From Bacilli bacterium (GTDB lineage Bacteria; Bacillota_I; Bacilli_A; RFN20; CAG-826): a stretch of DNA of 64,000 nucleotides. Location of the stretch: assembly GCA_024408085.1 (NCBI GenBank), contig JAKSVH010000006.1, forward strand, positions 4,740 through 68,739, read 5' to 3'. The position numbers and the translations under genes were made by a program. This document shows, piece by piece, positions 1 to 64,000 of the stretch. Below the pieces are notes generated by a model. That model did no database searches and had not been told where the DNA came from. It worked only from the letters and a program-made list of their open reading frames with translations. Numbering within the stretch: the stretch's first letter is position 1; each line of letters opens with the position of its first letter.

Positions 1-1751
1 CTCTTACATTAAATAAAACATCAGCACAAGTAGATGTCGGAAAAACATTGCAACTAGTTGCAACTGTTAAGAATACAACTAATAAATCTGTAATTTGGAA
101 GACCAGTAGTTCTACACTTGCTACAGTTGATGACAATGGATTAGTAGAAGTTACCAGTTCTGCTGCTTATATTGGTAGAACGGTTAAAATTACATGCACC
201 AGTGTAGCAGACTCCTCAGCTTATGATATTTGTACAATTACTGTTACAGAAGAAGCACCAGTTTCAGTTTCGTTAAACAAAGTTTCCGCAAGAATTCGAG
301 TTGGAAAAAGCACAATTTTAGAAGCTGATGTTTCTCATGCTTCAGATACTTCAGTTATTTGGGAAAGCAATAATAGCAATGTAACCGTTAATGATGGAAC
401 CGTAACAGTTTTAGAAACTGCTTCTGTCGGTTCAACTGCTACAATTAAGGCAACATCTGTTGAAGATTCAACTGCATTTGCTACTTGTTTAATTACAGTA
501 ATTGATGGTTCTTCTTATGCATATGATTACACAATCATGTTCTACATGTGTGCTTCAACTTTAGAAAATGATGAAGAAAATTCAAGCGGTGGTGGTTATT
601 GGTGGAACAACACACGTGCTACTGGGGCCGATCCTGGTTTATTCACCGAGGATATTTTAGAAATACTTTCAGTAAATTTACCAGATTCCGTAAAAGTAAT
701 TATTGAAACAGGCGGAACAACAAAGTGGGCTATGAAATCAACCTATCTTATTGGTGCTACCTCAATTTCCAATACAAAATTACAGAGATGGGAAGTCACA
801 AATAAAAAGCTCAAACTTGTTGAAACATTAGGTACTAACCATATGGCAGACCAAGATTCATATGAAAGTTTCTTAAAGTGGGGTCTTGAAGATTATTCTG
901 CTGAACAAATGGGTGTTGTTATCTCTGGACACGGTGCTGGTGTTGGTGGATGTGCATTTGATGATAATTACACGTATAGTGATGATTATTATGAATATCA
1001 ACATGCTTTAAATACTTCACAAATTGCTACTGCAACAAAGAATGCGTTAGCAACAAGCGACCGTGACAAATTTACTTGGATGGGTTTTGATTGCTGTTTA
1101 ATGGGTTCTGCAGATATTGCGTCAGTTATGGCTGATTATTTTGATTACATGGTTGCATCTCAAGAATCTGAATTAGGTGAAGGATGGGATCATGATGACT
1201 ACATGAATTTATTAGTCTCAGATCCATGTGTTGAACCTACTGTTTTGTTACCTCAAATTGCAAAATCATTTGTTAAAGCAGGTCACGACACTTATTGTTC
1301 ATCTAAAGAAAAATGTTTACAAACTTTGTCAGTTTTAGATTTGTCAAAAATGAATAATTTTGTTACAGCATTTAATAACTATGTTTCTAATACTGGTTCT
1401 TCTTCTTATTCAAAATATAAAGCAGCATTTAAAAATGCTTATAATTCATTTGGCGAAGGTTATTATGGATTGGTTGATTTTTCAAGTTATCTTGATAAAT
1501 TAGAAACTCAATTTACGGGTGTTTCTACTTCACAAGTTAGAACAGCATTATCAAATTTAGTAATCGCAAATGAATATTGTTCAAGATATACAATCACCCC
1601 ATGTGGTTTAAATGCCTTTTTACCAGAGGTTGTGGCTACCGGTAGGGATGCTGCATTACAGCCTGGTAAAGAAGATTACACTGGTAGTTATGCTACAAAA
1701 TTTAGTGCATATCAAACCATGTGTTTAGCTAATGGCGACTGGAGTTGGTAA
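1..1751 (+). CDS. Surface protein with Big_2-type Ig-like repeats and a clostripain-like (C11) cysteine peptidase domain; 5-prime partial
   Basis: The reading frame is open to the window start (frame 3: LTLNKTSAQVDVGKTLQLVATV...). Two Big_2-like repeats are present (VGK..L.A.V....VIW.S....A.V...G.V.V). They are followed by His (VVISGHGAG) and Cys (MGFDCCLMGS) motifs typical of the C11 catalytic dyad. Confidence 0.6.
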   Translation, partial: LTLNKTSAQVDVGKTLQLVATVKNTTNKSVIWKTSSSTLATVDDNGLVEVTSSAAYIGRTVKITCTSVADSSAYDICTITVTEEAPVSVSLNKVSARIRVGKSTILEADVSHASDTSVIWESNNSNVTVNDGTVTVLETASVGSTATIKATSVEDSTAFATCLITVIDGSSYAYDYTIMFYMCASTLENDEENSSGGGYWWNNTRATGADPGLFTEDILEILSVNLPDSVKVIIETGGTTKWAMKSTYLIGATSISNTKLQRWEVTNKKLKLVETLGTNHMADQDSYESFLKWGLEDYSAEQMGVVISGHGAGVGGCAFDDNYTYSDDYYEYQHALNTSQIATATKNALATSDRDKFTWMGFDCCLMGSADIASVMADYFDYMVASQESELGEGWDHDDYMNLLVSDPCVEPTVLLPQIAKSFVKAGHDTYCSSKEKCLQTLSVLDLSKMNNFVTAFNNYVSNTGSSSYSKYKAAFKNAYNSFGEGYYGLVDFSSYLDKLETQFTGVSTSQVRTALSNLVIANEYCSRYTITPCGLNAFLPEVVATGRDAALQPGKEDYTGSYATKFSAYQTMCLANGDWSW

Positions 1752-1775
1752 ATAATTTCATTAGGAGGTTTTAAA

Positions 1776-3494
1776 ATGAAAGATATCATAAAATTCGAAG
1801 ACATTCCTGCAAAGAAAGTGTCAATGAAAGCTATTGAAGCAAAGCTCACTGGCTTTACCAATGCTTTAAAAGATGCGAAGGATACAGCTTCTGCATTAAA
1901 AGTAATCCGTGATTTAGAAAAATACATGGATAAGTTTGAAAATAACGCGACAGTCATTTCAATTCGCTACACTCTTGATACAAGAGATGAAACAATTGCA
2001 AAGTTGCAAGATCAAATCGATGAGATTTCACCTTTAATTTCAAACTTAATCAATGAATTTAACAAGGTTTTGGTTAAACATCCTTGTCGTAAAGAATTAG
2101 AAGAAAAATTAACTCCATATTATTTTCAAATGATTGATAATTCGCTTAAATCATTTGATGAAAAGATTATTCCAGAGTTAATTGAAATCAATAAACTCTC
2201 TTCTCAATACGACAAAGTTTTAGGTGGTGCTGAAATTGAGTTTAGAGGTGGCAAATACAATCTTTCACAAATGGGTAAATTTGCCAAATCAAAAGATAGA
2301 GAAGAAAGACGTGAAGCCGCAATTGCATCAGATAGATGGTTTGGCGAACACGAAAAAGAGATTGGCGATATTTACGGAAAGCTCGTTGAATTACGTGATC
2401 AGGCCGCTAAAAAGTTAGGATTTAAAAACTACATTGAACTTGGCTATTTATCCCTCGGAAGAGTCGATTATGACGCCCGTATGGTAGCTAATTACCGTAA
2501 ACAGATAGCAGATGAGGTCGTTCCAGTATGTCAAAAACTCTATAAGGATCAAGCTAAACGCATAGGCATTCCTTTTAATAAAATGTACTCATACGATTAC
2601 AATCTTTCATTCTTAAGCGGAAACCCAACACCAGAAGGTGATCCAGACCATTTAGTTGAGATGGGCCGCAAAATGTACAATGATATGTCGAAAGAAACCG
2701 GTGATTTCTTCCAATTCATGATTGATAGACACTTACTTGATCTTGTTGCAAGACCAGGAAAGCAACCTGGAGGTTATATGACATTCCTTCCAGTTCAAAA
2801 ATATCCATTCATTTTCTCTAACTTTAATGGAACAGATGGTGATGTTAACGTTTTAACCCATGAATTTGGCCACGCATTCCAAGGCTATTTATCCAGGAAC
2901 ATTAAACCAGGTGATTTCCGCTCTCCAACACTTGAAAGCTGTGAAATTCACTCAATGTCTATGGAGTTCTTTGCATGGCCATGGATGAATTTATTCTTTG
3001 GTAAAGATGATGAAAAGTATCGTTATTCACACTTAACAGATGCCATTGAATTCCTTCCATACGGTATCACAATTGATGAGTTCCAACATTGGGTTTATGA
3101 ACACCCACACGCCACTCATGAGGAAAGATGTGCTGCTTATAAAGAAATTGAAAATAGATATGAGCCACAAAAGAAATATGATCCAGAAATGAAAACAAAT
3201 GGTCATGGTGGATGGTGGATGAAACAGCATCACATCTTCAGCACTCCATTCTATTACATTGATTACACATTAGCTCAAGTCTGTGCCTTCCAATTCTTAG
3301 TTGAAATGACAAAGAACCGCGAAAGAGCATGGAAGAAGTATGTTAAACTTTGTAAGATTGGTGGTAGATATCCATTTGTCACATTGCTTCAAAAGAGTCA
3401 TTTGCGTAATCCATTCGAAGACGGAAATATTCACAAAGTAATGGTGCCTTTAAGAAAAATTCTTAAAAGCTTCGATTTAACAAAAATCAAATAA
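1776..3494 (+). CDS. pepF: M3-family oligoendopeptidase F
   Basis: GGAGG RBS lies 8 nt upstream. It has the zinc motif HEFGH (LTHEFGHAFQG) and a downstream E (ESCEIHSMSMEFF). The 572-aa length is typical of PepF/M3B. Confidence 0.85.
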   Translation: MKDIIKFEDIPAKKVSMKAIEAKLTGFTNALKDAKDTASALKVIRDLEKYMDKFENNATVISIRYTLDTRDETIAKLQDQIDEISPLISNLINEFNKVLVKHPCRKELEEKLTPYYFQMIDNSLKSFDEKIIPELIEINKLSSQYDKVLGGAEIEFRGGKYNLSQMGKFAKSKDREERREAAIASDRWFGEHEKEIGDIYGKLVELRDQAAKKLGFKNYIELGYLSLGRVDYDARMVANYRKQIADEVVPVCQKLYKDQAKRIGIPFNKMYSYDYNLSFLSGNPTPEGDPDHLVEMGRKMYNDMSKETGDFFQFMIDRHLLDLVARPGKQPGGYMTFLPVQKYPFIFSNFNGTDGDVNVLTHEFGHAFQGYLSRNIKPGDFRSPTLESCEIHSMSMEFFAWPWMNLFFGKDDEKYRYSHLTDAIEFLPYGITIDEFQHWVYEHPHATHEERCAAYKEIENRYEPQKKYDPEMKTNGHGGWWMKQHHIFSTPFYYIDYTLAQVCAFQFLVEMTKNRERAWKKYVKLCKIGGRYPFVTLLQKSHLRNPFEDGNIHKVMVPLRKILKSFDLTKIK

Positions 3495-3496
3495 GA

Positions 3497-3520
3497 GAAG
3501 GCCTTAAGGCCTTTTCTTTT
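3497..3520 (+). terminator. Intrinsic terminator after pepF
   Basis: Hairpin GAAGGCC-TTAA-GGCCTT is followed by a T-rich run. Confidence 0.6.
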
Positions 3521-3613
3521 TACAATCTAATTTCTAATATAGATTAATTTATTTTTTAAATAAGATTTGCTATAATATTTTGCGCAAAAATCTGATAGAA
3601 AGAAGGATTTAAT

Positions 3614-4411
3614 ATGTACGACGTAATTAATAATAAATTCAATTTCAATTCTCCAATGGTTTGGGTTGATTTCGGTATTTCAGTTTTACTTTTGGGATTT
3701 CTCATTTATGTATTTTATAAAATACATTTCAATAAAAAGAGTTTCATTTTTATGATTTCTTTATGTGTTTTAACAATTTTATCTTGGTTCTTTGGACTTG
3801 GATTTCTTAATACACTTTGTTTAATGGCAATTCTTTCAACTATTGTTATTGTTGCTCTTTCTAATCAAAACGAATTCAGAGATTTAGTTGGTGCCTTTGG
3901 CAAAAGAAAACAAAAAGTCCAAACCGAAAAGGTTTATGATAGACACGCAGTTTGCCAAAAGATTTCTATTGCTGTAGAGACTTTGTCAAAGACAAAAACT
4001 GGCGCATTAATTACCTTTGAAAAAGGTATTAAATTAAATGAAATAGTTAAAAGTGGAACAATTTTACATTCACCAATTATTCCAGAACTTTTAACCACAA
4101 TTTTCTACACAGGTACAAGATTACACGATGGCGCTGTTGTCATTCGTAGAGATGAAATTCTTGCAGCATCAGTTTATTACACACCAACAACTAGACCATT
4201 AACTGGTAAGTTTGGTTCACGTCATAGAGCTGCTATTGGTATTTCTGAAATCAGTGATGCTGTAACAGTTGTTGTTTCTGAAGAAACAGGACGTATCTCA
4301 ATTACTTATAAAGGTGAACTTATTCCAGTTCAACAAGATAACTTGTTAAGAACCCTTGAAGAATATTTAATTAACGAGCCAGCAGATGGTTCAGAAGAAG
4401 AGGAAAAATAA
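3614..4411 (+). CDS. cdaA: Membrane-anchored diadenylate cyclase (c-di-AMP synthase), CdaA type
   Basis: Three N-terminal TM segments precede a DAC domain with motifs HDGAVVI, GSRHRAAIGISE and VVVSEETG. It lies directly upstream of glmM, as in Firmicutes. Confidence 0.85.
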   Translation: MYDVINNKFNFNSPMVWVDFGISVLLLGFLIYVFYKIHFNKKSFIFMISLCVLTILSWFFGLGFLNTLCLMAILSTIVIVALSNQNEFRDLVGAFGKRKQKVQTEKVYDRHAVCQKISIAVETLSKTKTGALITFEKGIKLNEIVKSGTILHSPIIPELLTTIFYTGTRLHDGAVVIRRDEILAASVYYTPTTRPLTGKFGSRHRAAIGISEISDAVTVVVSEETGRISITYKGELIPVQQDNLLRTLEEYLINEPADGSEEEEK

Positions 4412-4412
4412 T

Positions 4413-5744
4413 ATGACTAAATACTTTGGTACGGACGGAGTCCGTGGTGTTGCTGGTGAATTTATTACCGAAACATTAGCTTATAAAATTGGTCGTTACA
4501 TTGGCCAATACCCAAACGGACACAAAAATAAAATTTTAATTGCAAGAGATACACGTATCTCCGGTCAAGGTTTAGCGGAATCAGTTGGTGCTGGTGCAGT
4601 TGCATCTGGATCAGATGTTTATAACATTGGAGTTTCAACAACCCCATCAGTTTCATATTTGGTTAGAAAAAATAAATTTGATTATGGCGTTATGATTTCA
4701 GCCTCTCATAACCCATATTATGATAACGGAATCAAAATTTTTAATGCTGAAGGTGAAAAGCTTGATGCCTCAATTGAAGAATTAATTGAAGGTTACATTG
4801 ATTCACCTGTAGATAATCTTCCAATGATGAAAAATCAAAACATTGGCCGTTATTGTCCAGTTGATGAATTAATACCTAGCTATATCGATTTTCTTTGCTC
4901 AAAAGCAAATCCAAAAGTTAAAGGAATGAAGGTCTATATCGACTGTTCTAATGGCTCTGCAAGCGCAATAGCCCCAATTGTTTTAAAGAAATTAGGCATT
5001 GATGCAACAATCGTTTCAAATAAGCCAAATGGTATTAATATTAACGATCGTTGTGGATCAACAAAGATTGCAAATAACGCTGAAGCAGTTGCAAAAGGCG
5101 GCTACGATGTAGCGTTCGCATTTGATGGTGATGCTGATAGATGTTTAGCAATGTTAAATGATGGAAAAGTGGTAGATGGTGACGCATTAATCTACCTTAA
5201 TGCCATGTATCTTAAGAAACATGGCAAGCTTAACGACAATGAAGTTGTTATTACTGTTATGTCAAATTTAGGCTTGAAGAAAGCTTTAACCGCTGCCGGA
5301 GTTTCAATTGAAGAAACAAAAGTTGGTGATAAGTATGTTCAAGCATTAATGAAAGCTAAGAATTTGTCAATCGGTGGTGAACAATCTGGTCATATCATTT
5401 TCTTAGAAGATCTCAACACTGGTGACGGATTATTAACAATGGTTCACACCCTTAACGTTCTTGCAGAAGAAGGAAAATCGCTTCAAGAACTCATTAAGGA
5501 TTTAAAAATATATCCTCAAAGCTTAGTTAACGTAAGAGTTGTTAATAAAGAAGCAACACTTTCACACCAAGGCTTTAAGGACAAGATTGCTGAAATTGAA
5601 AAATCTCTAGAAGGTAATGGAAGAGTTCTCGTAAGAGCATCAGGCACAGAACCTCTCATTAGAGTTATGTGTGAAGCAGCAACTCAAGAACAATGTGATG
5701 AAATCACATCAGTTCTAGCAAAATTCGTGGAAGATATTCAATAA
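4413..5744 (+). CDS. glmM: Phosphoglucosamine mutase
   Basis: N-terminus is MTKYFGTDGVRG. The active-site serine loop is SASHNPYYDNGIK, the Mg site is FDGDADR and a GEQSGH motif is present. The start was moved to ATG 4413 from the track start 4386. Confidence 0.9.
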   Translation: MTKYFGTDGVRGVAGEFITETLAYKIGRYIGQYPNGHKNKILIARDTRISGQGLAESVGAGAVASGSDVYNIGVSTTPSVSYLVRKNKFDYGVMISASHNPYYDNGIKIFNAEGEKLDASIEELIEGYIDSPVDNLPMMKNQNIGRYCPVDELIPSYIDFLCSKANPKVKGMKVYIDCSNGSASAIAPIVLKKLGIDATIVSNKPNGININDRCGSTKIANNAEAVAKGGYDVAFAFDGDADRCLAMLNDGKVVDGDALIYLNAMYLKKHGKLNDNEVVITVMSNLGLKKALTAAGVSIEETKVGDKYVQALMKAKNLSIGGEQSGHIIFLEDLNTGDGLLTMVHTLNVLAEEGKSLQELIKDLKIYPQSLVNVRVVNKEATLSHQGFKDKIAEIEKSLEGNGRVLVRASGTEPLIRVMCEAATQEQCDEITSVLAKFVEDIQ

Positions 5745-5745
5745 A

Positions 5746-6351
5746 ATGGAATTTCAGGAATTTTATGACTTTGTTGTAAAAGTTCATTCAATCGCAAAGA
5801 TTGGGTTAACTTATTCAACAGATCCTTATGCGATTGACAACTATAAAGAATTAAATGAACTTTCAAGAAAGATGCTTGAGAACTTTATGGATGTAAAGTT
5901 TGATAAACCATCAATGTTCACTAAAGAAGTTTATCCAACTCCAAATATCTCAGTTAGAACTGTAATTGCTAAGGATAATAAAATCCTTCTTGTCCGCGAA
6001 GCAAACTCAGGACTTTGGTCATTACCTGGGGGATGGTGCGATTTATATGACTCCCCATCAAAGGCTGCCTTTAACGAAGTTAGCCAAGAAGCAGGGGTAG
6101 AACCAAAGATTGTTAGACTTATTGGTGTTCTCGAGAGAACTCCTCATAAATCTAACCAAAATGTCCCTGAATACTTGATAGTATTCGAAGGAGACATTGA
6201 CCACAAGAAGTTCCATGACCATTGTCATGAAACGCTTGATGTAAAATTCTTTGATATGGATTCTCTTCCAGACATGTCAAAGAAACTCTCAATGGAAGAA
6301 ATTCAAAGAATTTTTGAAGCATATAGGAAAAATACGGTCATTTTCGACTAA
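5746..6351 (+). CDS. NUDIX hydrolase with N-terminal Nudix_N-type extension (ADP-ribose pyrophosphatase-like)
   Basis: Nudix box is GGWCDLYDSPSKAAFNEVSQEAGVE (GX5EX7REUXEEXGU-like). The N-terminal helical segment is typical of the YjhB-like group. Confidence 0.7.
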   Translation: MEFQEFYDFVVKVHSIAKIGLTYSTDPYAIDNYKELNELSRKMLENFMDVKFDKPSMFTKEVYPTPNISVRTVIAKDNKILLVREANSGLWSLPGGWCDLYDSPSKAAFNEVSQEAGVEPKIVRLIGVLERTPHKSNQNVPEYLIVFEGDIDHKKFHDHCHETLDVKFFDMDSLPDMSKKLSMEEIQRIFEAYRKNTVIFD

Positions 6352-6365
6352 TAGGAGGAAAACAT

Positions 6366-7082
6366 ATGCCAACACCACATAACGAAGCTAAAAAAGGCGA
6401 AATCGCAAAGGTAGTTTTAATGCCTGGAGATCCAAACCGTGCAAAATGGATTGCAGATAACTTTTTACATGACGTTAAGTTAGTAAACCAAGTTAGAGGA
6501 CAATTTTGTTTTACAGGTTTAACAAAAAACAATAAACGTATCTCTGTAATGTCATCTGGAATGGGACACCCATCCATTGGCATTTACTCACATGAACTAT
6601 TTGCAGAATACGACGTTGATTTAATCATTCGTGTTGGTACATGTGGTTCTTATCAAGAAAATATTAATTTCTTCGATGTTCTCATTGGAGAACAAATTAT
6701 GACAGATTCCAACTATGGTGCACAACTTGGTTATGATTATCATTATGAACCAAAAGCTGATGCATCAATTGTTGCTGCAGCTAAGGAAGTTTTAGAAAAG
6801 AAAGGCTATCCTTATCATTCCGGAAAAGTCTTTGCTGCAGATGTTTTCTATGACTTCAAAAAAGACATTTGGAAAGACTATGCTGCTAGAGGCGCAATGG
6901 CTGTAGAAATGGAATCATTTGCACTTTATATTAACGCTGCATATTTAGGCAAAAAAGCCTTAACAATGTTAACAGTTACTGACCACTTCCTTAAAGAGGG
7001 TCGTTTGACTCCAGAACAAAGACAAACTGGACTCAAAAATATGATTGATTCCGCTATCGAATTAGCAGAAAAATACGCATAA
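6366..7082 (+). CDS. deoD: Purine nucleoside phosphorylase, DeoD type
   Basis: GGAGG RBS is present. N-terminus MPTPHNEAKKGEIAKVVLMPGDPNRAKWIA, motifs GMGHPSIGIYSHEL and AVEMES, and a length of 238 aa all fit DeoD. Confidence 0.85.
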   Translation: MPTPHNEAKKGEIAKVVLMPGDPNRAKWIADNFLHDVKLVNQVRGQFCFTGLTKNNKRISVMSSGMGHPSIGIYSHELFAEYDVDLIIRVGTCGSYQENINFFDVLIGEQIMTDSNYGAQLGYDYHYEPKADASIVAAAKEVLEKKGYPYHSGKVFAADVFYDFKKDIWKDYAARGAMAVEMESFALYINAAYLGKKALTMLTVTDHFLKEGRLTPEQRQTGLKNMIDSAIELAEKYA

Positions 7083-7083
7083 A

Positions 7084-7680
7084 ATGGGTTTATTAATTGT
7101 TCTTATAATTTTGCTTGTTTTAGCAATTGTATTTTTTATATCTTTTCCAATTTTTCGTAGGAAAATTATAGGTAAAAAATATGATGTTTTTTGCAGCAAA
7201 AAAATAAGAACAATTGCAAAGAAAAATAACCTACTTTTTATCACAAATTTAAAGCTTACAAATTATAGTGGTGAAGAGATTAAAATTGATCATATTTTAT
7301 TTGGAAAAAAATACATCTATATTCTGATTGATTATTACTTTAACGGAGACATTAAAGGAACCTCTGAAAACAACTCCTGGATTCTTGAAAAAAGACACGA
7401 TGAAGGTTGTGAATATATTGATAATATTTCAAATGATTTATCCGGGAAAAACGGGGTATTTTCAGAAAAAATCACCGCAAATCCCGAAATAATTATTCCT
7501 ATTGCTATCGTTAACAATGATTGTGAAATTAAGGTAAATGGTATCAACAATAATAGTACATTTGTGGTACATTACTCCTCACTAAAAAAACTTATTAAAA
7601 AACTTGAATCTAGAGACATCACAAATTTAGATGATGAACAGACCAAAAGTATATACGAAAATTTAAAAGATGGAAACTAA
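7084..7680 (+). CDS. Membrane-anchored protein, possibly NERD (nuclease-related) domain
   Basis: One N-terminal TM segment is followed by IDHILFGKKYIYILIDYYFNGDIKG, which resembles the NERD core (hIDhlvi...G.fviE.K...G). The match is weak. Confidence 0.35.
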   Translation: MGLLIVLIILLVLAIVFFISFPIFRRKIIGKKYDVFCSKKIRTIAKKNNLLFITNLKLTNYSGEEIKIDHILFGKKYIYILIDYYFNGDIKGTSENNSWILEKRHDEGCEYIDNISNDLSGKNGVFSEKITANPEIIIPIAIVNNDCEIKVNGINNNSTFVVHYSSLKKLIKKLESRDITNLDDEQTKSIYENLKDGN

Positions 7681-8692
7681 GAAAATTGGTATTGTAAAAC
7701 TTGGGTTTAAAGAGGCATTAAAGAGATTCAAAATTGTCTCCCTTCCTCTTAGCTTTTTTGCTGTGCTAACTATAGGCATGTTAGCCCTCGGTTTTTATGC
7801 TCCAATCACATTAATTTTGACCATCCCTTTTATAGTAATTCCTTCGTTCTTTGCCGTTGCTGCAATTAACACAATCGCACCGAACGAAAATACGCATGAA
7901 GCCCTTGGATTTTTCATTATGTTTAGAGCTTATTTCTCACAAGTTTTTAGAGGTGGTTATAAAGTTATTATTGGATTATTAAAAGCTTTATTGGTTTTCT
8001 TGTTGATCTCGACAATTTTGACTGCAATTTTAACCTCAACAGTTATTAGTAAAGATCCTTCGTATATTGAATTAGTTTCAATTACTGACCCAAATCAATT
8101 TGTTGAAGCATTTAATAACTTTGTAGCTAATAACAAAACATTTAATAATGTGATGGAAATAACTTACATGTGTTCATCGTTTGGTTTCTTCTTTATGTGT
8201 ATTCATCATTTTGCAGTTCATAGTTTTAAATACAATTACAACTTCTTGTCAGCAATTCCTCTTCCAATGCACGACTTAAATATTATTAATAAGGAAGTAA
8301 TGAAAAAGCACAGATGGAGCTACTTAAAAGAGCACTATAAAGCCTTCTGGTTTATTGGTCTAATTTTGCTTTTAGGCTTCGCCGGGGGCGAATTATTAGC
8401 ATATTTTGTTATGCAAGACATTAACGTTGCCCAGATTCCTGTAGTGGGTTTATTCTTTGCATTAATTTTAGGTTTATTCTTTATTCCATATTTTTTAAAT
8501 GCTTCACAACAGATTTTTGTGAATTACAGGCCTTTATATGTTGATACCTTAATTGATTTAACTAAGAAATCACTTGAGGAAATGAAAAAGGCAAATCAAA
8601 TAAGCGAAGATAAAGAAAAAGAAGTCTTAAAGGTTATTGAATCTCAAAAGGTCAATAACGAAAATCCTGATAAAGATAAGGACTCTAACTAG
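7670..8692 (+). CDS. Polytopic membrane protein, unknown function
   Basis: This long ORF has multiple hydrophobic segments and a lysine/glutamate-rich C-terminal tail. No motif was recognised. Confidence 0.4.
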   Translation: METKKIGIVKLGFKEALKRFKIVSLPLSFFAVLTIGMLALGFYAPITLILTIPFIVIPSFFAVAAINTIAPNENTHEALGFFIMFRAYFSQVFRGGYKVIIGLLKALLVFLLISTILTAILTSTVISKDPSYIELVSITDPNQFVEAFNNFVANNKTFNNVMEITYMCSSFGFFFMCIHHFAVHSFKYNYNFLSAIPLPMHDLNIINKEVMKKHRWSYLKEHYKAFWFIGLILLLGFAGGELLAYFVMQDINVAQIPVVGLFFALILGLFFIPYFLNASQQIFVNYRPLYVDTLIDLTKKSLEEMKKANQISEDKEKEVLKVIESQKVNNENPDKDKDSN

Positions 8693-8710
8693 TTAGAAGG
8701 TATTAAAAAA

Positions 8711-8735
8711 GCCACTACATTGAGTGGCTTTTATT
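8711..8735 (+). terminator. Intrinsic terminator
   Basis: Hairpin GCCACT-ACATTG-AGTGGC is followed by TTTTATTTT. Confidence 0.55.
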
Positions 8736-8743
8736 TTATTAAA

Positions 8744-8817
8744 TGGAGCAGCTGGCGGGAATCGGACCCGTATAGCCACCTTGGCAAGGTGGTGTTCTAC
8801 CACTGAACTACAGCTGC
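8744..8817 (-). tRNA. tRNA-Gly (anticodon GCC) with atypical T-loop
   Basis: The reverse complement is GCAGCTGTAGTTCAGTGGTAGAACACCACCTTGCCAAGGTGG...CAGCTGCTCCA. The acceptor 7 bp pair, the anticodon loop is CTTGCCAAG and CCA is encoded. The T-loop reads TCCGATT (C at the position normally U55), and the 49-65 pair is an A-C mismatch. Confidence 0.75.
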
Positions 8818-8877
8818 AATTCAGCGTGATTATTTTATAATAAGTGATATAATACTTCAAGAAAAATTATTTTAATT

Positions 8878-10533
8878 ATGAAAACTTACGAAGATTTAGC
8901 TAATTACATATTCCCAGAAATCAACGAAACTATCGCTGATTTAGAAAAGAAATATCCAGCCAGAAATTTACCAGAAGGCGCAGAAGTTACAAGATTTGCA
9001 CCATCTCCAACTGGATTTTTACATTTAGGTTCATTATTCACCTCTTTAGTTGCTCACAAAGTTGCTAAAGATACAGGTGGTGTTTTTTACTTAAGACTTG
9101 AAGATACTGATACAAAACGTGAAGTGGAAGGTAGTGGCGATGAGCTTGTTCGTCAACTTGCTCACTTTGGTATTGATCCAAAAGAAGGCTACCTTGGCCA
9201 TGATGTTGGCCCTTATGCTCCATATAAACAATCTGAGCGCGCGTACATATATAAAGTCTGTATAAAGGAATTAATGAAGAAGGGTAGAGCTTATCCTTGC
9301 TTCTGCAGTGCTGAACAACTTGAAGAAACAAGACAAATTCAAGAAGCAATGAAAATGATTCCTGGTTATTATGGTGAATATGCTATCTGCCGTACAAATA
9401 CTCCAGATGAAGCAATCGCACGTATTGAAGCTGGCGAACCTTATGTTGTTCGTTTTAAATCAATGGGCAACCATAATAATAAAGTAACATTCCATGATGA
9501 AGTTCGTGGTGATATTTCTATTGCTGAGAACGATATGGACATCGTTATTCTTAAATCTGATGGCCTTCCAACCTATCACTTTGCACATGCTGTTGATGAT
9601 CATTTTATGCACACAACAACAGTCATTCGTGGTGAAGAATGGATCTCATCAGCCCCAATACATATCGAATTATTTGATACTTTAGGCTTTAAATTACCTA
9701 AATACGCTCACTTACCAGTTATCATGAAACTTGATAATGGCAACAAGCGTAAACTTTCAAAGAGAAAAGACCCAGAAGCATCAGTCTCCCACTTTATTGA
9801 AGAAGGTTATCCAAGAGAAGCATTACTCGTTTATTTAATGAGCATTGCAAACTCCAACTTTGAAGAATGGACTGCCGAAAATCATTCATATAATTTAGAT
9901 GAATTTAAGTTTTCGTTCGATAAAATGTCCCTAGACGGTGTTCTTTTTGACCAAGATAAGCTCAATTTCTTCTCAAAGGAAATTATTGCTCAAATGTCTA
10001 ATCAAGAAGTTTATGATAGAGTCTATGAATGGGCAGATGATGAATTCAAAGCCAAGTTAGAAAAATATAAAAAAGAATCTCTTGCAGCATTAAATATTGA
10101 ACGCGGTGGTGAAAAAGCACGTAAAGACTACGCTGCATATAAAGATGTATATCCTATTATTTCCTTATTTTATAAAGAAGATAACGAAAAAGAATTTAAT
10201 GAAATTGGTTGTCAATTTAAACCAGAAATCCCTGGCGATGTTGTAAAAGCTGTTCTTGAAGACTTTAAGAAATCTAATGATTATTCACTCGCAAATGATG
10301 TTTGGTTCAATACAGTTAAAGAATTAGGTGCTAGACACAAATTTGCTGAAAGTGGTAAAATCTTCAAGCAAAATCCTGAAGCATATGTTGGACACGTTGG
10401 TGATGTTGCAGAAATCATCCGTGTCGCAATCACATGCAGAAAGAATACTCCTAACCTTCATGATGTCTTAGTTATTCTAGGCAAAGATGAAGTTGATAGA
10501 AGAATTGATCGCGCTATAGCATCAATCAAATAA
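8878..10533 (+). CDS. gltX: Glutamate--tRNA ligase (long form)
   Basis: Class I motifs are present: RFAPSPTGFLHLGS (HIGH-like) and KLSKRK (KMSKS-like). The ED(T/S)D motif appears as LRLEDTDTKR. The protein is 551 aa. Confidence 0.8.
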   Translation: MKTYEDLANYIFPEINETIADLEKKYPARNLPEGAEVTRFAPSPTGFLHLGSLFTSLVAHKVAKDTGGVFYLRLEDTDTKREVEGSGDELVRQLAHFGIDPKEGYLGHDVGPYAPYKQSERAYIYKVCIKELMKKGRAYPCFCSAEQLEETRQIQEAMKMIPGYYGEYAICRTNTPDEAIARIEAGEPYVVRFKSMGNHNNKVTFHDEVRGDISIAENDMDIVILKSDGLPTYHFAHAVDDHFMHTTTVIRGEEWISSAPIHIELFDTLGFKLPKYAHLPVIMKLDNGNKRKLSKRKDPEASVSHFIEEGYPREALLVYLMSIANSNFEEWTAENHSYNLDEFKFSFDKMSLDGVLFDQDKLNFFSKEIIAQMSNQEVYDRVYEWADDEFKAKLEKYKKESLAALNIERGGEKARKDYAAYKDVYPIISLFYKEDNEKEFNEIGCQFKPEIPGDVVKAVLEDFKKSNDYSLANDVWFNTVKELGARHKFAESGKIFKQNPEAYVGHVGDVAEIIRVAITCRKNTPNLHDVLVILGKDEVDRRIDRAIASIK

Positions 10534-10548
10534 GGGCTTTGCCCTTCT

Positions 10549-10624
10549 GGCCCCATGGTCAAGCGGTTCAAGACGCAACCCTCTCAAGGTTGAATCAAGG
10601 GTTCGATTCCCTTTGGGGTCACCA
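10549..10624 (+). tRNA. tRNA-Glu (anticodon CTC)
   Basis: Sequence is GGCCCCATGGTCAAGCGGTTCAAGAC...; anticodon stem CAACC/GGTTG with loop CTCTCAA; T-arm AAGGG-TTCGATT-CCCTT; acceptor pairs; CCA encoded. It starts 15 nt after the gltX stop. Confidence 0.8.
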
Positions 10625-10703
10625 ATTAAAAAAATAGAACTCTCTTATGAGAGTTTTTATTTTATGTTATTGAAATAAAATTATTTCTTTATATAATAAA
10701 GAT

Positions 10704-11336
10704 ATGGAACGCGAAGAATTATTTATTCAAATACTTGATAATGACGAGAAAATTATTGAAACATTTAAACCAAATCATAAAAGATTTGTTGGTTTAACTA
10801 TTTTAAGAAATTTCATTGCGACATTATTAGTTCTTATATTTCCTGCAATCTTTGTTTTTGTTTCATTAGCTCTCAACAATGGAGTCAACGAAACAACTCA
10901 ATGTGAAATAAATGGTGTTGAACACACCGGAGAAGCTTGCAGAGTAGGCCTTGCTCCTTTTGTTGTGGTTCCATGTATCATTGCTGGGTTAATTGTACTT
11001 GGATTCATTTTCTCAGTCGTTACTAGAATTGTTGTTTATAAAAAGACATGTTATTGCTGTACAAATAAGAGAATCATTATTCGCCGCGGATTCATCGGCG
11101 CCGATTATCAAACATTAGATTATGACCTTATTGGAGGTATGGATGTTCAGGTTGATTTCTTTGATAAAATTATGAAGCCAAATACCGGAACGATTTCCTT
11201 TGCATCAGCAGCTTCTCCAATGATTGAAAGACAGGGTTCTTCATATTATTTTGCACATATTGAAAACCCATACGAAACATACAAGAAAATTAAAGAATAT
11301 TCATCTACATATCGTGACGGAAAATTAAATAGTTAA
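10704..11336 (+). CDS. Membrane protein with bacterial PH (bPH_2/DUF304, YdbS-like) domain
   Basis: Two TM segments are followed by TNKRIIIRRGFIGADYQTLDYDLIGGMDV, which is characteristic of bPH_2. Confidence 0.6.
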   Translation: MEREELFIQILDNDEKIIETFKPNHKRFVGLTILRNFIATLLVLIFPAIFVFVSLALNNGVNETTQCEINGVEHTGEACRVGLAPFVVVPCIIAGLIVLGFIFSVVTRIVVYKKTCYCCTNKRIIIRRGFIGADYQTLDYDLIGGMDVQVDFFDKIMKPNTGTISFASAASPMIERQGSSYYFAHIENPYETYKKIKEYSSTYRDGKLNS

Positions 11337-11339
11337 TAT

Positions 11340-12200
11340 ATGAAAGCGATCTATCTTTGTTCGAACAAAACAGGTATTAAAAAGTCGGAAAAGAAGACCG
11401 CTTTTATTTTTAATTCATTACATAAAATATATAAAGATTTAACAATTGTAAAAACCGAAAATATTGAGGATTTTGAGGAAAATATACGCAAATCCGTGGG
11501 TATTTTCGATTTAGTCATTGTTGGTGGTGGCGATGGAACTTTGAAGGCTGCTGTCAATGTTTTGATGGAATTTTCTAAAGAAGAAAGACCGGTTTTGGGA
11601 TACCTTCCGTTAGGCACAATCAATGACGCTGGAAAGGCTGTTGGAATTAATGGAAGTTTAAGAAAAGCCTTAAAGATTTTGAAAGACAATTCTGTTGTTG
11701 AAGTTGATGTCTGCAAAGTTAACGATGAATATTTCAATTTCGTATGTGCTGCAGGAGCTTATTCAGACATTTCCTACATCACAAAAAGAAGAGCTAAAAA
11801 AATCATTGGTAAATTTGCTTACTATTTTGTTGCAATTGCCTCACTTTTTAGAAAGAAAAAACTCGATGTGCATGTTGTTGCTGACGATCAAGTTGTTGAT
11901 ATGAAAACCCCATTAGTTTTGATAATGAATTCGAAAAACGTTGGCGGTTTTCCGGTTAATTTTAATTATTCAGTGGTGGATGGCAAGGTTGAAATATACC
12001 TTACAAAACCTGGACTTTTTAATGGATTGTTGCATTATGCTTTCTTTAAAATGAGAACAGTTAAACTTAAGGCTTCTCACCTAAAAGTATCGATTAAATC
12101 GAATGAAACTTGGTGCCTTGATGGAGAAAAAGGTTTTGATGGAGACATTGAAATCAATGTAATCCAGAAAGAACTTCGAATGATTGGCAAATTAAAATAA
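11340..12200 (+). CDS. Diacylglycerol-kinase-family lipid kinase (YegS/BmrU-like)
   Basis: Motifs are VIVGGGDGTLKAAVN and LGYLPLGTINDAGKA. The protein is 286 aa. Confidence 0.75.
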   Translation: MKAIYLCSNKTGIKKSEKKTAFIFNSLHKIYKDLTIVKTENIEDFEENIRKSVGIFDLVIVGGGDGTLKAAVNVLMEFSKEERPVLGYLPLGTINDAGKAVGINGSLRKALKILKDNSVVEVDVCKVNDEYFNFVCAAGAYSDISYITKRRAKKIIGKFAYYFVAIASLFRKKKLDVHVVADDQVVDMKTPLVLIMNSKNVGGFPVNFNYSVVDGKVEIYLTKPGLFNGLLHYAFFKMRTVKLKASHLKVSIKSNETWCLDGEKGFDGDIEINVIQKELRMIGKLK

Positions 12201-12263
12201 TTTAATTTTTGCTTTCCATTTTAACAATATTATTATATTATTAACGCAGTAGGCGGAAATTTT

Positions 12264-13145
12264 ATGAAATTCAAAAAACCAAGAGGAGTGCTATTAGGAA
12301 TTGGCTTCGGTGCATTCGTTGTTGCTGCAGTTTTATTCTTCTTAGTACCAGTAATTCTTGCTGATTTCCAATACAATAGTATGGAAGCAGTGATGGGAGG
12401 ACTTAAAGGATTAATCTCCTTCAATTTTGTTAATGTTCTTTATACAGCATTATTCATTTTATTTGTTCTTGCAATTGCAGTTGTTGTTATTTATGCGGTT
12501 ATGGCTGTTCAAAAGAAACACAAAATTCATCTTCTTGTTGCTTTACTTTCATTAATTTTCGTTTTTGGTTCCTACTTAGTAGTTTCTATTTATTTCCTTG
12601 GCAGCGACATTAATTTTGGTGGTAAAGCTACTGATTCAACAAATTCATTGCTTTCATTAATGTTAGCTTCTGAAAATGCTTTGGGTAAGATTTTATCTTC
12701 ACTCGTTCTTGCATTTGCTGGCGTGTCCAACGTTATGCTTATTGTACACATGTTTGTCGCACTAGTTTCAATGACAGTAACCGAAGAAGTTAAAGCATTC
12801 GAAGAAAAATGCGAAGAAGAAACTAAAAAGGCAATTGAAGAAAAGACTGCAGAACTTGTTGCTTCTCAACCAGCACAAGAAGCAGTTCCTGCTGAAGCAG
12901 GTCCAGTATTCGGAACTATTTTAGCTCCAGAAGTTGAAGCCGATCTTGAAGAACGCAAACGTAAAGAAATGGCATTATTCAAATCAGCAATCGATTCTGG
13001 ATACTTTACAGAATACGAAGAACTTGAATTCCCAGAACCTCTTGAAGGTGTCGAGGAAGAACCAGTTTGTGAAGCCAGTATTGTTGAAGAAAAGACAGCA
13101 TTCATTTCTAAGTCGAGCATTCACGTTGGCTACACACACGATTAA
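12264..13145 (+). CDS. Polytopic membrane protein with acidic C-terminal tail
   Basis: The long ORF has 5-6 hydrophobic segments followed by an E-rich soluble tail. Function is unknown. Confidence 0.4.
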   Translation: MKFKKPRGVLLGIGFGAFVVAAVLFFLVPVILADFQYNSMEAVMGGLKGLISFNFVNVLYTALFILFVLAIAVVVIYAVMAVQKKHKIHLLVALLSLIFVFGSYLVVSIYFLGSDINFGGKATDSTNSLLSLMLASENALGKILSSLVLAFAGVSNVMLIVHMFVALVSMTVTEEVKAFEEKCEEETKKAIEEKTAELVASQPAQEAVPAEAGPVFGTILAPEVEADLEERKRKEMALFKSAIDSGYFTEYEELEFPEPLEGVEEEPVCEASIVEEKTAFISKSSIHVGYTHD

Positions 13146-13205
13146 ATTGTTTTAATATAACTCTTTGAGTTATTTTGAAAATATACAAATTTTGGAGGGC
13201 TTTAT

Positions 13206-13835
13206 ATGAAAAAAGCTAAAAACGCACTTGCGATAGTTGGCATTGTATTCGCCGTTATCGCAGCCGCATTGCTAGTGTTACATCCAGTTATTGACGGAGT
13301 TGCAGCAGCATTATCCGAAGACCCAACCCCAGCTATGGGATTTGGTGAATATCTTGGTCTTGTAACAGGAAGAATTCCACAATTAATTGATTTTGGTTGG
13401 ATTTCTTCATTCTCACTCGATGCATTAAAGATTAACTTCCCAATCATCGTTGCAGCAGTCGGAGTAATTCTTTTAATTGTTTTACTCATTATCATGCTTT
13501 GCAAGAAACACGCCAAAGGTTTAGGCTGGTGGGTTGTTATGCTCGTAATGCTCGCTGTATCAGTCGTAGTTGCATCTGTTTATGTTAAACCAGGCAACTT
13601 CTACGATGTTTACTTTGGAAAAGTACAAGAATTGTCCTACTCAACCTTTGATGTAAATAAGTATTTATTTATCGCAGGTTTAGTTTGCGCAATCGTTGCT
13701 TCCGCAGCAATTATTATTGCTTCAATCTTCTATATGGTTTATGTTTGTAAAGCAAGCAAGAAAGCTAAGAAAGTTGATGATGCAAGAAAAGCTGCACTTG
13801 CTAAGATCGAAAGTCTTTTAGGAGGAAATAACTAA
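13206..13835 (+). CDS. Polytopic membrane protein, unknown function
   Basis: GGAGG RBS is present. There are multiple TM segments, and the architecture resembles the preceding gene. It has a TAATG overlap with the next gene. Confidence 0.4.
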   Translation: MKKAKNALAIVGIVFAVIAAALLVLHPVIDGVAAALSEDPTPAMGFGEYLGLVTGRIPQLIDFGWISSFSLDALKINFPIIVAAVGVILLIVLLIIMLCKKHAKGLGWWVVMLVMLAVSVVVASVYVKPGNFYDVYFGKVQELSYSTFDVNKYLFIAGLVCAIVASAAIIIASIFYMVYVCKASKKAKKVDDARKAALAKIESLLGGNN

Positions 13836-14875
13836 TGGCTACATTAAATGAAAACGAAGCTCGTTTACTTGCAATTAAAGAAGAGCTTTTGAATAAGAAA
13901 GATATTTCTCTTGAAGATATCGAAGCTTTAGACAAAGAAATTTCCGCTCTTGGAGAAGAAAGAGAACAACTTAAAGCAGAAGAAGCTAAAGCAGAAGCTC
14001 CAGTCGCAAAAGCTAGCGAAGAAGCTGCTCCTTCAGCAGAAGCACCTGCTAAAGCAGAAGAAGCTGCACCAGCAGATGAAAATGCTAAAGTTATTAGACG
14101 TATTCTTGTCCATAAGAGTGGCAAAGTTGTCAGAGTCTTAAATGAACATTATTACGATATCACAACCAACGTGTTTGTTGATCAAGGCTACTATGATCCA
14201 AATAGACCAGCTGAAACTGAACAACAACACTATGAAAGACTTATTAACGAAGCTAAGAATGTTTTACAACCAGCACCAGCTCCAGTTGCAGCACCAGCTC
14301 CAGCACCAGCACCTGTTATCGTTGTAACTCAACCACAACCACAAGTCGTTGTTGCACCAGCTTCAGCACCTGCACCAGTTGTAGTCGCTGCTCCAGCTCC
14401 AGCACCTGTTGTTGCACCAGCTCCAGCACCTGCACCAGTTGTAGTCGCTGCTCCAGCTCCAGCAAAAGAAAAAGTCGAACGTATTCCATTTGCTGATCGT
14501 ATGAAACATGCTGAAAAATCATTGAAGTTTGCTTATAACGAAATTAAGTCCGAAATCTTATCTTACGGTCTTAAATCACGTATTTCTATCGCAGGCGATA
14601 CATTCAGATTACACACCAAGACATATGTTATGCTTGTTGTTGCTGGTAAGAGCCTAAAACTCTACTTCGCTTTGGATCCAAAAGATTATAAAGATTCCAA
14701 GATGCCACTCGGTGACGCATCTAAGAAAGTCCTCCACAAAGATACACCACTTGTATTCAAAGTTAAGTCAGACTTATCAGTCCGTAGATGTAAACAACTT
14801 ATCGCTGATTGCTGTGCTAAAGACGGTCTTGAAAAAGGCGAATTTGTCAAACACGATCACGTTAAAGATTTATAA
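13835..14875 (+). CDS. Protein with acidic coiled-coil N-terminus, Ala/Pro-rich (PAPAPV) spacer and basic C-terminal domain
   Basis: The ORF is coupled to the upstream gene. The central low-complexity APAPAPV region contains a 60-bp tandem duplication. No catalytic motif was recognised. Confidence 0.45.
   Translation: MATLNENEARLLAIKEELLNKKDISLEDIEALDKEISALGEEREQLKAEEAKAEAPVAKASEEAAPSAEAPAKAEEAAPADENAKVIRRILVHKSGKVVRVLNEHYYDITTNVFVDQGYYDPNRPAETEQQHYERLINEAKNVLQPAPAPVAAPAPAPAPVIVVTQPQPQVVVAPASAPAPVVVAAPAPAPVVAPAPAPAPVVVAAPAPAKEKVERIPFADRMKHAEKSLKFAYNEIKSEILSYGLKSRISIAGDTFRLHTKTYVMLVVAGKSLKLYFALDPKDYKDSKMPLGDASKKVLHKDTPLVFKVKSDLSVRRCKQLIADCCAKDGLEKGEFVKHDHVKDL
14351..14464 (+). repeat. Near-perfect 60-bp tandem duplication inside the Ala/Pro-rich coding region
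   Basis: 14351-14410 and 14411-14464 are identical except for one base (14362 T versus 14422 C). Confidence 0.9.
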
Positions 14876-14898
14876 TCTTAGACTAAACAAAAATAATT

Positions 14899-14927
14899 TA
14901 AAGGTGACCTTCGGGCCACCTTTTTTA
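14899..14927. terminator. Bidirectional intrinsic terminator between convergent genes
   Basis: AAAGGTGACC-TTCG-GGCCACCTTT is flanked by an A-run and a T-run. Confidence 0.65.
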
Positions 14928-15461
14928 GTTACTAATTTTTTCTTTGTACAGTTTATAAATTTCATCACTAGTTTGTTCGATTGTTTTGTTTTCGGTATGA
15001 ATTACATAATCGACTTTTCCAATTTTATCTAGTGAGAAGTCATTGACGTCATTTTCTAGTCGTTTAGTGATATTTTCTTGTTTATCTCCGCGAGATACCA
15101 TTCTTTCATGCCTTGTTTTTTCGTCTGCGATAAGTAAGAATGAGACAACATGTTTATTATTTAATTTTAGGAATGAGTGAAGACCGTTTGGATCTAGGAC
15201 AACAATTTTGTTGTCATCAACCTGGTCTACGCCACAACCATAGTAATTGTCGTTATACAAAGAGTGTTCAACAAATTTACCCTCTTTTAAGCGCTTTTTG
15301 AACTCTTCTTTGCTAATAAAGAAATATTCAATGCCATCAGTCTCGCCAACACGTTTTTCACGAGTAGTGGTTGTGACTGCTTTAACTAGGCCATAACGCT
15401 TTTGTAAATCAAGGGCGGTAACCGTTTTTCCGCTTGCTGATGCACCGACAAGTAAAATCAT
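14925..15461 (-). CDS. Guanylate-kinase-family protein
   Basis: P-loop is GASASGKT. It has TTTTREKRVGETDGIEYFFISKEEF (compare TTRppRpGEvdGvdYhFvs.eeF) and YGCG. The protein is 178 aa. Confidence 0.65.
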   Translation of the reverse strand: MILLVGASASGKTVTALDLQKRYGLVKAVTTTTREKRVGETDGIEYFFISKEEFKKRLKEGKFVEHSLYNDNYYGCGVDQVDDNKIVVLDPNGLHSFLKLNNKHVVSFLLIADEKTRHERMVSRGDKQENITKRLENDVNDFSLDKIGKVDYVIHTENKTIEQTSDEIYKLYKEKISN

Positions 15462-15590
15462 AAAATTTATTATACTCGAAATTAAAAATCAAAAAAATGC
15501 AAAAAAAGAGACTTATAAATAAGTCTAAAAAAATTTTCATCGAAAATGCGAAATGGTACTGCAATTTGTATATAGGAGGACATTTATTTT

Positions 15591-15911
15591 ATGGCACGTA
15601 ATAGTTATGACGGATCCTATATAAGATTTTCAGAGATGGAGACAATTGCAAAAGTCTATTTTGAAAAAGCCAAATATTACAAAAGCAACGGAAGCCCAAA
15701 AACTGAAAAGGTAAATAATAAAATGCTTACGATTGGCAAAATAGATAAAGCATGTAATGTACTTTGCGATCCATACAAAACAATTATTAGAAACACATTT
15801 TTTGAAAAGAAAAATTTGTACTGGTGGGAACAGTATTATTCAAAAACCACTTATTATCGTTTAAGGAACAAGGCTATTAAAACATTTTTATTAGCATACA
15901 AATTACAATGA
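15591..15911 (+). CDS. Small putative transcription regulator, sigma-70 region-4 / ArpU-like HTH
   Basis: Strong GGAGGA RBS is present. The C-terminal segment YKTIIRNTFFEKKNLYWWEQYYSKTTYYRLRNKAIKTFLLAY resembles region 4.2-type HTH (S.sTyYR.r.kAl..f). It has an ATGA overlap with the next gene. Confidence 0.4.
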   Translation: MARNSYDGSYIRFSEMETIAKVYFEKAKYYKSNGSPKTEKVNNKMLTIGKIDKACNVLCDPYKTIIRNTFFEKKNLYWWEQYYSKTTYYRLRNKAIKTFLLAYKLQ

Positions 15912-16861
15912 AAACATCATTAAAACTTTTATTATTATCAACTTTGACCGCGATGAGTGGAATAGGGGCAGGAACTGATACAAATTCCGGTGTTTATTCT
16001 CTTAAATGCACTCCTTTTTATCGTGCAGGTATTAATTCAAAGATTTCTTTTAATGTTAGAGCATCAAAAATGAATAAAGTAATTGTTACAGTGGATATAG
16101 TCAATGATTTATTTAAAGACGGAATAACTATTTATAAAAAAACTTACACTGCTGCTGGTAGTGCAAATATTTCTTATAACAATAGTTATACTAGAAGTAG
16201 CGGAAACATATTGCGAATAAAGCAAGGGACATCAAAAGGAAATAAAACAATTGAATGTGAAATCAATGTTGCTAAAAGCAGCACAACTGTTATAGGTGAT
16301 TCAATTTATAATTTTGAATCCAGTTCTTATTATTATTCATATTCAAATAGTGGCTGGTCAAAAAATAAGGAAAAGATAAGTTTTTATAACTTTGAAGATT
16401 GTTATATGCCAACTTACTATCACCAAATAGACTTTTCGAATTTTTACATTAAATTGAATGAAACTCTAGATACTTCAAATATAAGTTGTGAAAACGCAGT
16501 CTTTGGAATTACAAATAAAAATGGAATATTTAATTCTTTTGAGCACGATTCTGAATTAGCTTACTTTCCGCTAACTTTTGAACAAAAAGATAAATCTTTT
16601 TTCTTAAAGCTGAAAAATGTTTTATATGTTAATCCCTTAACACAAGAAATGTCTGCGACTCAAAAAACTAATTTTGTTAAAACTAGATTGATTTATTTAC
16701 CGAGAAACGAAAAAAGATATGAGGATGAGTATAATTGTTATATTTCTTTAGAAGGTTTCGGAATAGATAGAGCTGATTTTTTAACAAACTTTAAATATAA
16801 ATCTTTATTAAATACTTTTGGAGACTGTCGCAACAGTGAATATTGCATAGTTAATAGTTAA
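15908..16861 (+). CDS. Exported protein of unknown function (first structural gene of the pilus-like operon)
   Basis: It has a signal-peptide-like N-terminus MKTSLKLLLLSTLTAMSGIGAG without a lipobox Cys. Composition is N/S/Y-rich, and no motif was recognised. Confidence 0.5.
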   Translation: MKTSLKLLLLSTLTAMSGIGAGTDTNSGVYSLKCTPFYRAGINSKISFNVRASKMNKVIVTVDIVNDLFKDGITIYKKTYTAAGSANISYNNSYTRSSGNILRIKQGTSKGNKTIECEINVAKSSTTVIGDSIYNFESSSYYYSYSNSGWSKNKEKISFYNFEDCYMPTYYHQIDFSNFYIKLNETLDTSNISCENAVFGITNKNGIFNSFEHDSELAYFPLTFEQKDKSFFLKLKNVLYVNPLTQEMSATQKTNFVKTRLIYLPRNEKRYEDEYNCYISLEGFGIDRADFLTNFKYKSLLNTFGDCRNSEYCIVNS

Positions 16862-16862
16862 T

Positions 16863-17264
16863 ATGACAAATTGTATCTTCTATTCACTATTTTTTGTTTT
16901 GTTTCTAAACATGTCGTTTGGATCTTTGAGAATGTCACAAGTTAATAGAGTTTTTATGTCAACATACAAAGGAATGTATGAAGCTTGTGCTGTTACTGTA
17001 GGCAATGATGGAGAACCAATTTATCCGTACTTTGATAAAAATATCTTAACAAATTATGTAACAAACTTTATTGGCGAAAATGTAAGAAAATTCGTCCCGT
17101 CCTATGACTTAAGCATCAAATTTTACACACTGGGTGGGACTTATGAATGCCAAGAGAACGATTTAGCAAGAACTGTAAAAGTAAGTTTAAAGGCAAATAT
17201 TAACTATCTATTTACATTTAATAAAGAACAAACTATTTCAATTGAAGAAAGGAGTGCCGTATGA
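16863..17264 (+). CDS. Small protein with N-terminal hydrophobic segment (possible TadE/TadF-like pseudopilin)
   Basis: Hydrophobic N-terminus is MTNCIFYSLFFVLFLNMSFGS and the protein is 133 aa. It starts 1 nt after the upstream stop and has an ATGA overlap downstream. The assignment rests on architecture only. Confidence 0.35.
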   Translation: MTNCIFYSLFFVLFLNMSFGSLRMSQVNRVFMSTYKGMYEACAVTVGNDGEPIYPYFDKNILTNYVTNFIGENVRKFVPSYDLSIKFYTLGGTYECQENDLARTVKVSLKANINYLFTFNKEQTISIEERSAV

Positions 17265-18214
17265 ACGAAAAATTAATTAACTATATAGAAAATTCATTTC
17301 TAAAAGATTTGATAAGTTCAGAAGGAGTTACAGATATTTCCTATAACGGCTCTAGTTTTTTCTATTTGCATAATGTTGAAGGCAGAAAGAAATCAGATTT
17401 AATTGTTTCAAACAGTGGAGTTTTGGATTTTCTAAGACAAATTGCAAATTTTTCAGAAAAACAATTTTCGGTCTCTACACCTTTCTTAGATATTTCGGTT
17501 GGAAGATACCGTATAAATGCTGTTCATACATCAATAGGTAGGGTTAGCAATGAAAAAGCGTGTACATTTGCAATAAGAATTGGCTCTGAACAATCTCGAG
17601 TAATTGATGATTTAGATTTTATTGATGAAAAGTGTAGGAAATACTTATTTAAAGCTATAGAGGATGAAAAGTCGATTGTTATTTGTGGGCCTACCGGAAG
17701 TGGAAAGACAGAATTGCAGAAATTTCTTCTTTTAAACCTAAAAGACAATACCAGGGTCATCATTATTGATAACGTTGAAGAATTAGAGAACATACGAATT
17801 AATGACAAGATAGATGTCTCTAGTTGGCAGATTTCTGAAAATAATTTAAATTCATCAATCCAAGAACTTGTTAGGAACGCTTTAAGAAGTAATCCAGACT
17901 GGATTGTTATTGCGGAGTCAAGAGGCAAAGAAATGAACGAAATATTAAATAGCATTATGACAGGGCATCCAATCATCACGACTTTACATGCAGAAAAATT
18001 AGAAGATATACCTTTACGTATTTGTAGAATGGTGGAGATGGCTGACATCACTCAGAAGCATGAAAGCATTTTAAATGACATTTATGAGCACGTAAAAGTA
18101 TGTGTTTTTCTAAATAGAAAGTTTGATTCTGATAAAGGAGTTAAACGTTATGTTGAATCGATTGGCGAGCTTCAAAAAGATCACACTATGAAATTGATTT
18201 ATAGGAGGTCATAG
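17261..18214 (+). CDS. TadA/CpaF/VirB11-family secretion ATPase (T2SSE domain)
   Basis: Walker A is CGPTGSGKT (nt 17683-17710) and Walker B-like is RVIIIDNVEE. It has the AESRGKE (GEvRG.Ea-like) motif, the His box TGHPIITTLHA, and an N-terminal GVTDISYNG (vtEI.vNg-like) segment. Confidence 0.8.
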   Translation: MNEKLINYIENSFLKDLISSEGVTDISYNGSSFFYLHNVEGRKKSDLIVSNSGVLDFLRQIANFSEKQFSVSTPFLDISVGRYRINAVHTSIGRVSNEKACTFAIRIGSEQSRVIDDLDFIDEKCRKYLFKAIEDEKSIVICGPTGSGKTELQKFLLLNLKDNTRVIIIDNVEELENIRINDKIDVSSWQISENNLNSSIQELVRNALRSNPDWIVIAESRGKEMNEILNSIMTGHPIITTLHAEKLEDIPLRICRMVEMADITQKHESILNDIYEHVKVCVFLNRKFDSDKGVKRYVESIGELQKDHTMKLIYRRS

Positions 18215-18215
18215 A

Positions 18216-18920
18216 ATGATAGGGATAGTTATTGGATTCATTGTTTTATCTTTGGTAAGTGGGGTCTTGTGTTTTTTAACAACCTCAAATTTATACTTTG
18301 CGATAGGAATCTTTTTGATTTTTATCCTATATTTCTTTATCTTCCAGTATAAGAAATTTAACAAATACTATTCATTAGTAAGAAGAGTCCATTCCTGTTA
18401 CTTTTTTATCAACTCATTTGTGGTCACTTTGTCTGTAAAAGAGTCTTATGAAGAAGGGTTCAAAAGTGGTTTGAGAGTCCAAGATTCTAAGTTGCATTTT
18501 TATGCAAATGAATTAAGTGAATTAAATGATTACGAGAAAGTGAAGTACTTAAGAAATTATTTTCAGTTAGCAATATATAAAATGTTCCTGAATGTTCTAG
18601 AAATTTACCAGGATCAAGGAGGAAATATTTTGAATATGTCCGATAATCTCATCCGAGAGTGTACAAGAACAGAAAAAACACTCTTAGATTCATACAATTT
18701 AGGTATCAAGCATTTAATAGAATTTATTGTTCTTTGGGCATTATCGTTTGGCGTTTTGTTGTTTCTAAAATTTGGCATTGGCGATTTCTACAATAAGATG
18801 TTAAATAATCCTATTTTTGCGCCTCTAATTTTGGCCTTCTTTTTAATCTTCTTGTTATCTATTCATTTTTTCTTAAAATCTTTTACCAATTTGTCAGTAA
18901 AGGAGGATGTTGTTGAATGA
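18216..18920 (+). CDS. TadB-like inner-membrane platform protein (T2SSF-like, half-size)
   Basis: GGAGG RBS is present. TM segments lie at both ends around a cytoplasmic helical domain (YFQLAIYKMFLNVLEIYQDQGGNILNMSDNL), as in T2SSF/TadB. Confidence 0.5.
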   Translation: MIGIVIGFIVLSLVSGVLCFLTTSNLYFAIGIFLIFILYFFIFQYKKFNKYYSLVRRVHSCYFFINSFVVTLSVKESYEEGFKSGLRVQDSKLHFYANELSELNDYEKVKYLRNYFQLAIYKMFLNVLEIYQDQGGNILNMSDNLIRECTRTEKTLLDSYNLGIKHLIEFIVLWALSFGVLLFLKFGIGDFYNKMLNNPIFAPLILAFFLIFLLSIHFFLKSFTNLSVKEDVVE

Positions 18921-19585
18921 AAAAAATAATTAGTCAAATTAAACGTTTGGGCTTATCAGTTAAGAAAGAATTTATTATTTTTGGCATTATCAATTTTCTA
19001 TTAATTGCCGGTTCGATTTGTTTAGGAATATTCGAGAAAAAGGGGGTATTTTTCGCATTTGGTCCAGGATTTGCAGTGGTTTTTTCAATTCTGTATTTGT
19101 CACGATACGGTACTTTGATAAACAAAATTAATAGTGATAACTTAATTGAATTTTCTGAACTGTTTGGGTTCTTTAGAATTTATATTAAGAATGGTTATAA
19201 CGTCTACAATTCACTCAAGGAAATTTCGTATTTCGCGAACGAAAAATTGAAAGAATTATTAACAAAATTATTAGCTGAAATTGATAGTGATAAATCTGTT
19301 CAACCGTTCATTAATTTTTCATCAAATTTTGACGAAATAATTGTTGAAGAATTGATGATTTCTATTTACCAAATGATTGATGAAGGCGAACAGTCAAATT
19401 ATCTCTCTCAATTTGAATTAATTTTTGATAAATTTTCTGAGGCTTTAACTCAAAAGGAATTGAAGAAAAAGGACTCAAAATTAGGAACTCTTTCTAGCGC
19501 TCCATTAATTGGTTCTTCTTTTTTAATTATTGTTATTACCGTTGGTATTATTGGCCTGATTGGAGACATCATCAATGGGATATAA
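18917..19585 (+). CDS. TadC-like inner-membrane platform protein (T2SSF-like, half-size)
   Basis: AAGGAGG RBS and an ATGA overlap are present. The central segment IKNGYNVYNSLKEIS...LLAEIDSDKSVQPFINFSSNF....IYQMIDEGEQ fits the T2SSF pattern. It has a C-terminal TM segment. Confidence 0.55.
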   Translation: MKKIISQIKRLGLSVKKEFIIFGIINFLLIAGSICLGIFEKKGVFFAFGPGFAVVFSILYLSRYGTLINKINSDNLIEFSELFGFFRIYIKNGYNVYNSLKEISYFANEKLKELLTKLLAEIDSDKSVQPFINFSSNFDEIIVEELMISIYQMIDEGEQSNYLSQFELIFDKFSEALTQKELKKKDSKLGTLSSAPLIGSSFLIIVITVGIIGLIGDIINGI

Positions 19586-19916
19586 ATTAGGCTTTATTTT
19601 GTCGTTATTATTAGTTGTAGAATTGTTCATTTTGGCAGGAGATCTTTTCTCTGCCCAAGTGATATATACCAATTTAGATGCTGTTAGTATTACAGCGGGG
19701 AACATTATTTCTTCAAAGGGAGGTATAACAAATGAAGTTAGAACATTTGTTGCCAACAATACCGGAGGCGAAATAATCGCAGTTGGAGATGACGCTCCAT
19801 TATTTGGATCAGTTTATACTTTCAAAATCTTCAAAAGCTATCAACCTATGAATTTCTTTATTGGCGAATCGGAAATTTCTGTAGTCCGCAGTGTCGTAAT
19901 TGGCTATTACAATTAG
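19575..19916 (+). CDS. TadE-like pseudopilin candidate
   Basis: The ATG at 19575 has a GGAGA RBS (the track start 19560 is TTG). The N-terminus MGYKLGFILSLLLVVELFILAGDLF resembles the TadE hydrophobic/VE(F/L) segment. The protein is 113 aa. Confidence 0.4.
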   Translation: MGYKLGFILSLLLVVELFILAGDLFSAQVIYTNLDAVSITAGNIISSKGGITNEVRTFVANNTGGEIIAVGDDAPLFGSVYTFKIFKSYQPMNFFIGESEISVVRSVVIGYYN

Positions 19917-19929
19917 AAAGGAGTTTATT

Positions 19930-20133
19930 ATGTCTGAAGTAAAAGGTACTTTACTAACCATCATTCTTGTATTAGCTGTATTTGCATCAATATTTACCAT
20001 TGTAACTCTTGCTATCGAAAGAAAAGCAAATGATGTTTCAAGTAAAATTGAACATGCAGGTGAGCCAACTGCGCAAGCTGCTCAACCAGCAGCTGGTGCT
20101 GCCGCAGCTAATTCATTAGTTTATCATTATTAA
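19930..20133 (+). CDS. Flp-like mini-pilin candidate (67 aa)
   Basis: AAAGGAG RBS is present. A short charged leader MSEVKG precedes a 23-residue hydrophobic helix TLLTIILVLAVFASIFTIVTLAI and an A/Q/P-rich tail. Size and architecture match Flp pilins, but the E-Y residues of the Flp motif are absent. Confidence 0.4.
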   Translation: MSEVKGTLLTIILVLAVFASIFTIVTLAIERKANDVSSKIEHAGEPTAQAAQPAAGAAAANSLVYHY

Positions 20134-20146
20134 GATAATGTATAAG

Positions 20147-20167
20147 GGAGGCTCTGCCTCCTTTTTT
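20147..20167 (+). terminator. Intrinsic terminator ending the pilus-like operon
   Basis: GGAGGC-TCT-GCCTCC is followed by TTTTTT. Confidence 0.75.
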
Positions 20168-20236
20168 CTACAACTTTATAAAATACTTTATTTTTATATG
20201 CTATGTGATACAATAATCACACGTTGAGGTAAATTT

Positions 20237-20461
20237 ATGGATAAACTTGCTGAAATTAAAGAGCGTCTTGCAAAAGCTGCTCACAAAGATTCAATTGACG
20301 ATTCTATGAAGTTAAGAGAACTCGGTATTGATTCTCTTGATATTGTCGAACTTCTTTTACAACTTGAAGATGACTATGGTGTTCACTTCAATGACATGGA
20401 TATGTCAAATCTTGTTACAGTAAAAGATTTACTCGACGTAATCGCAAAACAATTAAAATAA
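20237..20461 (+). CDS. acpP: Acyl carrier protein
   Basis: The protein is 74 aa with the phosphopantetheine attachment motif LGIDSLDIVELL. Confidence 0.75.
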   Translation: MDKLAEIKERLAKAAHKDSIDDSMKLRELGIDSLDIVELLLQLEDDYGVHFNDMDMSNLVTVKDLLDVIAKQLK

Positions 20462-20511
20462 TTAATTTCTAGTTGTTTTTAATAATAGTATTTGATACTA
20501 TTTAATGCGTC

Positions 20512-20586
20512 GCCCACTTAGCTCAGCGGTAGAGCTATCGGCTGTTAACCGATCGGTCTGCGGTTCGAATCCGTAAGTGGGCGCCA
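20512..20586 (+). tRNA. tRNA-Asn (anticodon GTT)
   Basis: Acceptor is GCCCACT...AGTGGGC-G-CCA, the anticodon arm is ATCGG-CTGTTAA-CCGAT and the T-loop is TTCGAAT. Confidence 0.9.
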
Positions 20587-20591
20587 CTTCT

Positions 20592-20668
20592 GGCCCGTTG
20601 GAGAAGCGGCTTAACTCATATGCCTTTCACGCATACATTCATGGGTTCGAATCCCGTACGGGTCACCA
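20592..20668 (+). tRNA. tRNA-Glu (anticodon TTC)
   Basis: Acceptor is GGCCCGT...ACGGGTC-A-CCA, the anticodon arm is TATGC-CTTTCAC-GCATA and the T-loop is TTCGAAT. Confidence 0.9.
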
Positions 20669-20754
20669 GATTAAAAAATTGATGCTACGGCATCTTTTTT
20701 TTATTGCTAATACACATAAACGCACGATAAATATGGAAGAATTTCACAAGAAAC

Positions 20755-20783
20755 TTGAGAAATACTTCCAACGTGCGTATAAT
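20755..20783 (+). promoter_or_regulatory. Sigma-70-type promoter for the trk/ktr operon
   Basis: TTGAGA (20755-20760), a 17-nt spacer and TATAAT (20778-20783) lie upstream of the GGAGG RBS at 20801 and the ATG at 20811. Confidence 0.5.
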
Positions 20784-20810
20784 ATGCTCGCGAGTTTGAA
20801 GGAGGATTTT

Positions 20811-21239
20811 ATGAAGAAAACATCAATCCTTAAAAACAAAACATTAGTTATTGGCTGTGGTTCACTTGGGGCGACAATTGCTAATAAATGTTCACAAGAA
20901 GGCAAAAACATCATGGTCGTTGACACAGATGCTAAATCTTTTGAACGTTTATCAGATCGTTTTAGTGGATACACATTTGTTGGTGACGTTACTGATCTCT
21001 CTACTTTAGAGGAAGCATACATCACAACAGCAAAAGAAATTATTATTACAACTGGTGACGATAACACCAATTTATTTGTCGCGCACATTGCACGCGTTAT
21101 TTATAATGTTCCACAAATTTATGTTCGTTTATCTGACCCAGATTCAGAAATTTTATTAAAAGGTATGGATATTAAATCCATATTCCCACTTGAATTATCA
21201 TTTGATAAGTTCAATTTAATGAGAGGAGGCCGCAAATAA
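20811..21239 (+). CDS. TrkA-N (RCK N-terminal, NAD-binding) domain protein of K+ uptake system
   Basis: The start was trimmed to the ATG with a GGAGG RBS, because the track ORF start 20577 lies inside tRNA genes. It has the Rossmann motif VIGCGSLGATIA and is 142 aa. Confidence 0.7.
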   Translation: MKKTSILKNKTLVIGCGSLGATIANKCSQEGKNIMVVDTDAKSFERLSDRFSGYTFVGDVTDLSTLEEAYITTAKEIIITTGDDNTNLFVAHIARVIYNVPQIYVRLSDPDSEILLKGMDIKSIFPLELSFDKFNLMRGGRK

Positions 21240-21904
21240 TGAAAATCGTTATTGCAGGTGGTTCTAATACCGCAGACTACATTATTAAAAACTTTAAAGG
21301 CCATTCTCATCAATTGACTATTATTAACTTTGATAGAGAGGCTGCAAATTATTTAGCAAAATCATCCAAGTTACCAGTTTTCTATGGAGATCCGACTAAA
21401 CCATATTGTTTAAAGGATGCTCACATTGAAGGCTCTGACATCTTTATTGCTTTAGGCAATAGAGATTGTGATAACTATGTTTCTTGTTTGCTTGCCAAAA
21501 AGATATTCAACGTAAAAAAATGTATTTGTATCGTTTCAAACCCAAAGAATGTTGAAGTTTTTAAAAGATTAGGCATTGATTCCGTAATTTCTTCAACTGA
21601 ACAACTCGTCCAATCAATTCTTTCTGAGTCATCTCTTGAATCATTTATTAAGACAATGTCTTTAGAGGATGAAAAAATCGTTTTGACTGAAATTATTATT
21701 AAATCAACATACTATATCGCTCATAAACACATTATGGACATTAATTTTCCAAAAACTGGCTCTATTGCCTGTATTTATCGCAGACCACGTGTAATTATTC
21801 CGAATGGTTCTACATTAATTTTACCTAAGGACAAATTAATTGTTCTTTCGACACCAAATGATCAAAAGGATATTATTTCTTTTGTTCAAAGAGATAAAAA
21901 ATAA
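21239..21904 (+). CDS. K+ uptake regulatory subunit TrkA/KtrA (RCK N + C domains)
   Basis: N-terminus is MKIVIAGGSNTADY (Rossmann-like). At 221 aa it is typical of KtrA. It has TAATG coupling on both sides. Confidence 0.7.
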   Translation: MKIVIAGGSNTADYIIKNFKGHSHQLTIINFDREAANYLAKSSKLPVFYGDPTKPYCLKDAHIEGSDIFIALGNRDCDNYVSCLLAKKIFNVKKCICIVSNPKNVEVFKRLGIDSVISSTEQLVQSILSESSLESFIKTMSLEDEKIVLTEIIIKSTYYIAHKHIMDINFPKTGSIACIYRRPRVIIPNGSTLILPKDKLIVLSTPNDQKDIISFVQRDKK

Positions 21905-23397
21905 TGAAAAAAATTGCATCTGGTTATAGGCTAATATTTGGATATTTAGGACTTTTCCTTATTTTTGTAGGGCTGACAGTTCTTTTTCCATTAATCTTTT
22001 TTATTTTCTATCCAGAAGAGATTTCATCATGGTACTGTTTTGTGATTCCTGGGGTTTCCGCATTAGCAGTTGGAATTACTTTATTTTTGTTGATTGCTAA
22101 ACGTGAACACGCAAAACTTCAGAAGCATCAAGACGCAATTCTGATAGTATTAATTTGGCTTGTTGCTATTCTTGTTTCTGCTGTTCCTTTTATATTAAAA
22201 GGAGATCTTGATTTTACTAAATCAATTTTTGAAACAACATCTGCATATGGAACAGTTGGATTAACGGTTTACAACGATGCATGTTATGCCTCGCATGTCT
22301 TTACTCTTTATAGAGCAATCCTTTGTTTTGTTGGTGGTATTGGCTTAGTTCTCATTGTTACATCTGCTATTTCTGATAGATATGGAATTAAACTCTATAT
22401 TGCTGAAGGGCACAACGATAAACTTATGCCAAATTTAGCTGCATCAGCAAGATTAATTCTTTCCATTTACTTTGTAATTATTGCTCTTGGTGTTGGTGCT
22501 TATTGCTTAGCAGGAATGAGCCCGTATGATGCAATAGTTCATTCAATTAGTGCAACATCAACTAGTGGTTTTTCTTCAAGACCAGAAGGAATATTGGCAT
22601 TTGAAACAACCACAAATTATGGTGCAGTGCAACTCATTACAGTTTTCTTGATGCTTGCTGGCTCATTAAACTTCTTATTACATTTATTACTTATTACTGG
22701 AAAGTTTAAAAAATTTTTTAAAGATTGTGAGTTGAAATTTTTCTTAATTCTTTTCGTCTTATTTGTACCATTAGTTTGGTTATCAGCTTATGCTAATAAT
22801 AATTGGACTAATGGGCTTGACTGTTTAAGAACGTCTGCATTTACATTCATTTCTGGTATTACAACAACTGGATTTACAAATGCATCAAGCATGATTTCAC
22901 TTGGCCAAGCTGCTATTTTAATTTTTGTTGTAACAAATATTATAGGCGGTGGTATGGGTTCAACTGCAGGTGGTGTTAAGCAATACAGAATTATTCTTGT
23001 TTTCAAACACTTTTATTGGTCTGTTGTTGAAAGACTTTCACCATCAAATATGATTTATACCCATTATGTGTATAGATTAGGAAAAGAAAAGACAATCGAT
23101 GATCAAGAAGTTTCTGAAGCTTCAGGTTATTTGCTTCTTTATATTTCAGTTTTGTTCTTTGGAACAATAATTATGTCTATAGTTGGATCAGGACAATTTG
23201 ATTTCGGAAGTGCTTTATTTGAATTTTCAAATGCCATTTCTGGTACTGGTTTTACAAACGGAATTACAGCTACTTGCAGTGCTGGAATTCATTGGATTTT
23301 GATTGTGGGAATGTTCCTTGGCCGTTTAGAAATATTGGCTATATTCTTTGCATTATATAGAGTCGGAAGAGATATATTGAGAAAGGAGACTCGTTAA
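21904..23397 (+). CDS. K+ transporter membrane subunit TrkH/KtrB family
   Basis: The 497-aa polytopic protein has repeated selectivity-filter-like segments (TSAYGTVGL, SATSTSGFS, GITTTGFT, NAISGTGFT), each containing the conserved Gly. Confidence 0.8.
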   Translation: MKKIASGYRLIFGYLGLFLIFVGLTVLFPLIFFIFYPEEISSWYCFVIPGVSALAVGITLFLLIAKREHAKLQKHQDAILIVLIWLVAILVSAVPFILKGDLDFTKSIFETTSAYGTVGLTVYNDACYASHVFTLYRAILCFVGGIGLVLIVTSAISDRYGIKLYIAEGHNDKLMPNLAASARLILSIYFVIIALGVGAYCLAGMSPYDAIVHSISATSTSGFSSRPEGILAFETTTNYGAVQLITVFLMLAGSLNFLLHLLLITGKFKKFFKDCELKFFLILFVLFVPLVWLSAYANNNWTNGLDCLRTSAFTFISGITTTGFTNASSMISLGQAAILIFVVTNIIGGGMGSTAGGVKQYRIILVFKHFYWSVVERLSPSNMIYTHYVYRLGKEKTIDDQEVSEASGYLLLYISVLFFGTIIMSIVGSGQFDFGSALFEFSNAISGTGFTNGITATCSAGIHWILIVGMFLGRLEILAIFFALYRVGRDILRKETR

Positions 23398-23398
23398 T

Positions 23399-23821
23399 AT
23401 GTTAATAGACGAATTACAAAAAGCTAATATTGAGGCTTTAAAAAGTGGCAATAAGGTAGCAAGAGCTATTCTCTCTGTCGTAATCGCTAAATATAAAGCC
23501 AGTGCTATTGAACTTAAAGCATCAGGAAAAGAAGCAACAGATGCTGATATGGTAAAGATTATTACCAAATCAATTAAAGAACTTGATGAAGAAAAAGAAG
23601 GCTATGCAAAAGTTGGAAGAAATGAAGAAGTTTCAGCCATAGATTCTCAAAAAGCATTAATTGAAAAATATCTTCCAAAACTTATGTCTGAAGATGAAAT
23701 TAGAAACATTATTGCTTCACTAGAAGACAAATCAATGCCATCTGTTATGAAACATTTTAAAATGAACTACGATGGACAAGTTGATATGTCAGTAGTTTCA
23801 AAAATCGCAAGAGGACAATAA
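23399..23821 (+). CDS. GatB/YqeY domain protein
   Basis: N-terminus MLIDELQKANIEALKSGNKVARAILSVVIAKYK, a length of 140 aa and the overall pattern are typical of the YqeY family. Confidence 0.75.
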   Translation: MLIDELQKANIEALKSGNKVARAILSVVIAKYKASAIELKASGKEATDADMVKIITKSIKELDEEKEGYAKVGRNEEVSAIDSQKALIEKYLPKLMSEDEIRNIIASLEDKSMPSVMKHFKMNYDGQVDMSVVSKIARGQ

Positions 23822-23869
23822 TTTCTCTTGAGAAATAGTTTGTAATTAATTATAATTATCAAGCACTAC

Positions 23870-23943
23870 AGGAGTGTCGTACAATGGTAGTACAACGGTC
23901 TCCAAAACCGCTAACGCGGGTTCGATTCCTGTCACTCCTGCCA
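23870..23943 (+). tRNA. tRNA-Trp (anticodon CCA)
   Basis: Acceptor is AGGAGTG...CACTCCT-G-CCA, the anticodon loop is CTCCAAA and the T-loop is TTCGATT. Confidence 0.9.
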
Positions 23944-24089
23944 TTTACAAAAAATAAGTAACGTAAGAAAGCGTTACTTTTTCTTTAATTTATAAGGTTT
24001 CTAAGCTGTTTTTTGCATATTTTTGAATGTCAATCATGCTGATATGCCAAAGTATTTTCAGGATGATTTAAAGAAGCTTGCAAAACTAA

Positions 24090-24386
24090 CAAGAAAAGCT
24101 TCAAAATGTCAAAAAGTTAACAAAAACTCATTTAAAACGTGGCAAAAAGTTAAAAGAACTAGAAATAACTCAATCAATGTCAAGAAAAGGAAATTGTCTT
24201 GACAATTCACCAATTGAAAACTTCTTTGGCAGATTAAAAGAAGAAATGTTTTATGATTGAGAGAAGTCATATAAAAATATGAATCAATTAAAAGCTACAA
24301 TCAAAGAATATATTGAATATTGGAACAATTATAGAATAGTGATGCGATTAAAAATGAGTCCATACCAATATAAAAATATTTACTAA
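24090..24386 (+). mobile_element. IS3-family transposase (OrfB) C-terminal remnant, with in-frame TGA
   Basis: Translation gives ...[77 protein letters not shown]. It matches the conserved IS3/IS150 C-terminus (SRKGNC.DN...E.FFG.LK.E). There is no upstream DDE core, and TGA sits at 24258-24260. Confidence 0.7.
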
Positions 24387-24520
24387 ATATAAACAGTGTA
24401 GTTTAATATGTGTAGGTTCAAATCCACAGTCAAAATTTGTGGGGGAACGTCAAACTAATTAAACAATACAGCGCCTATGCGTGGAAACGTGACTAAAATT
24501 GAACTAGTAGGAACAAAAAG

Positions 24521-25222
24521 ATGAAGATAAAATCGGTGATTTTTATATCATTTATATCATTGTTTACTTTATGCGGTTGTAGTAACCAATCTCATAAAAC
24601 TTATAATGTAAAATTTGAGGGTGATCAAACTATTAACCACTTAAAGTATTTAGGTAAAAATACCGCATCTAGTGATGATGATTTTACGATGTCTTTTGCA
24701 ATTGATTACAATTATGAGTTATTAATTGATAACATTAATGTTTCTATTAACGGCATACAGAATGATGATTGTTGGTCATTTTTGTATCAGACAAATGTTA
24801 AAAATATTTTTACTATAAATAAAAATTTCATTAATGGAGATTTATCTATTAATGCTTTTGCAACTTATAGAACCTCAACCCCAAGTGAATACGGATATAT
24901 TTTTGATGATGAAATCACAAACATTTGTGATTGTAGGTTCTCTGATGATAGACAACCAAAATTTATCCCAACTTTAGATCAAGTTGCTTATCCAGTTATG
25001 GAGGATGATCCTATTGAGGTAATAATTACTTTAAAAGATGGAATTCTTTATGAAGGTGACGCTAAAAGAATAATGGACAATATTTGGTTTAGGACTAATG
25101 CCAGATACACATTATTAGGAGAAGATTTTTTCAAAACTTATAGTAATGATTTTAGAGAATGCCGCATTCGCGTTCCTCATTATATAATAAGAGATCATGG
25201 GTCTTTTAAAGTGAAAAGTTGA
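24521..25222 (+). CDS. Lipoprotein, unknown function
   Basis: Signal peptide with lipobox is SLFTLCGCS. The gene is AT-rich and its stop overlaps the next ORF. Confidence 0.55.
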   Translation: MKIKSVIFISFISLFTLCGCSNQSHKTYNVKFEGDQTINHLKYLGKNTASSDDDFTMSFAIDYNYELLIDNINVSINGIQNDDCWSFLYQTNVKNIFTINKNFINGDLSINAFATYRTSTPSEYGYIFDDEITNICDCRFSDDRQPKFIPTLDQVAYPVMEDDPIEVIITLKDGILYEGDAKRIMDNIWFRTNARYTLLGEDFFKTYSNDFRECRIRVPHYIIRDHGSFKVKS

Positions 25223-25236
25223 AAAGAGAATTAAAA

Positions 25237-27309
25237 ATGTTCAGAAACAAACATAGAAAATTACTACTTATAAATATAGCTTTATTATCTCTTGCAAGCT
25301 GTGGTGTGCCTGCTGGCCCAAGTGATGATGGCAAGGATTTTGTTACTATTAGAAATAACTATAAATCTTATATGCTAGAGCATCAAGGAACCGGCTACTT
25401 TAAAGATAAGACCATTAAAGAAATAAAGGAAATGCTAACCGAGAAAGACATTGGAGGAATTAAAACATATTTTTTCAATGATATTGATTATACTGATGAT
25501 CAGGATAGAAGTTCTTGGCCTGCCGGAAATCATTTAGGACGAACTTTACAATTAACTGTATTAGCAAATAAAACTAACAACTCTGAACTTAAAGATATTT
25601 CATTAAAATGTCTTTATCATTGGATTTATAGCAATTATAGAAATACTAATTGGTGGCAAAATGAAATTGGTGCCAATCAAAATTTGTCAAATATTGCAAT
25701 GTTTTCTTTCGATGATTTAACAAAAAAAGGTCAAGATGCATTATTAGGAAAACTTTATGAAAGTAGCATTTATCATCGCCCTTCTTTATCTACTCATGAA
25801 GGTTCGAATCTTTTGAATTATTGTGAAATGACTATTAAATGTGCTGCTTTAGAAAAAAATTATAAAGAAATTGATACCGCTTTAGAGTGCACCTCAAAAA
25901 CAATTACTCAGAATGGTGTTGAGGGATATCAACCTGATGGTAGTTTTTTCCAACATGGTACATTGCTTCAAACAGGAAGTTATGGAATTGAAGGCACAAC
26001 AAAAATAGCAAATGTAATTACTATGCTTAAAGGTACAAATAAATCATTACCTACGGATAAAATGGATATTATTTCTAATTTTATATTAAATGGTTTAAAA
26101 CCTATGACTTACAAAGGAATGTATAATTACATGGCTGTAGGTAGAGCCTATTCTAGAGTTGACTCTTTAGATGTTGAATTGGGTTCATATAAAGTTAGCG
26201 ACATGAAGAAATTTACCGCTTTGTCTAATATGCCTAAAAAAGACGAAATTGATAAATATATTGACGATGTAGTTAATAAAACCGCCACTTGCTATATCGA
26301 AGAAACTGAAGCATACGAAAATTCTAAAGTTCTTGTTGGAAATTTCGATGATGTTTATATGTGCTTTAAAGGCTCTGATTCAAATGCAGTAAATACTGAA
26401 TGCGTTAATCATGAAAATTCACTCGGATATAATTTTTCATATGGTCAAAATACATGTGTCATGCAAAGTGGTAAAGAGTATTTTAATATTTCTCCTATTT
26501 GGGATTATACAGAAACACCAGGAGCAACTTCACGAGATTTTGGTGGTGGAACAATTTTAGAAAAAGATCAACAAATTGATAAATATGTAAAGGAAACTCT
26601 AGACAATGGTTTATACGAAGAAAAGCTCGCAAAAATCAATCCAAATACTGGAAAATCGTGTATTTTTAATATTGGTAAACAAGATGGAATAAGCTATAGC
26701 ATGACTCAATCAGTTCATGACATTACAACCAAGAATATTTCTGGAGGGGTTGAATTTACTTCGACTTGTTTTATGACTAATGAAGGTATGATTGTTTTGG
26801 GTGCAGGTTTAGGCAATAAACAAGCAGATCTTCCTGAAAGCGAAAAAATACTTCACACATCATTAGAACAATGTCGACTATATGAAGATGATGAGATTCC
26901 AACCATTTCCGAAGATAATTTAAGCGTAAAAAAAGGCAAAGTTGTTTATTCATCACTAGATAATCAACCTCTTGCTTTAAAAATAGAAGATAGAACATAT
27001 AATTGGCAAAGAAATAATCCTTCTTTAGCATCAAAAATTGAATCAGGAAAAGTGGCTTCTATCACTTTAAATGACGCTCGCGATAAGAATTTTGATCATT
27101 ATGCTTACGCAGTTCAACCAGCAAATAAATTTGCTATGAATTCCATTAGTGTCGTATACAATACTCCGAAAGCAGCTGCCATTGAATTAACTGATGGAAC
27201 TTTAGTTGCCTGTTTTTATGAGAATGAACCATTTGTCTATTCTGGAAAAGAATATAAGCCTTCCTATTTTGATGTTAATAAAGGAAGTTTTGAAATTTTT
27301 TATAATTAA
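25237..27309 (+). CDS. Polysaccharide lyase family 8-like lipoprotein (hyaluronate/chondroitin/xanthan lyase family)
   Basis: Lipobox is LLSLASCG after the ATG at 25237. It has NWWQNEIGANQNL (PL8 N-terminal NWW..EIG motif). It also has QPDGSFFQHGTLLQTGSYG, where His and Tyr are 9 residues apart, matching my recollection of the catalytic His/Tyr pair in streptococcal hyaluronate lyases. Confidence 0.65.
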   Translation: MFRNKHRKLLLINIALLSLASCGVPAGPSDDGKDFVTIRNNYKSYMLEHQGTGYFKDKTIKEIKEMLTEKDIGGIKTYFFNDIDYTDDQDRSSWPAGNHLGRTLQLTVLANKTNNSELKDISLKCLYHWIYSNYRNTNWWQNEIGANQNLSNIAMFSFDDLTKKGQDALLGKLYESSIYHRPSLSTHEGSNLLNYCEMTIKCAALEKNYKEIDTALECTSKTITQNGVEGYQPDGSFFQHGTLLQTGSYGIEGTTKIANVITMLKGTNKSLPTDKMDIISNFILNGLKPMTYKGMYNYMAVGRAYSRVDSLDVELGSYKVSDMKKFTALSNMPKKDEIDKYIDDVVNKTATCYIEETEAYENSKVLVGNFDDVYMCFKGSDSNAVNTECVNHENSLGYNFSYGQNTCVMQSGKEYFNISPIWDYTETPGATSRDFGGGTILEKDQQIDKYVKETLDNGLYEEKLAKINPNTGKSCIFNIGKQDGISYSMTQSVHDITTKNISGGVEFTSTCFMTNEGMIVLGAGLGNKQADLPESEKILHTSLEQCRLYEDDEIPTISEDNLSVKKGKVVYSSLDNQPLALKIEDRTYNWQRNNPSLASKIESGKVASITLNDARDKNFDHYAYAVQPANKFAMNSISVVYNTPKAAAIELTDGTLVACFYENEPFVYSGKEYKPSYFDVNKGSFEIFYN

Positions 27310-27525
27310 CTTTTTATTTAATTTTTAAAATGTAGCACAATATTGTTATAAATTTTAAAAACTTGTTTCTAGAACCAAATATGTGAATTTAAATTTTGTA
27401 TTACTTGAATTTTCAAAAGACAAAAAATTATTAATTCAATTAAAGAGTTTTCAGAAGATTCTAGTTATCATTATTTTGTAAGTGATAGCGCAAATCTTGA
27501 TTAAATCAATAATATTTCTTTTTTG

Positions 27526-27550
27526 AAAAAAGCCCTGTAGGGCTTTTATT
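27526..27550 (-). terminator. Intrinsic terminator (reads on minus strand after the trpB remnant)
   Basis: AAAAGCCC-TGTA-GGGCTTTT is flanked by A/T runs on both sides. Confidence 0.6.
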
Positions 27551-27644
27551 TTTTGCTTTCAGAAGAATGCTCAATCATGTAGTCGAGGTTATCAAAACCT
27601 CGACCAGATAAGTTAAACTTTTTGTGTTCGCAAGTCGCTTTATG
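27546..27644 (-). pseudogene. Remnant of the 3-prime end of a second tryptophan synthase beta gene
   Basis: The minus-strand translation is HKATCEHKKFNLSGRGFDNLDYMIEHSSESKK-stop. It aligns with the C-terminus of the intact gene at 28654 (..[23 protein letters not shown]-stop). An upstream in-frame stop is present and there is no start. Confidence 0.55.
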
Positions 27645-27660
27645 TCAATGATTTGTTTCA

Positions 27661-28623
27661 TTACTTATTATCTTCGATTTTTGTATCAATGAAATTCTTA
27701 AATTGTCCAAACAATTCTTCTTTAGCTTCTGGTTGTCTAGCAATTGAATTATAAAAGCCTTTTGAAGCATATCCGATTGCGTATGCGCTTTCTTCGAATT
27801 TTAATTTTCCATAGGCACCAATAATATAGGTTGTATATTCAAAGATTGAATCGCTTATTTCTGGTTGTCTTGCAAAAGCCTCGAAAGCAGAAGCAGTTCC
27901 AAAGCCTAGCATTTTTGCGCATATTTCTAATTTTTGTTCCGCGATTGCTTTAAGCACCATTTTTCCGAAAGAAATCATTTCAACATGATATTCCGGCTGT
28001 CTAGCAATTGCATCAAAAACCCCATCATCGGTTGTAATTTCGAATTCATTGGTATCACTATTGGATCCAAAAATGGAAGCTATACCATAAATTTTCCCTA
28101 ACGATGTTGAAGCGCCAATGTTATTAAAGAGTAATTCCTTGGCTTCATTCAAATATTCAATAGCTTCTGGCGCTCTAGCAACAGAGTCAAAATAATGAAT
28201 TAATGATAAACCAATTTGTTCATTTCTAATTTCTTCTATACTCTTCTCAGGTGTTTCTAAAATATAAATGATATCTTTAATATCATTGTTGGCCTGGTCG
28301 AGAGAATCACTTAGTTCATCAATTTTCGATGAATTTGTTTTCACGTCATTATTCACTTTTTCAACATTAGAATTTGTCTCATTAATATCATTGTTGGCCT
28401 GGTCGAGAGAATCACTTAGTTCATCAATTTTCGATGAATTTGTTTTCACGTCATTATTCACTTTTTCAACATTAGAATTTGTCTCATTTATTTTTGTATA
28501 ATTTGTTGAAATTTCAGACTCAATTTTGTCAAAGCGAGCTATTGTTCTATCTTCACTTGCACATGATGTACATGCTAAAATTGCTGTTGAACTTAATAAA
28601 ATTAATAATAGTTTATTTTTCAT
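27661..28623 (-). CDS. Surface lipoprotein with 35-aa tandem repeat and four degenerate ARQPE modules
   Basis: Lipobox is STAILACTSC. NETNSNVEKVNNDVKTNSSKIDELSDSLDQANNDI occurs twice. The C-terminal half repeats the motif F/V-x-(A/S)-x-AR(Q/A)PE four times. Confidence 0.6.
   Translation of the reverse strand: MKNKLLLILLSSTAILACTSCASEDRTIARFDKIESEISTNYTKINETNSNVEKVNNDVKTNSSKIDELSDSLDQANNDINETNSNVEKVNNDVKTNSSKIDELSDSLDQANNDIKDIIYILETPEKSIEEIRNEQIGLSLIHYFDSVARAPEAIEYLNEAKELLFNNIGASTSLGKIYGIASIFGSNSDTNEFEITTDDGVFDAIARQPEYHVEMISFGKMVLKAIAEQKLEICAKMLGFGTASAFEAFARQPEISDSIFEYTTYIIGAYGKLKFEESAYAIGYASKGFYNSIARQPEAKEELFGQFKNFIDTKIEDNK
28281..28490 (-). repeat. Two tandem 105-bp copies (about one mismatch) inside the lipoprotein gene
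   Basis: 28281-28385 and 28386-28490 are identical apart from the last few bases, and the duplication is in frame (35 codons). Confidence 0.95.
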
Positions 28624-28653
28624 TTTTTTATCTCCGTAAATTTATAGTTTAGT

Positions 28654-30066
28654 TTAGATTAAATTAGAGTAATGTTCAATCAAATAGTCTAGGTCTTTAT
28701 CGCCTCGGCCAGATAAACAAACAACAATTGAACCTGAATGCATTGTTCTAGCACATTTAATTGCATATGCGAGTGCATGCGAAGATTCAATTGCAGGAAT
28801 TATTCCTTCAAGTTTAGAAAGCAAGAAGAATGCTTCTACAGCTTCATCATCAGTGATTGGAACGTAATTAACCCTTCCTATTGAATTTAAAAATGCATGT
28901 TCCGGACCAACACCGGGATAATCTAGACCGGAAGCGATTGTTGAGGCATCTTTCACATTGCCGTTTTCATCTTGCAGAACTATAGAATTAAAACCGTGGA
29001 TAATCCCTTCTTTTCCATAATTAATTGATGCTGCAGTCTCATCAGAACTCTTTCCAGTTCCAGCAGCTTCAATACCAACAAGTTTAACAGGATCATCTAA
29101 AAATGCTTCAAATATACCGATTGAATTACTTCCGCCACCTGTGCATGCACAAACAATATCTGGTAATTCGCCAGTTTTTTCAATAAATTGCTCTCTCGCT
29201 TCTTTACCAATTATTTCTTGAAAATCTCTAACCATTAAAGGAAACGGGTGAGGACCAACGGTGCTGCCCATACAATAAAAAGCGGTTTTATACTCTTTCG
29301 AGTAAGCAGCAAATGCACTGTCGACTGCTTCTTTTAATGTTTTTGTTCCTTCATTAACTTCAATAACTTTCGCTCCAAGTATTTTCATTTTTGCAACATT
29401 TGGAGCTTGTTTTTTAATATCGACTGCACCCATATGAATTTCACACTCTAAACCAAAATATGCAGCAGCAGTTGCAACTGCAACACCATGACTTCCGGCA
29501 CCAGTTTCCGCAATTAACTTAGTTTTTCCTAGGTATTTTGCCAATAATGCTTCTCCCATACAGTGATTTAATTTGTGAGAACCGGTGTGGTTAAGATCTT
29601 CTCGTTTTAAATAGATTTGTACTTTGCCTAAGTAAGTCGATAATCTTTCACAATGATATAGTGGTGTTGGACGACCTTGGAAGTCTCTTCTAATTCTTCT
29701 AAGTCCTTCTATGAATCTGCTTGATTTACAAATCGTTAAATATCCGTCGTAAATCTCATTAAAAGCATTCTGCAATTCCTTACTTACATACGAACCGCCA
29801 AATCTTCCGAAATAGCCTTCTTTATTTGGATAATTTTTTTTATATGTTGTAAAGTCAATCTTTTCTTCTTTGATTGCAGAATAAATTTGGTTTTCAATAT
29901 TACGTCTTGATCTTTTGTCTGAAGGTTTGTTTGATATATTTGGAATAACATATGATTTACCTTTTTTATATGCTCCATCAACCCTTCCTTGCTCACATAG
30001 AGCACGTACTCTTCTTTCGTTTAGACCCCATTTTCTGGCAGCTTCTTTTACGCTTATATAAATCAT
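28654..30066 (-). CDS. trpB: Tryptophan synthase beta chain fused to an N-terminal helix-turn-helix (excisionase/MerR-type HTH_17) domain
   Basis: AGGAG RBS is present. The N-terminus [42 protein letters not shown] is HTH-like. From about aa 85 it carries canonical TrpB motifs: [14 protein letters not shown]-lysine [27 protein letters not shown] and LSGRGDKD. Confidence 0.85.
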
Positions 30067-30221
30067 ACCGTTTTACTCCTGTCGGTATATATTGTATGCC
30101 TTATTGGTATTTTTGCAATTATAAAATTAGAAATTCTTTTTCTTAAGATTAAATTTTTTAAAAAAATATTTGATTATTTTTTATATAATAATATAATTGT
30201 TTTCGCTTGGAGGATAAAAAA

Positions 30222-30467
30222 ATGATTTTAAAGAAATTTAATGAATTTTCAAAAATTGTCCGTATTGTTTTACTTGCAATTCCATTCTGTAACTGGGTTG
30301 TTGAGTTAATTCTCAGATGGTCCCTTTTCATTGAAAAGAAAGACGCTGGTTCACTCATCGTTGCTTTAGTTGCTACATTTGGTTTTGGAGTTGTCCTTGG
30401 TTGGATTGATGCAATCTTCACAGCCATGGAAGACAAGATTGTTTTAACTGATCTTAAACTCAATTAA
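30222..30467 (+). CDS. Small two-TM membrane protein (paralog A)
   Basis: The ATG at 30222 has a GGAGG RBS (the track start 30207 is TTG). It shares the pattern IP..NW.VEL..RWS.F.EKK...SLIVA.V......LGW.D with the convergent gene at 30528-30755. Confidence 0.5.
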   Translation: MILKKFNEFSKIVRIVLLAIPFCNWVVELILRWSLFIEKKDAGSLIVALVATFGFGVVLGWIDAIFTAMEDKIVLTDLKLN

Positions 30468-30486
30468 TTTGAAAAAATAGCAAAAT

Positions 30487-30514
30487 AAAAGCTCTGCAAT
30501 GCAGAGCTTTTTTT
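30487..30514. terminator. Bidirectional terminator between the convergent paralogs
   Basis: AAAAGCTCTGC-AAT-GCAGAGCTTTTTTT. Confidence 0.7.
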
Positions 30515-30527
30515 GATAGTCTAGTAA

Positions 30528-30755
30528 TTATTTTGCAAATACTAAGTGTTTGAATAATAAGCACCAGACAAAGTCGAGCCATCCTAATGGTAAACCGAAG
30601 ATTGTGTAAACAATAGCAACGATTAATGAGAATAAGCCTTTCTTTTCAAAGAAATTGCTCCATCTGACACATAATTCAACGATCCAGTTGACAACTGGGA
30701 TTAATAAAAGAATTAATTGAATAATTCTTGATTGTTTGTTGAACCAAGCCTTCAT
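30528..30755 (-). CDS. Small two-TM membrane protein (paralog B)
   Basis: The protein is 75 aa. See paralog A for the shared motif. Confidence 0.5.
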   Translation of the reverse strand: MKAWFNKQSRIIQLILLLIPVVNWIVELCVRWSNFFEKKGLFSLIVAIVYTIFGLPLGWLDFVWCLLFKHLVFAK

Positions 30756-30823
30756 GTAGTCTTCCTCCTATTCATATTATAAAAAATATTATTAATAATA
30801 TAAACAAAAACTTTAAAAATTTT

Positions 30824-31354
30824 TTAGAATGAATGATCGATGTGGTGAGCAGCTTTATAAGCACCCAAATCATTAATTAATGAAGAGACGAAACCAACTA
30901 TCAATAAAATAGGTGCGTTGATACCAAAATTAAATAGCGCCTGTTTAAAGCTTAACATCTCAGAACCAACAATTAATGGGTATATATAGCAGTTAAACAC
31001 TGTTAATGTTGGCGAAATTATAATAAAGAAGATAACAGTGGAGATTAATGTTGCAAGTAATCTATATTTGACGTTTCCTGTATAAGTTTGGTTAGGAACT
31101 TTAAAGAGATTTGCAAACCATCTTCCAATATCTGTTAATGGGATGAAATTCGAAATAATTAATGATAAGGCTAGGGCAATTGCGAAATTTACGCTGAAAT
31201 TTACCCAGTCAATAGTATTAAAATTAATTGTCAAAACACCTGAGTCTAAGTTAGATTGTGCAGTGATGGCAGAAGCTAAGCACAAAAAGAATGAGACAGG
31301 AATGTCACAAACAAGGCTATAGATAAATGTTGCAAGTCTAAACTTTTTTGTCAT
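30824..31354 (-). CDS. Polytopic membrane protein, unknown function
   Basis: The protein is 176 aa with 4-5 hydrophobic segments. It starts 1 nt after the stop of the upstream flavoprotein gene. Confidence 0.4.
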   Translation of the reverse strand: MTKKFRLATFIYSLVCDIPVSFFLCLASAITAQSNLDSGVLTINFNTIDWVNFSVNFAIALALSLIISNFIPLTDIGRWFANLFKVPNQTYTGNVKYRLLATLISTVIFFIIISPTLTVFNCYIYPLIVGSEMLSFKQALFNFGINAPILLIVGFVSSLINDLGAYKAAHHIDHSF

Positions 31355-31355
31355 A

Positions 31356-32471
31356 TTAATTTACCTTTAGTGCTGAAGCAAATGCCCATGTCAGATTATA
31401 ACCTCCACAAGGGCCATCAATATTTAATAATTCACCAATGATGTACACGTTTTTCTCGCGTTTAGACATCATATGTGTGGTGATTTCACTATTTTCAACT
31501 CCTCCAACAGAAACTTGTGAGAAGTCAAAACCATAAGATTTATCAAATGTGAATTCTAAGGCTTTTAAAGCGTTAAATATAGCATTTTCAGTATTAAATC
31601 TGTCTTTTAAGTATGCAGATATTTTTGGATTTATGAATGCCTGCATGAATTCGTTAAAGGAGTGTGAGCTTCTATAATTTTCTAAGTAAGAGACATCAAA
31701 ATCTGGAAGTAGGTCTAATACTATTTTATGCTTTAAATCTTGGTTTCTTGCTATAACTGACATCACATTAAAAATTACAATGCCAGAAAGACCATGATCT
31801 TTAAATAAAACTTCTCCAAGTTCTTCGTGAATTAACTTATTGTTTGCAAACACCTTAACATTGGCTTTGCATCTAATGCCGTCGATAGCTTTAGTTTTCT
31901 CCACTGTATGTAGTGGTGAAAGGCCTGGTTTGCAATCAACAATTTTGTATCCGTGTTTTTTGAGCACAGAAATAACAGATCCGTCACTGCCTAGTTTTGG
32001 TGAGGAACATAGACCTCCAGAGAGAATTAATTTATCACAAATATAGGTATTTTTGCTTGTTAGTACCTTTATATTGCTTGTTATTTCATAGTCTGAGAAA
32101 TTTTCTTCAACGTTGATTTTGATTCCTAATTTATCACATTCGTGAAGTAAAGCATCTCTTACAGAAACTGCTGATTCACTAACTGGATAGGCTAAATTAT
32201 CAATGAGTTTTGTTTGGATAGAAATAGAATCAAAGAACTTCTTATAGTCGTAACCAGTAATAACTTCTTTAGCAAATAGTGGGTCATTATAGCGTGAAAA
32301 ATCAATATTAGAGTTACCTAAATTGCATTTTCCGTTACCTGTAGCAAGAATTTTCTTGAGTGGTTTATCTAAGTGCTCAATAATCAAAACATCATCACTT
32401 TTGTGGTGGCGTTTATAGTTGATTGCAGCTGTAACTCCAGAAGCTCCTGCTCCGATGACTATAACTTTCAT
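31356..32471 (-). CDS. HI0933/BaiN-like FAD-dependent flavoprotein
   Basis: The N-terminal dinucleotide motif is MKVIVIGAGASGVTAA. TGNGKCNLGN, GGLCSP.LGSDG-like and GELLNIDGPCGGYNL motifs are characteristic of the HI0933 family. Confidence 0.7.
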   Translation of the reverse strand: MKVIVIGAGASGVTAAINYKRHHKSDDVLIIEHLDKPLKKILATGNGKCNLGNSNIDFSRYNDPLFAKEVITGYDYKKFFDSISIQTKLIDNLAYPVSESAVSVRDALLHECDKLGIKINVEENFSDYEITSNIKVLTSKNTYICDKLILSGGLCSSPKLGSDGSVISVLKKHGYKIVDCKPGLSPLHTVEKTKAIDGIRCKANVKVFANNKLIHEELGEVLFKDHGLSGIVIFNVMSVIARNQDLKHKIVLDLLPDFDVSYLENYRSSHSFNEFMQAFINPKISAYLKDRFNTENAIFNALKALEFTFDKSYGFDFSQVSVGGVENSEITTHMMSKREKNVYIIGELLNIDGPCGGYNLTWAFASALKVN

Positions 32472-32531
32472 GTGAAAGAGTTTATCATATTCTTTCGCAT
32501 AATTTAAATTATTTCGGTATAATATTCACAC

Positions 32532-32608
32532 GCCCCAATAGCGCAACTGGATAGAGCACTAGACTTCGAATCTGGGGGTTGAGGGTTCAAATCCTTCTTG
32601 GGGCTCCA
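32532..32608 (+). tRNA. tRNA-Arg (anticodon TCG)
   Basis: Acceptor is GCCCCAA...TTGGGGC-T-CCA, the anticodon arm is CTAGA-CTTCGAA-TCTGG and the T-loop is TTCAAAT. Confidence 0.85.
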
Positions 32609-32615
32609 TAAAAAA

Positions 32616-33272
32616 ATGAAATATAAATGTGCAATCTTTGATTTAGATGGAACTGTTCTTGAATCACTTCAAGGTATTTTAGATGCTATAAACATGTCTT
32701 TTAAACAGTTAGGCTTTAACGTTGAAAGAACATATGAAGAGGCTAAATACTTCATAGGGGCAGGGGCTATTGAGTTTGCAAGACGTGCAATAAAGGGCCA
32801 AAACATCCCACTTGATCGTGAGCAAGAACTTATGGAAACATTTCTTGTTAACTATGCTAAAACTCAATCAGAGGTGACTAAACCATTTAAAGGCATTCCA
32901 GAATTATTTGAAGAATTAAGAAAGAATGGTGTCAAAGTTTGCATTGCTTCAAATAAACCTCAAATACTTCTTGAACCAGTCCTTAAACAACTATTTCCTA
33001 CCTTTAAATTTGATATAGCTTATGGTCAAAGACCAAATAAACCTGAAAAACCAGATCCATTTATCATCTTTGAAATATTTAAAGAATTACATGTTGAACC
33101 AGATGAATGTATTTACATCGGCGATTCAGAATATGATTACGAGACAGCACACAATGCAGGCATTGATTCAGTAATAGTTCGTTATGGTTATGGGTTTTAC
33201 GATAAACCTTGGATTAAAAAAGCTACCTACATTGTAGATAGCGTTAACGAATTGAGAGAGTTGCTTAACTAA
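32616..33272 (+). CDS. HAD-superfamily phosphatase (phosphoglycolate phosphatase/PpaX-like)
   Basis: The start was trimmed to ATG 32616 because the track start lies inside the tRNA. Motif I is AIFDLDGTV, motif II is IASNK and motif III/IV is IYIGDSEYD. Confidence 0.75.
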   Translation: MKYKCAIFDLDGTVLESLQGILDAINMSFKQLGFNVERTYEEAKYFIGAGAIEFARRAIKGQNIPLDREQELMETFLVNYAKTQSEVTKPFKGIPELFEELRKNGVKVCIASNKPQILLEPVLKQLFPTFKFDIAYGQRPNKPEKPDPFIIFEIFKELHVEPDECIYIGDSEYDYETAHNAGIDSVIVRYGYGFYDKPWIKKATYIVDSVNELRELLN

Positions 33273-34555
33273 GCAACTTTTTCTTTTGTAATTTCTCCAG
33301 CTTTTGTTAATGAAATCTTTGTAATTACTGGTCCAACCAATTCATAAACAATGGTGGCTGTAAGTATTACTGCAAGTACAAGTGATGCTTCTTTTTGATA
33401 GCCGAGGTTTGCAAATGTTTGATTTGCTGTTGTGGCTAATCCAATAGCAACGCCAGCTTGAGGGAATAAGGTAAACCCTAAGTATTTTTGAACTGTTGGT
33501 TCAGCGTGTGTAGCTTTGCTAGCCGCAAATGAACCAGTCCATTTGCCAACACATCTCATAATGATATAAACAAGTGCTATTATTACAACTAGAAGTGCAT
33601 CTTTTGAAGCAAAGATTGTAATGTCTAAGCTTGCACCCGAAATAACAAAGAAAAGCATGTAAAGTGGTGGTGTTATTGCGTCAATACGTTCAATAACCCT
33701 ACCTGCATCGCTTCTCATATTGATAAACATTGCGCCAATCATCATACAGGAAAGTAATGAAGAGAAGGTAAAGTCAACGCCAAACATTTTCCATTGTTTA
33801 GAAACTGCAAGCATTGATAGACCAACAACGACAAAAACAGCACAAATAACCATGATTGATCGATTGGCTCTAGAATGGAATAATTTGCAACCAAGTGCTA
33901 CTAAAATGCCTAAAACAGTCCCTAAACCTAAGGAAACAAGAATTTCAATTAGAGGTACAATAAGTACTTCCATTACAGAAACAGAAGTTCCACCTGCAAG
34001 TGATTTTGAAAGTGAAAATAATACTGCAAATGCTATTAAAGCAACTGCATCATCGAATGCAACAACAGGAACTAGAGTGTCAACAACTGGTCCTCTAGCT
34101 TTATATTGTTTAATGACCATAAGTGTTGCAGCTGGTGCAGTTGCACAAGCAATTGCCCCTAAAGTTAAAACTAAAGAAATTGGTAATTGATCTTTTAAGA
34201 AAATATAAGCAATAAATAAACCAGCTATAGTGAAGATTGCGCCACCTAAGGCCTCACATATGGTGATTATAATGACTCTTTTGCCTACACGAGAGAGTGC
34301 ATCTTTTTTAAATGAACAGCCGATGGTGAACGCAATAAAGCCTAGTGCTATTTCGCTTATCCACTTAATTGCAGATAAAGAAGTAGCGCTATCTTCAGCA
34401 CTCCATCCACCAATAAATTTGCCTAAAACAAAAGGTCCAAAAATGATTCCAGCAATAAGATAACCTGTAACATTAGGCAACTTTAAAAGTTTCATTAAAC
34501 GTGAGCTTAATAAACCAACTAAAAGAGCTAATGCTATACAAAGAATTTGATTCAT
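33269..34555 (-). CDS. Cation:proton antiporter (Na_H_Exchanger/CPA family), no RCK domain
   Basis: The 428-aa polytopic protein has N-terminus LKLPNVTGYLIAGIIFGP, typical of CPA1/CPA2 exchangers. Confidence 0.7.
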   Translation of the reverse strand: MNQILCIALALLVGLLSSRLMKLLKLPNVTGYLIAGIIFGPFVLGKFIGGWSAEDSATSLSAIKWISEIALGFIAFTIGCSFKKDALSRVGKRVIIITICEALGGAIFTIAGLFIAYIFLKDQLPISLVLTLGAIACATAPAATLMVIKQYKARGPVVDTLVPVVAFDDAVALIAFAVLFSLSKSLAGGTSVSVMEVLIVPLIEILVSLGLGTVLGILVALGCKLFHSRANRSIMVICAVFVVVGLSMLAVSKQWKMFGVDFTFSSLLSCMMIGAMFINMRSDAGRVIERIDAITPPLYMLFFVISGASLDITIFASKDALLVVIIALVYIIMRCVGKWTGSFAASKATHAEPTVQKYLGFTLFPQAGVAIGLATTANQTFANLGYQKEASLVLAVILTATIVYELVGPVITKISLTKAGEITKEKVA

Positions 34556-34558
34556 GAA

Positions 34559-34891
34559 TTAGAAACTGCCTTCGTAGCTTTCGATTGGGGTAGCAAACAT
34601 TCCGCCTTTTACTAAAGTAAAGTTCTTAGTAAATTCGCGAATATTTTCTTGAACTTCTTTCAATTCAGCATCTTCTAAAATGAAATAGATTGTGGTGTTG
34701 TGCACAAACTTATTTTCGCTGAGATGTGCAAGTGAAAAGAATGATGGAGTATCTTCTTCTTCGTCATGAATGACGTGTTTTAAAGAAGTGGATGATAAGA
34801 CGGTTCCATTAAATCCAAGTTCTGAAAGCTTGTGAATTAGATCGTGAGTTTCGCTTTTATTGTCTAGAACAACAAATAATAAATGCTTCAT
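34559..34891 (-). CDS. Small P-II-like (GlnB/DarA-fold) putative regulatory protein
   Basis: The start was trimmed to the ATG with a GAGG RBS. The protein is 110 aa. Its predicted pattern is beta1 MKHLLFVVL, alpha1 ETHDLIHKLSELG, beta2 GTVLSS, an acidic loop, beta3 TTIYFILE, alpha2 AELKEVQENIREF and beta4 GGMFATPIE. The call rests on fold-level resemblance only. Confidence 0.35.
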   Translation of the reverse strand: MKHLLFVVLDNKSETHDLIHKLSELGFNGTVLSSTSLKHVIHDEEEDTPSFFSLAHLSENKFVHNTTIYFILEDAELKEVQENIREFTKNFTLVKGGMFATPIESYEGSF

Positions 34892-35082
34892 TTTTGTAGC
34901 CTCGTTATTAAGTATTATATTCTTATTAATTGCTTTTAGCAATTCTTTTAATAAATAAGTAATTACCTATTATGATTATTAGTATTTATTTTTAAACAAA
35001 TTGTATAAAAAATAAATTCTTGGTTGTTATATTTTTCAATTAGTGTATATTATTGTTTACTTCGTAAGGAGGGTCGATAGCT

Positions 35083-38000
35083 ATGCTAGAACTTAAGAAT
35101 ATTGTAAAAGACTACGTTAGCGGTAATAACGTTACTCATGCACTTAAGGGAATTTCTGTTAACTTCAGAAAGAACGAATTCGTTTCAATCTTAGGCGCAT
35201 CTGGCTGTGGTAAAACAACCACATTAAACATCATCGGTGGACTTGATCGTTATACATCAGGTGATTTAATTATTAACGGTAAATCTACAAAAAATTACAC
35301 TGATAGAGATTGGGATACATACCGCAACCATTCAATTGGTTTTATTTTCCAAACTTATAACTTAATTGGTCACCAAAATATTCTTAAAAACGTCGAATTA
35401 GCACTTACTATCTCTGGAGTCGGCAAAGCCGAACGTAGAGCTAGAGCCCTCGAAGCCTTAAAGAAAGTTGGTCTTGAAGGCATGGAGAAGAAAAAGCCAA
35501 ATCAACTCTCTGGTGGACAATGCCAAAGGGTTGCTATTGCTCGTGCTTTAGTTAACAATCCAGAAATCCTTCTCGCAGACGAACCAACTGGTGCTTTGGA
35601 TTCTGAAACATCAGTTCAAATCATGGATCTTTTAAAAGAGGTTGCAGCAGATAGACTCGTTATCATGGTTACCCATAACCCTGATTTAGCTTATAAATAT
35701 TCAACACGTATTATCAAAATGAGCGACGGCGTTTTAATTGACGACTCCATGCCATTTGACGGAAAAGAAGAAACCAAATCTGCAGATGTTGTAGAGGAAG
35801 TGGCTCCAGAAAGTAATGAGTGTAGTAAAGGTAAAAAGAAAAGAACCTCAATGTCATTACTTACAGCAACTGGTCTTTCACTTTCAAACTTAAAATCAAA
35901 AATGAAAAGAACCGTTCTTGTTACTATTGCAGGATCAATTGGTATTATTGGCGTTTCTGCAGTTTTATCAGTTTCAAAAGGTGTTAAAGAGTTCATTGGT
36001 GAAATGCAAAACGATATGCTTAGTGCTTATCCAGTTCAAATTTCTGAACAATCTGTTGATATGACATCATTAATGAGTGGTTTAAACGCACAAGATGCAA
36101 AAGAACACTTTGTCTTTGATGAAGAAGATCCAAAAATTGGTGTTGATTCAATGATTAACTATTTAATGACAGCTTATAGCGACATTACAAAGGTTAAAAC
36201 AAATACAATTGATAAGAAATTAGTTTCATATGTTGATTCAATTCCTCAAGACTCAGTAGCAGTTATAACTAAAAACTATGCTATTGATCCAACAAATAAC
36301 ATTTTTGGTGCATGGAAAGATGATTCTTTGGTTCCAGCAGGTGAAAAAGCTGAAGACCATCCAGAATTAGTCAAAAACAGACACATGTCATTTAATGGTT
36401 TAACTCAAAGATACATTGCTGAGCTTAAGACTGTTAAAGAATTTAGCGCATACGCATCATACGTCGATTTATTTACTGGTTTCATGAAAAAAATGCCAAA
36501 CAATAATGATTATATTAATTCACAATACGACGTTCTTGCTGGCGATACTTTAAATCCTGGAAGAGATGATTTAGTTCTTGTTGTTGATAAAAACACAACA
36601 TTAACTGATCTCGTTCTGGCTCAAATAGGTGTTTTTAATCATAACGAATTCTTAAATATTGCTAACTGTGCTATTGAAGAAAACGAATACAAGAAAAAAC
36701 CAGAATACAATACAGATTCTCCAGAAGTCAGAAGACAAAAGATTGAAGATATTAGAAATGCTCACCCATATAGAAAAGAATTTAAGTATGAAGATTTAAT
36801 TGGTAGAGAGTTCACATATTTCCCGGAAAGCGAAATCTATGAAGACGAAACTGAAATCGCTACAGCTGAAAAAACTTATTCCGTTACATCAGTCATGATG
36901 AATGGCGGTGAAATGGAACGTTTAATCTATTTAAATTCACAAAAGATTGCAAATGTTAACGTCCTTTATGGTGTTACTGTTTATAAACATGAATCAGTTT
37001 GGGAGAGCGAACAAATTGCCGCTGTTTGTATGAATCCAACAATTCAAGCTGACGATGTTTCTAGTTTAACTGGCCTTTGGCTTGCTTTAGATGCCCAAGA
37101 CTTGATGAGTGTTGCATCTATGAGTGATGAGCAAAGAGCCGCATTCCTTCCAACACATTTAAAATTTGCTTTAAGTTTAAATCCTAATGGTGCTGGAAAT
37201 ATGTTCTTCCCAACATTTGAAAGTTTAACAACTTTTGCTGGCGTTAAACCTATCACTCCAGAATTTTCAACTCAAATCACCCCAATTAAAGGTTGTGCTT
37301 ACAATGCACAAGTTGATGATTCTTGGCTTACTAACATTGAAGCTCACAAAGGCAGAAAGATGAAAATCTCTGCTATCTTAAGACTTAGACCTGATAAACG
37401 CTTTGGATGCTTAGATAGAGGTTTATACTATACTTCAGCATTTTCTGACAGTTATATTCAAGACGCAAGTAGTGGTCTTGTCACTGGAAAAATGAAAGAT
37501 CATATTTCTAATCCCACAACAAGAGACACTGAATTTAAAGCATATGTTAAGTTTGATTACTTCAGTGATGAAACTAAAACTATGGTAACTGGTGGCTATG
37601 CATCATCATTAAATGGTGATTTATCAAGTTCTTTCTCTGATTTATTCTCCGGATTAACCGGTGTTAACTATAACGAAACTAACCAATTACATTTAAGATC
37701 ATTATCGGGTTTAAAAACAATTACTAATAAAGGCCCAGGAGATGCAACAACAATTACATTTGATAAGCTTCCAAAATCAATTTCTATTTATCCAAAATCA
37801 TTTGGAGATAAAGATGTAATTACAAAACACTTGGATAGATGGAACGAAGATGTTGAGATTACCGTTAATGTTGACGGAACAGACATTAAATTAGCAAAGA
37901 ATCAACGTGATGAATTGTCATATACCGACACTATTCAAATAATTGTTACAGTTATTACAACATTAATTGACGCTATTACAATTGCACTTGTTGTCTTCAC

Positions 38001-38376
38001 ATCACTCTCATTAGTGGTTAGCTGCTTCATGATTGCAGTTATTACATACATCTCAGTTGTTGAACGTATTAAAGAAATTGGCGTTATTCGTTCACTTGGT
38101 GGTCGTAAACGCGATGTTGCAAGCTTGTTCGTTATGGAAAACTTGTTAACAGGTTTATTCTCTGGATTGTTCGGTATTGCCTTTACATATGTTATTCAAA
38201 TCGTATTAAATGCTGCATTGTATGCTGCATATGGCGTTGTAATTGCACACTTCACAATTGGAACAGCTGCAATAATGGTTGGTGTTTCAGTACTCCTTAG
38301 CGTATTAAGTGGTGCTATTCCATCACAAAGTGCTGCACATAAAGATCCAGTTGTTGCATTGCGCACAGCAGAATAA
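35083..38376 (+). CDS. Fused ABC transporter ATPase + large extracytoplasmic domain + FtsX/MacB-type permease
   Basis: GGAGGG RBS is present. Motifs are Walker A GASGCGKTT, signature LSGGQCQRV and Walker B LLADEPT. There is a TM segment near aa 280, a soluble region of about 650 aa, and a C-terminal FtsX-like 3-TM module (IGVIRSLGGRKRDV). Confidence 0.8.
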   Translation: MLELKNIVKDYVSGNNVTHALKGISVNFRKNEFVSILGASGCGKTTTLNIIGGLDRYTSGDLIINGKSTKNYTDRDWDTYRNHSIGFIFQTYNLIGHQNILKNVELALTISGVGKAERRARALEALKKVGLEGMEKKKPNQLSGGQCQRVAIARALVNNPEILLADEPTGALDSETSVQIMDLLKEVAADRLVIMVTHNPDLAYKYSTRIIKMSDGVLIDDSMPFDGKEETKSADVVEEVAPESNECSKGKKKRTSMSLLTATGLSLSNLKSKMKRTVLVTIAGSIGIIGVSAVLSVSKGVKEFIGEMQNDMLSAYPVQISEQSVDMTSLMSGLNAQDAKEHFVFDEEDPKIGVDSMINYLMTAYSDITKVKTNTIDKKLVSYVDSIPQDSVAVITKNYAIDPTNNIFGAWKDDSLVPAGEKAEDHPELVKNRHMSFNGLTQRYIAELKTVKEFSAYASYVDLFTGFMKKMPNNNDYINSQYDVLAGDTLNPGRDDLVLVVDKNTTLTDLVLAQIGVFNHNEFLNIANCAIEENEYKKKPEYNTDSPEVRRQKIEDIRNAHPYRKEFKYEDLIGREFTYFPESEIYEDETEIATAEKTYSVTSVMMNGGEMERLIYLNSQKIANVNVLYGVTVYKHESVWESEQIAAVCMNPTIQADDVSSLTGLWLALDAQDLMSVASMSDEQRAAFLPTHLKFALSLNPNGAGNMFFPTFESLTTFAGVKPITPEFSTQITPIKGCAYNAQVDDSWLTNIEAHKGRKMKISAILRLRPDKRFGCLDRGLYYTSAFSDSYIQDASSGLVTGKMKDHISNPTTRDTEFKAYVKFDYFSDETKTMVTGGYASSLNGDLSSSFSDLFSGLTGVNYNETNQLHLRSLSGLKTITNKGPGDATTITFDKLPKSISIYPKSFGDKDVITKHLDRWNEDVEITVNVDGTDIKLAKNQRDELSYTDTIQIIVTVITTLIDAITIALVVFTSLSLVVSCFMIAVITYISVVERIKEIGVIRSLGGRKRDVASLFVMENLLTGLFSGLFGIAFTYVIQIVLNAALYAAYGVVIAHFTIGTAAIMVGVSVLLSVLSGAIPSQSAAHKDPVVALRTAE

Positions 38377-38400
38377 AAGAAAAAGGGCAATGCCCTAATT

Positions 38401-38979
38401 CTATAAATAATTAACCATAAGCCCGATAATTGCGGACATAATAATGATCGCAATTGGTCCGGGCTTTTTCTTTAATATTATTTTTAATAAGAAATAACCA
38501 GCCACAGTTAATACAAAAATCTTAATTGCAGTGAATTGTGGCGCAAAACTAATTGTTCCGCTTTCAACCTTATATGGGAATAAAACATCAGCGAGTAATG
38601 TAATTGCAGAAGAGCAAATAAGTGCAATAGCTACACCCTTAATGCCACCTAATGCACCTTGAACGTATTTATTTTTCATAAATCTCTTTAATAAAATTGA
38701 GATTAAAAGCATGATGAGGAAGGATGGCAAAACAACACCCAATGTTGCAATTGCAGCGCCACCAATACCAGCTTGTGTGGATCCGATGTATGTAGCCATA
38801 TTAATTGCAATAGGGCCAGGTGTAACTTCTGAAACACCAATCATATTTAAGAATTGAGATTCATTGAGCCAGTTGTACTTTAAAACAACCTCTTTAATAA
38901 GCGGAATCATTGCGTATCCGCCACCAAAGGTGAATAAGCCAATCTTAAGGAATTCTAAGAACAATTGGAGGTAAATCAT
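38401..38979 (-). CDS. Chromate transporter family protein (half-size CHR, C-terminal-type)
   Basis: LKIGLFTFGGGYAMIPL and SEVTPGPIAINMATYIG motifs are present. It overlaps its upstream partner by 4 nt. Confidence 0.75.
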   Translation of the reverse strand: MIYLQLFLEFLKIGLFTFGGGYAMIPLIKEVVLKYNWLNESQFLNMIGVSEVTPGPIAINMATYIGSTQAGIGGAAIATLGVVLPSFLIMLLISILLKRFMKNKYVQGALGGIKGVAIALICSSAITLLADVLFPYKVESGTISFAPQFTAIKIFVLTVAGYFLLKIILKKKPGPIAIIIMSAIIGLMVNYL

Positions 38980-39563
38980 TTTTTGCCTCCTTTTCTTCTA
39001 GGAATAACTCCATAGATAAGTAAACCTATAACAGCACCAAGTAAGATGAAATAAATTGCAGAGAAGTCAATTGCAAATACTGTAAACAAAACCATTGCAA
39101 TCGTAACAATAACTAAAGTTAAAATTAGGAACAAATCCTTTTTGGTGCCTTTAATTAAGGTATAAGAGACCTTGAGTAATAAGAAAACAACACCTGCTTT
39201 AATACCCATAAATGCGTACTGTATGGCTTCTGCAGCTAGAATTTTCTCTAAAAATAAGGAGATGCAGAACATAAGAACAAAAGGAGTGATTACAACTCCT
39301 AGTGTTGCAAGTAGTGCACCTAAAAATCCGCAACGTTTATAACCTAAATAGGTTGCAAGGTTAATTGCAATTGGTCCTGGAGTAGATTCGCTGATAGCTG
39401 TCATCTCCATTAATTCATCGTTATCAATCCAATGTTTTCTTTCAACAAGTTCATCTTGTAACAAAGTTAACATTGTTGTTCCGCCACCAATAGAAAAGAT
39501 TCCTAGTTTGAAGAAGACTAGGAAGGTTTGTAACAGATCTTTAGCAGAAAACTTGGCTTTCAT
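38976..39563 (-). CDS. Chromate transporter family protein (half-size CHR, N-terminal-type)
   Basis: FKLGIFSIGGGTTMLTL and SESTPGPIAINLATYLG motifs are present. The start was chosen at MKAKFS (39563). The longer track start 39632 would overlap the divergent NUDIX gene. Confidence 0.65.
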   Translation of the reverse strand: MKAKFSAKDLLQTFLVFFKLGIFSIGGGTTMLTLLQDELVERKHWIDNDELMEMTAISESTPGPIAINLATYLGYKRCGFLGALLATLGVVITPFVLMFCISLFLEKILAAEAIQYAFMGIKAGVVFLLLKVSYTLIKGTKKDLFLILTLVIVTIAMVLFTVFAIDFSAIYFILLGAVIGLLIYGVIPRRKGGKK

Positions 39564-39609
39564 AATTGTGATTATAGCATAATTCAAGAATAATGCTAAA
39601 ATATATGCC

Positions 39610-40131
39610 ATGGAACCATTATTCAAGTTCAAAGATGATCAATACATGTTCAAAGGAATTACTCACACTCGTGAAATAGTTCGCGCTATTTTAATTGACG
39701 AGAACAATAACGTTTGTATTGAAAAGATTGTTGATGATGATGGCTTTGGTCCAAGAGACTACTATGAAACCCCTGGTGGAGGCATTAAACCAGGTGAAAC
39801 TCACGAACAAGCTTTGCACCGAGAAATTGAAGAAGAAGTAGGTTACAAATGTGAAGTCCTTTCTCCTTTAGGAGAAGTTGATGATTATTACAATTTAATT
39901 TATCGTAAAAATCACAACTATTTCTACCTAGTAAAAAGACTTGAAAAAGCAGAACAACATCTTGAACCAGATGAAGCTATTAGAATTAACAAAATTATGT
40001 GGGTTCCAATTGATGAAGCAATCAAACTTTATGAGAATATGCAAAACGTTCTTGTTGGAAAGATTGTTAAGCAAAGAGAATTACCTATTCTAAAACTTGC
40101 TAAAACTGCTTTACAAAGTAAATCAAAATAG
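39610..40131 (+). CDS. NUDIX hydrolase
   Basis: Nudix box is GGGIKPGETHEQALHREIEEEVGY. Confidence 0.75.
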   Translation: MEPLFKFKDDQYMFKGITHTREIVRAILIDENNNVCIEKIVDDDGFGPRDYYETPGGGIKPGETHEQALHREIEEEVGYKCEVLSPLGEVDDYYNLIYRKNHNYFYLVKRLEKAEQHLEPDEAIRINKIMWVPIDEAIKLYENMQNVLVGKIVKQRELPILKLAKTALQSKSK

Positions 40132-40153
40132 GTATTATATTTGTCGCTGACCT

Positions 40154-40231
40154 GGCGAGTGTGGTGAAGAGGCCAAACACAACCGGCTGTGAACCGGTCA
40201 TTCGTGAGTTCGAATCTCATCACTCGCCCCA
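40154..40231 (+). tRNA. tRNA-His (anticodon GTG) with encoded G-1
   Basis: An extra 5-prime G opposite discriminator C precedes acceptor GCGAGTG...CACTCGC. The anticodon arm is ACCGG-CTGTGAA-CCGGT and CCA is encoded. Confidence 0.9.
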
Positions 40232-40243
40232 TTTATAAAAAAA

Positions 40244-40268
40244 GAAATCCGAAAATTCGGATTTTTTT
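40244..40268 (+). terminator. Intrinsic terminator after tRNA-His
   Basis: AAATCCGAAAATTCGGATTT is followed by TTTTT. Confidence 0.65.
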
Positions 40269-40324
40269 CTTATTTTAATGGTTGTATAATATAAAAGATA
40301 AGTTTACTTACGGAGGATATTACT

Positions 40325-41527
40325 ATGTTATTAGATAGATTTCTCAAATATGTAAAAATTGATACAAAATCTGATCCAGATTCAAACACAACACCATCAA
40401 GCAAAAATCAATTTGATTTGCTTAATATTCTTGAAGATGAGTTAAAAGCTTTAGGAGTGAAGTGTGAATTAACAGAAACTGGACGTTTATATGCCTTTGT
40501 TCCAGGCAATGAAAAGTATGAAGCAGTTGGTTTGTGCGCACACGTAGACACTGCTCCTGATTTTAGCGGTACAAATGTAAATCCAAAAGTCATTAAGAAA
40601 TTTGATGGCAAGGATTTAACACTTGGCAAAACCGATAGAGTCCTTTCAATTAAAGAGTATCCAAAGCTTAAAAGAGCTATAAATAAGACATTAATTGTAA
40701 CCGATGGCACAACACTTCTTGGTGGAGATGATAAAGCTGGTGTTGCAATTATTATGGAAGTTATTGAAGAAGCTCTACGCATGAATGTTTATGAAAGACG
40801 TCCAATGTACATCTTGTTTACACCAGACGAAGAAATAGGCAGAGGCGCTGAAATATTCGATACATCTAAGTTTAAAGCGTCATTTGCTTATACATTTGAT
40901 GGCAGTGAGGCAGAAGTTGTTAACGTTGAAACATTCAATGCTAAGGCTGCTGAAATCCACATTACTGGTAAAGCAATCCACCCAGGAGACGCTAAAGGTG
41001 TAATGATTAATGCTGCAATGGTAGCAAATGAATTTATTTCAATGCTTCCAGCTAAGCTTGTTCCATCTAAAACAGAAGGCCATGAAGGCTTTAACCATTT
41101 ATCTTCAATAAGTGGCAGTGTAGAAGAAGCTCACATGCACTACATTCTTAGAAATCACGATGATAAGAAGCTTGCAAAACAAGAAAAACAATTCTTTGAA
41201 ATCACAGATAAACTTATTAAGAAACATCCAGGTGTTAAGATTGACCTTAAGATTTCAGATTCATATAAAAACATGCTAAGCGTTATTGTTGATAAGCCAG
41301 CATGTAAGAATCACATCGAAAAAGTGCTTAAGGACCTAGCTATTCCGTATGAATACGCTCCAATTAGGGGTGGAACAGATGGAACAACCTTCTCTTATAT
41401 GGGTTGTCCAACACCAAATTTAGGAACAGGTTCTTATAATCACCACGGTCCTTATGAGTATGCTATTTTAGAAGAAATGGAATTACTCGTTAAGATTGGT
41501 GTCCAAATCTTTAAAGTTTCAGAATAA
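40325..41527 (+). CDS. pepT: Peptidase T (tripeptide aminopeptidase, M20B)
   Basis: GGAGG RBS is present. N-terminus is MLLDRFLKYVKIDTKSDPDS, with motifs HVDTAPDFSG, GGDDKAG and TPDEEIG. The protein is 400 aa. Confidence 0.9.
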   Translation: MLLDRFLKYVKIDTKSDPDSNTTPSSKNQFDLLNILEDELKALGVKCELTETGRLYAFVPGNEKYEAVGLCAHVDTAPDFSGTNVNPKVIKKFDGKDLTLGKTDRVLSIKEYPKLKRAINKTLIVTDGTTLLGGDDKAGVAIIMEVIEEALRMNVYERRPMYILFTPDEEIGRGAEIFDTSKFKASFAYTFDGSEAEVVNVETFNAKAAEIHITGKAIHPGDAKGVMINAAMVANEFISMLPAKLVPSKTEGHEGFNHLSSISGSVEEAHMHYILRNHDDKKLAKQEKQFFEITDKLIKKHPGVKIDLKISDSYKNMLSVIVDKPACKNHIEKVLKDLAIPYEYAPIRGGTDGTTFSYMGCPTPNLGTGSYNHHGPYEYAILEEMELLVKIGVQIFKVSE

Positions 41528-42580
41528 TTTTGAAGCCATTAACTTCAATGAATCATCAGTTAAAATTTGATGCAAATCATTGAAGTTTTTTATTTGTGTA
41601 TTTTTATGATAGAAATAAATCTTATTTATTATGGTGTCGTTTTCGTTGCGCGATTGTTTGTAATCATCTTCAGTAAAGCCTTCAAGCCATTCTTCAAAGA
41701 TGGTTAGAGTTTGTCTTCTAAGCATTGCAAGTATGGAAGTTTCAATCCAGTAATCAAATTTAATGCCTGGGCGATACTTTTCTTTAGCTTTAAGCTTTAA
41801 ATAAAGCATTTCTCCATCACCAACGTTATGCCAAATGTCTGCGAAAACGTAATCATATTTTCTAGGAGAATCTTTAACGAAACTGATTGCGTCCCCAAAA
41901 ACAATTTCAATTTTGTCTTGGTTTGGGAATTTTGGAAGTAAGTATTTAATAAATAGATTAATGATTTTTCTATCGTTTTCTACAACGGTGATAGAAGTGA
42001 CATTTTTCTTTGAAGCAATGTTAAAAACGTAATAGCCTAGGCCTAAACCGAGCACAAGTACGTCGCCATGTGCATTTTCTATAGGCTTTTTCATCGTATT
42101 AATTTCATGAGGAATGATGCTCATCCAGATTTCGTCTTTTTGAGTTACAGCAAAAAATGGGAACTCATTTTCAAAATAAGAAATAGGCGTATGTTCTGCA
42201 AATGTTTCTTGATCAATCACTAATTCATTACTAACAAAACCTTCATATGGAGCATAAGAATAAGTTGAAAATTTCCAGTCGCCTTCTGAAGCTTTTATTT
42301 GACCAATTTTCTTGTAGTAAGAATCGTTTAAAAAAGTATTGGTATTAAGTTTAGAAATTTTATTCATTTTGCAGTTAGCAATAACTTTGTTATTAACTTG
42401 CTCAAGTTTGTTGAATTTTTCAAACCATTCAGCCTCTGATTTTGCAGTAGAAATTTCTCTAAAATTGTTAGTCAAATAATCATTGTAAAATTCAGCTGCT
42501 TCAATGTTAAATTCCTTAACCTCAAGAAGCTTTTTGCATTTTACTAATTCGGTTTTGCTAAGTTCAAAAATCATATGCAA
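41519..42580 (-). CDS. Class I SAM-dependent methyltransferase / spermidine-synthase-like fold protein
   Basis: Motif VLVLGLGLGYYVFNIA....ITVVENDRKIINLF....FGDA..F.....KYDYVFADIW is present. The TTG start at 42580 has an AGGA RBS at about 9 nt, and an ATG lies two codons later. Confidence 0.45.
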   Translation of the reverse strand: MHMIFELSKTELVKCKKLLEVKEFNIEAAEFYNDYLTNNFREISTAKSEAEWFEKFNKLEQVNNKVIANCKMNKISKLNTNTFLNDSYYKKIGQIKASEGDWKFSTYSYAPYEGFVSNELVIDQETFAEHTPISYFENEFPFFAVTQKDEIWMSIIPHEINTMKKPIENAHGDVLVLGLGLGYYVFNIASKKNVTSITVVENDRKIINLFIKYLLPKFPNQDKIEIVFGDAISFVKDSPRKYDYVFADIWHNVGDGEMLYLKLKAKEKYRPGIKFDYWIETSILAMLRRQTLTIFEEWLEGFTEDDYKQSRNENDTIINKIYFYHKNTQIKNFNDLHQILTDDSLKLMASKLF

Positions 42581-42733
42581 ATATTATAGTCCTTTTTGCG
42601 ATAATAGAATACAGTTATCTTTGTTTTTCCTTTAGCAATTAAACAAAGTTTCAGCAAAAAGAAATTGCAAATACGCGAGAAATACGCGATACTTAAATAG
42701 AACTTTGATAATAAATCAAAAGGAGCATTGTTT

Positions 42734-42862
42734 ATGAAAGAACAAAAATACGTTTGCAAAGTATGTGGCCAAACAGTTAAACCACTTCCAGATGGCAGCT
42801 GCCCAGTTTGTGGTGCACCAAGCGAAATGCTTATGCCAAAACCAGATCAGGACGAAGATTAA
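42734..42862 (+). CDS. Small zinc-ribbon/rubredoxin-like protein (42 aa), absent from the supplied ORF track
   Basis: AAAGGAG RBS is present. The sequence is MKEQKYVCKVCGQTVKPLPDGSCPVCGAPSEMLMPKPDQDED, with two CxxC pairs. Its stop overlaps the next start (TAATG). Confidence 0.5.
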   Translation: MKEQKYVCKVCGQTVKPLPDGSCPVCGAPSEMLMPKPDQDED

Positions 42863-44121
42863 TGATTACATTATTAAAAAATGCTCGAATCCTTACCATG
42901 AAGGACGATAATGTTTTTCGTGGTGATTTATTAGTTAAAGATAACAAAATCGAATACATCGGACCAGATTATACAGGCGAGGCTCCAGATCGAATTATTG
43001 ATTGTGAAGGCAACCTTTTAATGCCTGGTTTTAAAGATGCACATGCACATACTGCAATGGTATTTGCACGTAGTGCAGCAGATGATTTACCACTTGATGA
43101 GTGGTTACACACAACAATTTTCCCAATGGAAGCAAGATTTGAAGATGATGACATCTATCATTTAACAAAGCTTGGTATTCTCGAATATTTAACCTCAGGT
43201 ATTACTGCAGCGTTTGATATGTACTTCCATGTTCCTGAAATTGTTAGAGCAAGCGAAGAGATGGGATTTAGATCAGTTATTCTTGCTACAAGTGATCAAG
43301 AACCAATCTCATTGCTTAGAGAACGCTATTTAAGCATTAACAAACCAGATGCATTGTGTTCTTACTTCTTAGGCATTCACGCTGAATATACTTGTGCTGA
43401 GCCAAGAATTAAAGATGTTGTAAAACTTGCTCACGAATTAAAAGCACCAATCTATTTACACGTTGGTGAAACCGAAAAAGAAGTTAAGGGTTGTGTTGAA
43501 AGACACGGCATGACCCCAGTTAAATTCTTAGATTCGCTTGGATTCTTTGATTATGGTGGCGGTGGTTTCCATTGCAACTACTTTACTGATGAAGAAGTTG
43601 AAATTTTCAAGAAACATAACTGCTATGTTGTGACTTGTCCATGCTCAAATCTTAAACTTGCATCAGGTATTGCTCCACTTGCAAGATACCAAAAAGCAGG
43701 CTTAAAAATTGCAATAGGTACCGATGGAGCAGCTTCAAACAACGCTTTAGATATGTTTAGAGAAATGTATTTAGTCTCTACACTTCAAAAGGTTACAAAC
43801 CACAATCCAGCAGTCATGGATGGCTTTGATGTTTTGAAGATGGCAACCGTAAATGGTGCCCATGCATTAGGTTTAAATGATGCTGATGTACTAGAAGTTG
43901 GCAAAAAAGCCGACATCATTATGATTGATTTACAAAATCCAGCAATGCAACCACTTAATAACATTGTGAAGAATGTTGTTTACTCTGGTAGCAAGGATTG
44001 CGTTAAGATGACAATGATTAATGGTAAGGTTTTGTATTACAACCATGAATTCTTTGTTGGTGAAGAAGTTAAAGATATTTACGCTAAAGCTACTGAAATT
44101 ACAGAAAGACTTAAAGGATGA
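42862..44121 (+). CDS. Amidohydrolase-family deaminase (MtaD / chlorohydrolase-like)
   Basis: The start was trimmed to ATG 42862. The sequence begins MITLLKNARILTM, carries the metal motif LMPGFKDAHAHT and has HAEY, HVGET and GTDGAASNN motifs. Confidence 0.7.
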   Translation: MITLLKNARILTMKDDNVFRGDLLVKDNKIEYIGPDYTGEAPDRIIDCEGNLLMPGFKDAHAHTAMVFARSAADDLPLDEWLHTTIFPMEARFEDDDIYHLTKLGILEYLTSGITAAFDMYFHVPEIVRASEEMGFRSVILATSDQEPISLLRERYLSINKPDALCSYFLGIHAEYTCAEPRIKDVVKLAHELKAPIYLHVGETEKEVKGCVERHGMTPVKFLDSLGFFDYGGGGFHCNYFTDEEVEIFKKHNCYVVTCPCSNLKLASGIAPLARYQKAGLKIAIGTDGAASNNALDMFREMYLVSTLQKVTNHNPAVMDGFDVLKMATVNGAHALGLNDADVLEVGKKADIIMIDLQNPAMQPLNNIVKNVVYSGSKDCVKMTMINGKVLYYNHEFFVGEEVKDIYAKATEITERLKG

Positions 44122-44513
44122 AAAATAAAAAGGGATCTTGGCTATTAATATTAGGCTTTACTATTTTAGGCCTAGGCGTTGCAGCATTAATTGCCGCTAT
44201 TGTTTTTGAATTACTTGGAAATGATTCAATGTTTAAAACAATGGGCATTATTGTTGCTATTGCAGGTCCTGTTGCTATTCTTTTATTAATATTTAAACTG
44301 ATTTTCTATGGTGGTGCACCTTCTCCGGAACCAAAAGTTCCAGAAGTTAAAACTTATCAATACAATAAGAAAACAGTGCCAATTGTAGATGTAAAAGAGT
44401 TTAAAAAGTCACAAGATGAGATAATGTATGAGAAATACGTTGATCTCTATAATAAGAAAATAATTTCCAAAGAAGATCTTGATAAGAAACGTAAAGAACT
44501 TCTTGGTAAGTAA
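44118..44513 (+). CDS. Membrane protein with C-terminal SHOCT-like domain
   Basis: It has an ATGA overlap, two TM segments and the C-terminal sequence KIISKEDLDKKRKELLGK. Confidence 0.5.
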   Translation: MKNKKGSWLLILGFTILGLGVAALIAAIVFELLGNDSMFKTMGIIVAIAGPVAILLLIFKLIFYGGAPSPEPKVPEVKTYQYNKKTVPIVDVKEFKKSQDEIMYEKYVDLYNKKIISKEDLDKKRKELLGK

Positions 44514-44538
44514 AAAAAGACCACCATTCGGTGGTTTT
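44511..44538. terminator. Bidirectional terminator
   Basis: AAAAAAAGACCACC-ATTC-GGTGGTTTTT. Confidence 0.7.
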
Positions 44539-44542
44539 TAAT

Positions 44543-45586
44543 TTATAATTTGTAACTAACCTGTGGTAGGTAAGTATCTAAGAACGCATCAATAATCGGT
44601 TCGTAATACTTAACTGCTTTATCCTTATCCCAGCTTATCCATTTGCCGTTATCTGATACATCTGATGCTGGAAGTTCCATTCCTTCAAGAACTTTAGTTT
44701 GGACGTTTGCTAAGTAATCAAATTTTTCTAATCTATCTTGATCATAGTAGGAGTTAGTGATTACATATTTTCCGTTAACTTTACTTACTTCATCATTAAA
44801 TGCGACTGCGCCTGATAAGTAGTTGCCTTTCTTAACGAATGAGAAGAACGGGAACACGCCATCATCATAACCATATTCAGGGTTGTTGCAATGTGAAAGA
44901 CCATAATTGTTCTTCTTAGCTTGATATTCAACATTATCCAAATCATCTTTCCACCATTGGCAATCAATGACATAAATATTATTCATATCTGGGTGCTTTT
45001 TAACGTAATTAGCAAGGACTGTTGGGTTTAAATATGTGCAATCTCCACATCCGGATCTCTCAAAATAGATGATAGCGCCATTTTCAGTAACCTCACCATA
45101 ATCTCCTTCATTAATGAAGTAGGCTTTAGGAAGTTTGACATTGCCTTCCATAAATTTGTAGAAAGCTGCTTTATCCTTCATTGTTTTATCTTCAACAGTT
45201 GATTTGAGCTGAATTTTTGCCTCGCCTTTTTCAAAAATAATAAATTTAGTGGTGCCTTTTGTTAATTCGATTCCATATTTTGAAGCGTAATCAGCAAAAT
45301 ACTTATATGTTAAGAAGAAACAATCAACGTGGTTATCTTTTACGTATGCATTAATAATTGGTCTAAAGTCGCTCCAGCAAGCGCAAGTGGTGTCTGAAAC
45401 AACCAAAAGAAATGATTCTTTGCTTTCAACCTTTCTATCTAATTCAACAACAGTGAATTTTTCTTCAACTGCAGTAGCATGAATATTTCCAAAACTTAAT
45501 TGGATTTTGCTGTCATTTCCGCAACCGGAAAGAAGGCACGCATTTAAGCATACAAATGGTAGTAAAATTCTGCCTAGTTTTTTCAT
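44543..45586 (-). CDS. Lipoprotein with two thioredoxin-like Cys motifs
   Basis: Lipobox is CLLSGCG. FLLVVSDTTCACWSDF and IIYFERSGCGDCTYLNP resemble tandem thioredoxin-fold active-site regions. Confidence 0.45.
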   Translation of the reverse strand: MKKLGRILLPFVCLNACLLSGCGNDSKIQLSFGNIHATAVEEKFTVVELDRKVESKESFLLVVSDTTCACWSDFRPIINAYVKDNHVDCFFLTYKYFADYASKYGIELTKGTTKFIIFEKGEAKIQLKSTVEDKTMKDKAAFYKFMEGNVKLPKAYFINEGDYGEVTENGAIIYFERSGCGDCTYLNPTVLANYVKKHPDMNNIYVIDCQWWKDDLDNVEYQAKKNNYGLSHCNNPEYGYDDGVFPFFSFVKKGNYLSGAVAFNDEVSKVNGKYVITNSYYDQDRLEKFDYLANVQTKVLEGMELPASDVSDNGKWISWDKDKAVKYYEPIIDAFLDTYLPQVSYKL

Positions 45587-45801
45587 CGCAAAATATTATA
45601 CTTTTTTTGCCAACTTTTCTCAACTAAGAAAATTTAACAATATAAGGGGGGAATACTAGTATTACCCCCTAGATATTAGCGATGTAAAAAAGTTAAAAAT
45701 TTTATTGCAAATTTTATTGCATTTCTATATTCTTTTTCTCGACTTAATTTTTAGTTAAGTGTCATTCCGTTATTTATTGTGGTGGTTATGGAGGGTAGCT
45801 T

Positions 45802-47310
45802 ATGGCGTCCGAAGAAGTAATTATTTCTTTAAGTAATGTCGTGAAATCATTCGGCGATTTTCATGCCGTCGATAATTTTTCGCTCGACATTAAAAAGGGC
45901 CAATTTGTAACAATTCTTGGTCCTTCTGGTTGTGGTAAAACTACAACCTTACGAATGATTGGAGGTTTTGAACTTCCAACTGGCGGAACAATTCTTTTAA
46001 ATGGTGAAGATATCACAAAACTTCCACCTTATAAAAGACCAATTAACACCGTATTTCAAAGATACGCATTGTTCCCACACTTAGACGTTTATGATAACGT
46101 CGCATTTGGCCTTAAATTTAAAAAGGTCCCAGTTAAATGTACTAATAGAAAAGGTGAAGAAGTAATCAAAATGAAGCATTACAAAGCTTCTCAAATTGAT
46201 GAAATGGTTACAAAAGCACTTCAAGTTGTTGATCTTGATGAACTTGAAGACAGAGATGTCTCAACACTTTCAGGAGGACAACAACAAAGAGTTGCTATTG
46301 CACGTTGTATTATTAATAAACCAGAAATCCTTTTGCTCGATGAACCATTAGGTGCTCTTGACTTAAAGATGAGAAAAGACATGCAAATTGAATTAAAGGA
46401 AATGCACAAGAAACTTGGCATTACCTTTATTTATGTCACTCACGATCAAGAAGAAGCACTTACTATGTCCGACGTAATTGTCGTTATGAACCATGGTGTT
46501 GTTCAACAAATTGGCACACCAGAACAAATTTATAATGAACCAGCTAATGCTTTCGTTGCAGACTTTATTGGCGAATCCAACTTATTCAATGGAATTATGG
46601 TTGGAAATAAGAAAGTCAAATTCCTCGGCCAAGAATGGCTTTGTGAAGATGATTTCCCGCTTGATGAACGTGTTGATGTTGTCGTTAGACCAGAAGACGT
46701 TATTCTTTCAGAAGTTAACGAAAAATTTAAGATTTTTGGTCAAGTTACATCAAAAGTTTTCAAAGGCGTTCACTATGAATACTTAATTCAAATTGGCAAA
46801 AACGAAATTCTTGCAAAATCAACAAAGAATTACGATGACAAAGAACTCGCTATTGCCTTAATTCCAGATGGTATTCATATTATGAAAAAACCAGATTTAA
46901 ATAACATTTTCACTGGCTGTGAAGTTCAAAAAGATAACACAATTGAACTTGCAGGTGGTTATCTTGAAGCTGATTTAACAAAATTACTTCCAGGTTCAAA
47001 ACTTGATGAAGATGGTTATTTAGTCAAAGGTGATAAAAAATATGACCTTTATGGTGCTAAATTAACAGTCGAAATTGATAAGACAAAAATCGATATTTAT
47101 GACAACGAAGAAGGTCAAATCAAGGGAACTGTTGTTTCCTCAATTTATAAAGGCGATCACTACGCTATTATTGTAAGAAGCGAAGATGATGAAGAATTCA
47201 TCATTGATACAAACTACGAATTTAATGGTGGTGAAATTGTTTCCTTACTTATTAAAAAAGAAGATGTTTCTATTAGATTAAAAGGAGACATTGACGAATA
47301 TGAAATTTAG
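45802..47310 (+). CDS. potA: Spermidine/putrescine ABC transporter ATP-binding protein, with about 130-aa C-terminal extension
   Basis: GGAGGG RBS is present. Motifs are Walker A GPSGCGKTT, signature LSGGQQQRV and Walker B LLLDEPL. A TOBE-like region is followed by an extra domain, for a total of 502 aa. Confidence 0.8.
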   Translation: MASEEVIISLSNVVKSFGDFHAVDNFSLDIKKGQFVTILGPSGCGKTTTLRMIGGFELPTGGTILLNGEDITKLPPYKRPINTVFQRYALFPHLDVYDNVAFGLKFKKVPVKCTNRKGEEVIKMKHYKASQIDEMVTKALQVVDLDELEDRDVSTLSGGQQQRVAIARCIINKPEILLLDEPLGALDLKMRKDMQIELKEMHKKLGITFIYVTHDQEEALTMSDVIVVMNHGVVQQIGTPEQIYNEPANAFVADFIGESNLFNGIMVGNKKVKFLGQEWLCEDDFPLDERVDVVVRPEDVILSEVNEKFKIFGQVTSKVFKGVHYEYLIQIGKNEILAKSTKNYDDKELAIALIPDGIHIMKKPDLNNIFTGCEVQKDNTIELAGGYLEADLTKLLPGSKLDEDGYLVKGDKKYDLYGAKLTVEIDKTKIDIYDNEEGQIKGTVVSSIYKGDHYAIIVRSEDDEEFIIDTNYEFNGGEIVSLLIKKEDVSIRLKGDIDEYEI

Positions 47311-48091
47311 GTTCCAAAGAAAATATTTCTCGATACCTTACATCATATTCATGGCGCTTTTCATTATTGTGCCAATGTTTTTCATTGCATTTTATGCATT
47401 TACGGATTCTAGTGGAGCATTCTCGTTTGAAGCAGCAAGGAAGTTCTTCACTGATCCTGCTAAATTCCAAGTTATACTGGTATCGCTTTTCATAGCAATC
47501 CAGACAACATTAATCTGCTTAGTTATTGGTTATCCAATCGCATACATCCTTGCAAAAAAGGAGTATAACCACAATGTTGTCTTAATTATGTTATTTATTA
47601 TGCCTATGTGGATTAACTTTGTTCTCAGAACAGCTGCCACACGTGACATTTTATTCGCGATTGGCCTTACAGGTGGAAGCCATCCATACGCTGCAACGCT
47701 TATTGGTATGGTTTATAACTATTTACCGTTTGTTATTCTTCCACTTTATTCAACAATGCTTAAACTTGATAGATCACAAATGGAAGCTGCTGCTGACCTT
47801 GGTGCATCTCCAGTTCAAGTATTCTTTAAAAATACAATTCCTCAATCAATGCCAGGAATTATCTCTGCAATTACAATGACTTTGATGCCTGTTATGTCAT
47901 CATATGTCATTTCTGATGCACTTTCTGAAGGAAACATTACACTTATTGGTAACTCAATTTATTTGAGCTTTGCTAACTCACAATGGAATAATGGTTCCTT
48001 TACAGCATTATTGTTATTAATTCTTGTTTTACTCACCATGTGGGGCACCAATGGCCGTAAAACAGAGGAAGTGAGGGGTGGCTTATGGTAA
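47300..48091 (+). CDS. potB: Spermidine/putrescine ABC transporter permease
   Basis: The ATG at 47300 follows a GGAG RBS. The EAA loop is MEAAADLGASPVQVFFKNTIPQSMPG. Confidence 0.8.
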   Translation: MKFRFQRKYFSIPYIIFMALFIIVPMFFIAFYAFTDSSGAFSFEAARKFFTDPAKFQVILVSLFIAIQTTLICLVIGYPIAYILAKKEYNHNVVLIMLFIMPMWINFVLRTAATRDILFAIGLTGGSHPYAATLIGMVYNYLPFVILPLYSTMLKLDRSQMEAAADLGASPVQVFFKNTIPQSMPGIISAITMTLMPVMSSYVISDALSEGNITLIGNSIYLSFANSQWNNGSFTALLLLILVLLTMWGTNGRKTEEVRGGLW

Positions 48092-48942
48092 AGAAAATCC
48101 TCTCAAAAACATACATTTATTTAGTTTTACTTTTAATGTATCTTCCTATTTTAGTTTTAATTGCATTCTCGTTTTCTGGAGTTACCTCTATTGGTGATAC
48201 TGTTGCAGAGGGAGAAAGCTGGTTCTCAACAATCTATTGGCAAAACTTATTTAGTGATACAAAGATTGCAGGAGAAATTTGGACTGCACTCGGAAATACA
48301 TTAATTGTTGCAGTTGTTTCAGCAATTGTTGCAACTATTTTAGGCACATTGGGTGCCATCGGTGCATTCTATTCTAGAAAGAAAGCTCAAAAAGCAATTG
48401 AAGTAACGACTCAGATTCCAGTTTCTAATCCAGAAATTGTTATTGCACTTTCATTAGTTGTTATGTTTGTTGCTATTGGCATTGAATTTAACTTCTGGAC
48501 CTTACTTGTTGGTCACGTAATCCTTGGATTACCATTTGTCTATTTGTCAGTTAGACCTAAATTACAACAAATGGATCCACACCTTTATGAAGCGGCACTT
48601 GATTTAGGTGCAACTCCAAGACAAGGTTTATTTAAAGTTATTATTCCAGAAATTATGCCTGGTATCTTATCAGGATTCTTACTTTCAATTACATTGTCAT
48701 TAGATGACTTTATTGTTACCGCATTTACACGTGGTGCAGGATTACTCTCTGGAGACAAAACAATTGAAACATTATCAACTTTGATACAATCAAAGCTTAA
48801 AAAAGGACCTATTCCACCAGAAATGCGTCCATTAACACTCATTATTTTCCTTGCAGTTCTTGCTGTCGCTATCGGCGTTACAGTTTATAAGAACAAACAA
48901 GCTAATGCCGTAAGAGTGAGAAAGGGGAGAGCAAATGTCTAA
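48085..48942 (+). CDS. potC: Spermidine/putrescine ABC transporter permease
   Basis: The EAA loop is YEAALDLGATPRQGLFKVIIPEIMPG. Confidence 0.8.
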   Translation: MVKKILSKTYIYLVLLLMYLPILVLIAFSFSGVTSIGDTVAEGESWFSTIYWQNLFSDTKIAGEIWTALGNTLIVAVVSAIVATILGTLGAIGAFYSRKKAQKAIEVTTQIPVSNPEIVIALSLVVMFVAIGIEFNFWTLLVGHVILGLPFVYLSVRPKLQQMDPHLYEAALDLGATPRQGLFKVIIPEIMPGILSGFLLSITLSLDDFIVTAFTRGAGLLSGDKTIETLSTLIQSKLKKGPIPPEMRPLTLIIFLAVLAVAIGVTVYKNKQANAVRVRKGRANV

Positions 48943-50770
48943 GATTAGAAAAATTACTCCATTTTTACCAGTTGCTCTTTTTGCAGTAGCTGCCCTTTCT
49001 GGATGCTCTAATGATTCTGGTTCAAAGAGAGTTCTCAGAGTATTAAACTCTGAAGACTACATCTATGAATGCGAACAAAATGAGTACTGGTGTGATGAAT
49101 GTGAAGACTATATCGATGAAAAATTAGTCAAGGAAACCGAAGTTGATGGCGAAGTAGTTCATTACCATGTTGTAAACGAAACTCACCAAGTCGAATTCGA
49201 TGAAGAAGAGTCTGTTTGGTATTGCGATGAATGTGAAGATGAAGTAGACGAGGCTGACGTTAAAGAAGGCCAAGATGAAGCTGGTTCATTCAATTATCAC
49301 AATGCTGAAGTAGAACATGAAGTCTACATGGACATGGATATGATTGATCAATTTGCCGAATACTGGGCCGATACTCATGACGGTGAAGAAATTAAAGTTA
49401 TCTACGATACATTCGATACAAATGAAACAATGTTCAATGAACTTAAGACCGGAAAGACTACATACGATATTTGTATTCCTTCTGATTATATGATTCAAAA
49501 GTTATACGCTAACGACATGCTTCATAAGTTTGTTATTAGAGATGAAATTTGGGAAAACATTTCACCATTTATTGAGTCAACTTATAAAAAGATTGAAGCG
49601 ACAAACATGAATGATAATGTCACAGCTTCAATGAAAGATTACTCAGTTCCATACATGTGGGGCACAATGGGTGTAATGTATAACCCAAGTTACTATGTAA
49701 ATAACAAAGGTGTTACTGAAGACGAAATTCATGAATTGATGAATGATTGGAATTCACTTTATGGCGAAGTCTTGCAAGGTTCATTCTCAATCAAGGATTC
49801 TGTACGTGATACATTCGCAGTTTCATTAATCCATACTTATGCTGAAGAAATTGCAAATACTACCGATCATGATGAATTAACTGCAATTTTCAATCGTCAT
49901 GAAGATAAGACTTTTGAAGAAGTTAAGGTAGACATGAATAAGCTAAAAGAAAATGCTTTTGGTTTTGAAACAGACTCAGGTAAAACTGATATGACCACTC
50001 AAAAGATTGGTGCTAACATGTGTTGGAGTGGTGATGCAACCTGGGCAATTACTGAAGCTAGAGACAATGATTTAGAGCTTTATTACACAATTCCAACCAG
50101 CTACAAAGGTGAGGAAGATGCGAGTGCTTCTAACTTATGGTTTGACTGCTTCTGTATGCCTAAAAACGCTAAAGACGAAGCAAATCAAACCGTAGAAGAG
50201 ATGGCGCAATACGAATTAGCAGAAGAATTTATTAAGTTTATGTGCATGCCAGAAAACGCAATGCAAAACTGTGATTATGTTGGCTATACACCAGCAACTG
50301 GTGGCGATGCAATGCTTGATTACATGTATTGCTGCTATGACGTTCGTGGTGAAGTTGGTGCAGAATTCATCTATGATGAAGAAACAGGTGAAGAAATCCC
50401 TGTTGAAGACTTAGTTGAAGGTGAAGATTACATTCTTTATGACTTAAGTTATTTCTATGATGGCTCACTTAGTGAGGAATACGTTGATTCGGATGCTGCA
50501 GTTTTATATGCTGATCCAGATTACGTTGGTAGAGAATTAAGTGCTCAATATCCATTAGTTGAAACGCTTGATAGATGTGCAATTATGAATGATATGGGCA
50601 ATGTTGCGACTGGAAAACTTCTCGATATGTGGGAATCAGTTCGTACTAATAAACTTCCAACTTGGGGCATTGTGGTAATTTCTATTGAAGTTGCAGCAGC
50701 CTTAGGATTAGTTGCTTACTTTGTAACTAAAAAAGTAACAAGAAAGAAACTTAAAAAAGGACGTATTTAA
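48935..50770 (+). CDS. potD: PotD-like polyamine-binding lipoprotein with acidic Cys/His-containing insert and C-terminal TM anchor
   Basis: Lipobox is ALSGCS. The PotD-like core includes VLNSEDYI...IKVIYDTFDTNETMFNELKTG..YDICIPSDYMIQKL and YMWGTMG. A duplicated W.CDECED...YH module spans aa 44-130. The C-terminus is WGIVVISIEVAAALGLVAYFV followed by KK-rich residues. Confidence 0.7.
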   Translation: MSKIRKITPFLPVALFAVAALSGCSNDSGSKRVLRVLNSEDYIYECEQNEYWCDECEDYIDEKLVKETEVDGEVVHYHVVNETHQVEFDEEESVWYCDECEDEVDEADVKEGQDEAGSFNYHNAEVEHEVYMDMDMIDQFAEYWADTHDGEEIKVIYDTFDTNETMFNELKTGKTTYDICIPSDYMIQKLYANDMLHKFVIRDEIWENISPFIESTYKKIEATNMNDNVTASMKDYSVPYMWGTMGVMYNPSYYVNNKGVTEDEIHELMNDWNSLYGEVLQGSFSIKDSVRDTFAVSLIHTYAEEIANTTDHDELTAIFNRHEDKTFEEVKVDMNKLKENAFGFETDSGKTDMTTQKIGANMCWSGDATWAITEARDNDLELYYTIPTSYKGEEDASASNLWFDCFCMPKNAKDEANQTVEEMAQYELAEEFIKFMCMPENAMQNCDYVGYTPATGGDAMLDYMYCCYDVRGEVGAEFIYDEETGEEIPVEDLVEGEDYILYDLSYFYDGSLSEEYVDSDAAVLYADPDYVGRELSAQYPLVETLDRCAIMNDMGNVATGKLLDMWESVRTNKLPTWGIVVISIEVAAALGLVAYFVTKKVTRKKLKKGRI

Positions 50771-50828
50771 TAATAATTTGAAAGAGTGAGTTATCTCGCT
50801 CTTTCTTTTTGTTGTATAATGTAAATGT

Positions 50829-51770
50829 ATGTGGGCATTTTTAATTGTTTCTACACTTGCTTGGGGTATTGCTGAGATTTTCTATAAAAAAGGAAATCTT
50901 CAACACGAAAAGTATTCTCACTTAAAGACTACAGTTTATGTTGGTCTTTTTATGGGCATTTATGCTTTAATCATACTTTTTACCCAAGGTGTAGATTTAA
51001 AGGCTTTTCCGCTTAATTTTGTTCGTTATTTACCAGTTGCAGCATGCTACATTCTTTCAATGGTTCTTTCATACTTTGGAGTTAGATTTATTGAAGAATC
51101 TATTGCTGACCCGATTGAAAATACATCGTGTGCTATTGTTCCTATTTTGTGTGCAATATTTTTGAAAGAAACACTAAAATTACCAGTCATTATTGGTATT
51201 GTTTTAGTAGTGGCTGGTTTAGTATGTGTTAGTGTTTTTGATAAAAAAGGAAAGAACGATAGAACTGCAAAATTAGGAAAGAAATTAGCGATTATTGCTA
51301 TTGCAATGCCTTTCTGTTATATGCTTTTAGATGCAGTTGGAACATTCCTTGATATTTACTACACAGAAAGCGTTGAAACTACATTCTTAGTAAACGTTAC
51401 TGAAGCAAATATTGAGCACACAGCAAACTGTGCTTACGAATTAACATTTTTCTTGGTAGCAGTGGGAATAGCGATTTTTTTAAAAGCTAAAGGCGAGAAT
51501 ATTTTTGTTCCTAAAAAAGATGAAGAAAAAGTTACCAAACAAAGCAAAATTTATAAAGCGCTCGCAGCTTTATTTGAAACCATCGGTCAAGCAACTTATT
51601 TATTCGCTTTATCAGAAGGATCTGGTGTTGCTGCAGTTATTATGGGTTCAGGCACAGTAGTTGTTTCGCTTATACTTTCTAGAATCTTTTTGAAAGAAAA
51701 ACTTTCAATCGTTCAGTATGTGTTTATAGCGATAATTCTTTGTGGAATTATTGTGCTTTCAGTGGTGTAA
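50829..51770 (+). CDS. EamA/DMT-superfamily transporter
   Basis: The 313-aa protein has about 10 TM segments in two repeated halves. Confidence 0.6.
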   Translation: MWAFLIVSTLAWGIAEIFYKKGNLQHEKYSHLKTTVYVGLFMGIYALIILFTQGVDLKAFPLNFVRYLPVAACYILSMVLSYFGVRFIEESIADPIENTSCAIVPILCAIFLKETLKLPVIIGIVLVVAGLVCVSVFDKKGKNDRTAKLGKKLAIIAIAMPFCYMLLDAVGTFLDIYYTESVETTFLVNVTEANIEHTANCAYELTFFLVAVGIAIFLKAKGENIFVPKKDEEKVTKQSKIYKALAALFETIGQATYLFALSEGSGVAAVIMGSGTVVVSLILSRIFLKEKLSIVQYVFIAIILCGIIVLSVV

Positions 51771-51857
51771 AAGTTATTAAAGGTTGATTAATACCTAGAA
51801 AAATAATACAATCTATGGGTATTTAATTCATAAAAATTAAAGTTAGGAGATATTATT

Positions 51858-52415
51858 ATGGCAATTGAAGCAGGCGATTTCAGAACAGGTCTTACAGTCA
51901 TGGTCGATGGTGATCCATGGGTTGTTTTAGACTTTATGCATGTTAAACCAGGTAAAGGTGCAGCTATCTTAAAAACAAAGATGAAAAACCTCAAAACCGG
52001 TTCAACACAAGAAAGAAACTTCAACGCATCAACAAAATTCGATGCAGCAGAAATTATTAGAAAACAAGTTCAATATTCATACAACACTGGCGATACCTAT
52101 GTCTTTATGGATATGGAATCATTCGAACAATTTGAACTCGATGCAGCAAAATTAGGAAACAACAAATACTTCTTAATTGATGGCATGGATGTCAACATTG
52201 TCTTCTTTGAAGGCAAAATCCTTGATGTTAACCTTCCAGATAAAGTTGAAATGGAAATTACAGAAACTGCACCTGCAGTATCAAATGCATCTGCAACAGC
52301 AACAAAAGACGCTGTTACAAATACAGGATTAAGATTACGCGTTCCAATGTTTATTAAGGAAGGCGAAAAAATCATCGTCTCAACATCAGACGGCAAATAT
52401 TCTTCAAGAGCTTAA
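51858..52415 (+). CDS. efp: Elongation factor P
   Basis: AGGAG RBS is present. The sequence begins MAIEAGDFRTGLTVMVDGDPWVVLDFMHVKPGKGAAILKTKMKNLKTG and the protein is 185 aa. Confidence 0.9.
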   Translation: MAIEAGDFRTGLTVMVDGDPWVVLDFMHVKPGKGAAILKTKMKNLKTGSTQERNFNASTKFDAAEIIRKQVQYSYNTGDTYVFMDMESFEQFELDAAKLGNNKYFLIDGMDVNIVFFEGKILDVNLPDKVEMEITETAPAVSNASATATKDAVTNTGLRLRVPMFIKEGEKIIVSTSDGKYSSRA

Positions 52416-52435
52416 TAAAAGCTCTTTTTTCTACT

Positions 52436-53176
52436 ATGAGAAAATTAGCATTAGTCACAGGTTGTGCAAAAGGAATCGGGGCAGCTATCGCAAGAGAACT
52501 TGCTGATGCTGGCTACGATGTAGTTGTAAACTACTTAACTTCTAGAAAAGAAGCAGAAGCACTAGTAAAAGAATTAACATCAAAAGGTGTTAGATCTTTC
52601 GCTTACCCATGTGATGTCTCAAACGAGAAAGATGTAGACGAAATGGTTTCAGAAATTGAAACTAGATTTGGCACTGTTGATATTTTAATCAATAATGCGG
52701 CAGTAGATCTTTCAAGTGTTTGGAATGAAAAAACTAGTGATGATTTTAGAAGAACTTTAGACGTAAATGTTATTGGAGCATACAACGTTGCAAGACGTGT
52801 TAAAAAGGGAATGACGGATAATAAGTGGGGTCGTATTGTAAATATTTCAAGCACAAACGGCATTAATACCTACTACCCAATATGCATTGAATACGATGCA
52901 TCTAAGGCGGCATTAATTTCATTAACACACAACTTAGCAATTGAATTTGCGCCTTACGTTAACGTTAACGCTGTAGCTCCAGGTTTTATTGGAACAGAAG
53001 CTGAATTAGAAGGTTATGATCCAGAATTTTTAACTTCTGAACAAGAAAAAATACTTGTAGGAAGATACGGAAAACCTGAAGAAGTAGCACACCTTGTAAA
53101 ATTCTTAGTTAGTGATGAAGCAAATTACATTAATAATTCAGTATTAAGAATAGATGGTGGCCAATACGGCGCTTAA
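52436..53176 (+). CDS. SDR-family oxidoreductase (FabG-like)
   Basis: Motifs are TGCAKGIGAAIA (TGxxxGIG), NNAA and the catalytic YxxxK (YDASKAA). Confidence 0.8.
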   Translation: MRKLALVTGCAKGIGAAIARELADAGYDVVVNYLTSRKEAEALVKELTSKGVRSFAYPCDVSNEKDVDEMVSEIETRFGTVDILINNAAVDLSSVWNEKTSDDFRRTLDVNVIGAYNVARRVKKGMTDNKWGRIVNISSTNGINTYYPICIEYDASKAALISLTHNLAIEFAPYVNVNAVAPGFIGTEAELEGYDPEFLTSEQEKILVGRYGKPEEVAHLVKFLVSDEANYINNSVLRIDGGQYGA

Positions 53177-53191
53177 GCTTAATACAGTATT

Positions 53192-53224
53192 AAAAACTCC
53201 AATGCAATCGCACTGGAGTTTTTT
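53192..53224. terminator. Bidirectional terminator
   Basis: CTCCAATGC-AATC-GCACTGGAG is flanked by an A-run and a T-run. Confidence 0.7.
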
Positions 53225-53237
53225 ATATTTTTAATTG

Positions 53238-54488
53238 TTATTTTCTCATTTTTGAGATGGCTGACATAATGCCTAATTTGCCATACTCATAGGTTAAACC
53301 ACCTTGCATATAAAGCGTAAATGGTTCAATAACAGGGGCATCTGCTGATAATTCAATTGTACTTCCTTGAGTGAAAGCACCTGATGCCATAACTTCATCA
53401 AATGGGTAACCCGGCATTGGTGCAGGCATAACGTGAACAAATGAATCAATAGGGGATGCACCTTGAATGCCTTGGGTGAATTTGACTAAGTTTTCTTTAG
53501 TTTTAAGTTCAACAGTTTGAATAATGTCGGTTCTAGGATCGTTCCATTTCGGCGAAACATTCTCAAATCCAAGTTTTTCTAACATGTAAGCTGCAAACAT
53601 TTGAGTTTTAACTGCATTCTTAACTGCAGATGGTGCCATAAATATACCTTTTAAGAATGAATTGATTTGGTTGAAGTTAGCACCTAGTTCTTTTGCAATA
53701 CCTGGAGCTGTTAAGCGTTCTGCTACTTCATTAATAAGGTTTTTATCGCCTGCTACGTATCCGCCTGTAGATGCGACACCGCCACCTAAATTCTTCATAA
53801 GTGATCCGACAACAACGTTAGCACCAACATGCCCCGGTTCCTTGGTTTCTACAAGTTCTCCATAGCAATTATCAACCATAATAATTACGTCTTTATTTAC
53901 GACTTTAATAGCTTTAATTACATTTTCAATTTGTTTGATAGTAAGTGATAGTCTTGAGGAATAACCGCGCGAACGTTGAATTTCAACTAACTTAACGTCA
54001 TTTTTTGCTAATCTTTGAACGATTTTTTCTGTATCAAAACCACTTTGAATTAAATCGATTTGTTCATAATGAACACCGTGCGCTTTAAGTGATTGATTTG
54101 AGTTGCCAATAATTCCGACCATTTCTTGAAGGGAATCATATGGTTTTCCAGAGATAGAAATCATAGTGTCTCCGTGTTTGAGTAAAGCGGTGAAGGTAAG
54201 ATAAAGTGCATTTGTTCCAGACATAATTTGTGGTCTAACAAGTGCGTCTTCTGTGCCTAAAACTGTTGCAAAAATTGCTTCAAGCTTGTCTCTGCCTGTA
54301 TCGTAGTTTCCATAACCATTAATATCAGCGAAATCAGTGTAGGAAACTTTGTTGTCAATAAATGCAGATAAAATTCTTTTAGAATTTTCTAATGCAGCTT
54401 CATCTGCATGTTTGAATTGCTTTTCTAAAACTTTTTCTGCTTGGTTTGCAAGATCAAGAATTTCTTTATCGATTTGTTCATTAATCAT
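53238..54488 (-). CDS. YnbB-like PLP-dependent enzyme (Met_gamma_lyase / aluminium-resistance family)
   Basis: Characteristic features are the N-terminus ...NSKRILSAFIDNKVSYTDFADINGYGNYDTGRDKLEAIFA, VRPQIMSGTNAL and GSLMKNLGGG. Confidence 0.75.
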   Translation of the reverse strand: MINEQIDKEILDLANQAEKVLEKQFKHADEAALENSKRILSAFIDNKVSYTDFADINGYGNYDTGRDKLEAIFATVLGTEDALVRPQIMSGTNALYLTFTALLKHGDTMISISGKPYDSLQEMVGIIGNSNQSLKAHGVHYEQIDLIQSGFDTEKIVQRLAKNDVKLVEIQRSRGYSSRLSLTIKQIENVIKAIKVVNKDVIIMVDNCYGELVETKEPGHVGANVVVGSLMKNLGGGVASTGGYVAGDKNLINEVAERLTAPGIAKELGANFNQINSFLKGIFMAPSAVKNAVKTQMFAAYMLEKLGFENVSPKWNDPRTDIIQTVELKTKENLVKFTQGIQGASPIDSFVHVMPAPMPGYPFDEVMASGAFTQGSTIELSADAPVIEPFTLYMQGGLTYEYGKLGIMSAISKMRK

Positions 54489-54623
54489 AGTAATTACCTC
54501 GATTCAGAATTATTATATCATTAAATTATTTGTTTTACAAATAATTTTACATATATTTTTATAATTAATTTTTATATTTCTAACTTGTTAGAGAATTATA
54601 GTAGTGATATAATCTATCGCGCT

Positions 54624-54697
54624 GGTTCCTTAGCCAAGTGGTAAGGCAATTGACTGCAACTCAATGAGCGTCGGTTCGACTCTGACAGGAACCTCCA
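54624..54697 (+). tRNA. tRNA-Cys (anticodon GCA)
   Basis: Acceptor is GGTTCCT...AGGAACC-T-CCA and the anticodon arm is ATTGA-CTGCAAC-TCAAT. Confidence 0.9.
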
Positions 54698-54767
54698 TTT
54701 GCTTAAAAAGCGCTTGATTATTAAATCAATAGTGATAAGATAATTGAGCGCTTAACTAGAAAGTAAT

Positions 54768-54844
54768 GCGCCTGTAGCTCAACTGGATAGAGTATCAGAC
54801 TACGAATCTGAGGGTTGGATGTTCGAGTCATCTCAGGCGCGCCA
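54768..54844 (+). tRNA. tRNA-Arg (anticodon ACG)
   Basis: Acceptor is GCGCCTG...CAGGCGC-G-CCA and the anticodon arm is TCAGA-CTACGAA-TCTGA. Confidence 0.9.
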
Positions 54845-54880
54845 ACTTCCTTGAGCTAACCAAGTAAAAAATAACAACCT

Positions 54881-54957
<77 letters not shown>

Positions 54958-54967
54958 TTGAAAAAAT

Positions 54968-54990
54968 AACGTCTTAGCGGACGTTTTTTT
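54968..54990 (+). terminator. Intrinsic terminator of the tRNA cluster
   Basis: AACGTC-TTAGCG-GACGTT is followed by TTTTTT. Confidence 0.7.
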
Positions 54991-54993
54991 CAT

Positions 54994-55027
54994 GTTCGGG
55001 GTGATTGGATTCCTGCGACTTTTGTTA
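54994..55027 (-). pseudogene. Inverted degenerate copy of the 3-prime half of tRNA-Pro
   Basis: GTTCGGGGTGATTGGATTCCTGCGACTTTTGTTA aligns with the reverse complement of tRNA-Pro (GGTCGGGGTGACAGGATTTGAACCTGCGACCTTTTGTTC). It has a 4-nt T-loop deletion and a few substitutions. Confidence 0.6.
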
Positions 55028-55144
55028 CTTTTAGCCCTAAATTCTATTTCCATGCAAAAAAACAAGTCACAAAGTGACTTAAAAAAACTTTCAGCGGATT
55101 TGCCAAATTGCACTGCATATTGTATATGAAAGGAGGTATTCTCT

Positions 55145-55897
55145 ATGCCTCAAAATTTAGGTGCTCAAGTTGAGCTTAACTTTGTGTACGAAATACACGA
55201 TCACAAATTTAAAGATTTAAGTCGCAATTTACAGTATTTCGTGCGATACATCTTTCCTCATGTCAAAGATGAGGATCGTCTTCAATGCTTTAAAACTGAA
55301 GACTACATTAAACCAGATATTTGTATTCAATGGACCGACAAAATGGCCTTTGTTTCAATTAAGTCTGGAGTTTCCGATACCATTCATGGTGAATCGCTAG
55401 TTTCATTTAATAACTTTTTAAGGACTCTTGGAGTAGAAGAAAGAGTTATTAAGACAATTTTGTTATTTGCGTATGGCGATGGTACAACCGATGGTTCTGG
55501 TACAAAACGTAAAAACGGAATGGAAATTCGTTATGAATTAAAAGACGAGATCGAATACTTGAATCTAAGGCTTAACGAAAGCAAAGAATTAGTTAAAGCA
55601 GTAGTGAATCGTCTTTTGTTCGAAGGTGTCGATCCTTTCGCATACAAAGCTCAGTATATTTACCATGGCAATACGGAATACGGTGATTTCATTTCAAAAA
55701 ATCAAGTATTAAAACATATTGATCGTAAAAACTGGGATTTTATGGATTGCCCGCATATCGGGCCTATTGTGTTTAGACCACATGCTAGATATTCAGGTAA
55801 AGAAATTCTTAATGAAAAATTTAGAAATGAATTAAAATTCACATGGCCAAACCTATTGTCAGATATTCGCTACATTTCTAAACGCTACAATTTCTAA
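55145..55897 (+). CDS. Hypothetical protein, possibly PD-(D/E)xK nuclease / restriction-endonuclease-like
   Basis: GGAGG RBS is present. YIKPDICIQW....AFVSIKSG could be a PD...(S/E)xK core. No methyltransferase lies nearby, and the assignment is weak. Confidence 0.3.
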   Translation: MPQNLGAQVELNFVYEIHDHKFKDLSRNLQYFVRYIFPHVKDEDRLQCFKTEDYIKPDICIQWTDKMAFVSIKSGVSDTIHGESLVSFNNFLRTLGVEERVIKTILLFAYGDGTTDGSGTKRKNGMEIRYELKDEIEYLNLRLNESKELVKAVVNRLLFEGVDPFAYKAQYIYHGNTEYGDFISKNQVLKHIDRKNWDFMDCPHIGPIVFRPHARYSGKEILNEKFRNELKFTWPNLLSDIRYISKRYNF

Positions 55898-55971
55898 TTT
55901 CAATTCACTTCTATAAAACAAGCAAGACCAAGTCTTGCCTTTTCTCGTTAACTTCAACTTAATTGATTCAT

Positions 55972-58086
55972 ATGAAATGGAATCATTCAAAAGTTAACGA
56001 GCTGCTTTTTTCCTTCTTAGAAGAAAAAACATTTTACAAACAATATTATAAATATTATCCTTATAGCATACGCGAATTGAAAGATACCCCTAAAAAGGTA
56101 TTATTAGGAGTGAGTATGTATCCAGAATATGAAAAGATAAATAATCTATTCAATAGATGTGATGAATTAGATAAAACAAACAAAGAATTTAAAGACATTT
56201 TCGAGTTTGCTTTTTCTTTTAGAAAAAATAACGTTGCAGCATACTTTTTCGATGCCAAGAAAAAGCTTTGCAAAATGAAATACAAAGATGTTGAAGCAGA
56301 AATCTATAGAGTTGCTCCAAAAATTGCAAAACTTATTAATGGCAAAAAAGATGATCTTGTAGTACTTAAAATTGCCAACTCAGTTTATTGGATTGAATAC
56401 TTTTATGCTACATTAATGGCAGGTTATCGCGTTTTATTACTCGATGCAAAGGCCAGCAAAGATGCAACTGATAACATCATTAAACAAACCGGTGCAGTTG
56501 GTATTGTTTGTAATGAAGACGTTGATTATCCAGTAGCAAAAGCCACAACAAGATCCATTAATGGTATGGAAGATATTGAAGGTTTTACACCAAATTGGGC
56601 TAACGAAGTTACATTCTGTTCAAGCGGAACTACTGGACAAGCTAAATTAGCAGTTTATACAGGCGAAAATATGGTCAACCAAATTAAGGCTTGTAAAGGT
56701 ATGCCACTTCAAACCAAAACAATCATGTACACACATGACATGGGCGTTGTAAATATTCTTTCAATGATTCCATTCCATCACGTTTTTGGTTTCGTTGCAG
56801 TTTTCTTATGGTATTCAAGCTGGGGTAGTGCAATGGTCTTTCCAAGCTCATTAGCCCCATCAGATATCAAATTAATCTGTCAAAAAGTAGGAGTAACCCA
56901 CGTCTATAGCGTGCCATTATTCTGGAACTCACTTACAAAGGAACTAGAAAGAAAAGTTTCAACTCAACCTGCAGATAAACAATTAATGATTAAAGCATTG
57001 ATTGATGTCAATTTAGGTAAGCCAGATGCTAAATGCAAGCACAAAAAGACAGTTGAGAAAGTAGTTAAAAAGAGCATATTAGGAAATAAAGTTAAATTCT
57101 GTATTTCTGGTGGTGGATTCCTTCCTCAACGTACATTAGAAGTAATAAACGGTATTGGTTATCCTTTATATAACGGCTATGGCATGACCGAAGTTGGTGT
57201 TACATCAGTTGAATTATCCGCTGATGTTAAAGATCGTCTTAAATCATCAATTGGTATGCCACTTAACCAAGTCGAATACAAGATTGATAATCCAGACTCA
57301 TTTGGGGAGGGTGAATTGCTCATTAAATCACCATATACCCATGTTAGAGAAATAATAGGCGGGGTCCAAAAGCCTGCTACGCTTGATAAAGATGGCTACT
57401 TCCATACAGGTGATATTGTTAGAAAAGATGAAGATAATCGTTTCTATATTAAAGGTAGAATTAAAGATGTAATTATTAACGCAAATGGCGAAAACATCTA
57501 TCCTGATGAACTTGAATTACATTTTAAAGGCTTAAATCACGTTAATAATTATTCTGTCTTAGGCGTTAAAAAGAATGAAAACGAACAAAGTATCGTTATT
57601 GTCCTTGAAGTTGATAACTGTGTCAATAATGAAGAAGCTGATCAACTCGTCGAAAAGATTAAAACAACTGAGCTTCCAGGTGGCGCAAGAATTGATGATG
57701 TTTACTTTGCAAAAGGTAAGCTTCCAGTTAGTAGCAGTTTAAAGGTAAAACGCTTTGAAATTAAAGATGCAATTGAACGTAAAACAAATCTATACTTCAA
57801 AGTTGATAATCTTGAAGCTGAAGAAGAAGTAGTGTTTGATCAAAAAACAATTGACGAAATTGTTAATCCATTAAGAAAAATATTTGCAAGAGTCTTAAGC
57901 TTATCTGAGTTTAAAATTCACAATAACGATCACTTTATTAATGACTTAGGTGGTGACTCATTGTTGTTCGTTGAGCTCTGCCAAGAAGTTGCAATTAAGT
58001 TTAACCTTGATATTCCAACTGAAGATTACATTAAACTCACATCAATTAACGACTTCACAAAAGAAATTGTTAAGATTAAAAAGTAA
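55972..58086 (+). CDS. AMP-dependent synthetase/ligase (adenylation domain) fused to a C-terminal phosphopantetheine carrier domain
   Basis: Adenylation motifs are FCSSGTTGQAKLAV, GYGMTE and YFHTGDIVRKDEDNRFYIKGRIKDVI, plus a terminal K (LKVKRF). The carrier motif is DLGGDSLLFVEL. The start is uncertain: ATG 55972 lacks a clear RBS, and an alternative ATG 56116 has an AGGAG RBS. Confidence 0.75.
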   Translation: MKWNHSKVNELLFSFLEEKTFYKQYYKYYPYSIRELKDTPKKVLLGVSMYPEYEKINNLFNRCDELDKTNKEFKDIFEFAFSFRKNNVAAYFFDAKKKLCKMKYKDVEAEIYRVAPKIAKLINGKKDDLVVLKIANSVYWIEYFYATLMAGYRVLLLDAKASKDATDNIIKQTGAVGIVCNEDVDYPVAKATTRSINGMEDIEGFTPNWANEVTFCSSGTTGQAKLAVYTGENMVNQIKACKGMPLQTKTIMYTHDMGVVNILSMIPFHHVFGFVAVFLWYSSWGSAMVFPSSLAPSDIKLICQKVGVTHVYSVPLFWNSLTKELERKVSTQPADKQLMIKALIDVNLGKPDAKCKHKKTVEKVVKKSILGNKVKFCISGGGFLPQRTLEVINGIGYPLYNGYGMTEVGVTSVELSADVKDRLKSSIGMPLNQVEYKIDNPDSFGEGELLIKSPYTHVREIIGGVQKPATLDKDGYFHTGDIVRKDEDNRFYIKGRIKDVIINANGENIYPDELELHFKGLNHVNNYSVLGVKKNENEQSIVIVLEVDNCVNNEEADQLVEKIKTTELPGGARIDDVYFAKGKLPVSSSLKVKRFEIKDAIERKTNLYFKVDNLEAEEEVVFDQKTIDEIVNPLRKIFARVLSLSEFKIHNNDHFINDLGGDSLLFVELCQEVAIKFNLDIPTEDYIKLTSINDFTKEIVKIKK

Positions 58087-58202
58087 ATCAAATAGGAAAA
58101 TGCTTATTTTATTAAAAATAGGCGTTTTTTTATTATGAATTTTTAAATATTTTGCTTATATATTTTAAATGTGATAACATTTCGGCGTATAAGGAGACTA
58201 AT

Positions 58203-59057
58203 ATGAGCAAATACATCGTATTATTCAATGGAAAAGCCGATAATGGCACAGGATTAGAAAATGCTAAAAAGTTGCAAGACATGCTCAAGGACGATGAACT
58301 TGAATATGTTGATTTAGTCGGCAAAGATGATTTCGCAGCTTTAGTTAAAGGCTACGCAAAAGATCAAAAATTTATTCTCTCTGGTGGTGATGGAACAATT
58401 AACTACTTCATTAACCACATTGATGAAAAGGATATTCCAGAAAGTTTCTATTATTATCCAGCAGGTACAGGTAACGACTTTTACCACGATATCTCTGAAA
58501 GAGAAAATAGCAATGGCATTATCCAAATTAATAAATATTTAAAGAACCTTCCAGTTTGTGAAGTTAATGGCAAAACCTACAAGTTCTTAGACAATGTTGG
58601 TTATGGTATTGATGGTTACTGCTGTGAAGCTGCAGACATTTTAAAGGCAAAGAAGCCAAATAAACCAATTAACTACACAGGTATTGCTATTAAAGGTTTA
58701 CTTTTCCACTTCTCAAACAAGACTGCAAAAGTCACAGTTGATGGAAAAGAATATAACTTCAAACACGTCTGGCTTGCACCAGTCATGAAAGGCAAATACT
58801 ATGGTGGTGGTATGATTCCATGTCCAGCACAAGACAGAAATAGCGATACACTTTCAGTATTAGTCTGGCATCAAAGAGGTCGCTTAGGAACATTAATTAA
58901 CTTCCCAAATATCTTTAAGGGTGCACACCTAAAGAACAAAAAACACTGTGAAGTGCTCACAGGTAAACACATTGTTGTTGAATTCACAAAGCCATGTGCT
59001 GCACAAGTAGATGGTGAAACTGAATTAAACGTTTCAAAAATTGAATGTAAAGCTTAA
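58203..59057 (+). CDS. Diacylglycerol-kinase-like (DAGK_cat) lipid kinase family protein
   Basis: The AAGGAG RBS precedes ATG 58203. Motifs are ILSGGDGTINYF and PAGTGNDF. Confidence 0.7.
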   Translation: MSKYIVLFNGKADNGTGLENAKKLQDMLKDDELEYVDLVGKDDFAALVKGYAKDQKFILSGGDGTINYFINHIDEKDIPESFYYYPAGTGNDFYHDISERENSNGIIQINKYLKNLPVCEVNGKTYKFLDNVGYGIDGYCCEAADILKAKKPNKPINYTGIAIKGLLFHFSNKTAKVTVDGKEYNFKHVWLAPVMKGKYYGGGMIPCPAQDRNSDTLSVLVWHQRGRLGTLINFPNIFKGAHLKNKKHCEVLTGKHIVVEFTKPCAAQVDGETELNVSKIECKA

Positions 59058-59863
59058 TGAACAAAAACAGAAGAATACACTATCGACACGTTCACGCATT
59101 ACGAGATCTATCGACTTGTTTTAACTTTGCTGGTGTCAAAATTAAAAAAGGCGTCTTCTATAGAAGCGGCTATTTAGGCAAGCTTTCTGCACTTCAAGCA
59201 AAAGAGTTTGTTGAAAATTTTAATATTGGCTACGTTATTGATCTTAGAACAACAGCAGAGAAAGAAAATGCCCCTGATATGTATTCTGACTTAGTTCAGT
59301 ATTATCACATTCCAGTTTTAAATGAATTTGATAATCCACTCATCACTAAGAAAAATAGAACCGGCATCTTACTTGATATCACTAAAAACAAAGGTGGTGC
59401 AGTTAAGTATCTAGAAAGAGTTTACCGCAAAATGGTTAGCGATGAACAATGCTTAGCGCAGTTTAAAAAGATATTTGATTTAATCATTAACAAAAAAGAT
59501 GATAAGGCTATTGTTTTCCATTGTACTCAAGGAAAAGATAGAACCGGTGTTTTAGCCGCCTTAATCCTTTATGCCTTAGGTGTTGACAAAAAGAGTATTT
59601 ATACTGACTACAAACGCTTTAACAACGCATACAGGTTTAAAAACTTCTTAATTTCATTGGTAGTTGCTATTAGATTTATGTCTTTTAGAGTTTCAAAAGA
59701 TCTCTATTATTTACAAATGGCCCACAAGAAACTAATTATTGCAACATTTGATGAAATCAAATCGAATTATATAGATCGTTATGATTTCTTTAAGAAAGCA
59801 TTGGACATTAGTGGTGATGACATTAACCAAATGCGTAGAATGTATTACGTAAAGGAGCAATAG
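59057..59863 (+). CDS. Protein-tyrosine-phosphatase-fold (Y_phosphatase3) phosphatase
   Basis: The CX5R active site is HCTQGKDRTG. It has a TAATG overlap with the upstream gene. Confidence 0.7.
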   Translation: MNKNRRIHYRHVHALRDLSTCFNFAGVKIKKGVFYRSGYLGKLSALQAKEFVENFNIGYVIDLRTTAEKENAPDMYSDLVQYYHIPVLNEFDNPLITKKNRTGILLDITKNKGGAVKYLERVYRKMVSDEQCLAQFKKIFDLIINKKDDKAIVFHCTQGKDRTGVLAALILYALGVDKKSIYTDYKRFNNAYRFKNFLISLVVAIRFMSFRVSKDLYYLQMAHKKLIIATFDEIKSNYIDRYDFFKKALDISGDDINQMRRMYYVKEQ

Positions 59864-59864
59864 T

Positions 59865-60719
59865 ATGGTAAAAATTGTTTTGTTACTTCTATCATTCGGA
59901 TTATCTACTATGACAACTTTGCTTCTTCATTTCAATGAAGCGTGGAAGATTGCAATAGGTATTATTGGCTTTGGTTTAGCATTCATGGTTGCTATTGTTT
60001 TCTTGTATTTTATGTTTGCTGTTATTGCAACAATTACAGTAAGCAGAAAGAAAGCACCAGTTAAATATGGTCCAGGCTATCGTAAATTATTTAATTTAGA
60101 CTCACTTATTTTATTATCACTTTTTGGTGTTAGATTAACTGTTAACGGTTTAGATAAGATTCCAAATGATGATAACTTTGTTTTATTTCAAAATCACTTA
60201 AGTAATGTTGATCCAATTTACACAAATTATGTGCTAAGAAAATATCCGTTAATCTTCGTTTCAAAAGCCTCGTTGTTCAAGATTCCTTTCTTTGGAAAAA
60301 CAATACAAGGCATAGGCTATATCAAATTATTGCGTGATTCCAGCATGAACGATGCTAGTGAATTAATCCGTGCTGTTAGATGGGTTAGAGCAGGAGAGTG
60401 CTCGCTGGCAGTTTACCCTGAAGGAACAAGAAACAAGAATTATCCAAATCCAGTTTTACTTGATTACAAAGAACCAATTCTCGGTATTGCAAAAAAAGCT
60501 GAAAAACCTATTGTTATTAGCGCGATTCACGGAACTGATAAAATCAATCATAAACTTTTGTTTAAAGTTCATGAAATTCAAATCGATTTTCTTGCAGTAA
60601 TTAAACCTGAAGAGTACAAGGATTTGACTCAAGAAGAGCTATCTGAAAAAGTTAGAAAAATCATGCTTGATGGCATTGAACATCCATTAGATAAGAAAGA
60701 AAAAGTTCGATTATACTAA
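59865..60719 (+). CDS. 1-acyl-sn-glycerol-3-phosphate acyltransferase family (PlsC-like)
   Basis: There are two N-terminal TM segments. The HX4D motif is NHLSNVDP and YPEGTR is present. Confidence 0.8.
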   Translation: MVKIVLLLLSFGLSTMTTLLLHFNEAWKIAIGIIGFGLAFMVAIVFLYFMFAVIATITVSRKKAPVKYGPGYRKLFNLDSLILLSLFGVRLTVNGLDKIPNDDNFVLFQNHLSNVDPIYTNYVLRKYPLIFVSKASLFKIPFFGKTIQGIGYIKLLRDSSMNDASELIRAVRWVRAGECSLAVYPEGTRNKNYPNPVLLDYKEPILGIAKKAEKPIVISAIHGTDKINHKLLFKVHEIQIDFLAVIKPEEYKDLTQEELSEKVRKIMLDGIEHPLDKKEKVRLY

Positions 60720-60730
60720 GACGAATTAGA

Positions 60731-60757
60731 AAAAGGCATCCAAAGGTTGCCTTTTTT
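60731..60757 (+). terminator. Intrinsic terminator
   Basis: AAAAGGCA-(9 nt)-TGCCTTTT is followed by TTATT. Confidence 0.6.
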
Positions 60758-60805
60758 ATTTGCCTATGTAGTGTAGGTGTAGTAAAATAAATACGGTGAA
60801 AATCT

Positions 60806-62110
60806 ATGATTGATTACGATTTAGCTCTGTGGATCGTTGGTTCAGTTTCAACCTTCATGGTTCTCTTTACAATTTTGTTGTCATTGTATTACTTGACATA
60901 CTTTTTTACTGCAAGAAGAAAAGTTGCACCAGTTCCAGCAAGCGAAAATTACACAAAGTTCGGGGTAATTATTGCTGCACGTAACGAAAGTAAAGTCATT
61001 AGAAATATTTTTATTGCTCTTAAAAACCAAACTTATCCAAAAGAGCATTACGATGTATGGATTGTTGTTGAATCGTTCGACGATCCATCCATTAAAATTG
61101 CGGAAGAATTTGGATACAAGTGGTTTGTACGTGATAGATTAACCGACGAAAGAAGAACCAAAGGCTTTGCTTTACAAGAAATTATTGATTACTTCCAACG
61201 TGAAAACATCATTTATGATGCTTATATGATTTTTGATGCCGATAACGTTATGGAGCCAAACTTCATTGAACTCATGAATAATTTAAGACAAACAGGGGTT
61301 AAAGTTGGTTCTGGTTATCGTAATTTTACCAACGTCAACGTTAACTGGTTAACTTCAACAAGCGCCGTTATGTTTGCTTACATGAATCAAGTTACTTCTA
61401 AAGGAAGATCTTACTTATTCCACAAAGCAACATTAATGGGTACTGGTTATTATGTTGATAAGTCAATTATTGACGATGCAGGTGGTTGGATTTTTACAGG
61501 AATGACTGAAGATATTCAACTCACTTCTTATTGTTATTACCACGACGTTAATATGCGTTACTATCCTGACGCTGTTTTCTATGATGAACAATCACCAAAG
61601 ATGAAACAAGTTCATGATCAACACGTTAGATGGCTTGCCGGATTCTTTGCATCTAGACGCTACCTTAAAAAGTGTGGTGTATTCTATGAATACCATAAAG
61701 GCCCAAAGAAAGCTTTAATGCGTTCTGAATTTAAGGTGGGTATTCTTCCATTCATCATTTATAACATCATTAATGCTTTACTTTTCTTAACATCACTTGG
61801 CTTAGCATTAGGTGCTACATTTACAAGAAAAGAAGTGGACATGATTTGGAGATGCTGGGGCATCACGATTTATGAGTTCTTGTGTTTATATTTACCATTT
61901 GTTGTTGCATCTTTATATATCATTATTTCTGAACGTAAAAAACTACATATGAAGCCACATATAGCAATTGTTTGTACTGCAACATACTTCATTTTCTTCT
62001 ATGATTTCCTAGTTGCATTCCTTGATTTAGGTTTCCATAAATCTAAACGTCATAAGTGGGTTCAAATTGAGCACACTGGTAAAACAGAAAAGGAAAAGAA
62101 AAATGAATAA
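60806..62110 (+). CDS. Membrane-embedded family-2 glycosyltransferase with processive-type Q-x-x-R-W motif
   Basis: Motifs are FGVIIAARNES, the DxD-type MIFDADN, TEDIQLT and QHVRW (Q..RW). An N-terminal TM segment and several C-terminal TM segments are present. Confidence 0.75.
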   Translation: MIDYDLALWIVGSVSTFMVLFTILLSLYYLTYFFTARRKVAPVPASENYTKFGVIIAARNESKVIRNIFIALKNQTYPKEHYDVWIVVESFDDPSIKIAEEFGYKWFVRDRLTDERRTKGFALQEIIDYFQRENIIYDAYMIFDADNVMEPNFIELMNNLRQTGVKVGSGYRNFTNVNVNWLTSTSAVMFAYMNQVTSKGRSYLFHKATLMGTGYYVDKSIIDDAGGWIFTGMTEDIQLTSYCYYHDVNMRYYPDAVFYDEQSPKMKQVHDQHVRWLAGFFASRRYLKKCGVFYEYHKGPKKALMRSEFKVGILPFIIYNIINALLFLTSLGLALGATFTRKEVDMIWRCWGITIYEFLCLYLPFVVASLYIIISERKKLHMKPHIAIVCTATYFIFFYDFLVAFLDLGFHKSKRHKWVQIEHTGKTEKEKKNE

Positions 62111-62897
62111 GGATTGGAAAAAGACTCGCACCATTTATTGGCATGATGAACTTCACGATGATTTTGATCAAATCCTTTCAAAACGTCCACCTTTAACACC
62201 AGGTTACAAATTCATACGTTCTAAAGCTTGTAACTTCTTCGGTAATATTTTATATTACGGAATTGCACTTCCTGTGCTCGCAATCATTTCATATTTAAGT
62301 GGAATGAAGGTAAAGGGAAGAAAGAATTTAAAGGCAATTAAGAAGACTGGTGCTTTTATTTATTCAAACCATGTTTCGGTTCCAGATGTCTATAAAATGG
62401 CATCTCCTGTTTGCTATGGAAAAAGAGTAAACATCCTAGGCTATACCGATTCTTTGTCGGTTCCAGTGCTTAGAACAGTAGTTAAACAATTGGGCTTTTT
62501 GCCACTTCCATTAGGACCAGATCTTGAAAATAAAGCAGCATTAGTGGAAGCTATGCGCTATTACATTCACAAAAAACATCAAATTGTTGTTATTTATCCA
62601 GAAGCTCACATCTGGCCTTACTACACCAAAATTCGTAACTTCAAAGTTCAAACCATGAAGTACCCAGCCATTATAAATGCTCCAGTACTTCCTGTTGTAA
62701 CTGTTTGGAGAAAAGTGTGGTGGTCTAAAAAGCCAAAACAAACAGTTAAAATTGGCAGCGTAATCATGCCAAATCCAGAGTTAAATCAAGAGGACAATAT
62801 TAACTACCTTTACGAAGAATGTCTCTCACAAATGAGAGCACTCTCTGAATGTGAAAAACAATACGAATACATTAAATACATTAAGGTTGAAAAATAA
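62103..62897 (+). CDS. Lysophospholipid acyltransferase family protein (PlsC-like, second copy)
   Basis: The start was chosen at MNKDWKK, which overlaps the GT2 stop by 8 nt. The HX4D motif is NHVSVPDV and YPEAHIW (PE-type motif) is present. Confidence 0.65.
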   Translation: MNKDWKKTRTIYWHDELHDDFDQILSKRPPLTPGYKFIRSKACNFFGNILYYGIALPVLAIISYLSGMKVKGRKNLKAIKKTGAFIYSNHVSVPDVYKMASPVCYGKRVNILGYTDSLSVPVLRTVVKQLGFLPLPLGPDLENKAALVEAMRYYIHKKHQIVVIYPEAHIWPYYTKIRNFKVQTMKYPAIINAPVLPVVTVWRKVWWSKKPKQTVKIGSVIMPNPELNQEDNINYLYEECLSQMRALSECEKQYEYIKYIKVEK

Positions 62898-63048
62898 TTA
62901 ATAAATTACTTTTCTTCACAAAATAATCGAAAAGAGGAAACTATGTTTCCTTTTCTTTTCATTTAAAAATATGTATTTTAATCTATTAAGTATTAATATA
63001 TACTTATTTCGATTATAGGCATTTTTAAAAAATAAGTCAGGATTTACT

Positions 63049-64000
63049 ATGGGTAAGAAATTAAGTTTCTTCGACAGATTCAAAGATTCACTTCTTGATA
63101 AAGATAAATACATTAGATTAGTTCGTTTAATTGCATATGTTGCACTTTTAGTTGTTGCACTTTTTATGACAGTTTTAAATGTCGTTCAATATGGAATTAC
63201 CGATCCTCTTACTTTAACAACTGGTATTTTCTCAATTGCCCTTATTCCAGATTTTTTACTTACATATTTCTCAAAAACAGGTAGAAAAATTGCAGCAGTA
63301 TTATTCTTCCTTGAATTTATTGCAATGTTTGCAATGTTCTTATACACAGGTAAGCCTGAGGGCTTCTCTGCTATTTGGATTGCTCTTGTTCCGATCGCTT
63401 GTATGATTTTCTATGGAAGAAAGATTGGCTCAATGGTTACTGGAGTAATGTTTATAATTCTTGCCTTAGCATTCTATACACCTCTTGGAAAAATGGCAGG
63501 AATGTATCCAGATTATACCCAAACATTTAAAGTTAGATTCCCAATCCTATATGTTGCTTTCTATTTAATTGCTTTGTTCCTTGAATCCATTCAACAATAT
63601 CAATTCCAAGCTCTTGAGGAAGTTAACGCTATTAATGAAGGTTACTCAACTCACGATGGATTAACTGGTTTATTTAACCGTAAGGGTTTCTATGATTTAC
63701 TTGAATCTGAATTAAAAACCAGAACCTATAGCAAAATCGGTTTTATTGTCTTTGATATTGACTTCTTTAAGAAATTAAACGATACGTATGGTCACTTAGC
63801 TGGTGACGAAGTTCTTATTGAACTTTCTCATATTATTAAAGAAAAGCTCGGAAATTCACTTGCCGCATGTCGATGGGGTGGTGAAGAGTTCCTTGTTTGT
63901 TACGTTGACGAACAAATTAAGAAAGCTGATCTAGAAGAATTTAGAATGGCTGTCCAAAACCATGAGTTCATTTTTAATGATAAAGTTATGAAAACAACAA
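63049..64000 (+). CDS. Membrane-bound diguanylate cyclase (GGDEF domain); 3-prime partial, absent from the ORF track because it runs off the window
   Basis: My own translation from ATG 63049 gives about 5 TM segments. These are followed by DGLTGLFNRKGF, FDIDFFKKLNDTYGHLAGDEVL and RWGGEEFLV. Confidence 0.85.
   Translation, partial: MGKKLSFFDRFKDSLLDKDKYIRLVRLIAYVALLVVALFMTVLNVVQYGITDPLTLTTGIFSIALIPDFLLTYFSKTGRKIAAVLFFLEFIAMFAMFLYTGKPEGFSAIWIALVPIACMIFYGRKIGSMVTGVMFIILALAFYTPLGKMAGMYPDYTQTFKVRFPILYVAFYLIALFLESIQQYQFQALEEVNAINEGYSTHDGLTGLFNRKGFYDLLESELKTRTYSKIGFIVFDIDFFKKLNDTYGHLAGDEVLIELSHIIKEKLGNSLAACRWGGEEFLVCYVDEQIKKADLEEFRMAVQNHEFIFNDKVMKTT

What the first reader, a model, noticed from the sequence alone, without database searches (positions are those of the whole stretch)
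15591..20167. Compact, translationally coupled Tad/Flp-like (type IVc) pilus-like operon with unknown exported components
Eight genes are packed head to tail, with ATGA overlaps at 15908, 17261 and 18917, 1-nt gaps at 16862 and 18215, and an 11-nt overlap at 19575. A clean terminator closes the operon at 20147-20167. The core is a 317-aa TadA/CpaF/VirB11-type ATPase (GPTGSGKT, IIIDNVEE, ESRGKE, TGHPIITTLHA) followed by two half-size T2SSF-like platform proteins, which is the Tad arrangement rather than the single full-length ComGB/PilC one. Two small proteins with N-terminal hydrophobic helices follow it, one TadE-like of 113 aa and one Flp-sized of 67 aa. A 317-aa exported N/S/Y-rich protein and a 133-aa protein, neither with a recognisable motif, precede it. 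No TadZ, CpaB/RcpC, secretin or A24 prepilin peptidase is visible anywhere in the 64 kb. Single 60-nt lines inside the locus are markedly AT-richer (16261-16320: 17/60 GC; 18301-18360: 14/60) than lines in glmM (4441-4500: 22/60) or gltX (9121-9180: 28/60), which hints at horizontal acquisition. If the host is wall-less or Acholeplasma-like, as the rest of the window suggests, a minimal filament or secretion machine of this kind would be poorly described.
Basis: partly seen in the sequence, partly recalled or inferred. Interest (0 to 1): 0.8.

Follow-up and report, generated by a model that had tools for sequence, protein, structure and literature searches.

The report
Divergent minimal Tad-like pilus operon
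An eight-gene operon that uncultured small-genome gut Bacilli all keep at the same chromosomal spot most likely builds a thin type IV (Tad/archaeal-like) filament, and it is so divergent that standard family models miss most of its parts.

Summary
In detail: eight head-to-tail genes (15591-20133, +) with the stated overlaps and gaps, closed by a terminator hairpin.

What it most likely is: a minimal, very divergent type IV filament machine.
- g4 is a 317-aa T2SSE-superfamily ATPase.
- g5 and g6 are half-size GspF/TadB-like platform proteins. This shows only in profile-profile and fold comparison, not in Pfam.
- g7 is a 113-aa minor-pilin-like protein.
- g8 is a 67-aa pilin with an invariant MSE(I/V)KG|Q leader.
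- g2 is an exported protein with two beta-sandwich domains. g3 is a membrane-anchored unknown. g1 is probably a small transcriptional regulator.

It is not a canonical Tad system. There is no Flp motif, TadZ or prepilin peptidase in the window or in 80 related genome loci, and the ATPase lies outside CpaF, VirB11 and TrbB.

It was not recently acquired. The arrangement gmk | operon | acpP recurs in most of 80 related genomes (uncultured gut Bacilli MAGs, RF39-type by my recollection) down to 44% ATPase identity. Third-codon GC is ordinary.

Its closest annotated relatives are collinear, unannotated modules around the "VirB11-like" ATPase of Gram-positive conjugative plasmids (pAW63/pXO2, Listeria, Enterococcus).

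Verdict: a new variant of a known kind. The biological function (adhesion, DNA uptake or cell contact) is inferred, not shown.

The parts
15462..15590 (+). Intergenic region between the divergent gmk gene (14925-15461, minus strand) and g1. It presumably holds the operon promoter and contains the g1 ribosome-binding site AGGAGGA at 15574-15580.
   Evidence: Sequence read. No convincing sigma-70 consensus site was found, so the promoter is inferred from position only.
15591..15911 (+). g1, 106 aa. A small cytoplasmic protein, probably a transcriptional regulator. Its C-terminal ~55 residues belong to the MG284/MPN403 family and resemble ArpU/DUF1492.
   Evidence: NCBIfam NF045770 at 3.4e-20, above its cut-off. 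ArpU (0.006) and DUF1492 (0.13) hits are weak. The conserved WW..YS..TfYR motif is seen in 29 orthologues. A gene of this size holds this position in 58 of 68 loci. DNA binding is inferred.
15908..16861 (+). g2, 317 aa. A fast-evolving exported protein (a lipoprotein in some relatives) with two beta-sandwich domains and a conserved C-terminal GDCxNSxYC motif. Candidate adhesin or filament-associated surface protein.
   Evidence: N-terminal signal peptide, with a lipobox in some orthologues, and the conserved C-terminal half are seen. AlphaFold model has pLDDT 84. Fold matches are generic only (arrestin/Vps26, transglutaminase C-terminal domains, TM-score below 0.27). No Pfam or NCBIfam family. 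The role is inferred.
16863..17264 (+). g3, 133 aa. Has an N-terminal hydrophobic helix and no charged leader. Role unknown: it could be a pilin-sized accessory protein or a membrane tether for the ATPase. Translationally coupled to g4.
   Evidence: No family in any of 35 members. No relation to g7 or to TadE/F. A similar-sized, membrane-anchored gene precedes the ATPase in the plasmid modules, but the homology is not significant.
17261..18214 (+). g4, 317 aa. A T2SSE/VirB11-superfamily ATPase of minimal N2 + C-terminal-domain size, taken to be the motor.
   Evidence: Pfam T2SSE at 2.4e-23. NCBIfam best hits are a TadA-family model (118 bits) and VirB11 (115 bits), all far below cut-offs. Against PDB: VirB11 4.5e-23, archaeal GspE 1.8e-22, FlaI 8e-19, CpaF 1.8e-14. 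The NJ tree places it in a separate clade, sister to the Gram-positive plasmid ATPases.
18216..18920 (+). g5, 234 aa. A half-size platform protein that resembles TadB.
   Evidence: hhalign against canonical TadB: 91% probability, E = 1e-6, 201 columns. Against the first plasmid membrane protein: 84%. Remote paralogue of g6 (79%, E = 1.6e-5). Sub-threshold Pfam T2SSF hits in 9 of 55 members.
18917..19585 (+). g6, 222 aa. The second half-size platform protein, in the TadC position.
   Evidence: Model pLDDT 95. The top nine PDB fold hits are all EpsF/OutF/PilC cytoplasmic domains (probability 0.97-0.99, target TM-score 0.57-0.65). Sub-threshold Pfam T2SSF hits in 17 of 54 members. hhalign against the second plasmid membrane protein: 96%, E = 6e-9.
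19575..19916 (+). g7, 113 aa. A minor-pilin-like protein with leader M-x-x-K-x-G followed by a hydrophobic helix. Resembles TadF only weakly.
   Evidence: Conserved N-terminus. Pfam TadF sub-threshold in 13 of 45 members, best 2.4e-4. hhalign against the plasmid ~120-aa protein: 87%, E = 3.8e-6. No match to five proteobacterial TadE/F sequences.
19930..20133 (+). g8, 67 aa. Putative major pilin: a six-residue leader MSEVKG, then a ~23-residue hydrophobic helix starting with Thr (Gln in most relatives), then a variable polar tail. Preceded by a strong ribosome-binding site.
   Evidence: M1, E3, K5, G6, L8 and F18 are invariant in 37 diverse orthologues. RBS AAAGGAG at 19917-19923. No Flp_Fap hit in any member. 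No hhalign relation to Flp. The pattern matches archaeal Epd pilins except that it lacks their conserved +5 Glu (PMC3875500). Cleavage and polymerisation are inferred.
20144..20170 (+). Intrinsic terminator that closes the operon.
   Evidence: GGGAGGC-UCU-GCCUCC followed by U6. Free energy -13.4 kcal/mol, z = -2.87 against shuffles.

Best explanation
The operon most likely encodes a minimal, highly divergent type IV filament machine of the Tad / archaeal Epd kind. It is a vertically inherited core locus of a lineage of small-genome gut Bacilli known only from MAGs (RF39-type by my recollection).

Proposed mechanism:
1. The g4 ATPase, presumably a hexamer, docks on a membrane platform formed by the two half-size GspF/TadB-like proteins g5 and g6.
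2. ATP-driven movements of the platform lift g8 subunits out of the membrane and stack them into a thin helical filament made almost only of their hydrophobic N-terminal helices.
3. Before assembly, the six-residue leader of g8 (MSE-I/V-K-G) would be removed by a class III signal peptidase encoded elsewhere in the genome.
4. g7, and possibly g3, act as low-abundance priming or tip subunits.
5. The exported two-domain beta-sandwich protein g2 is the likely adhesive or surface-associated partner.
6. g1 is the likely transcription regulator.
7. As in Tad systems, the single ATPase would have to drive both extension and any retraction.

Shown here: the operon structure, its conservation, the ATPase superfamily, the remote platform homology and fold, and the pilin-like N-termini.

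Inferred: leader cleavage, filament formation, the roles of g1-g3, and the biological use. I favour attachment or cell contact in the gut, with DNA uptake as the next possibility.
For: Operon structure: the tight head-to-tail operon is confirmed.

ATPase: g4 carries a T2SSE domain.

Platform proteins:
- g5 matches canonical TadB by hhalign at 91%, E = 1e-6, over 201 columns.
- The g6 model (pLDDT 95) has all of its top nine fold hits on GspF/PilC/OutF cytoplasmic domains.
- g5 and g6 are remote paralogues.
- T2SSF is the most recurrent Pfam hit for g6 members and the second most recurrent for g5 members.
- The gene order ATPase, platform, platform matches tadA-tadB-tadC, and two single-T2SSF platform genes are the hallmark of Tad and Epd systems (PMC6668835).

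Pilin-like proteins:
- g8 has an invariant K-G junction with Gln or Thr at +1 and a size of 47-70 aa across relatives. This matches archaeal Epd and Gram-positive Flp-like pilins (PMC3875500).
- g7 gives recurrent TadF hits.

Conservation:
- ATPase, g5, g6 and g7 orthologues were found in nearly all of the 80 genome loci whose contig reaches them; gmk flanks 62 and acpP 61, with most gaps on short contigs.
- The three upstream genes are conserved by position in 58 of 68 loci.
- This argues for selection on the whole unit.

No conjugation genes turned up in the window ORFs scanned or among the called genes of the two flanks inspected.
Against: - No prepilin (A24 / class III) peptidase was found in the 64-kb window or within +/-10 kb of 80 related loci.
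- TadZ is absent.
- g8 lacks the +5 Glu and the Flp motif, and has no detectable homology to Flp.
- Neither platform protein reaches the Pfam T2SSF cut-off.
- g6 aligns poorly with canonical TadB and TadC (27% and 6%).
- g7 shows no profile-profile match to proteobacterial TadE/F.
- The ATPase scores as well against VirB11 as against Tad or archaeal ATPases.
- No archaeal reference sequences could be put in the tree.
- There are no expression or microscopy data.
Confidence: 0.65

Rival explanations
1. It is a conjugation-derived module. The operon would be a domesticated copy of the 'VirB11-like' module of Gram-positive conjugative plasmids. It would mediate cell-to-cell contact or DNA transfer between cells rather than adhesion to surfaces.
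For: - The closest annotated ATPases lie on conjugative plasmids of Bacillus, Listeria and Enterococcus: 25-35% identity, E = 3e-42 to 3e-22, against 1e-17 or weaker for Tad, VirB11 and TrbB.
- These plasmids carry a collinear module next to VirD4-like genes. This is pAW63 CDS 23-19 (PMC1196294).
- Four consecutive genes are homologous: the ATPase, and g5 to plasmid P1, g6 to plasmid P2, and g7 to the ~120-aa protein.
- The lineage's clade and the plasmid clade are sisters with 100% bootstrap.
Against: - No relaxase, VirD4, VirB4 or replication genes turned up in the window ORFs scanned or among the called genes of the two flanks inspected.
- The locus sits between gmk and acpP in most of the 80 related genomes. 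That points to long vertical inheritance, and the direction of any transfer is unknown.
- The plasmid module itself looks like a type IV filament module, not a T4SS part. A current review states that Gram-positive T4SSs lack VirB11 (PMC12857230).
Confidence: 0.15
2. It is a DNA-uptake (competence) pseudopilus. The filament would bind and retract extracellular DNA, substituting for ComG in these reduced genomes. Flp/Tad pili do this in Micrococcus luteus and Liberibacter.
For: - Tad-type pili are required for transformation in M. luteus (PMC4322843) and for DNA uptake in Liberibacter (PMC8513845); both were listed.
- Strict conservation as a core locus in small, probably auxotrophic genomes fits a nutritional or genetic uptake role.
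- No ComG-type genes are present in the window.
Against: - No ComEA, ComEC, ComF or DprA genes turned up in the window ORFs scanned or among the called genes of the two flanks inspected. ORFs at 24.5-27.3 kb that looked like possible ComE genes gave no family (24521-25222) and a PL8 lyase (25219-27309).
- ComGA is a much weaker match than TadA or VirB11 (58 against 118 bits).
- Whether these genomes encode ComEC or ComG elsewhere could not be tested.
Confidence: 0.12
3. It is a secretion or surface-assembly device, comparable to a T2SS pseudopilus or the archaeal bindosome. It would export or display g2 rather than build a long filament.
For: - g2 is an exported two-domain beta-sandwich protein encoded inside the operon and conserved by position.
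- The archaeal bindosome ATPase BasE appears among the NCBIfam hits (2.3e-17).
- In the plasmid modules, large surface adhesins sit just upstream.
Against: - g2 has an ordinary Sec or lipoprotein signal peptide, not a class III one, so it needs no special exporter.
- Monoderm cells have no outer membrane to cross.
- g8 has the size and strong ribosome-binding site expected of an abundant structural subunit.
Confidence: 0.06

Closest known systems
Tad / Flp (type IVc) pilus systems (TadA/CpaF, TadB, TadC, Flp, TadE/F, TadV, TadZ)
   Same: - The gene order ATPase, platform, platform.
- Two half-size platform proteins, each with one GspF-like domain. g5 matches TadB by hhalign at 91%.
- A single ATPase.
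- A very small major subunit, and a ~110-aa subunit with weak TadF similarity.
- No secretin, as in Tad systems of monoderm bacteria.
   Different: - The ATPase has no CpaF N-terminal extension, fails all curated cut-offs and branches outside CpaF.
- The pilin has no Flp motif, no Glu at +5 and no Tyr at +6.
- There is no TadZ/CpaE and no TadV in the locus.
- Pilin genes lie downstream of the platform genes.
- Three extra upstream genes (g1-g3) have no Tad counterpart.
The 'VirB11-like' module of Gram-positive conjugative plasmids (pAW63 CDS 23-19, pXO2, Listeria pLM5578, E. faecium pEMA120, B. velezensis pDSYZ)
   Same: - Collinear layout: a ~125-aa membrane-anchored protein, the ATPase, two ~250-aa membrane proteins, a ~120-aa protein and small hydrophobic proteins.
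- Homology across the ATPase, both membrane proteins and the ~120-aa protein.
- The ATPase clades are sisters with 100% bootstrap.
- The two plasmid platform proteins scanned likewise give no Pfam T2SSF hit at E up to 0.1.
   Different: - The plasmid ATPases are 410-475 aa, with an N-terminal extension.
- The plasmid modules sit next to VirD4 and other transfer genes, large adhesins and a VirB2-like gene.
- The window operon is chromosomal, lies between gmk and acpP, and has no transfer genes nearby.
- g8, g1 and g2 have no detectable plasmid homologues.
- The function of the plasmid module is itself uncharacterised.
Archaeal Epd (EppA-dependent) pili of Methanococcus maripaludis
   Same: - Two single-domain platform genes and short pilins (PMC6668835).
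- A class III leader of 5-13 residues ending in Gly, with Gln at +1 (PMC3875500). g8 has a six-residue leader ending K-G, followed by Gln or Thr.
- Against PDB, the ATPase profile scores better on archaeal GspE and FlaI than on CpaF.
   Different: - Epd pilins keep Glu at +5, whereas g8 has Ile/Val/Met there.
- No EppA-like peptidase or FlaH-like protein is present in the locus.
- No archaeal sequences were available for direct comparison, so the relation rests on shared features only.
ComG competence pseudopilus of Firmicutes
   Same: It is a monoderm type IV filament operon in Bacilli, with an ATPase followed by platform and pilin genes.
   Different: - ComGB is a full-length protein with two domains.
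- ComGC-type pilins are about 100 aa and carry Glu at +5.
- ComGA is a weak match (58 bits against a cut-off of 300).

Membership tests
Tad / Flp type IVc pilus | The ATPase belongs to the TadA/CpaF family. | tested here: not met
   The T2SSE domain is present. However, the TadA-family model scores 118 bits against a cut-off of 373. CpaF is only 1.8e-14 in PDB, against VirB11 at 4.5e-23. The NJ tree places it outside a CpaF clade that has 100% support.
Tad / Flp type IVc pilus | Two adjacent platform genes (TadB, TadC), each with a single T2SSF domain. | tested here: met
   Met only at the level of remote homology. g5 matches TadB by hhalign at 91%, E = 1e-6. The g6 fold matches GspF/PilC cytoplasmic domains. 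g5 and g6 are paralogues. Pfam T2SSF stays below its cut-off in all members.
Tad / Flp type IVc pilus | An Flp pilin with the G|xxxxEY Flp motif (Pfam Flp_Fap). | tested here: not met
   No Flp_Fap hit in 37 members. hhalign against Flp gives 1.6% probability. There is no Glu at +5 or Tyr at +6. Only the size and a short leader ending in Gly are shared.
Tad / Flp type IVc pilus | A TadV prepilin peptidase (A24). | tested here: inconclusive
   Absent from the 64-kb window and from +/-10 kb around 80 related loci, by motif scan, phmmer and Pfam. The rest of the genome could not be searched.
Tad / Flp type IVc pilus | A TadZ/CpaE ParA-like protein encoded next to the ATPase. | tested here: not met
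   No gene of this kind is in the operon. phmmer with TadZ and CpaE finds nothing in the window or the loci.
Tad / Flp type IVc pilus | TadE/TadF pseudopilins. | tested here: inconclusive
   For g7, 13 of 45 members hit Pfam TadF below threshold, best 2.4e-4. There is no hhalign match to five proteobacterial TadE/F sequences.
Type IV secretion system (VirB11/TrbB as part of a conjugation apparatus) | The ATPase is accompanied by VirB4, a coupling protein (VirD4) and a relaxase. | tested here: not met
   None of these turned up in the Pfam scans of window ORFs or among the called genes of the two flanks inspected. The VirB11 model scores 115 bits against a cut-off of 250. The ATPase falls outside the VirB11 and TrbB branches.
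ComG competence pseudopilus | ComGA, a full-length two-domain ComGB, and ComGC-type pilins with Glu at +5. | tested here: not met
   The ComGA model scores 58 bits against a cut-off of 300. The platform is split into two half-size genes. The pilin is 67 aa and has no Glu at +5.
Archaeal Epd-like pili | Split platform genes, short pilins with a class III leader and Gln at +1, and an EppA peptidase. | tested here: inconclusive
   The split platform and the leader with Gln/Thr at +1 are present (PMC3875500). Glu at +5 is absent. No peptidase was found. No archaeal sequences were available for a direct test.
SpoIIIA sporulation channel (SpoIIIAA ATPase, GspF-like SpoIIIAB) | A SpoIIIAA-family ATPase together with SpoIIIAB through SpoIIIAH. 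| tested here: not met
   SpoIIIAA scores 19.5 bits against a cut-off of 281. SpoIIIAB appears only as one of several structures sharing the GspF-like fold (ranks 10 and 12). There are no AE, AG or AH-like genes in the operon.

The most novel reading that the evidence does not exclude
The operon of this gut Bacilli lineage and the unannotated genes around the 'VirB11-like' ATPase of Gram-positive conjugative plasmids (pAW63/pXO2, Listeria, Enterococcus and Bacillus plasmids) may together form a distinct, so far unrecognised family of type IV filament machines. Current T2SSF, Flp and TadE models do not detect it.

This family may work without a linked A24 prepilin peptidase. That would mean either unprocessed subunits or a different protease; CPBP/CAAX-type intramembrane proteases lie near two of the plasmid modules.

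If so, some Gram-positive conjugative plasmids would carry a mating pilus analogous to the thin pilus of IncI plasmids. A whole lineage of reduced-genome gut bacteria would keep the chromosomal version as a core organelle.
Probability: 0.35. Interest if true: 0.75.

Novelty: new variant of a known kind. Interest (0 to 1): 0.55.

Why it matters
These Bacilli are abundant in human and animal guts, have small genomes and are known almost only from metagenomes. A surface filament machine that the related genomes examined keep at the same locus is probably central to how they attach, meet other cells or take up material.

The machine is invisible to standard annotation. Six of its eight proteins reach no curated Pfam or NCBIfam cut-off; only the ATPase and the C-terminal domain of g1 do. 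Surveys of type IV filaments that require a T2SSF hit will therefore miss it.

The link to the long-puzzling 'VirB11' genes of Gram-positive conjugative plasmids gives a testable idea for what those genes do.

Tried and rejected
- **Recent horizontal acquisition.** Rejected: synteny is conserved across most of 80 genomes and GC3 is ordinary.
- **A second, paralogous locus in the same MAG (L029).** Rejected: it carries its own gmk and acpP, so the bin most likely mixes two species.
- **ComE genes at 24.5-27.3 kb.** Rejected: 24521-25222 gave no family and 25219-27309 is a PL8 polysaccharide lyase.
- **A divergent prepilin peptidase among the window's unknown membrane proteins.** None found: no family hits and no Asp motifs in the two sequences read.
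- **Profiles of g1, g5, g6, g7 and g8 against PDB sequences.** Nothing significant.
- **g3.** No Pfam family in 35 members, and no relation to g7, to TadE/F or to the plasmid pre-ATPase protein.
- **g2 fold search.** Only generic beta-sandwich matches.
- **SpoIIIA-like reading.** Rejected.
- **Literature searches** for this lineage (searched as RF39) with pili or competence, and for MG284/MPN403. Nothing relevant was found.

Full report
**1. The observation**

The ORF table shows eight plus-strand genes between 15591 and 20133.

| Gene | Coordinates | Length |
|---|---|---|
| g1 | 15591-15911 | 106 aa |
| g2 | 15908-16861 | 317 aa |
| g3 | 16863-17264 | 133 aa |
| g4 | 17261-18214 | 317 aa |
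| g5 | 18216-18920 | 234 aa |
| g6 | 18917-19585 | 222 aa |
| g7 | 19575-19916 | 113 aa |
| g8 | 19930-20133 | 67 aa |

- Good ribosome-binding sites precede g1, g7 and g8.
- A GC-rich hairpin followed by a U-run at about 20144-20170 folds at -13.4 kcal/mol, z = -2.9. The simple consensus scan did not list it.
- The quoted ATPase motifs are all present.
- The operon is AT-richer than the window, at 30.4% against 33.7% GC. Its third-codon-position GC is no lower than that of other genes. The difference therefore reflects amino-acid content, not foreign codon usage.

**2. Where it comes from and how conserved it is**

- The ATPase has hundreds of close relatives in metagenomes.
- Metagenomic contigs at 61-65% ATPase identity show the same eight genes between a divergent guanylate kinase gene and acpP.
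- A scan of one genome per species found 193 relatives. The window is 99% identical to a horse-faeces MAG labelled 'Bacilli bacterium'. The others are gut and rumen MAGs named Bacilli, 'uncultured Erysipelotrichaceae/Mollicutes', Ca. Fiminaster, Ca. Onthovivens and Ca. Enteromonas. That these correspond to the GTDB order RF39 is my own recollection, not a tool result.
- In the 80 genome loci fetched, ATPase, g5, g6 and g7 orthologues were found in nearly all loci whose contig reaches them, down to 44% ATPase identity. gmk flanks 62 of them and acpP 61, and most gaps are on short contigs.
- Genes of the sizes of g1, g2 and g3 occupy the upstream slots in 58 of 68 loci.
- This is a vertically inherited core locus, so the hint of horizontal acquisition is not supported.
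- A 'second locus' in the same MAG (L029) has its own gmk and acpP. It most likely reflects a bin that mixes two species.

**3. What the parts are**

*g4 (ATPase).* It has a T2SSE domain (2.4e-23) but fails every curated family threshold. The scores are a TadA-family model 118 bits, VirB11 115, FlaI 84, TrbB 81 and ComGA 58. Against solved structures, VirB11 (4.5e-23) and an archaeal GspE (1.8e-22) score about equally, ahead of FlaI (8e-19) and CpaF (1.8e-14).

*g5 and g6 (platform proteins).*
- Neither gives a significant Pfam hit. T2SSF is nevertheless the most recurrent sub-threshold family for g6 members (17 of 54) and the second most recurrent for g5 members (9 of 55).
- The two are remote paralogues (79% probability, E = 1.6e-5).
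- A high-confidence model of g6 (pLDDT 95) has the cytoplasmic domains of EpsF, OutF and PilC as its top nine fold matches (probability 0.97-0.99).
- With canonical Tad loci fetched from plasmids, g5 aligns to TadB profile-to-profile at 91% probability, E = 1e-6, over 201 columns.
- They are therefore half-size platform proteins, the arrangement that defines Tad and archaeal Epd systems (PMC6668835).
- The g6 family is small, with only 226 cluster representatives in 1.84 billion proteins.

*g8 (putative major pilin).* It has an N-terminus MSE(I/V)KG followed by Q or T and about 23 hydrophobic residues. M1, E3, K5, G6, L8 and F18 are invariant across 37 diverse orthologues, while the polar tail varies. 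This matches the archaeal Epd class III signal pattern: a leader of 5-13 residues ending in Gly, Gln at +1, and very small mature pilins. [quoted passage not shown]

*g7 (minor-pilin-like).* It has a similar short leader (M-x-x-K-x-G). TadF hits recur below threshold in 13 of 45 members.

*g3.* It starts directly with a hydrophobic helix and matches nothing.

*g2.* It is a fast-evolving exported protein, a lipoprotein in some relatives. It is modelled as two beta-sandwich domains (pLDDT 84) with only generic fold matches.

*g1.* Its C-terminal domain belongs to the MG284/MPN403 family (3.4e-20) and resembles ArpU/DUF1492 weakly, so a regulatory role is likely.

**4. What is missing**

No A24 peptidase, TadZ/CpaE, CpaB/RcpC or secretin was found in the window or in about 1.2 Mb of related flanks. 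A peptidase elsewhere in the genome cannot be excluded. [quoted passage not shown]

**5. The closest relatives**

- tblastn against plasmids shows that the nearest annotated ATPases are the 'CpaF/VirB11 family' proteins of Gram-positive conjugative plasmids. They are B. velezensis pDSYZ (35% identity, 3e-42), Listeria pLM5578 (2e-35), E. faecium pEMA120 (3e-25) and pXO2 (3e-22).
- These are far ahead of a canonical Tad ATPase (1e-17), CpaF (1e-9 to 1e-13), VirB11 (1e-12) and TrbB.
- These plasmids carry a collinear set of unannotated genes: a ~125-aa membrane-anchored protein, the ATPase, two ~250-aa membrane proteins, a ~120-aa protein and small hydrophobic proteins. The set lies next to VirD4-like genes. 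It corresponds to CDS 23-19 of pAW63 (PMC1196294).
- Profile comparisons link g5 to the first plasmid membrane protein (84%), g6 to the second (96%, E = 6e-9) and g7 to the ~120-aa protein (87%).
- In a neighbour-joining tree, the lineage's ATPases and the plasmid ATPases are sister clades. Each clade has 100% support, and the split from Tad, TrbB and VirB11 also has 100% support. No archaeal sequences could be included.
- A 2025 review states that Gram-positive T4SSs universally lack VirB11 (PMC12857230). The plasmid module therefore looks like an unrecognised type IV filament module rather than a T4SS part.

**6. Interpretation**

The best-supported reading is a minimal Tad/Epd-like type IV filament machine. 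It consists of a motor (g4), a split platform (g5 and g6), a major subunit (g8), a minor subunit (g7), accessory surface and anchor proteins (g2 and g3) and a regulator (g1).

Leader cleavage, filament formation and the biological role are inferences.

- I favour attachment or cell contact in the gut.
- DNA uptake is a live alternative that needs whole-genome data.
- A conjugation-derived role is possible given the plasmid relatives. It is disfavoured by the core chromosomal position and by the lack of transfer genes in the scans made.

**7. Verdict**

The locus is a new, strongly divergent variant of a known kind of machine. Its interest is moderate. It rises if the family shared by these chromosomes and the Gram-positive plasmids proves to be a distinct filament class that works without a classical prepilin peptidase.

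Noticed in passing
L087:8403-12262, L088:8398-12611, L089:4636-9745, L090:4646-9783 (Gram-positive conjugative plasmids): The genes around the 'VirB11-like' ATPase of pDSYZ, pLM5578, pEMA120 and pXO2 are annotated as hypothetical. They nevertheless form a collinear Tad-like module with two platform-like proteins and a minor-pilin-like protein. They also include conserved ~48-aa hydrophobic proteins starting MLDQNTDR. Large adhesins lie upstream, and a TrbC/VirB2-like gene lies downstream in two of the plasmids. This may be an unrecognised pilus module of Gram-positive conjugation.
   Followed up: partly
L088:14718-15419 and L089:1-96: CAAX/CPBP-type intramembrane protease genes lie near the plasmid modules, which have no A24 prepilin peptidase. 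They are a speculative candidate for an alternative subunit-processing enzyme.
   Followed up: no
L007 and L029 (contigs JAKSVG010000011.1 and JAKSVG010000014.1 of MAG Horse_feces353): The same MAG holds two versions of the whole gmk | operon | acpP locus with only 49% ATPase identity. The bin therefore probably mixes two related species.
   Followed up: partly
window 15591-15911: The C-terminal domain of g1 belongs to a family named after the Mycoplasma genitalium/pneumoniae proteins MG284/MPN403 (3.4e-20). No literature on the function of that family was found.
   Followed up: partly
window 12264-14875: Three consecutive plus-strand ORFs just upstream of gmk have no Pfam family. Two are four-TM membrane proteins (293 and 209 aa). 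The third is a 346-aa protein with long Pro-Ala-Pro-Val repeats.
   Followed up: no
window 25219-27309: A family 8 polysaccharide lyase (hyaluronate/chondroitin-lyase type), which fits a host-glycan-degrading gut lifestyle.
   Followed up: no
window 16774-16861 (C-terminus of g2) and orthologues: A GDCxNSxYC motif at or near the C-terminus is conserved across very divergent g2 proteins. The model has low confidence there. Its purpose is unknown (a disulfide, metal binding or a sorting signal are possibilities).
   Followed up: no
window 20088-20133 (C-terminus of g8) and close orthologues: Many g8 tails end in an aromatic Y-H-Y/F or similar motif after an Ala/Pro-rich stretch, although the tail is otherwise variable.
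   Followed up: no

What the first reader, a model, noticed from the sequence alone, without database searches (positions are those of the whole stretch)
55972..62897. Clustered lipid-remodelling module: adenylation-carrier fusion, DAG-kinase-like, PTP-fold phosphatase, two PlsC-type acyltransferases and a processive GT2
Six consecutive same-strand genes combine six elements. (i) A 705-aa AMP-ligase with its own C-terminal phosphopantetheine carrier (GGDSL). (ii) A DAGK_cat lipid kinase-like protein. (iii) A CX5R phosphatase of the Y_phosphatase3 fold (HCTQGKDRTG), a fold that is known to act on phospholipid head groups in some systems such as PTPMT1. (iv) A PlsC acyltransferase (NHLSNVDP, YPEGTR). 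(v) A membrane GT2 with Q..RW. (vi) A second HX4D acyltransferase. The pairing of an acyl-activating enzyme with acyltransferases recalls the bifunctional E. coli Aas (acyl-ACP synthetase/lysophospholipid acyltransferase). That would suggest a self-contained route for loading exogenous fatty acids, or another carboxylic acid, onto a private carrier and building or re-acylating a glyco- or phospholipid. I do not recognise this gene combination as a described pathway. Terminator-like hairpins after the ligase (about 58101-58137) and after plsC (60731-60757) suggest up to three transcription units, so co-function is inferred from clustering only.
Basis: partly seen in the sequence, partly recalled or inferred. 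Interest (0 to 1): 0.65.

Follow-up and report, generated by a model that had tools for sequence, protein, structure and literature searches.

The report
Three adjacent membrane-lipid gene modules
The six genes are real and all look like membrane-lipid enzymes, but they are three separately inherited and separately terminated units placed side by side in one gut-bacterial lineage, and the most interesting unit is a widely conserved kinase-phosphatase-acyltransferase trio that nobody seems to have described.

Summary
Two starts need correcting: the ligase begins at 56116 (656 aa) and the kinase at 58203.

Comparative genomics splits the cluster into three units:
- **A. Ligase with fused carrier (adenylation + ACP).** It adjoins the lipid genes only in close relatives (at least 80-84% identity). 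At 48-65% identity it sits alone between a Metallophos_2 gene and rpsT. At 56% it lies beside unrelated ABC genes.
- **B. DAGK_cat kinase, PtpB-type "atypical lipid phosphatase" (HCTQGKDRTG) and PlsC.** This trio is tightly packed and recurs in Firmicutes down to about 30% identity.
- **C. Membrane GT2 plus a second acyltransferase.** The GT2 resembles hyaluronan and cellulose synthases. The HX4D acyltransferase lacks the EGTR motif. This pair is conserved, and in other Bacilli MAGs it follows PAP2 phosphatase genes.

Two hairpins followed by U-runs, conserved in relatives, fall exactly on the A|B and B|C boundaries.

My best reading is that B is a phosphatidate/diacylglycerol node, C makes an acylated glycolipid or lipoglycan, and A is a self-loading acyl carrier linked only loosely to the rest. 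All biochemistry is inferred. A DltA identity is rejected.

The parts
55922..55938 (+). Terminator-like hairpin that closes the upstream type II restriction-enzyme-like gene (55145-55897). It marks the 5' boundary of the region.
   Evidence: Terminator scan. Fold -8.7 kcal/mol, z -3.5. The upstream ORF matches PADLOC REase_II at 6e-17.
56077..56104 (+). Promoter-like site (TTGAAA-16-TATTAT, 10 of 12) just upstream of the corrected ligase start.
   Evidence: This is a consensus match only, and promoter-like sites are not enriched in the region overall.
56116..58086 (+). Unit A: a 656-aa adenylate-forming enzyme (ANL class I) with a C-terminal phosphopantetheine carrier domain.
   Evidence: Pfam. 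Core motifs SSGTTG, YGMTE, TGD, GRxKD, the A10 Lys and carrier GGDS are invariant in 34 homologs. AlphaFold model pLDDT 85. Foldseek top hits are McyG A-PCP, MenE, MatB, 4CL, V. harveyi AasS and FadD13.
58096..58129 (+). Hairpin followed by a U-run. Candidate intrinsic terminator between units A and B.
   Evidence: -13.1 kcal/mol, z -5.0, with 0 of 200 shuffles as stable. Conserved in L001 (-17.9) and L008 (-16.9). The simple terminator scan missed it because the stem is AT-rich.
58203..59057 (+). Unit B, gene 1: soluble lipid-kinase-like protein (DAGK_cat + YegS_C, GGDGT motif). It is a second paralog beside the DAGK_cat gene at 11340-12200.
   Evidence: Pfam and NCBIfam TIGR00147 (67.7 bits, below the cut-off). 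PDB hits are B. anthracis DAG kinase/BmrU at 1.4e-6. It is 27% identical to the other paralog.
59057..59863 (+). Unit B, gene 2: cytoplasmic PTP-fold phosphatase of the PtpB-like 'atypical lipid phosphatase' type, with P-loop HCTQGKDRTG.
   Evidence: Y_phosphatase3 1.1e-44. PDB hits 8dhi and MptpB 1ywf. The P-loop is invariant. It fits the signature HCXXGKDR[TA]G of PMC3091653. A hydropathy scan found no strongly hydrophobic N-terminal or TM-like segment. Its start overlaps the kinase stop by 1 nt.
59865..60719 (+). Unit B, gene 3: PlsC-type 1-acylglycerol-3-phosphate acyltransferase with hydrophobic N-terminal segments, NHLSNVDP and YPEGTR.
   Evidence: (5kym, 5e-10). It starts 1 nt after the phosphatase stop.
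60729..60757 (+). Hairpin followed by a U-run. Candidate intrinsic terminator or attenuator between units B and C.
   Evidence: -13.4 kcal/mol, z -3.2. The stem is kept with loop changes in L001 and L008. It is absent in L013, where PlsC and GT2 are 3 nt apart.
60806..62110 (+). Unit C, gene 1: membrane-integrated GT2 (one N-terminal and several C-terminal hydrophobic helices) with DxD, TED and QxxRW motifs.
   Evidence: Pfam. Invariant D144/D146, E235/D236 and Q272/R275/W276. Model pLDDT 88. Foldseek top hits are Chlorella virus hyaluronan synthase (TM up to 0.68) and BcsA. Hydrophobic segments.
62103..62897 (+). Unit C, gene 2: HX4D acyltransferase (NHVSVPD) with an invariant YPEAHIWPY in place of the EGTR block and one hydrophobic helix. 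It overlaps the GT2 stop by 8 nt.
   Evidence: Pfam 3.9e-07. Motifs in five orthologs. No PDB sequence match.
62929..62960 (+). Terminator-like hairpin with a U-run that closes unit C, before the MASE6-GGDEF gene (63049 onward).
   Evidence: -11.7 kcal/mol, z -3.7. Conserved in L001 and L008. GGDEF domain.

Best explanation
The region is a mosaic of three membrane-lipid units. They evolve and are probably transcribed separately, and they were brought together in this lineage of gut 'Bacilli' MAGs.

**Unit B (kinase, PtpB-type lipid phosphatase, PlsC)** is the deeply conserved core. I infer that it controls the phosphatidate/diacylglycerol node.
- PlsC makes phosphatidate from lysophosphatidate.
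- The cytoplasmic PTP-fold phosphatase removes the lipid phosphate, most likely converting phosphatidate to diacylglycerol.
- The DAGK_cat kinase runs the reverse step or salvages acylglycerols.

**Unit C (hyaluronan/cellulose-synthase-like GT2 plus a coupled HX4D acyltransferase)** builds, and perhaps exports, a glycan or glycolipid at the membrane and acylates it.
- The acyltransferase lacks the EGTR block. In AGPATs the Arg of that block is reported to contact the acceptor phosphate (from memory). A non-phosphorylated acceptor is therefore plausible.
- In relatives, PAP2 phosphatases occupy the position that unit B occupies here. This fits unit B supplying the dephosphorylated lipid acceptor.

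**Unit A** adenylates a carboxylic acid, probably a fatty acid, and loads it onto its own carrier domain for hand-off to a partner enzyme. In this lineage the partners may be the two acyltransferases.

**Shown versus inferred.** The gene content, motifs, folds, synteny patterns and hairpins are shown. All substrates, the direction of flux and the A-to-B/C hand-off are inferred.
For: **Modularity**
- Ligase contexts.
- GT2-acyltransferase pair with PAP2 in L010-L012.
- Five genes without the ligase in L013; the trio alone in L014 and L015.

**Metagenome sample**
- 14 loci carry the phosphatase subfamily. Seven have the kinase adjacent.
- PlsC follows in four of those seven. Of the other three, L025 has a different downstream gene, and L021 and L027 run off the contig.
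- Five of the 14 lack the kinase and two are uninformative.
- None of the other 66 Y_phosphatase3 loci, which score lower against the subfamily profile, has a kinase or PlsC in the sequence fetched (up to 7 kb each side).
- In a neighbour-joining tree the unlinked loci form one derived, higher-GC subclade.

**Packing and boundaries**
- Overlaps or gaps inside units B and C are 1-8 nt in the window; gaps or overlaps within the trio are 2-5 nt in L013-L015.
- Conserved hairpins with U-runs lie exactly at A|B and B|C.

**Enzyme identities:**

**Lipid-phosphatase precedent**
- The HCXXGKDR[TA]G enzymes MptpB and Lmo1800 dephosphorylate phosphoinositides in vitro (PMC3091653).
- PGP phosphatase in Firmicutes, Clostridia and Mollicutes is already assigned to the HAD enzyme PgpP (PMC11804483). 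That leaves phosphatidate as the more open substrate.

**Other lipid context for the trio**
- L025 reads acyl-ACP thioesterase, kinase, phosphatase, LPG_synthase_TM.

**Carrier hand-off logic for unit A**
- Homologs at 30-36% identity over the adenylation and carrier domains are fused to an alpha-oxoamine synthase domain. This held for 6 of the 6 proteins of 1,061-1,097 aa that I tested.
Against: - No substrate is established for any of the six proteins.
- A kinase and a phosphatase on the same lipid would form a futile cycle unless regulated.
- The phosphatase family also acts on phosphotyrosine and phosphoinositides in vitro, so a protein or soluble substrate is not excluded.
- The trio's kinase scores below NCBIfam cut-offs for every named lipid kinase.
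- Five phosphatase-subfamily loci have no kinase nearby.
- The GT2 fold is that of polysaccharide synthases, not of characterised diacylglycerol glycosyltransferases. PAP2 enzymes can also act on undecaprenyl pyrophosphate.
- The ligase's nearest structures include non-fatty-acid ligases such as MenE, MatB and 4CL. The fused AOS domain scores highest against the BioF model, so a dicarboxylate or other acid is possible.
- Only 64 kb of the genome was seen. The presence of FASII, PlsX/PlsY, FakAB, other PlsC genes or a phosphopantetheinyl transferase is unknown.
Confidence: 0.55

Rival explanations
1. All six genes form one self-contained pathway. The ligase loads exogenous fatty acid onto its private carrier and feeds both acyltransferases (Aas/AasC-LpaT-like) to build or re-acylate a glyco- or phospholipid.
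For: - The six-gene order is kept in L001 and L008.
- The ligase is acyl-CoA/acyl-ACP-synthetase-like, with AasS among its structural neighbours.
- PlsC-type enzymes of Firmicutes use acyl-ACP (established knowledge).
- C. trachomatis encodes an acyl-ACP synthase (CT776) and a lysophospholipid acyltransferase (CT775) that act together in fatty-acid scavenging; the consecutive locus numbers suggest adjacent genes (PMC5693948).
Against: - The ligase is unlinked to any lipid gene in four more distant species.
- The five other genes cluster without it in L013.
- A conserved hairpin with a U-run separates it from the kinase.
- Its relatives hand off to alpha-oxoamine synthases rather than acyltransferases.
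Confidence: 0.2
2. Unit C is an exopolysaccharide synthase of the PgaC/IcaA/HasA/BcsA type. Its polymer is O-acylated by the neighbouring acyltransferase and controlled by c-di-GMP from the adjacent MASE6-GGDEF and EAL genes. On this view unit C has no functional tie to unit B.
For: - Foldseek top hits are hyaluronan and cellulose synthases, and the DxD/TED/QxxRW set is complete.
- GGDEF and EAL genes lie directly downstream in the window and in L008.
- In L010-L012 a small protein with two hydrophobic helices follows the acyltransferase. Its topology is reminiscent of PgaD/IcaD.
Against: - No PilZ domain was found in the GT2.
- GGDEF and EAL are absent next to the pair in L010-L013.
- The partner is a PlsC-family (lipid-type) acyltransferase, not an Acyl_transf_3 or MBOAT polysaccharide O-acyltransferase.
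- Lipid phosphatases (PAP2 or unit B) always precede the pair. In L013, PlsC and GT2 are 3 nt apart.
Confidence: 0.2
3. The Y_phosphatase3 protein is a protein tyrosine or dual-specificity phosphatase with a regulatory role, and its position next to lipid genes has no biochemical meaning.
For: - The family is annotated as tyrosine phosphatase.
- Family members such as Lmo1935 prefer peptide substrates (PMC3091653).
Against: - Linkage to a DAGK_cat kinase, with gaps of a few nucleotides, persists down to about 30% identity and is specific to this subfamily.
- No tyrosine kinase was seen in any of the contexts listed.
Confidence: 0.1
4. The ligase-carrier fusion is a DltA-DltC type D-alanyl carrier system for teichoic-acid alanylation.
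For: Only the adenylation-plus-carrier architecture fits this idea.
Against: - No DltA model appears among the best 25 NCBIfam hits.
- No DltA structure appears among 60 phmmer hits, 30 profile hits or 50 Foldseek hits.
- No MBOAT (DltB) or DltD gene appears in any of the ligase neighbourhoods examined. No such domain was reported for the 52 window ORFs I scanned against Pfam, which covers most but not all ORFs.
Confidence: 0.02

Closest known systems
E. coli Aas, and C. trachomatis AasC (CT776) with LpaT (CT775)
   Same: An adenylate-forming acyl-activating enzyme is encoded with a PlsC-family acyltransferase for re-use of fatty acids (PMC5693948; Aas from established knowledge).
   Different: - Aas fuses the acyltransferase to the synthetase and uses free AcpP.
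- Here the carrier, not the acyltransferase, is fused to the ligase.
- The genes are separated by a terminator.
- The linkage exists only in close relatives.
Dedicated acyl-ACP synthetase plus specialised ACP (AcpR) feeding serine palmitoyltransferase in Rhodobacteria
   Same: It uses a private carrier loaded by a dedicated ligase, then hands off to one partner enzyme (PMC9386255). Homologs of the window's ligase-carrier protein are fused to an alpha-oxoamine synthase domain of the same superfamily.
   Different: - The window protein has no AOS domain.
- No AOS gene turned up among the 52 window ORFs scanned against Pfam.
- The fused forms are only 30-36% identical.
Atypical lipid phosphatases (MptpB, L. 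monocytogenes Lmo1800)
   Same: They share the Y_phosphatase3 fold and the exact P-loop signature HCXXGKDR[TA]G.
   Different: - Known members are studied as effectors acting on host phosphoinositides, and their native role is stated to be unknown (PMC3091653).
- This protein shows no N-terminal hydrophobic segment in a simple hydropathy scan, so it is probably cytoplasmic.
- It comes from a commensal MAG.
- It is embedded between a lipid kinase and PlsC.
Soluble DAGK_cat lipid kinases (DgkB, YegS, BmrU, Rv2252)
   Same: It has the two-domain DAGK_cat/YegS_C architecture and the GGDGT motif.
   Different: - It scores below every curated NCBIfam cut-off.
- It is a second paralog beside a more typical DAGK_cat gene at 11340-12200.
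Membrane-integrated processive GT2 synthases (hyaluronan synthase, BcsA, PgaC/IcaA, NodC)
   Same: It shares the fold, size class (about 430 aa), hydrophobic-helix pattern and the DxD/TED/QxxRW motifs.
   Different: - It has 13-15% identity to solved structures.
- No PilZ domain was found.
- It scores far below the NCBIfam cut-offs for EpsU and PgaC.
- It is always paired with a PlsC-family acyltransferase and preceded by lipid phosphatase genes.
Yeast Pah1/Dgk1 phosphatidate-diacylglycerol switch (functional analogy only)
   Same: A phosphatidate phosphatase and a diacylglycerol kinase jointly set the PA/DAG balance (established knowledge).
   Different: The protein families are unrelated, and the analogy is untested here.

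Membership tests
ANL adenylate-forming superfamily (class I, acyl-CoA/acyl-ACP synthetase-like) | Core motifs A3 (S/T-GTTG), A5 (YGxTE), A7 (TGD), A8 (GRxKD) and the A10 Lys, with a two-domain fold. | tested here: met
   All motifs are invariant in 34 homologs. Pfam AMP-binding 2.6e-39. The model resembles MenE, MatB, AasS and FadD13.
Phosphopantetheine carrier domain (ACP/PCP) | PP-binding domain with a conserved Ser in (L)GxDS. | tested here: met
   PF00550 7e-10. LGGDS is conserved, with Ser615 invariant. PDB ACP hits 3gzl and 2fq0. Actual phosphopantetheinylation was not tested, and no PPTase was found in the window by tblastn with the ACPS of L005.
Fatty acyl-AMP ligase (FAAL) | FAAL-specific insertion that blocks CoA use, and grouping with FAAL structures. 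| tested here: inconclusive
   No FAAL appears among 50 Foldseek, 60 phmmer or 30 profile hits. The A5-A7 spacing (about 74 aa) shows no obvious extra segment, judged by eye only. No explicit alignment with FAALs was made.
DltA/DltC D-alanyl carrier system | DltA-type adenylation domain, with dltB (MBOAT) and dltD nearby. | tested here: not met
   No DltA model or structure appears among the top hits. No MBOAT or DltD gene was seen in any ligase neighbourhood examined.
E. coli Aas bifunctional enzyme | PlsC-type acyltransferase domain fused to an acyl-ACP synthetase domain, with ACP supplied in trans. | tested here: not met
   The ligase carries a carrier domain and no acyltransferase domain. 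The acyltransferases are separate genes.
DAGK_cat / YegS-BmrU lipid kinases | DAGK_cat plus YegS_C domains, the GGDGT nucleotide-binding motif, and lipid kinase activity. | tested here: inconclusive
   Both domains pass Pfam cut-offs and the motif is present. TIGR00147 scores 67.7 bits against a cut-off of 118.65. Activity and substrate were not testable.
Atypical lipid phosphatases (PtpB-like, Y_phosphatase3) | P-loop HCXXGKDR[TA]G. | tested here: met
   HCTQGKDRTG is invariant in 32 homologs. The signature is as defined in PMC3091653.
Atypical lipid phosphatases (PtpB-like, Y_phosphatase3) | Phosphatase activity on lipid phosphates. | not testable with these tools
   This needs an enzyme assay.
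PlsC / AGPAT (gene at 59865-60719) | HX4D (block I) and EGTR (block III). | tested here: met
   NHLSNVDP and YPEGTR are conserved in four orthologs. 5kym at 5e-10. TIGR00530 domain hit.
PlsC / AGPAT (gene at 62103-62897) | HX4D (block I) and EGTR (block III). | tested here: not met
   HX4D is present (NHVSVPD), but block III is an invariant YPEAHIWPY without the Arg in five orthologs. No PDB match. It belongs to the wider PF01553 family only.
Processive membrane GT2 (cellulose/hyaluronan/PNAG/chitin-oligosaccharide synthase type) | GT-A domain with D, DxD, TED and QxxRW, plus an integral membrane domain. | tested here: met
   Invariant residues. Hydrophobic segments. Foldseek E about 1e-13, TM up to 0.68 to Chlorella virus HAS, and BcsA among the hits.
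c-di-GMP-activated BcsA-type synthase | C-terminal PilZ domain. | tested here: not met
   No PilZ hit in Pfam. The protein ends about 25 residues after the last predicted hydrophobic segment.

The most novel reading that the evidence does not exclude
**Trio.** The DAGK_cat kinase, PtpB-like phosphatase and PlsC trio is an undescribed, widely conserved phosphatidate/diacylglycerol switch of gut and rumen Firmicutes.
- In it, an 'atypical lipid phosphatase' acts as the cell's own soluble phosphatidate phosphatase.
- That would give this enzyme family, known only from pathogen effectors, a housekeeping lipid role.
- It would also supply the diacylglycerol source for glycolipid or lipoglycan synthesis by the GT2-acyltransferase pair.

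**Ligase.** In parallel, the ligase-carrier didomain would be a new kind of acyl-ACP synthetase that loads exogenous fatty acid onto its own carrier in cis.
Probability: 0.2. Interest if true: 0.7.

Novelty: new variant of a known kind. Interest (0 to 1): 0.45.

Why it matters
If the inferred roles hold, three things follow.

- **A native function for PtpB-like phosphatases.** The trio would assign a physiological lipid role to these enzymes. The defining paper states that their biological role is unknown (PMC3091653).
- **A candidate source of diacylglycerol.** It would point to an enzyme for making diacylglycerol from phosphatidate in Gram-positive bacteria. To my knowledge that step is not firmly assigned.
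- **Two testable gene sets in uncultured gut bacteria.** The first is the GT2-acyltransferase pair with its alternative upstream phosphatases (PAP2 or the trio). The second is a very widespread ligase-carrier gene. Its family has 453 clusters at 50% identity with E up to 1e-30, and no source gives it a name. It sits in a housekeeping neighbourhood in three of the four more distant species examined.

None of this changes a paradigm. All six enzymes belong to well-known families.

Tried and rejected
**Ideas tested and rejected or down-weighted**
- **DltA identity for the ligase:** rejected. No DltA appears in the NCBIfam, PDB sequence, PDB profile or Foldseek top lists.
- **FAAL identity:** no support, left inconclusive.
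- **PGP phosphatase as the main role of the PTP-fold enzyme (PTPMT1 analogy):** down-weighted. PgpP, a HAD enzyme, is reported as the main PGP phosphatase in Firmicutes, Clostridia and Mollicutes.
- **c-di-GMP/PilZ control of the GT2:** no PilZ domain, and the GGDEF neighbour is not conserved.
- **The upstream 250-aa ORF as a seventh member:** rejected. It is restriction-enzyme-like and followed by a terminator.

**Searches that led nowhere**
- The genome-contig scan with the single ligase protein returned only the near-identical MAG, so organism names for the distant relatives were not obtained.
- P0121 was not on record in the contig index.
- Literature searches for PDB entry 8DHI, for fused acyl-ACP synthetase-ACP proteins in Firmicutes, and for a kinase/phosphatase/PlsC operon found nothing relevant.

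**Other negative results**
- Neighbours of the ligase in L005 have no counterparts in the window.
- PAP2 and the 150-aa protein with two hydrophobic helices from L010 have no counterpart in the window.

**Tool limitation**
- The simple terminator scan missed both internal hairpins because their stems are AT-rich. Folding recovered them.

Full report
**1. Observation**

The window has about 34% GC. It matches a 'Bacilli bacterium' gut MAG contig at 96%.

Six consecutive + strand ORFs lie between 55963 and 62897.
- AMP-binding plus PP-binding
- DAGK_cat plus YegS_C
- Y_phosphatase3
- Acyltransferase (TIGR00530 domain; T. maritima PlsC 5kym)
- GT2 (Glyco_tranf_2_3)
- a second, weaker Acyltransferase hit

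The quoted motifs are present and conserved in homologs.

Three start codons need correction.
- The ligase most likely begins at ATG 56116, giving 656 aa. All homologs are 655-665 aa, and their first residues MYPE are at least 90% conserved. AGGAG lies 7 nt upstream, and a promoter-like site sits at 56077-56104.
- The kinase begins at ATG 58203, after AAGGAG.
- The second acyltransferase begins at ATG 62103.

The upstream 250-aa ORF is type II restriction-enzyme-like and ends with a terminator. The downstream gene is a MASE6-GGDEF protein. The block therefore has six genes.

**2. The cluster is a mosaic of three units**

*Ligase-carrier gene (unit A).*
- The full six-gene order recurs only in close relatives: L001 (93-97% aa identity) and L008 (81-88%).
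- An 80%-identity relative probably has it too. Its ligase and phosphatase clusters list the same 5,266-bp longest contig.
- At 65% (L005), 51% (L006, L007) and 48% (L002-L004) identity, the gene sits alone in a conserved housekeeping neighbourhood. The order is Metallophos_2, ligase, rpsT. holA, comEC, comEA and greA lie on the other strand, and fmt, a DinG-like helicase and lepA lie upstream.
- At 56% identity (L096) it is followed by convergent FtsX/ABC genes.
- None of these loci carries any of the other five genes within 10 kb.

*GT2 and second acyltransferase (unit C).*
- Orthologs at 47-54% identity (L010-L012) keep the acyltransferase immediately downstream.
- They are preceded by one or two PAP2 phosphatase genes.
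- They are followed by a 150-aa protein with two hydrophobic helices, an ABC/FtsX fusion, a MiaB-like gene and a GH3 gene.
- The window holds the ABC/FtsX ortholog 22 kb away, at 35083-38376. It has no PAP2 or 150-aa counterpart.

*Kinase, phosphatase and PlsC (unit B).*

| Locus | Phosphatase identity | Arrangement |
|---|---|---|
| L013 | 53% | kinase-phosphatase-PlsC-GT2-acyltransferase; no ligase; a DNA_alkylation gene upstream; 3 nt between PlsC and GT2 |
| L014 | 43% | the trio alone |
| L015 | 32% | the trio with kinase and phosphatase swapped |

L015 is Clostridia-like. A ligase homolog probably lies elsewhere on the same 323-kb contig, judged from matching contig lengths.

I then scanned metagenome contigs with a phosphatase alignment and scored the loci with profiles built from these loci. 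The scan returned 80 loci.
- Fourteen loci carry the subfamily (at least 219 bits).
- Seven of these have the kinase adjacent.
- PlsC follows in four of the seven. Of the other three, L025 has a different downstream gene, and L021 and L027 run off the contig.
- Five of the 14 lack the kinase and two are uninformative.
- None of the 66 lower-scoring Y_phosphatase3 loci has a kinase or PlsC in the sequence fetched (up to 7 kb each side).
- In a neighbour-joining tree, kinase-linked loci occupy both deep branches of the subfamily. The unlinked ones form one derived, higher-GC subclade.

Other trio contexts are also lipid- or sugar-related.
- L025 reads acyl-ACP thioesterase, kinase, phosphatase, LPG_synthase_TM.
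- L015, L028 and L029 have an HTH-phosphohexomutase, a hexapeptide protein and a NagB-like protein upstream.

**3. Transcription signals agree with the evolutionary units**

| Position | Energy (kcal/mol) | z-score | Followed by | Separates |
|---|---|---|---|---|
| 58096-58129 | -13.1 | -5.0 | U-run | A from B |
| 60729-60757 | -13.4 | -3.2 | U-run | B from C |

Both values come, and both hairpins are kept in L001 and L008 with loop and stem changes.

Inside the units the genes overlap or nearly touch:
- 1 nt overlap between kinase and phosphatase
- 1 nt gap between phosphatase and PlsC
- 8 nt overlap between GT2 and the second acyltransferase

These units coincide with the three separately inherited modules.

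**4. What each part is**

*Unit A.* This is a class I ANL enzyme with every core motif and a carrier Ser.
- Sequence, profile and structure searches place the adenylation part nearest MenE, FadD13, MatB, 4CL, luciferases and V. harveyi AasS. The whole protein is nearest the McyG A-PCP didomain.
- No DltA or FAAL appears in any top list.
- The family is large. It has 453 representatives at 50% identity with E up to 1e-30, and no source names it.
- About 13 of the top 150 representatives are 1,060-1,134 aa long. All six of those that I tested carry a C-terminal alpha-oxoamine synthase domain (BioF/Kbl/SPT family, below every equivalog cut-off).
- One 1,599-aa homolog carries a class III aminotransferase domain.
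- This shows that the family's carrier hands an acyl group to a dedicated partner. The same logic is described for the specialised ACP and ligase of bacterial sphingolipid synthesis (PMC9386255).
- The substrate and partner of the didomain form remain unknown.

*Unit B.*
- The phosphatase has the exact P-loop HCXXGKDR[TA]G that defines the PtpB-like 'atypical lipid phosphatases'. Members of that family dephosphorylate phosphoinositides in vitro, and their native role is stated to be unknown (PMC3091653).
- A hydropathy scan found no strongly hydrophobic N-terminal or TM-like segment in it.
- The kinase is a divergent YegS/BmrU-type protein. It is a second paralog beside a more typical DAGK_cat gene at 11340-12200.
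- PlsC has HX4D and EGTR.
- PGP phosphatase in Firmicutes, Clostridia and Mollicutes is already assigned to PgpP (PMC11804483). I therefore favour phosphatidate over PGP as the phosphatase's substrate.

*Unit C.*
- The GT2 model (pLDDT 88) matches Chlorella virus hyaluronan synthase and BcsA.
- It has invariant DxD, TED and QxxRW motifs and several hydrophobic helices.
- It has no PilZ domain.
- The coupled acyltransferase keeps HX4D but has an invariant YPEAHIWPY in place of EGTR.
- In AGPAT/GPAT enzymes the Arg of that block is reported to bind the acceptor's phosphate. That point comes from my own knowledge and was not checked here. A non-phosphorylated acceptor is therefore plausible.

**5. 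Most likely mechanism**

- Unit B sets the phosphatidate/diacylglycerol balance. PlsC makes phosphatidate, the phosphatase makes diacylglycerol, and the kinase reverses this or salvages acylglycerols.
- Unit C glycosylates a lipid or primer at the membrane and acylates the product, giving an acylated glycolipid or lipoglycan.
- Unit B sits where PAP2 sits in relatives, and B and C are fused into one operon in L013. Both facts suggest that B supplies the dephosphorylated lipid acceptor.
- Unit A loads an acid, probably a fatty acid, onto its own carrier. In this lineage it may serve the acyltransferases. That link rests only on recent adjacency.
- Every biochemical step here is inference.

**6. 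Comparison with what is known, and novelty**

However, the architecture differs and the linkage is not conserved.

All six proteins belong to known families. I found no description of three things:
- the kinase, PtpB-type phosphatase and PlsC trio
- the phosphatase-GT2-acyltransferase arrangement
- the widespread ligase-carrier didomain with its AOS-fused relatives

I rate the finding as a new variant of known kinds. Interest is moderate. A lipid specialist would find the trio worth testing, but not startling.

Noticed in passing
Proteins P0387, P0404, P0420, P0424, P0440, P0465 and P0477 (homologs of window 56116-58086): Homologs 30-36% identical over the whole ligase-carrier region carry a C-terminal alpha-oxoamine synthase domain (BioF/Kbl/SPT family, about 1,060-1,100 aa in total). 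One 1,599-aa homolog carries a class III aminotransferase domain. These three-domain proteins score below every curated equivalog cut-off.
   Followed up: partly
L002-L007 (ligase orthologs at 48-65% identity): The ligase-carrier gene keeps a fixed housekeeping position: Metallophos_2, ligase, rpsT, next to holA, comEC, comEA, greA, fmt, a DinG-like helicase and lepA. L005 also has an Sfp-sized ACPS gene 5.5 kb downstream.
   Followed up: partly
window 55145-55897: This 250-aa ORF has no Pfam or NCBIfam hit but matches the PADLOC type II restriction enzyme model (6e-17). It is conserved in L001 and L008. I did not look for a partner methyltransferase.
   Followed up: partly
window 10704-12200: A second, more typical DAGK_cat gene lies at 11340-12200. 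It is preceded by a bacterial PH-domain protein at 10704-11336 and is only 27% identical to the cluster's kinase.
   Followed up: partly
window 35083-38376: This 1,097-aa ABC_tran-FtsX fusion is the ortholog (47%) of the gene that follows the GT2-acyltransferase pair in L010-L012. The ancestral neighbourhood appears to have been broken up in this lineage.
   Followed up: partly
window 48935-50770: A solute-binding protein of a PotABCD-like ABC transporter carries two acidic, Cys-rich repeats (W/Y-CDECED-xx-DE) near its N-terminus, ahead of the SBP_bac_8 domain.
   Followed up: no
window 63049-64000, and L008 7997-11056: A MASE6-GGDEF diguanylate cyclase gene lies directly downstream of the cluster, followed by an EAL gene in L008. 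This linkage holds only in the close relatives.
   Followed up: partly
L025 2269-5853: In a 54% GC metagenome contig the arrangement is acyl-ACP thioesterase, DAGK_cat kinase, Y_phosphatase3, LPG_synthase_TM (flippase-like). Here the trio's PlsC is replaced by other lipid genes.
   Followed up: partly
L015 6924-9972, L028 3807-6848, L029 3608-6809: In Clostridia-like loci the trio is preceded by an HTH-fused phosphohexomutase, a hexapeptide-repeat protein and a NagB/Glucosamine_iso-like protein, all on the same strand.
   Followed up: no
L010 12147-12581, L011 5885-6337, L012 12152-12604: A conserved 144-150-aa protein with a soluble N-terminus and two hydrophobic helices follows the GT2-acyltransferase pair. 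It has no Pfam hit, and its topology is reminiscent of PgaD/IcaD. It is absent from the window.
   Followed up: partly
window 25219-27309: This gene encodes a polysaccharide lyase family 8 protein (hyaluronate/chondroitin-lyase type), which fits a host-glycan-degrading gut organism.
   Followed up: no
window 3614-5744: A diadenylate cyclase (DAC domain) gene overlaps a phosphoglucosamine-mutase-like gene in a cdaA-glmM type arrangement.
   Followed up: no
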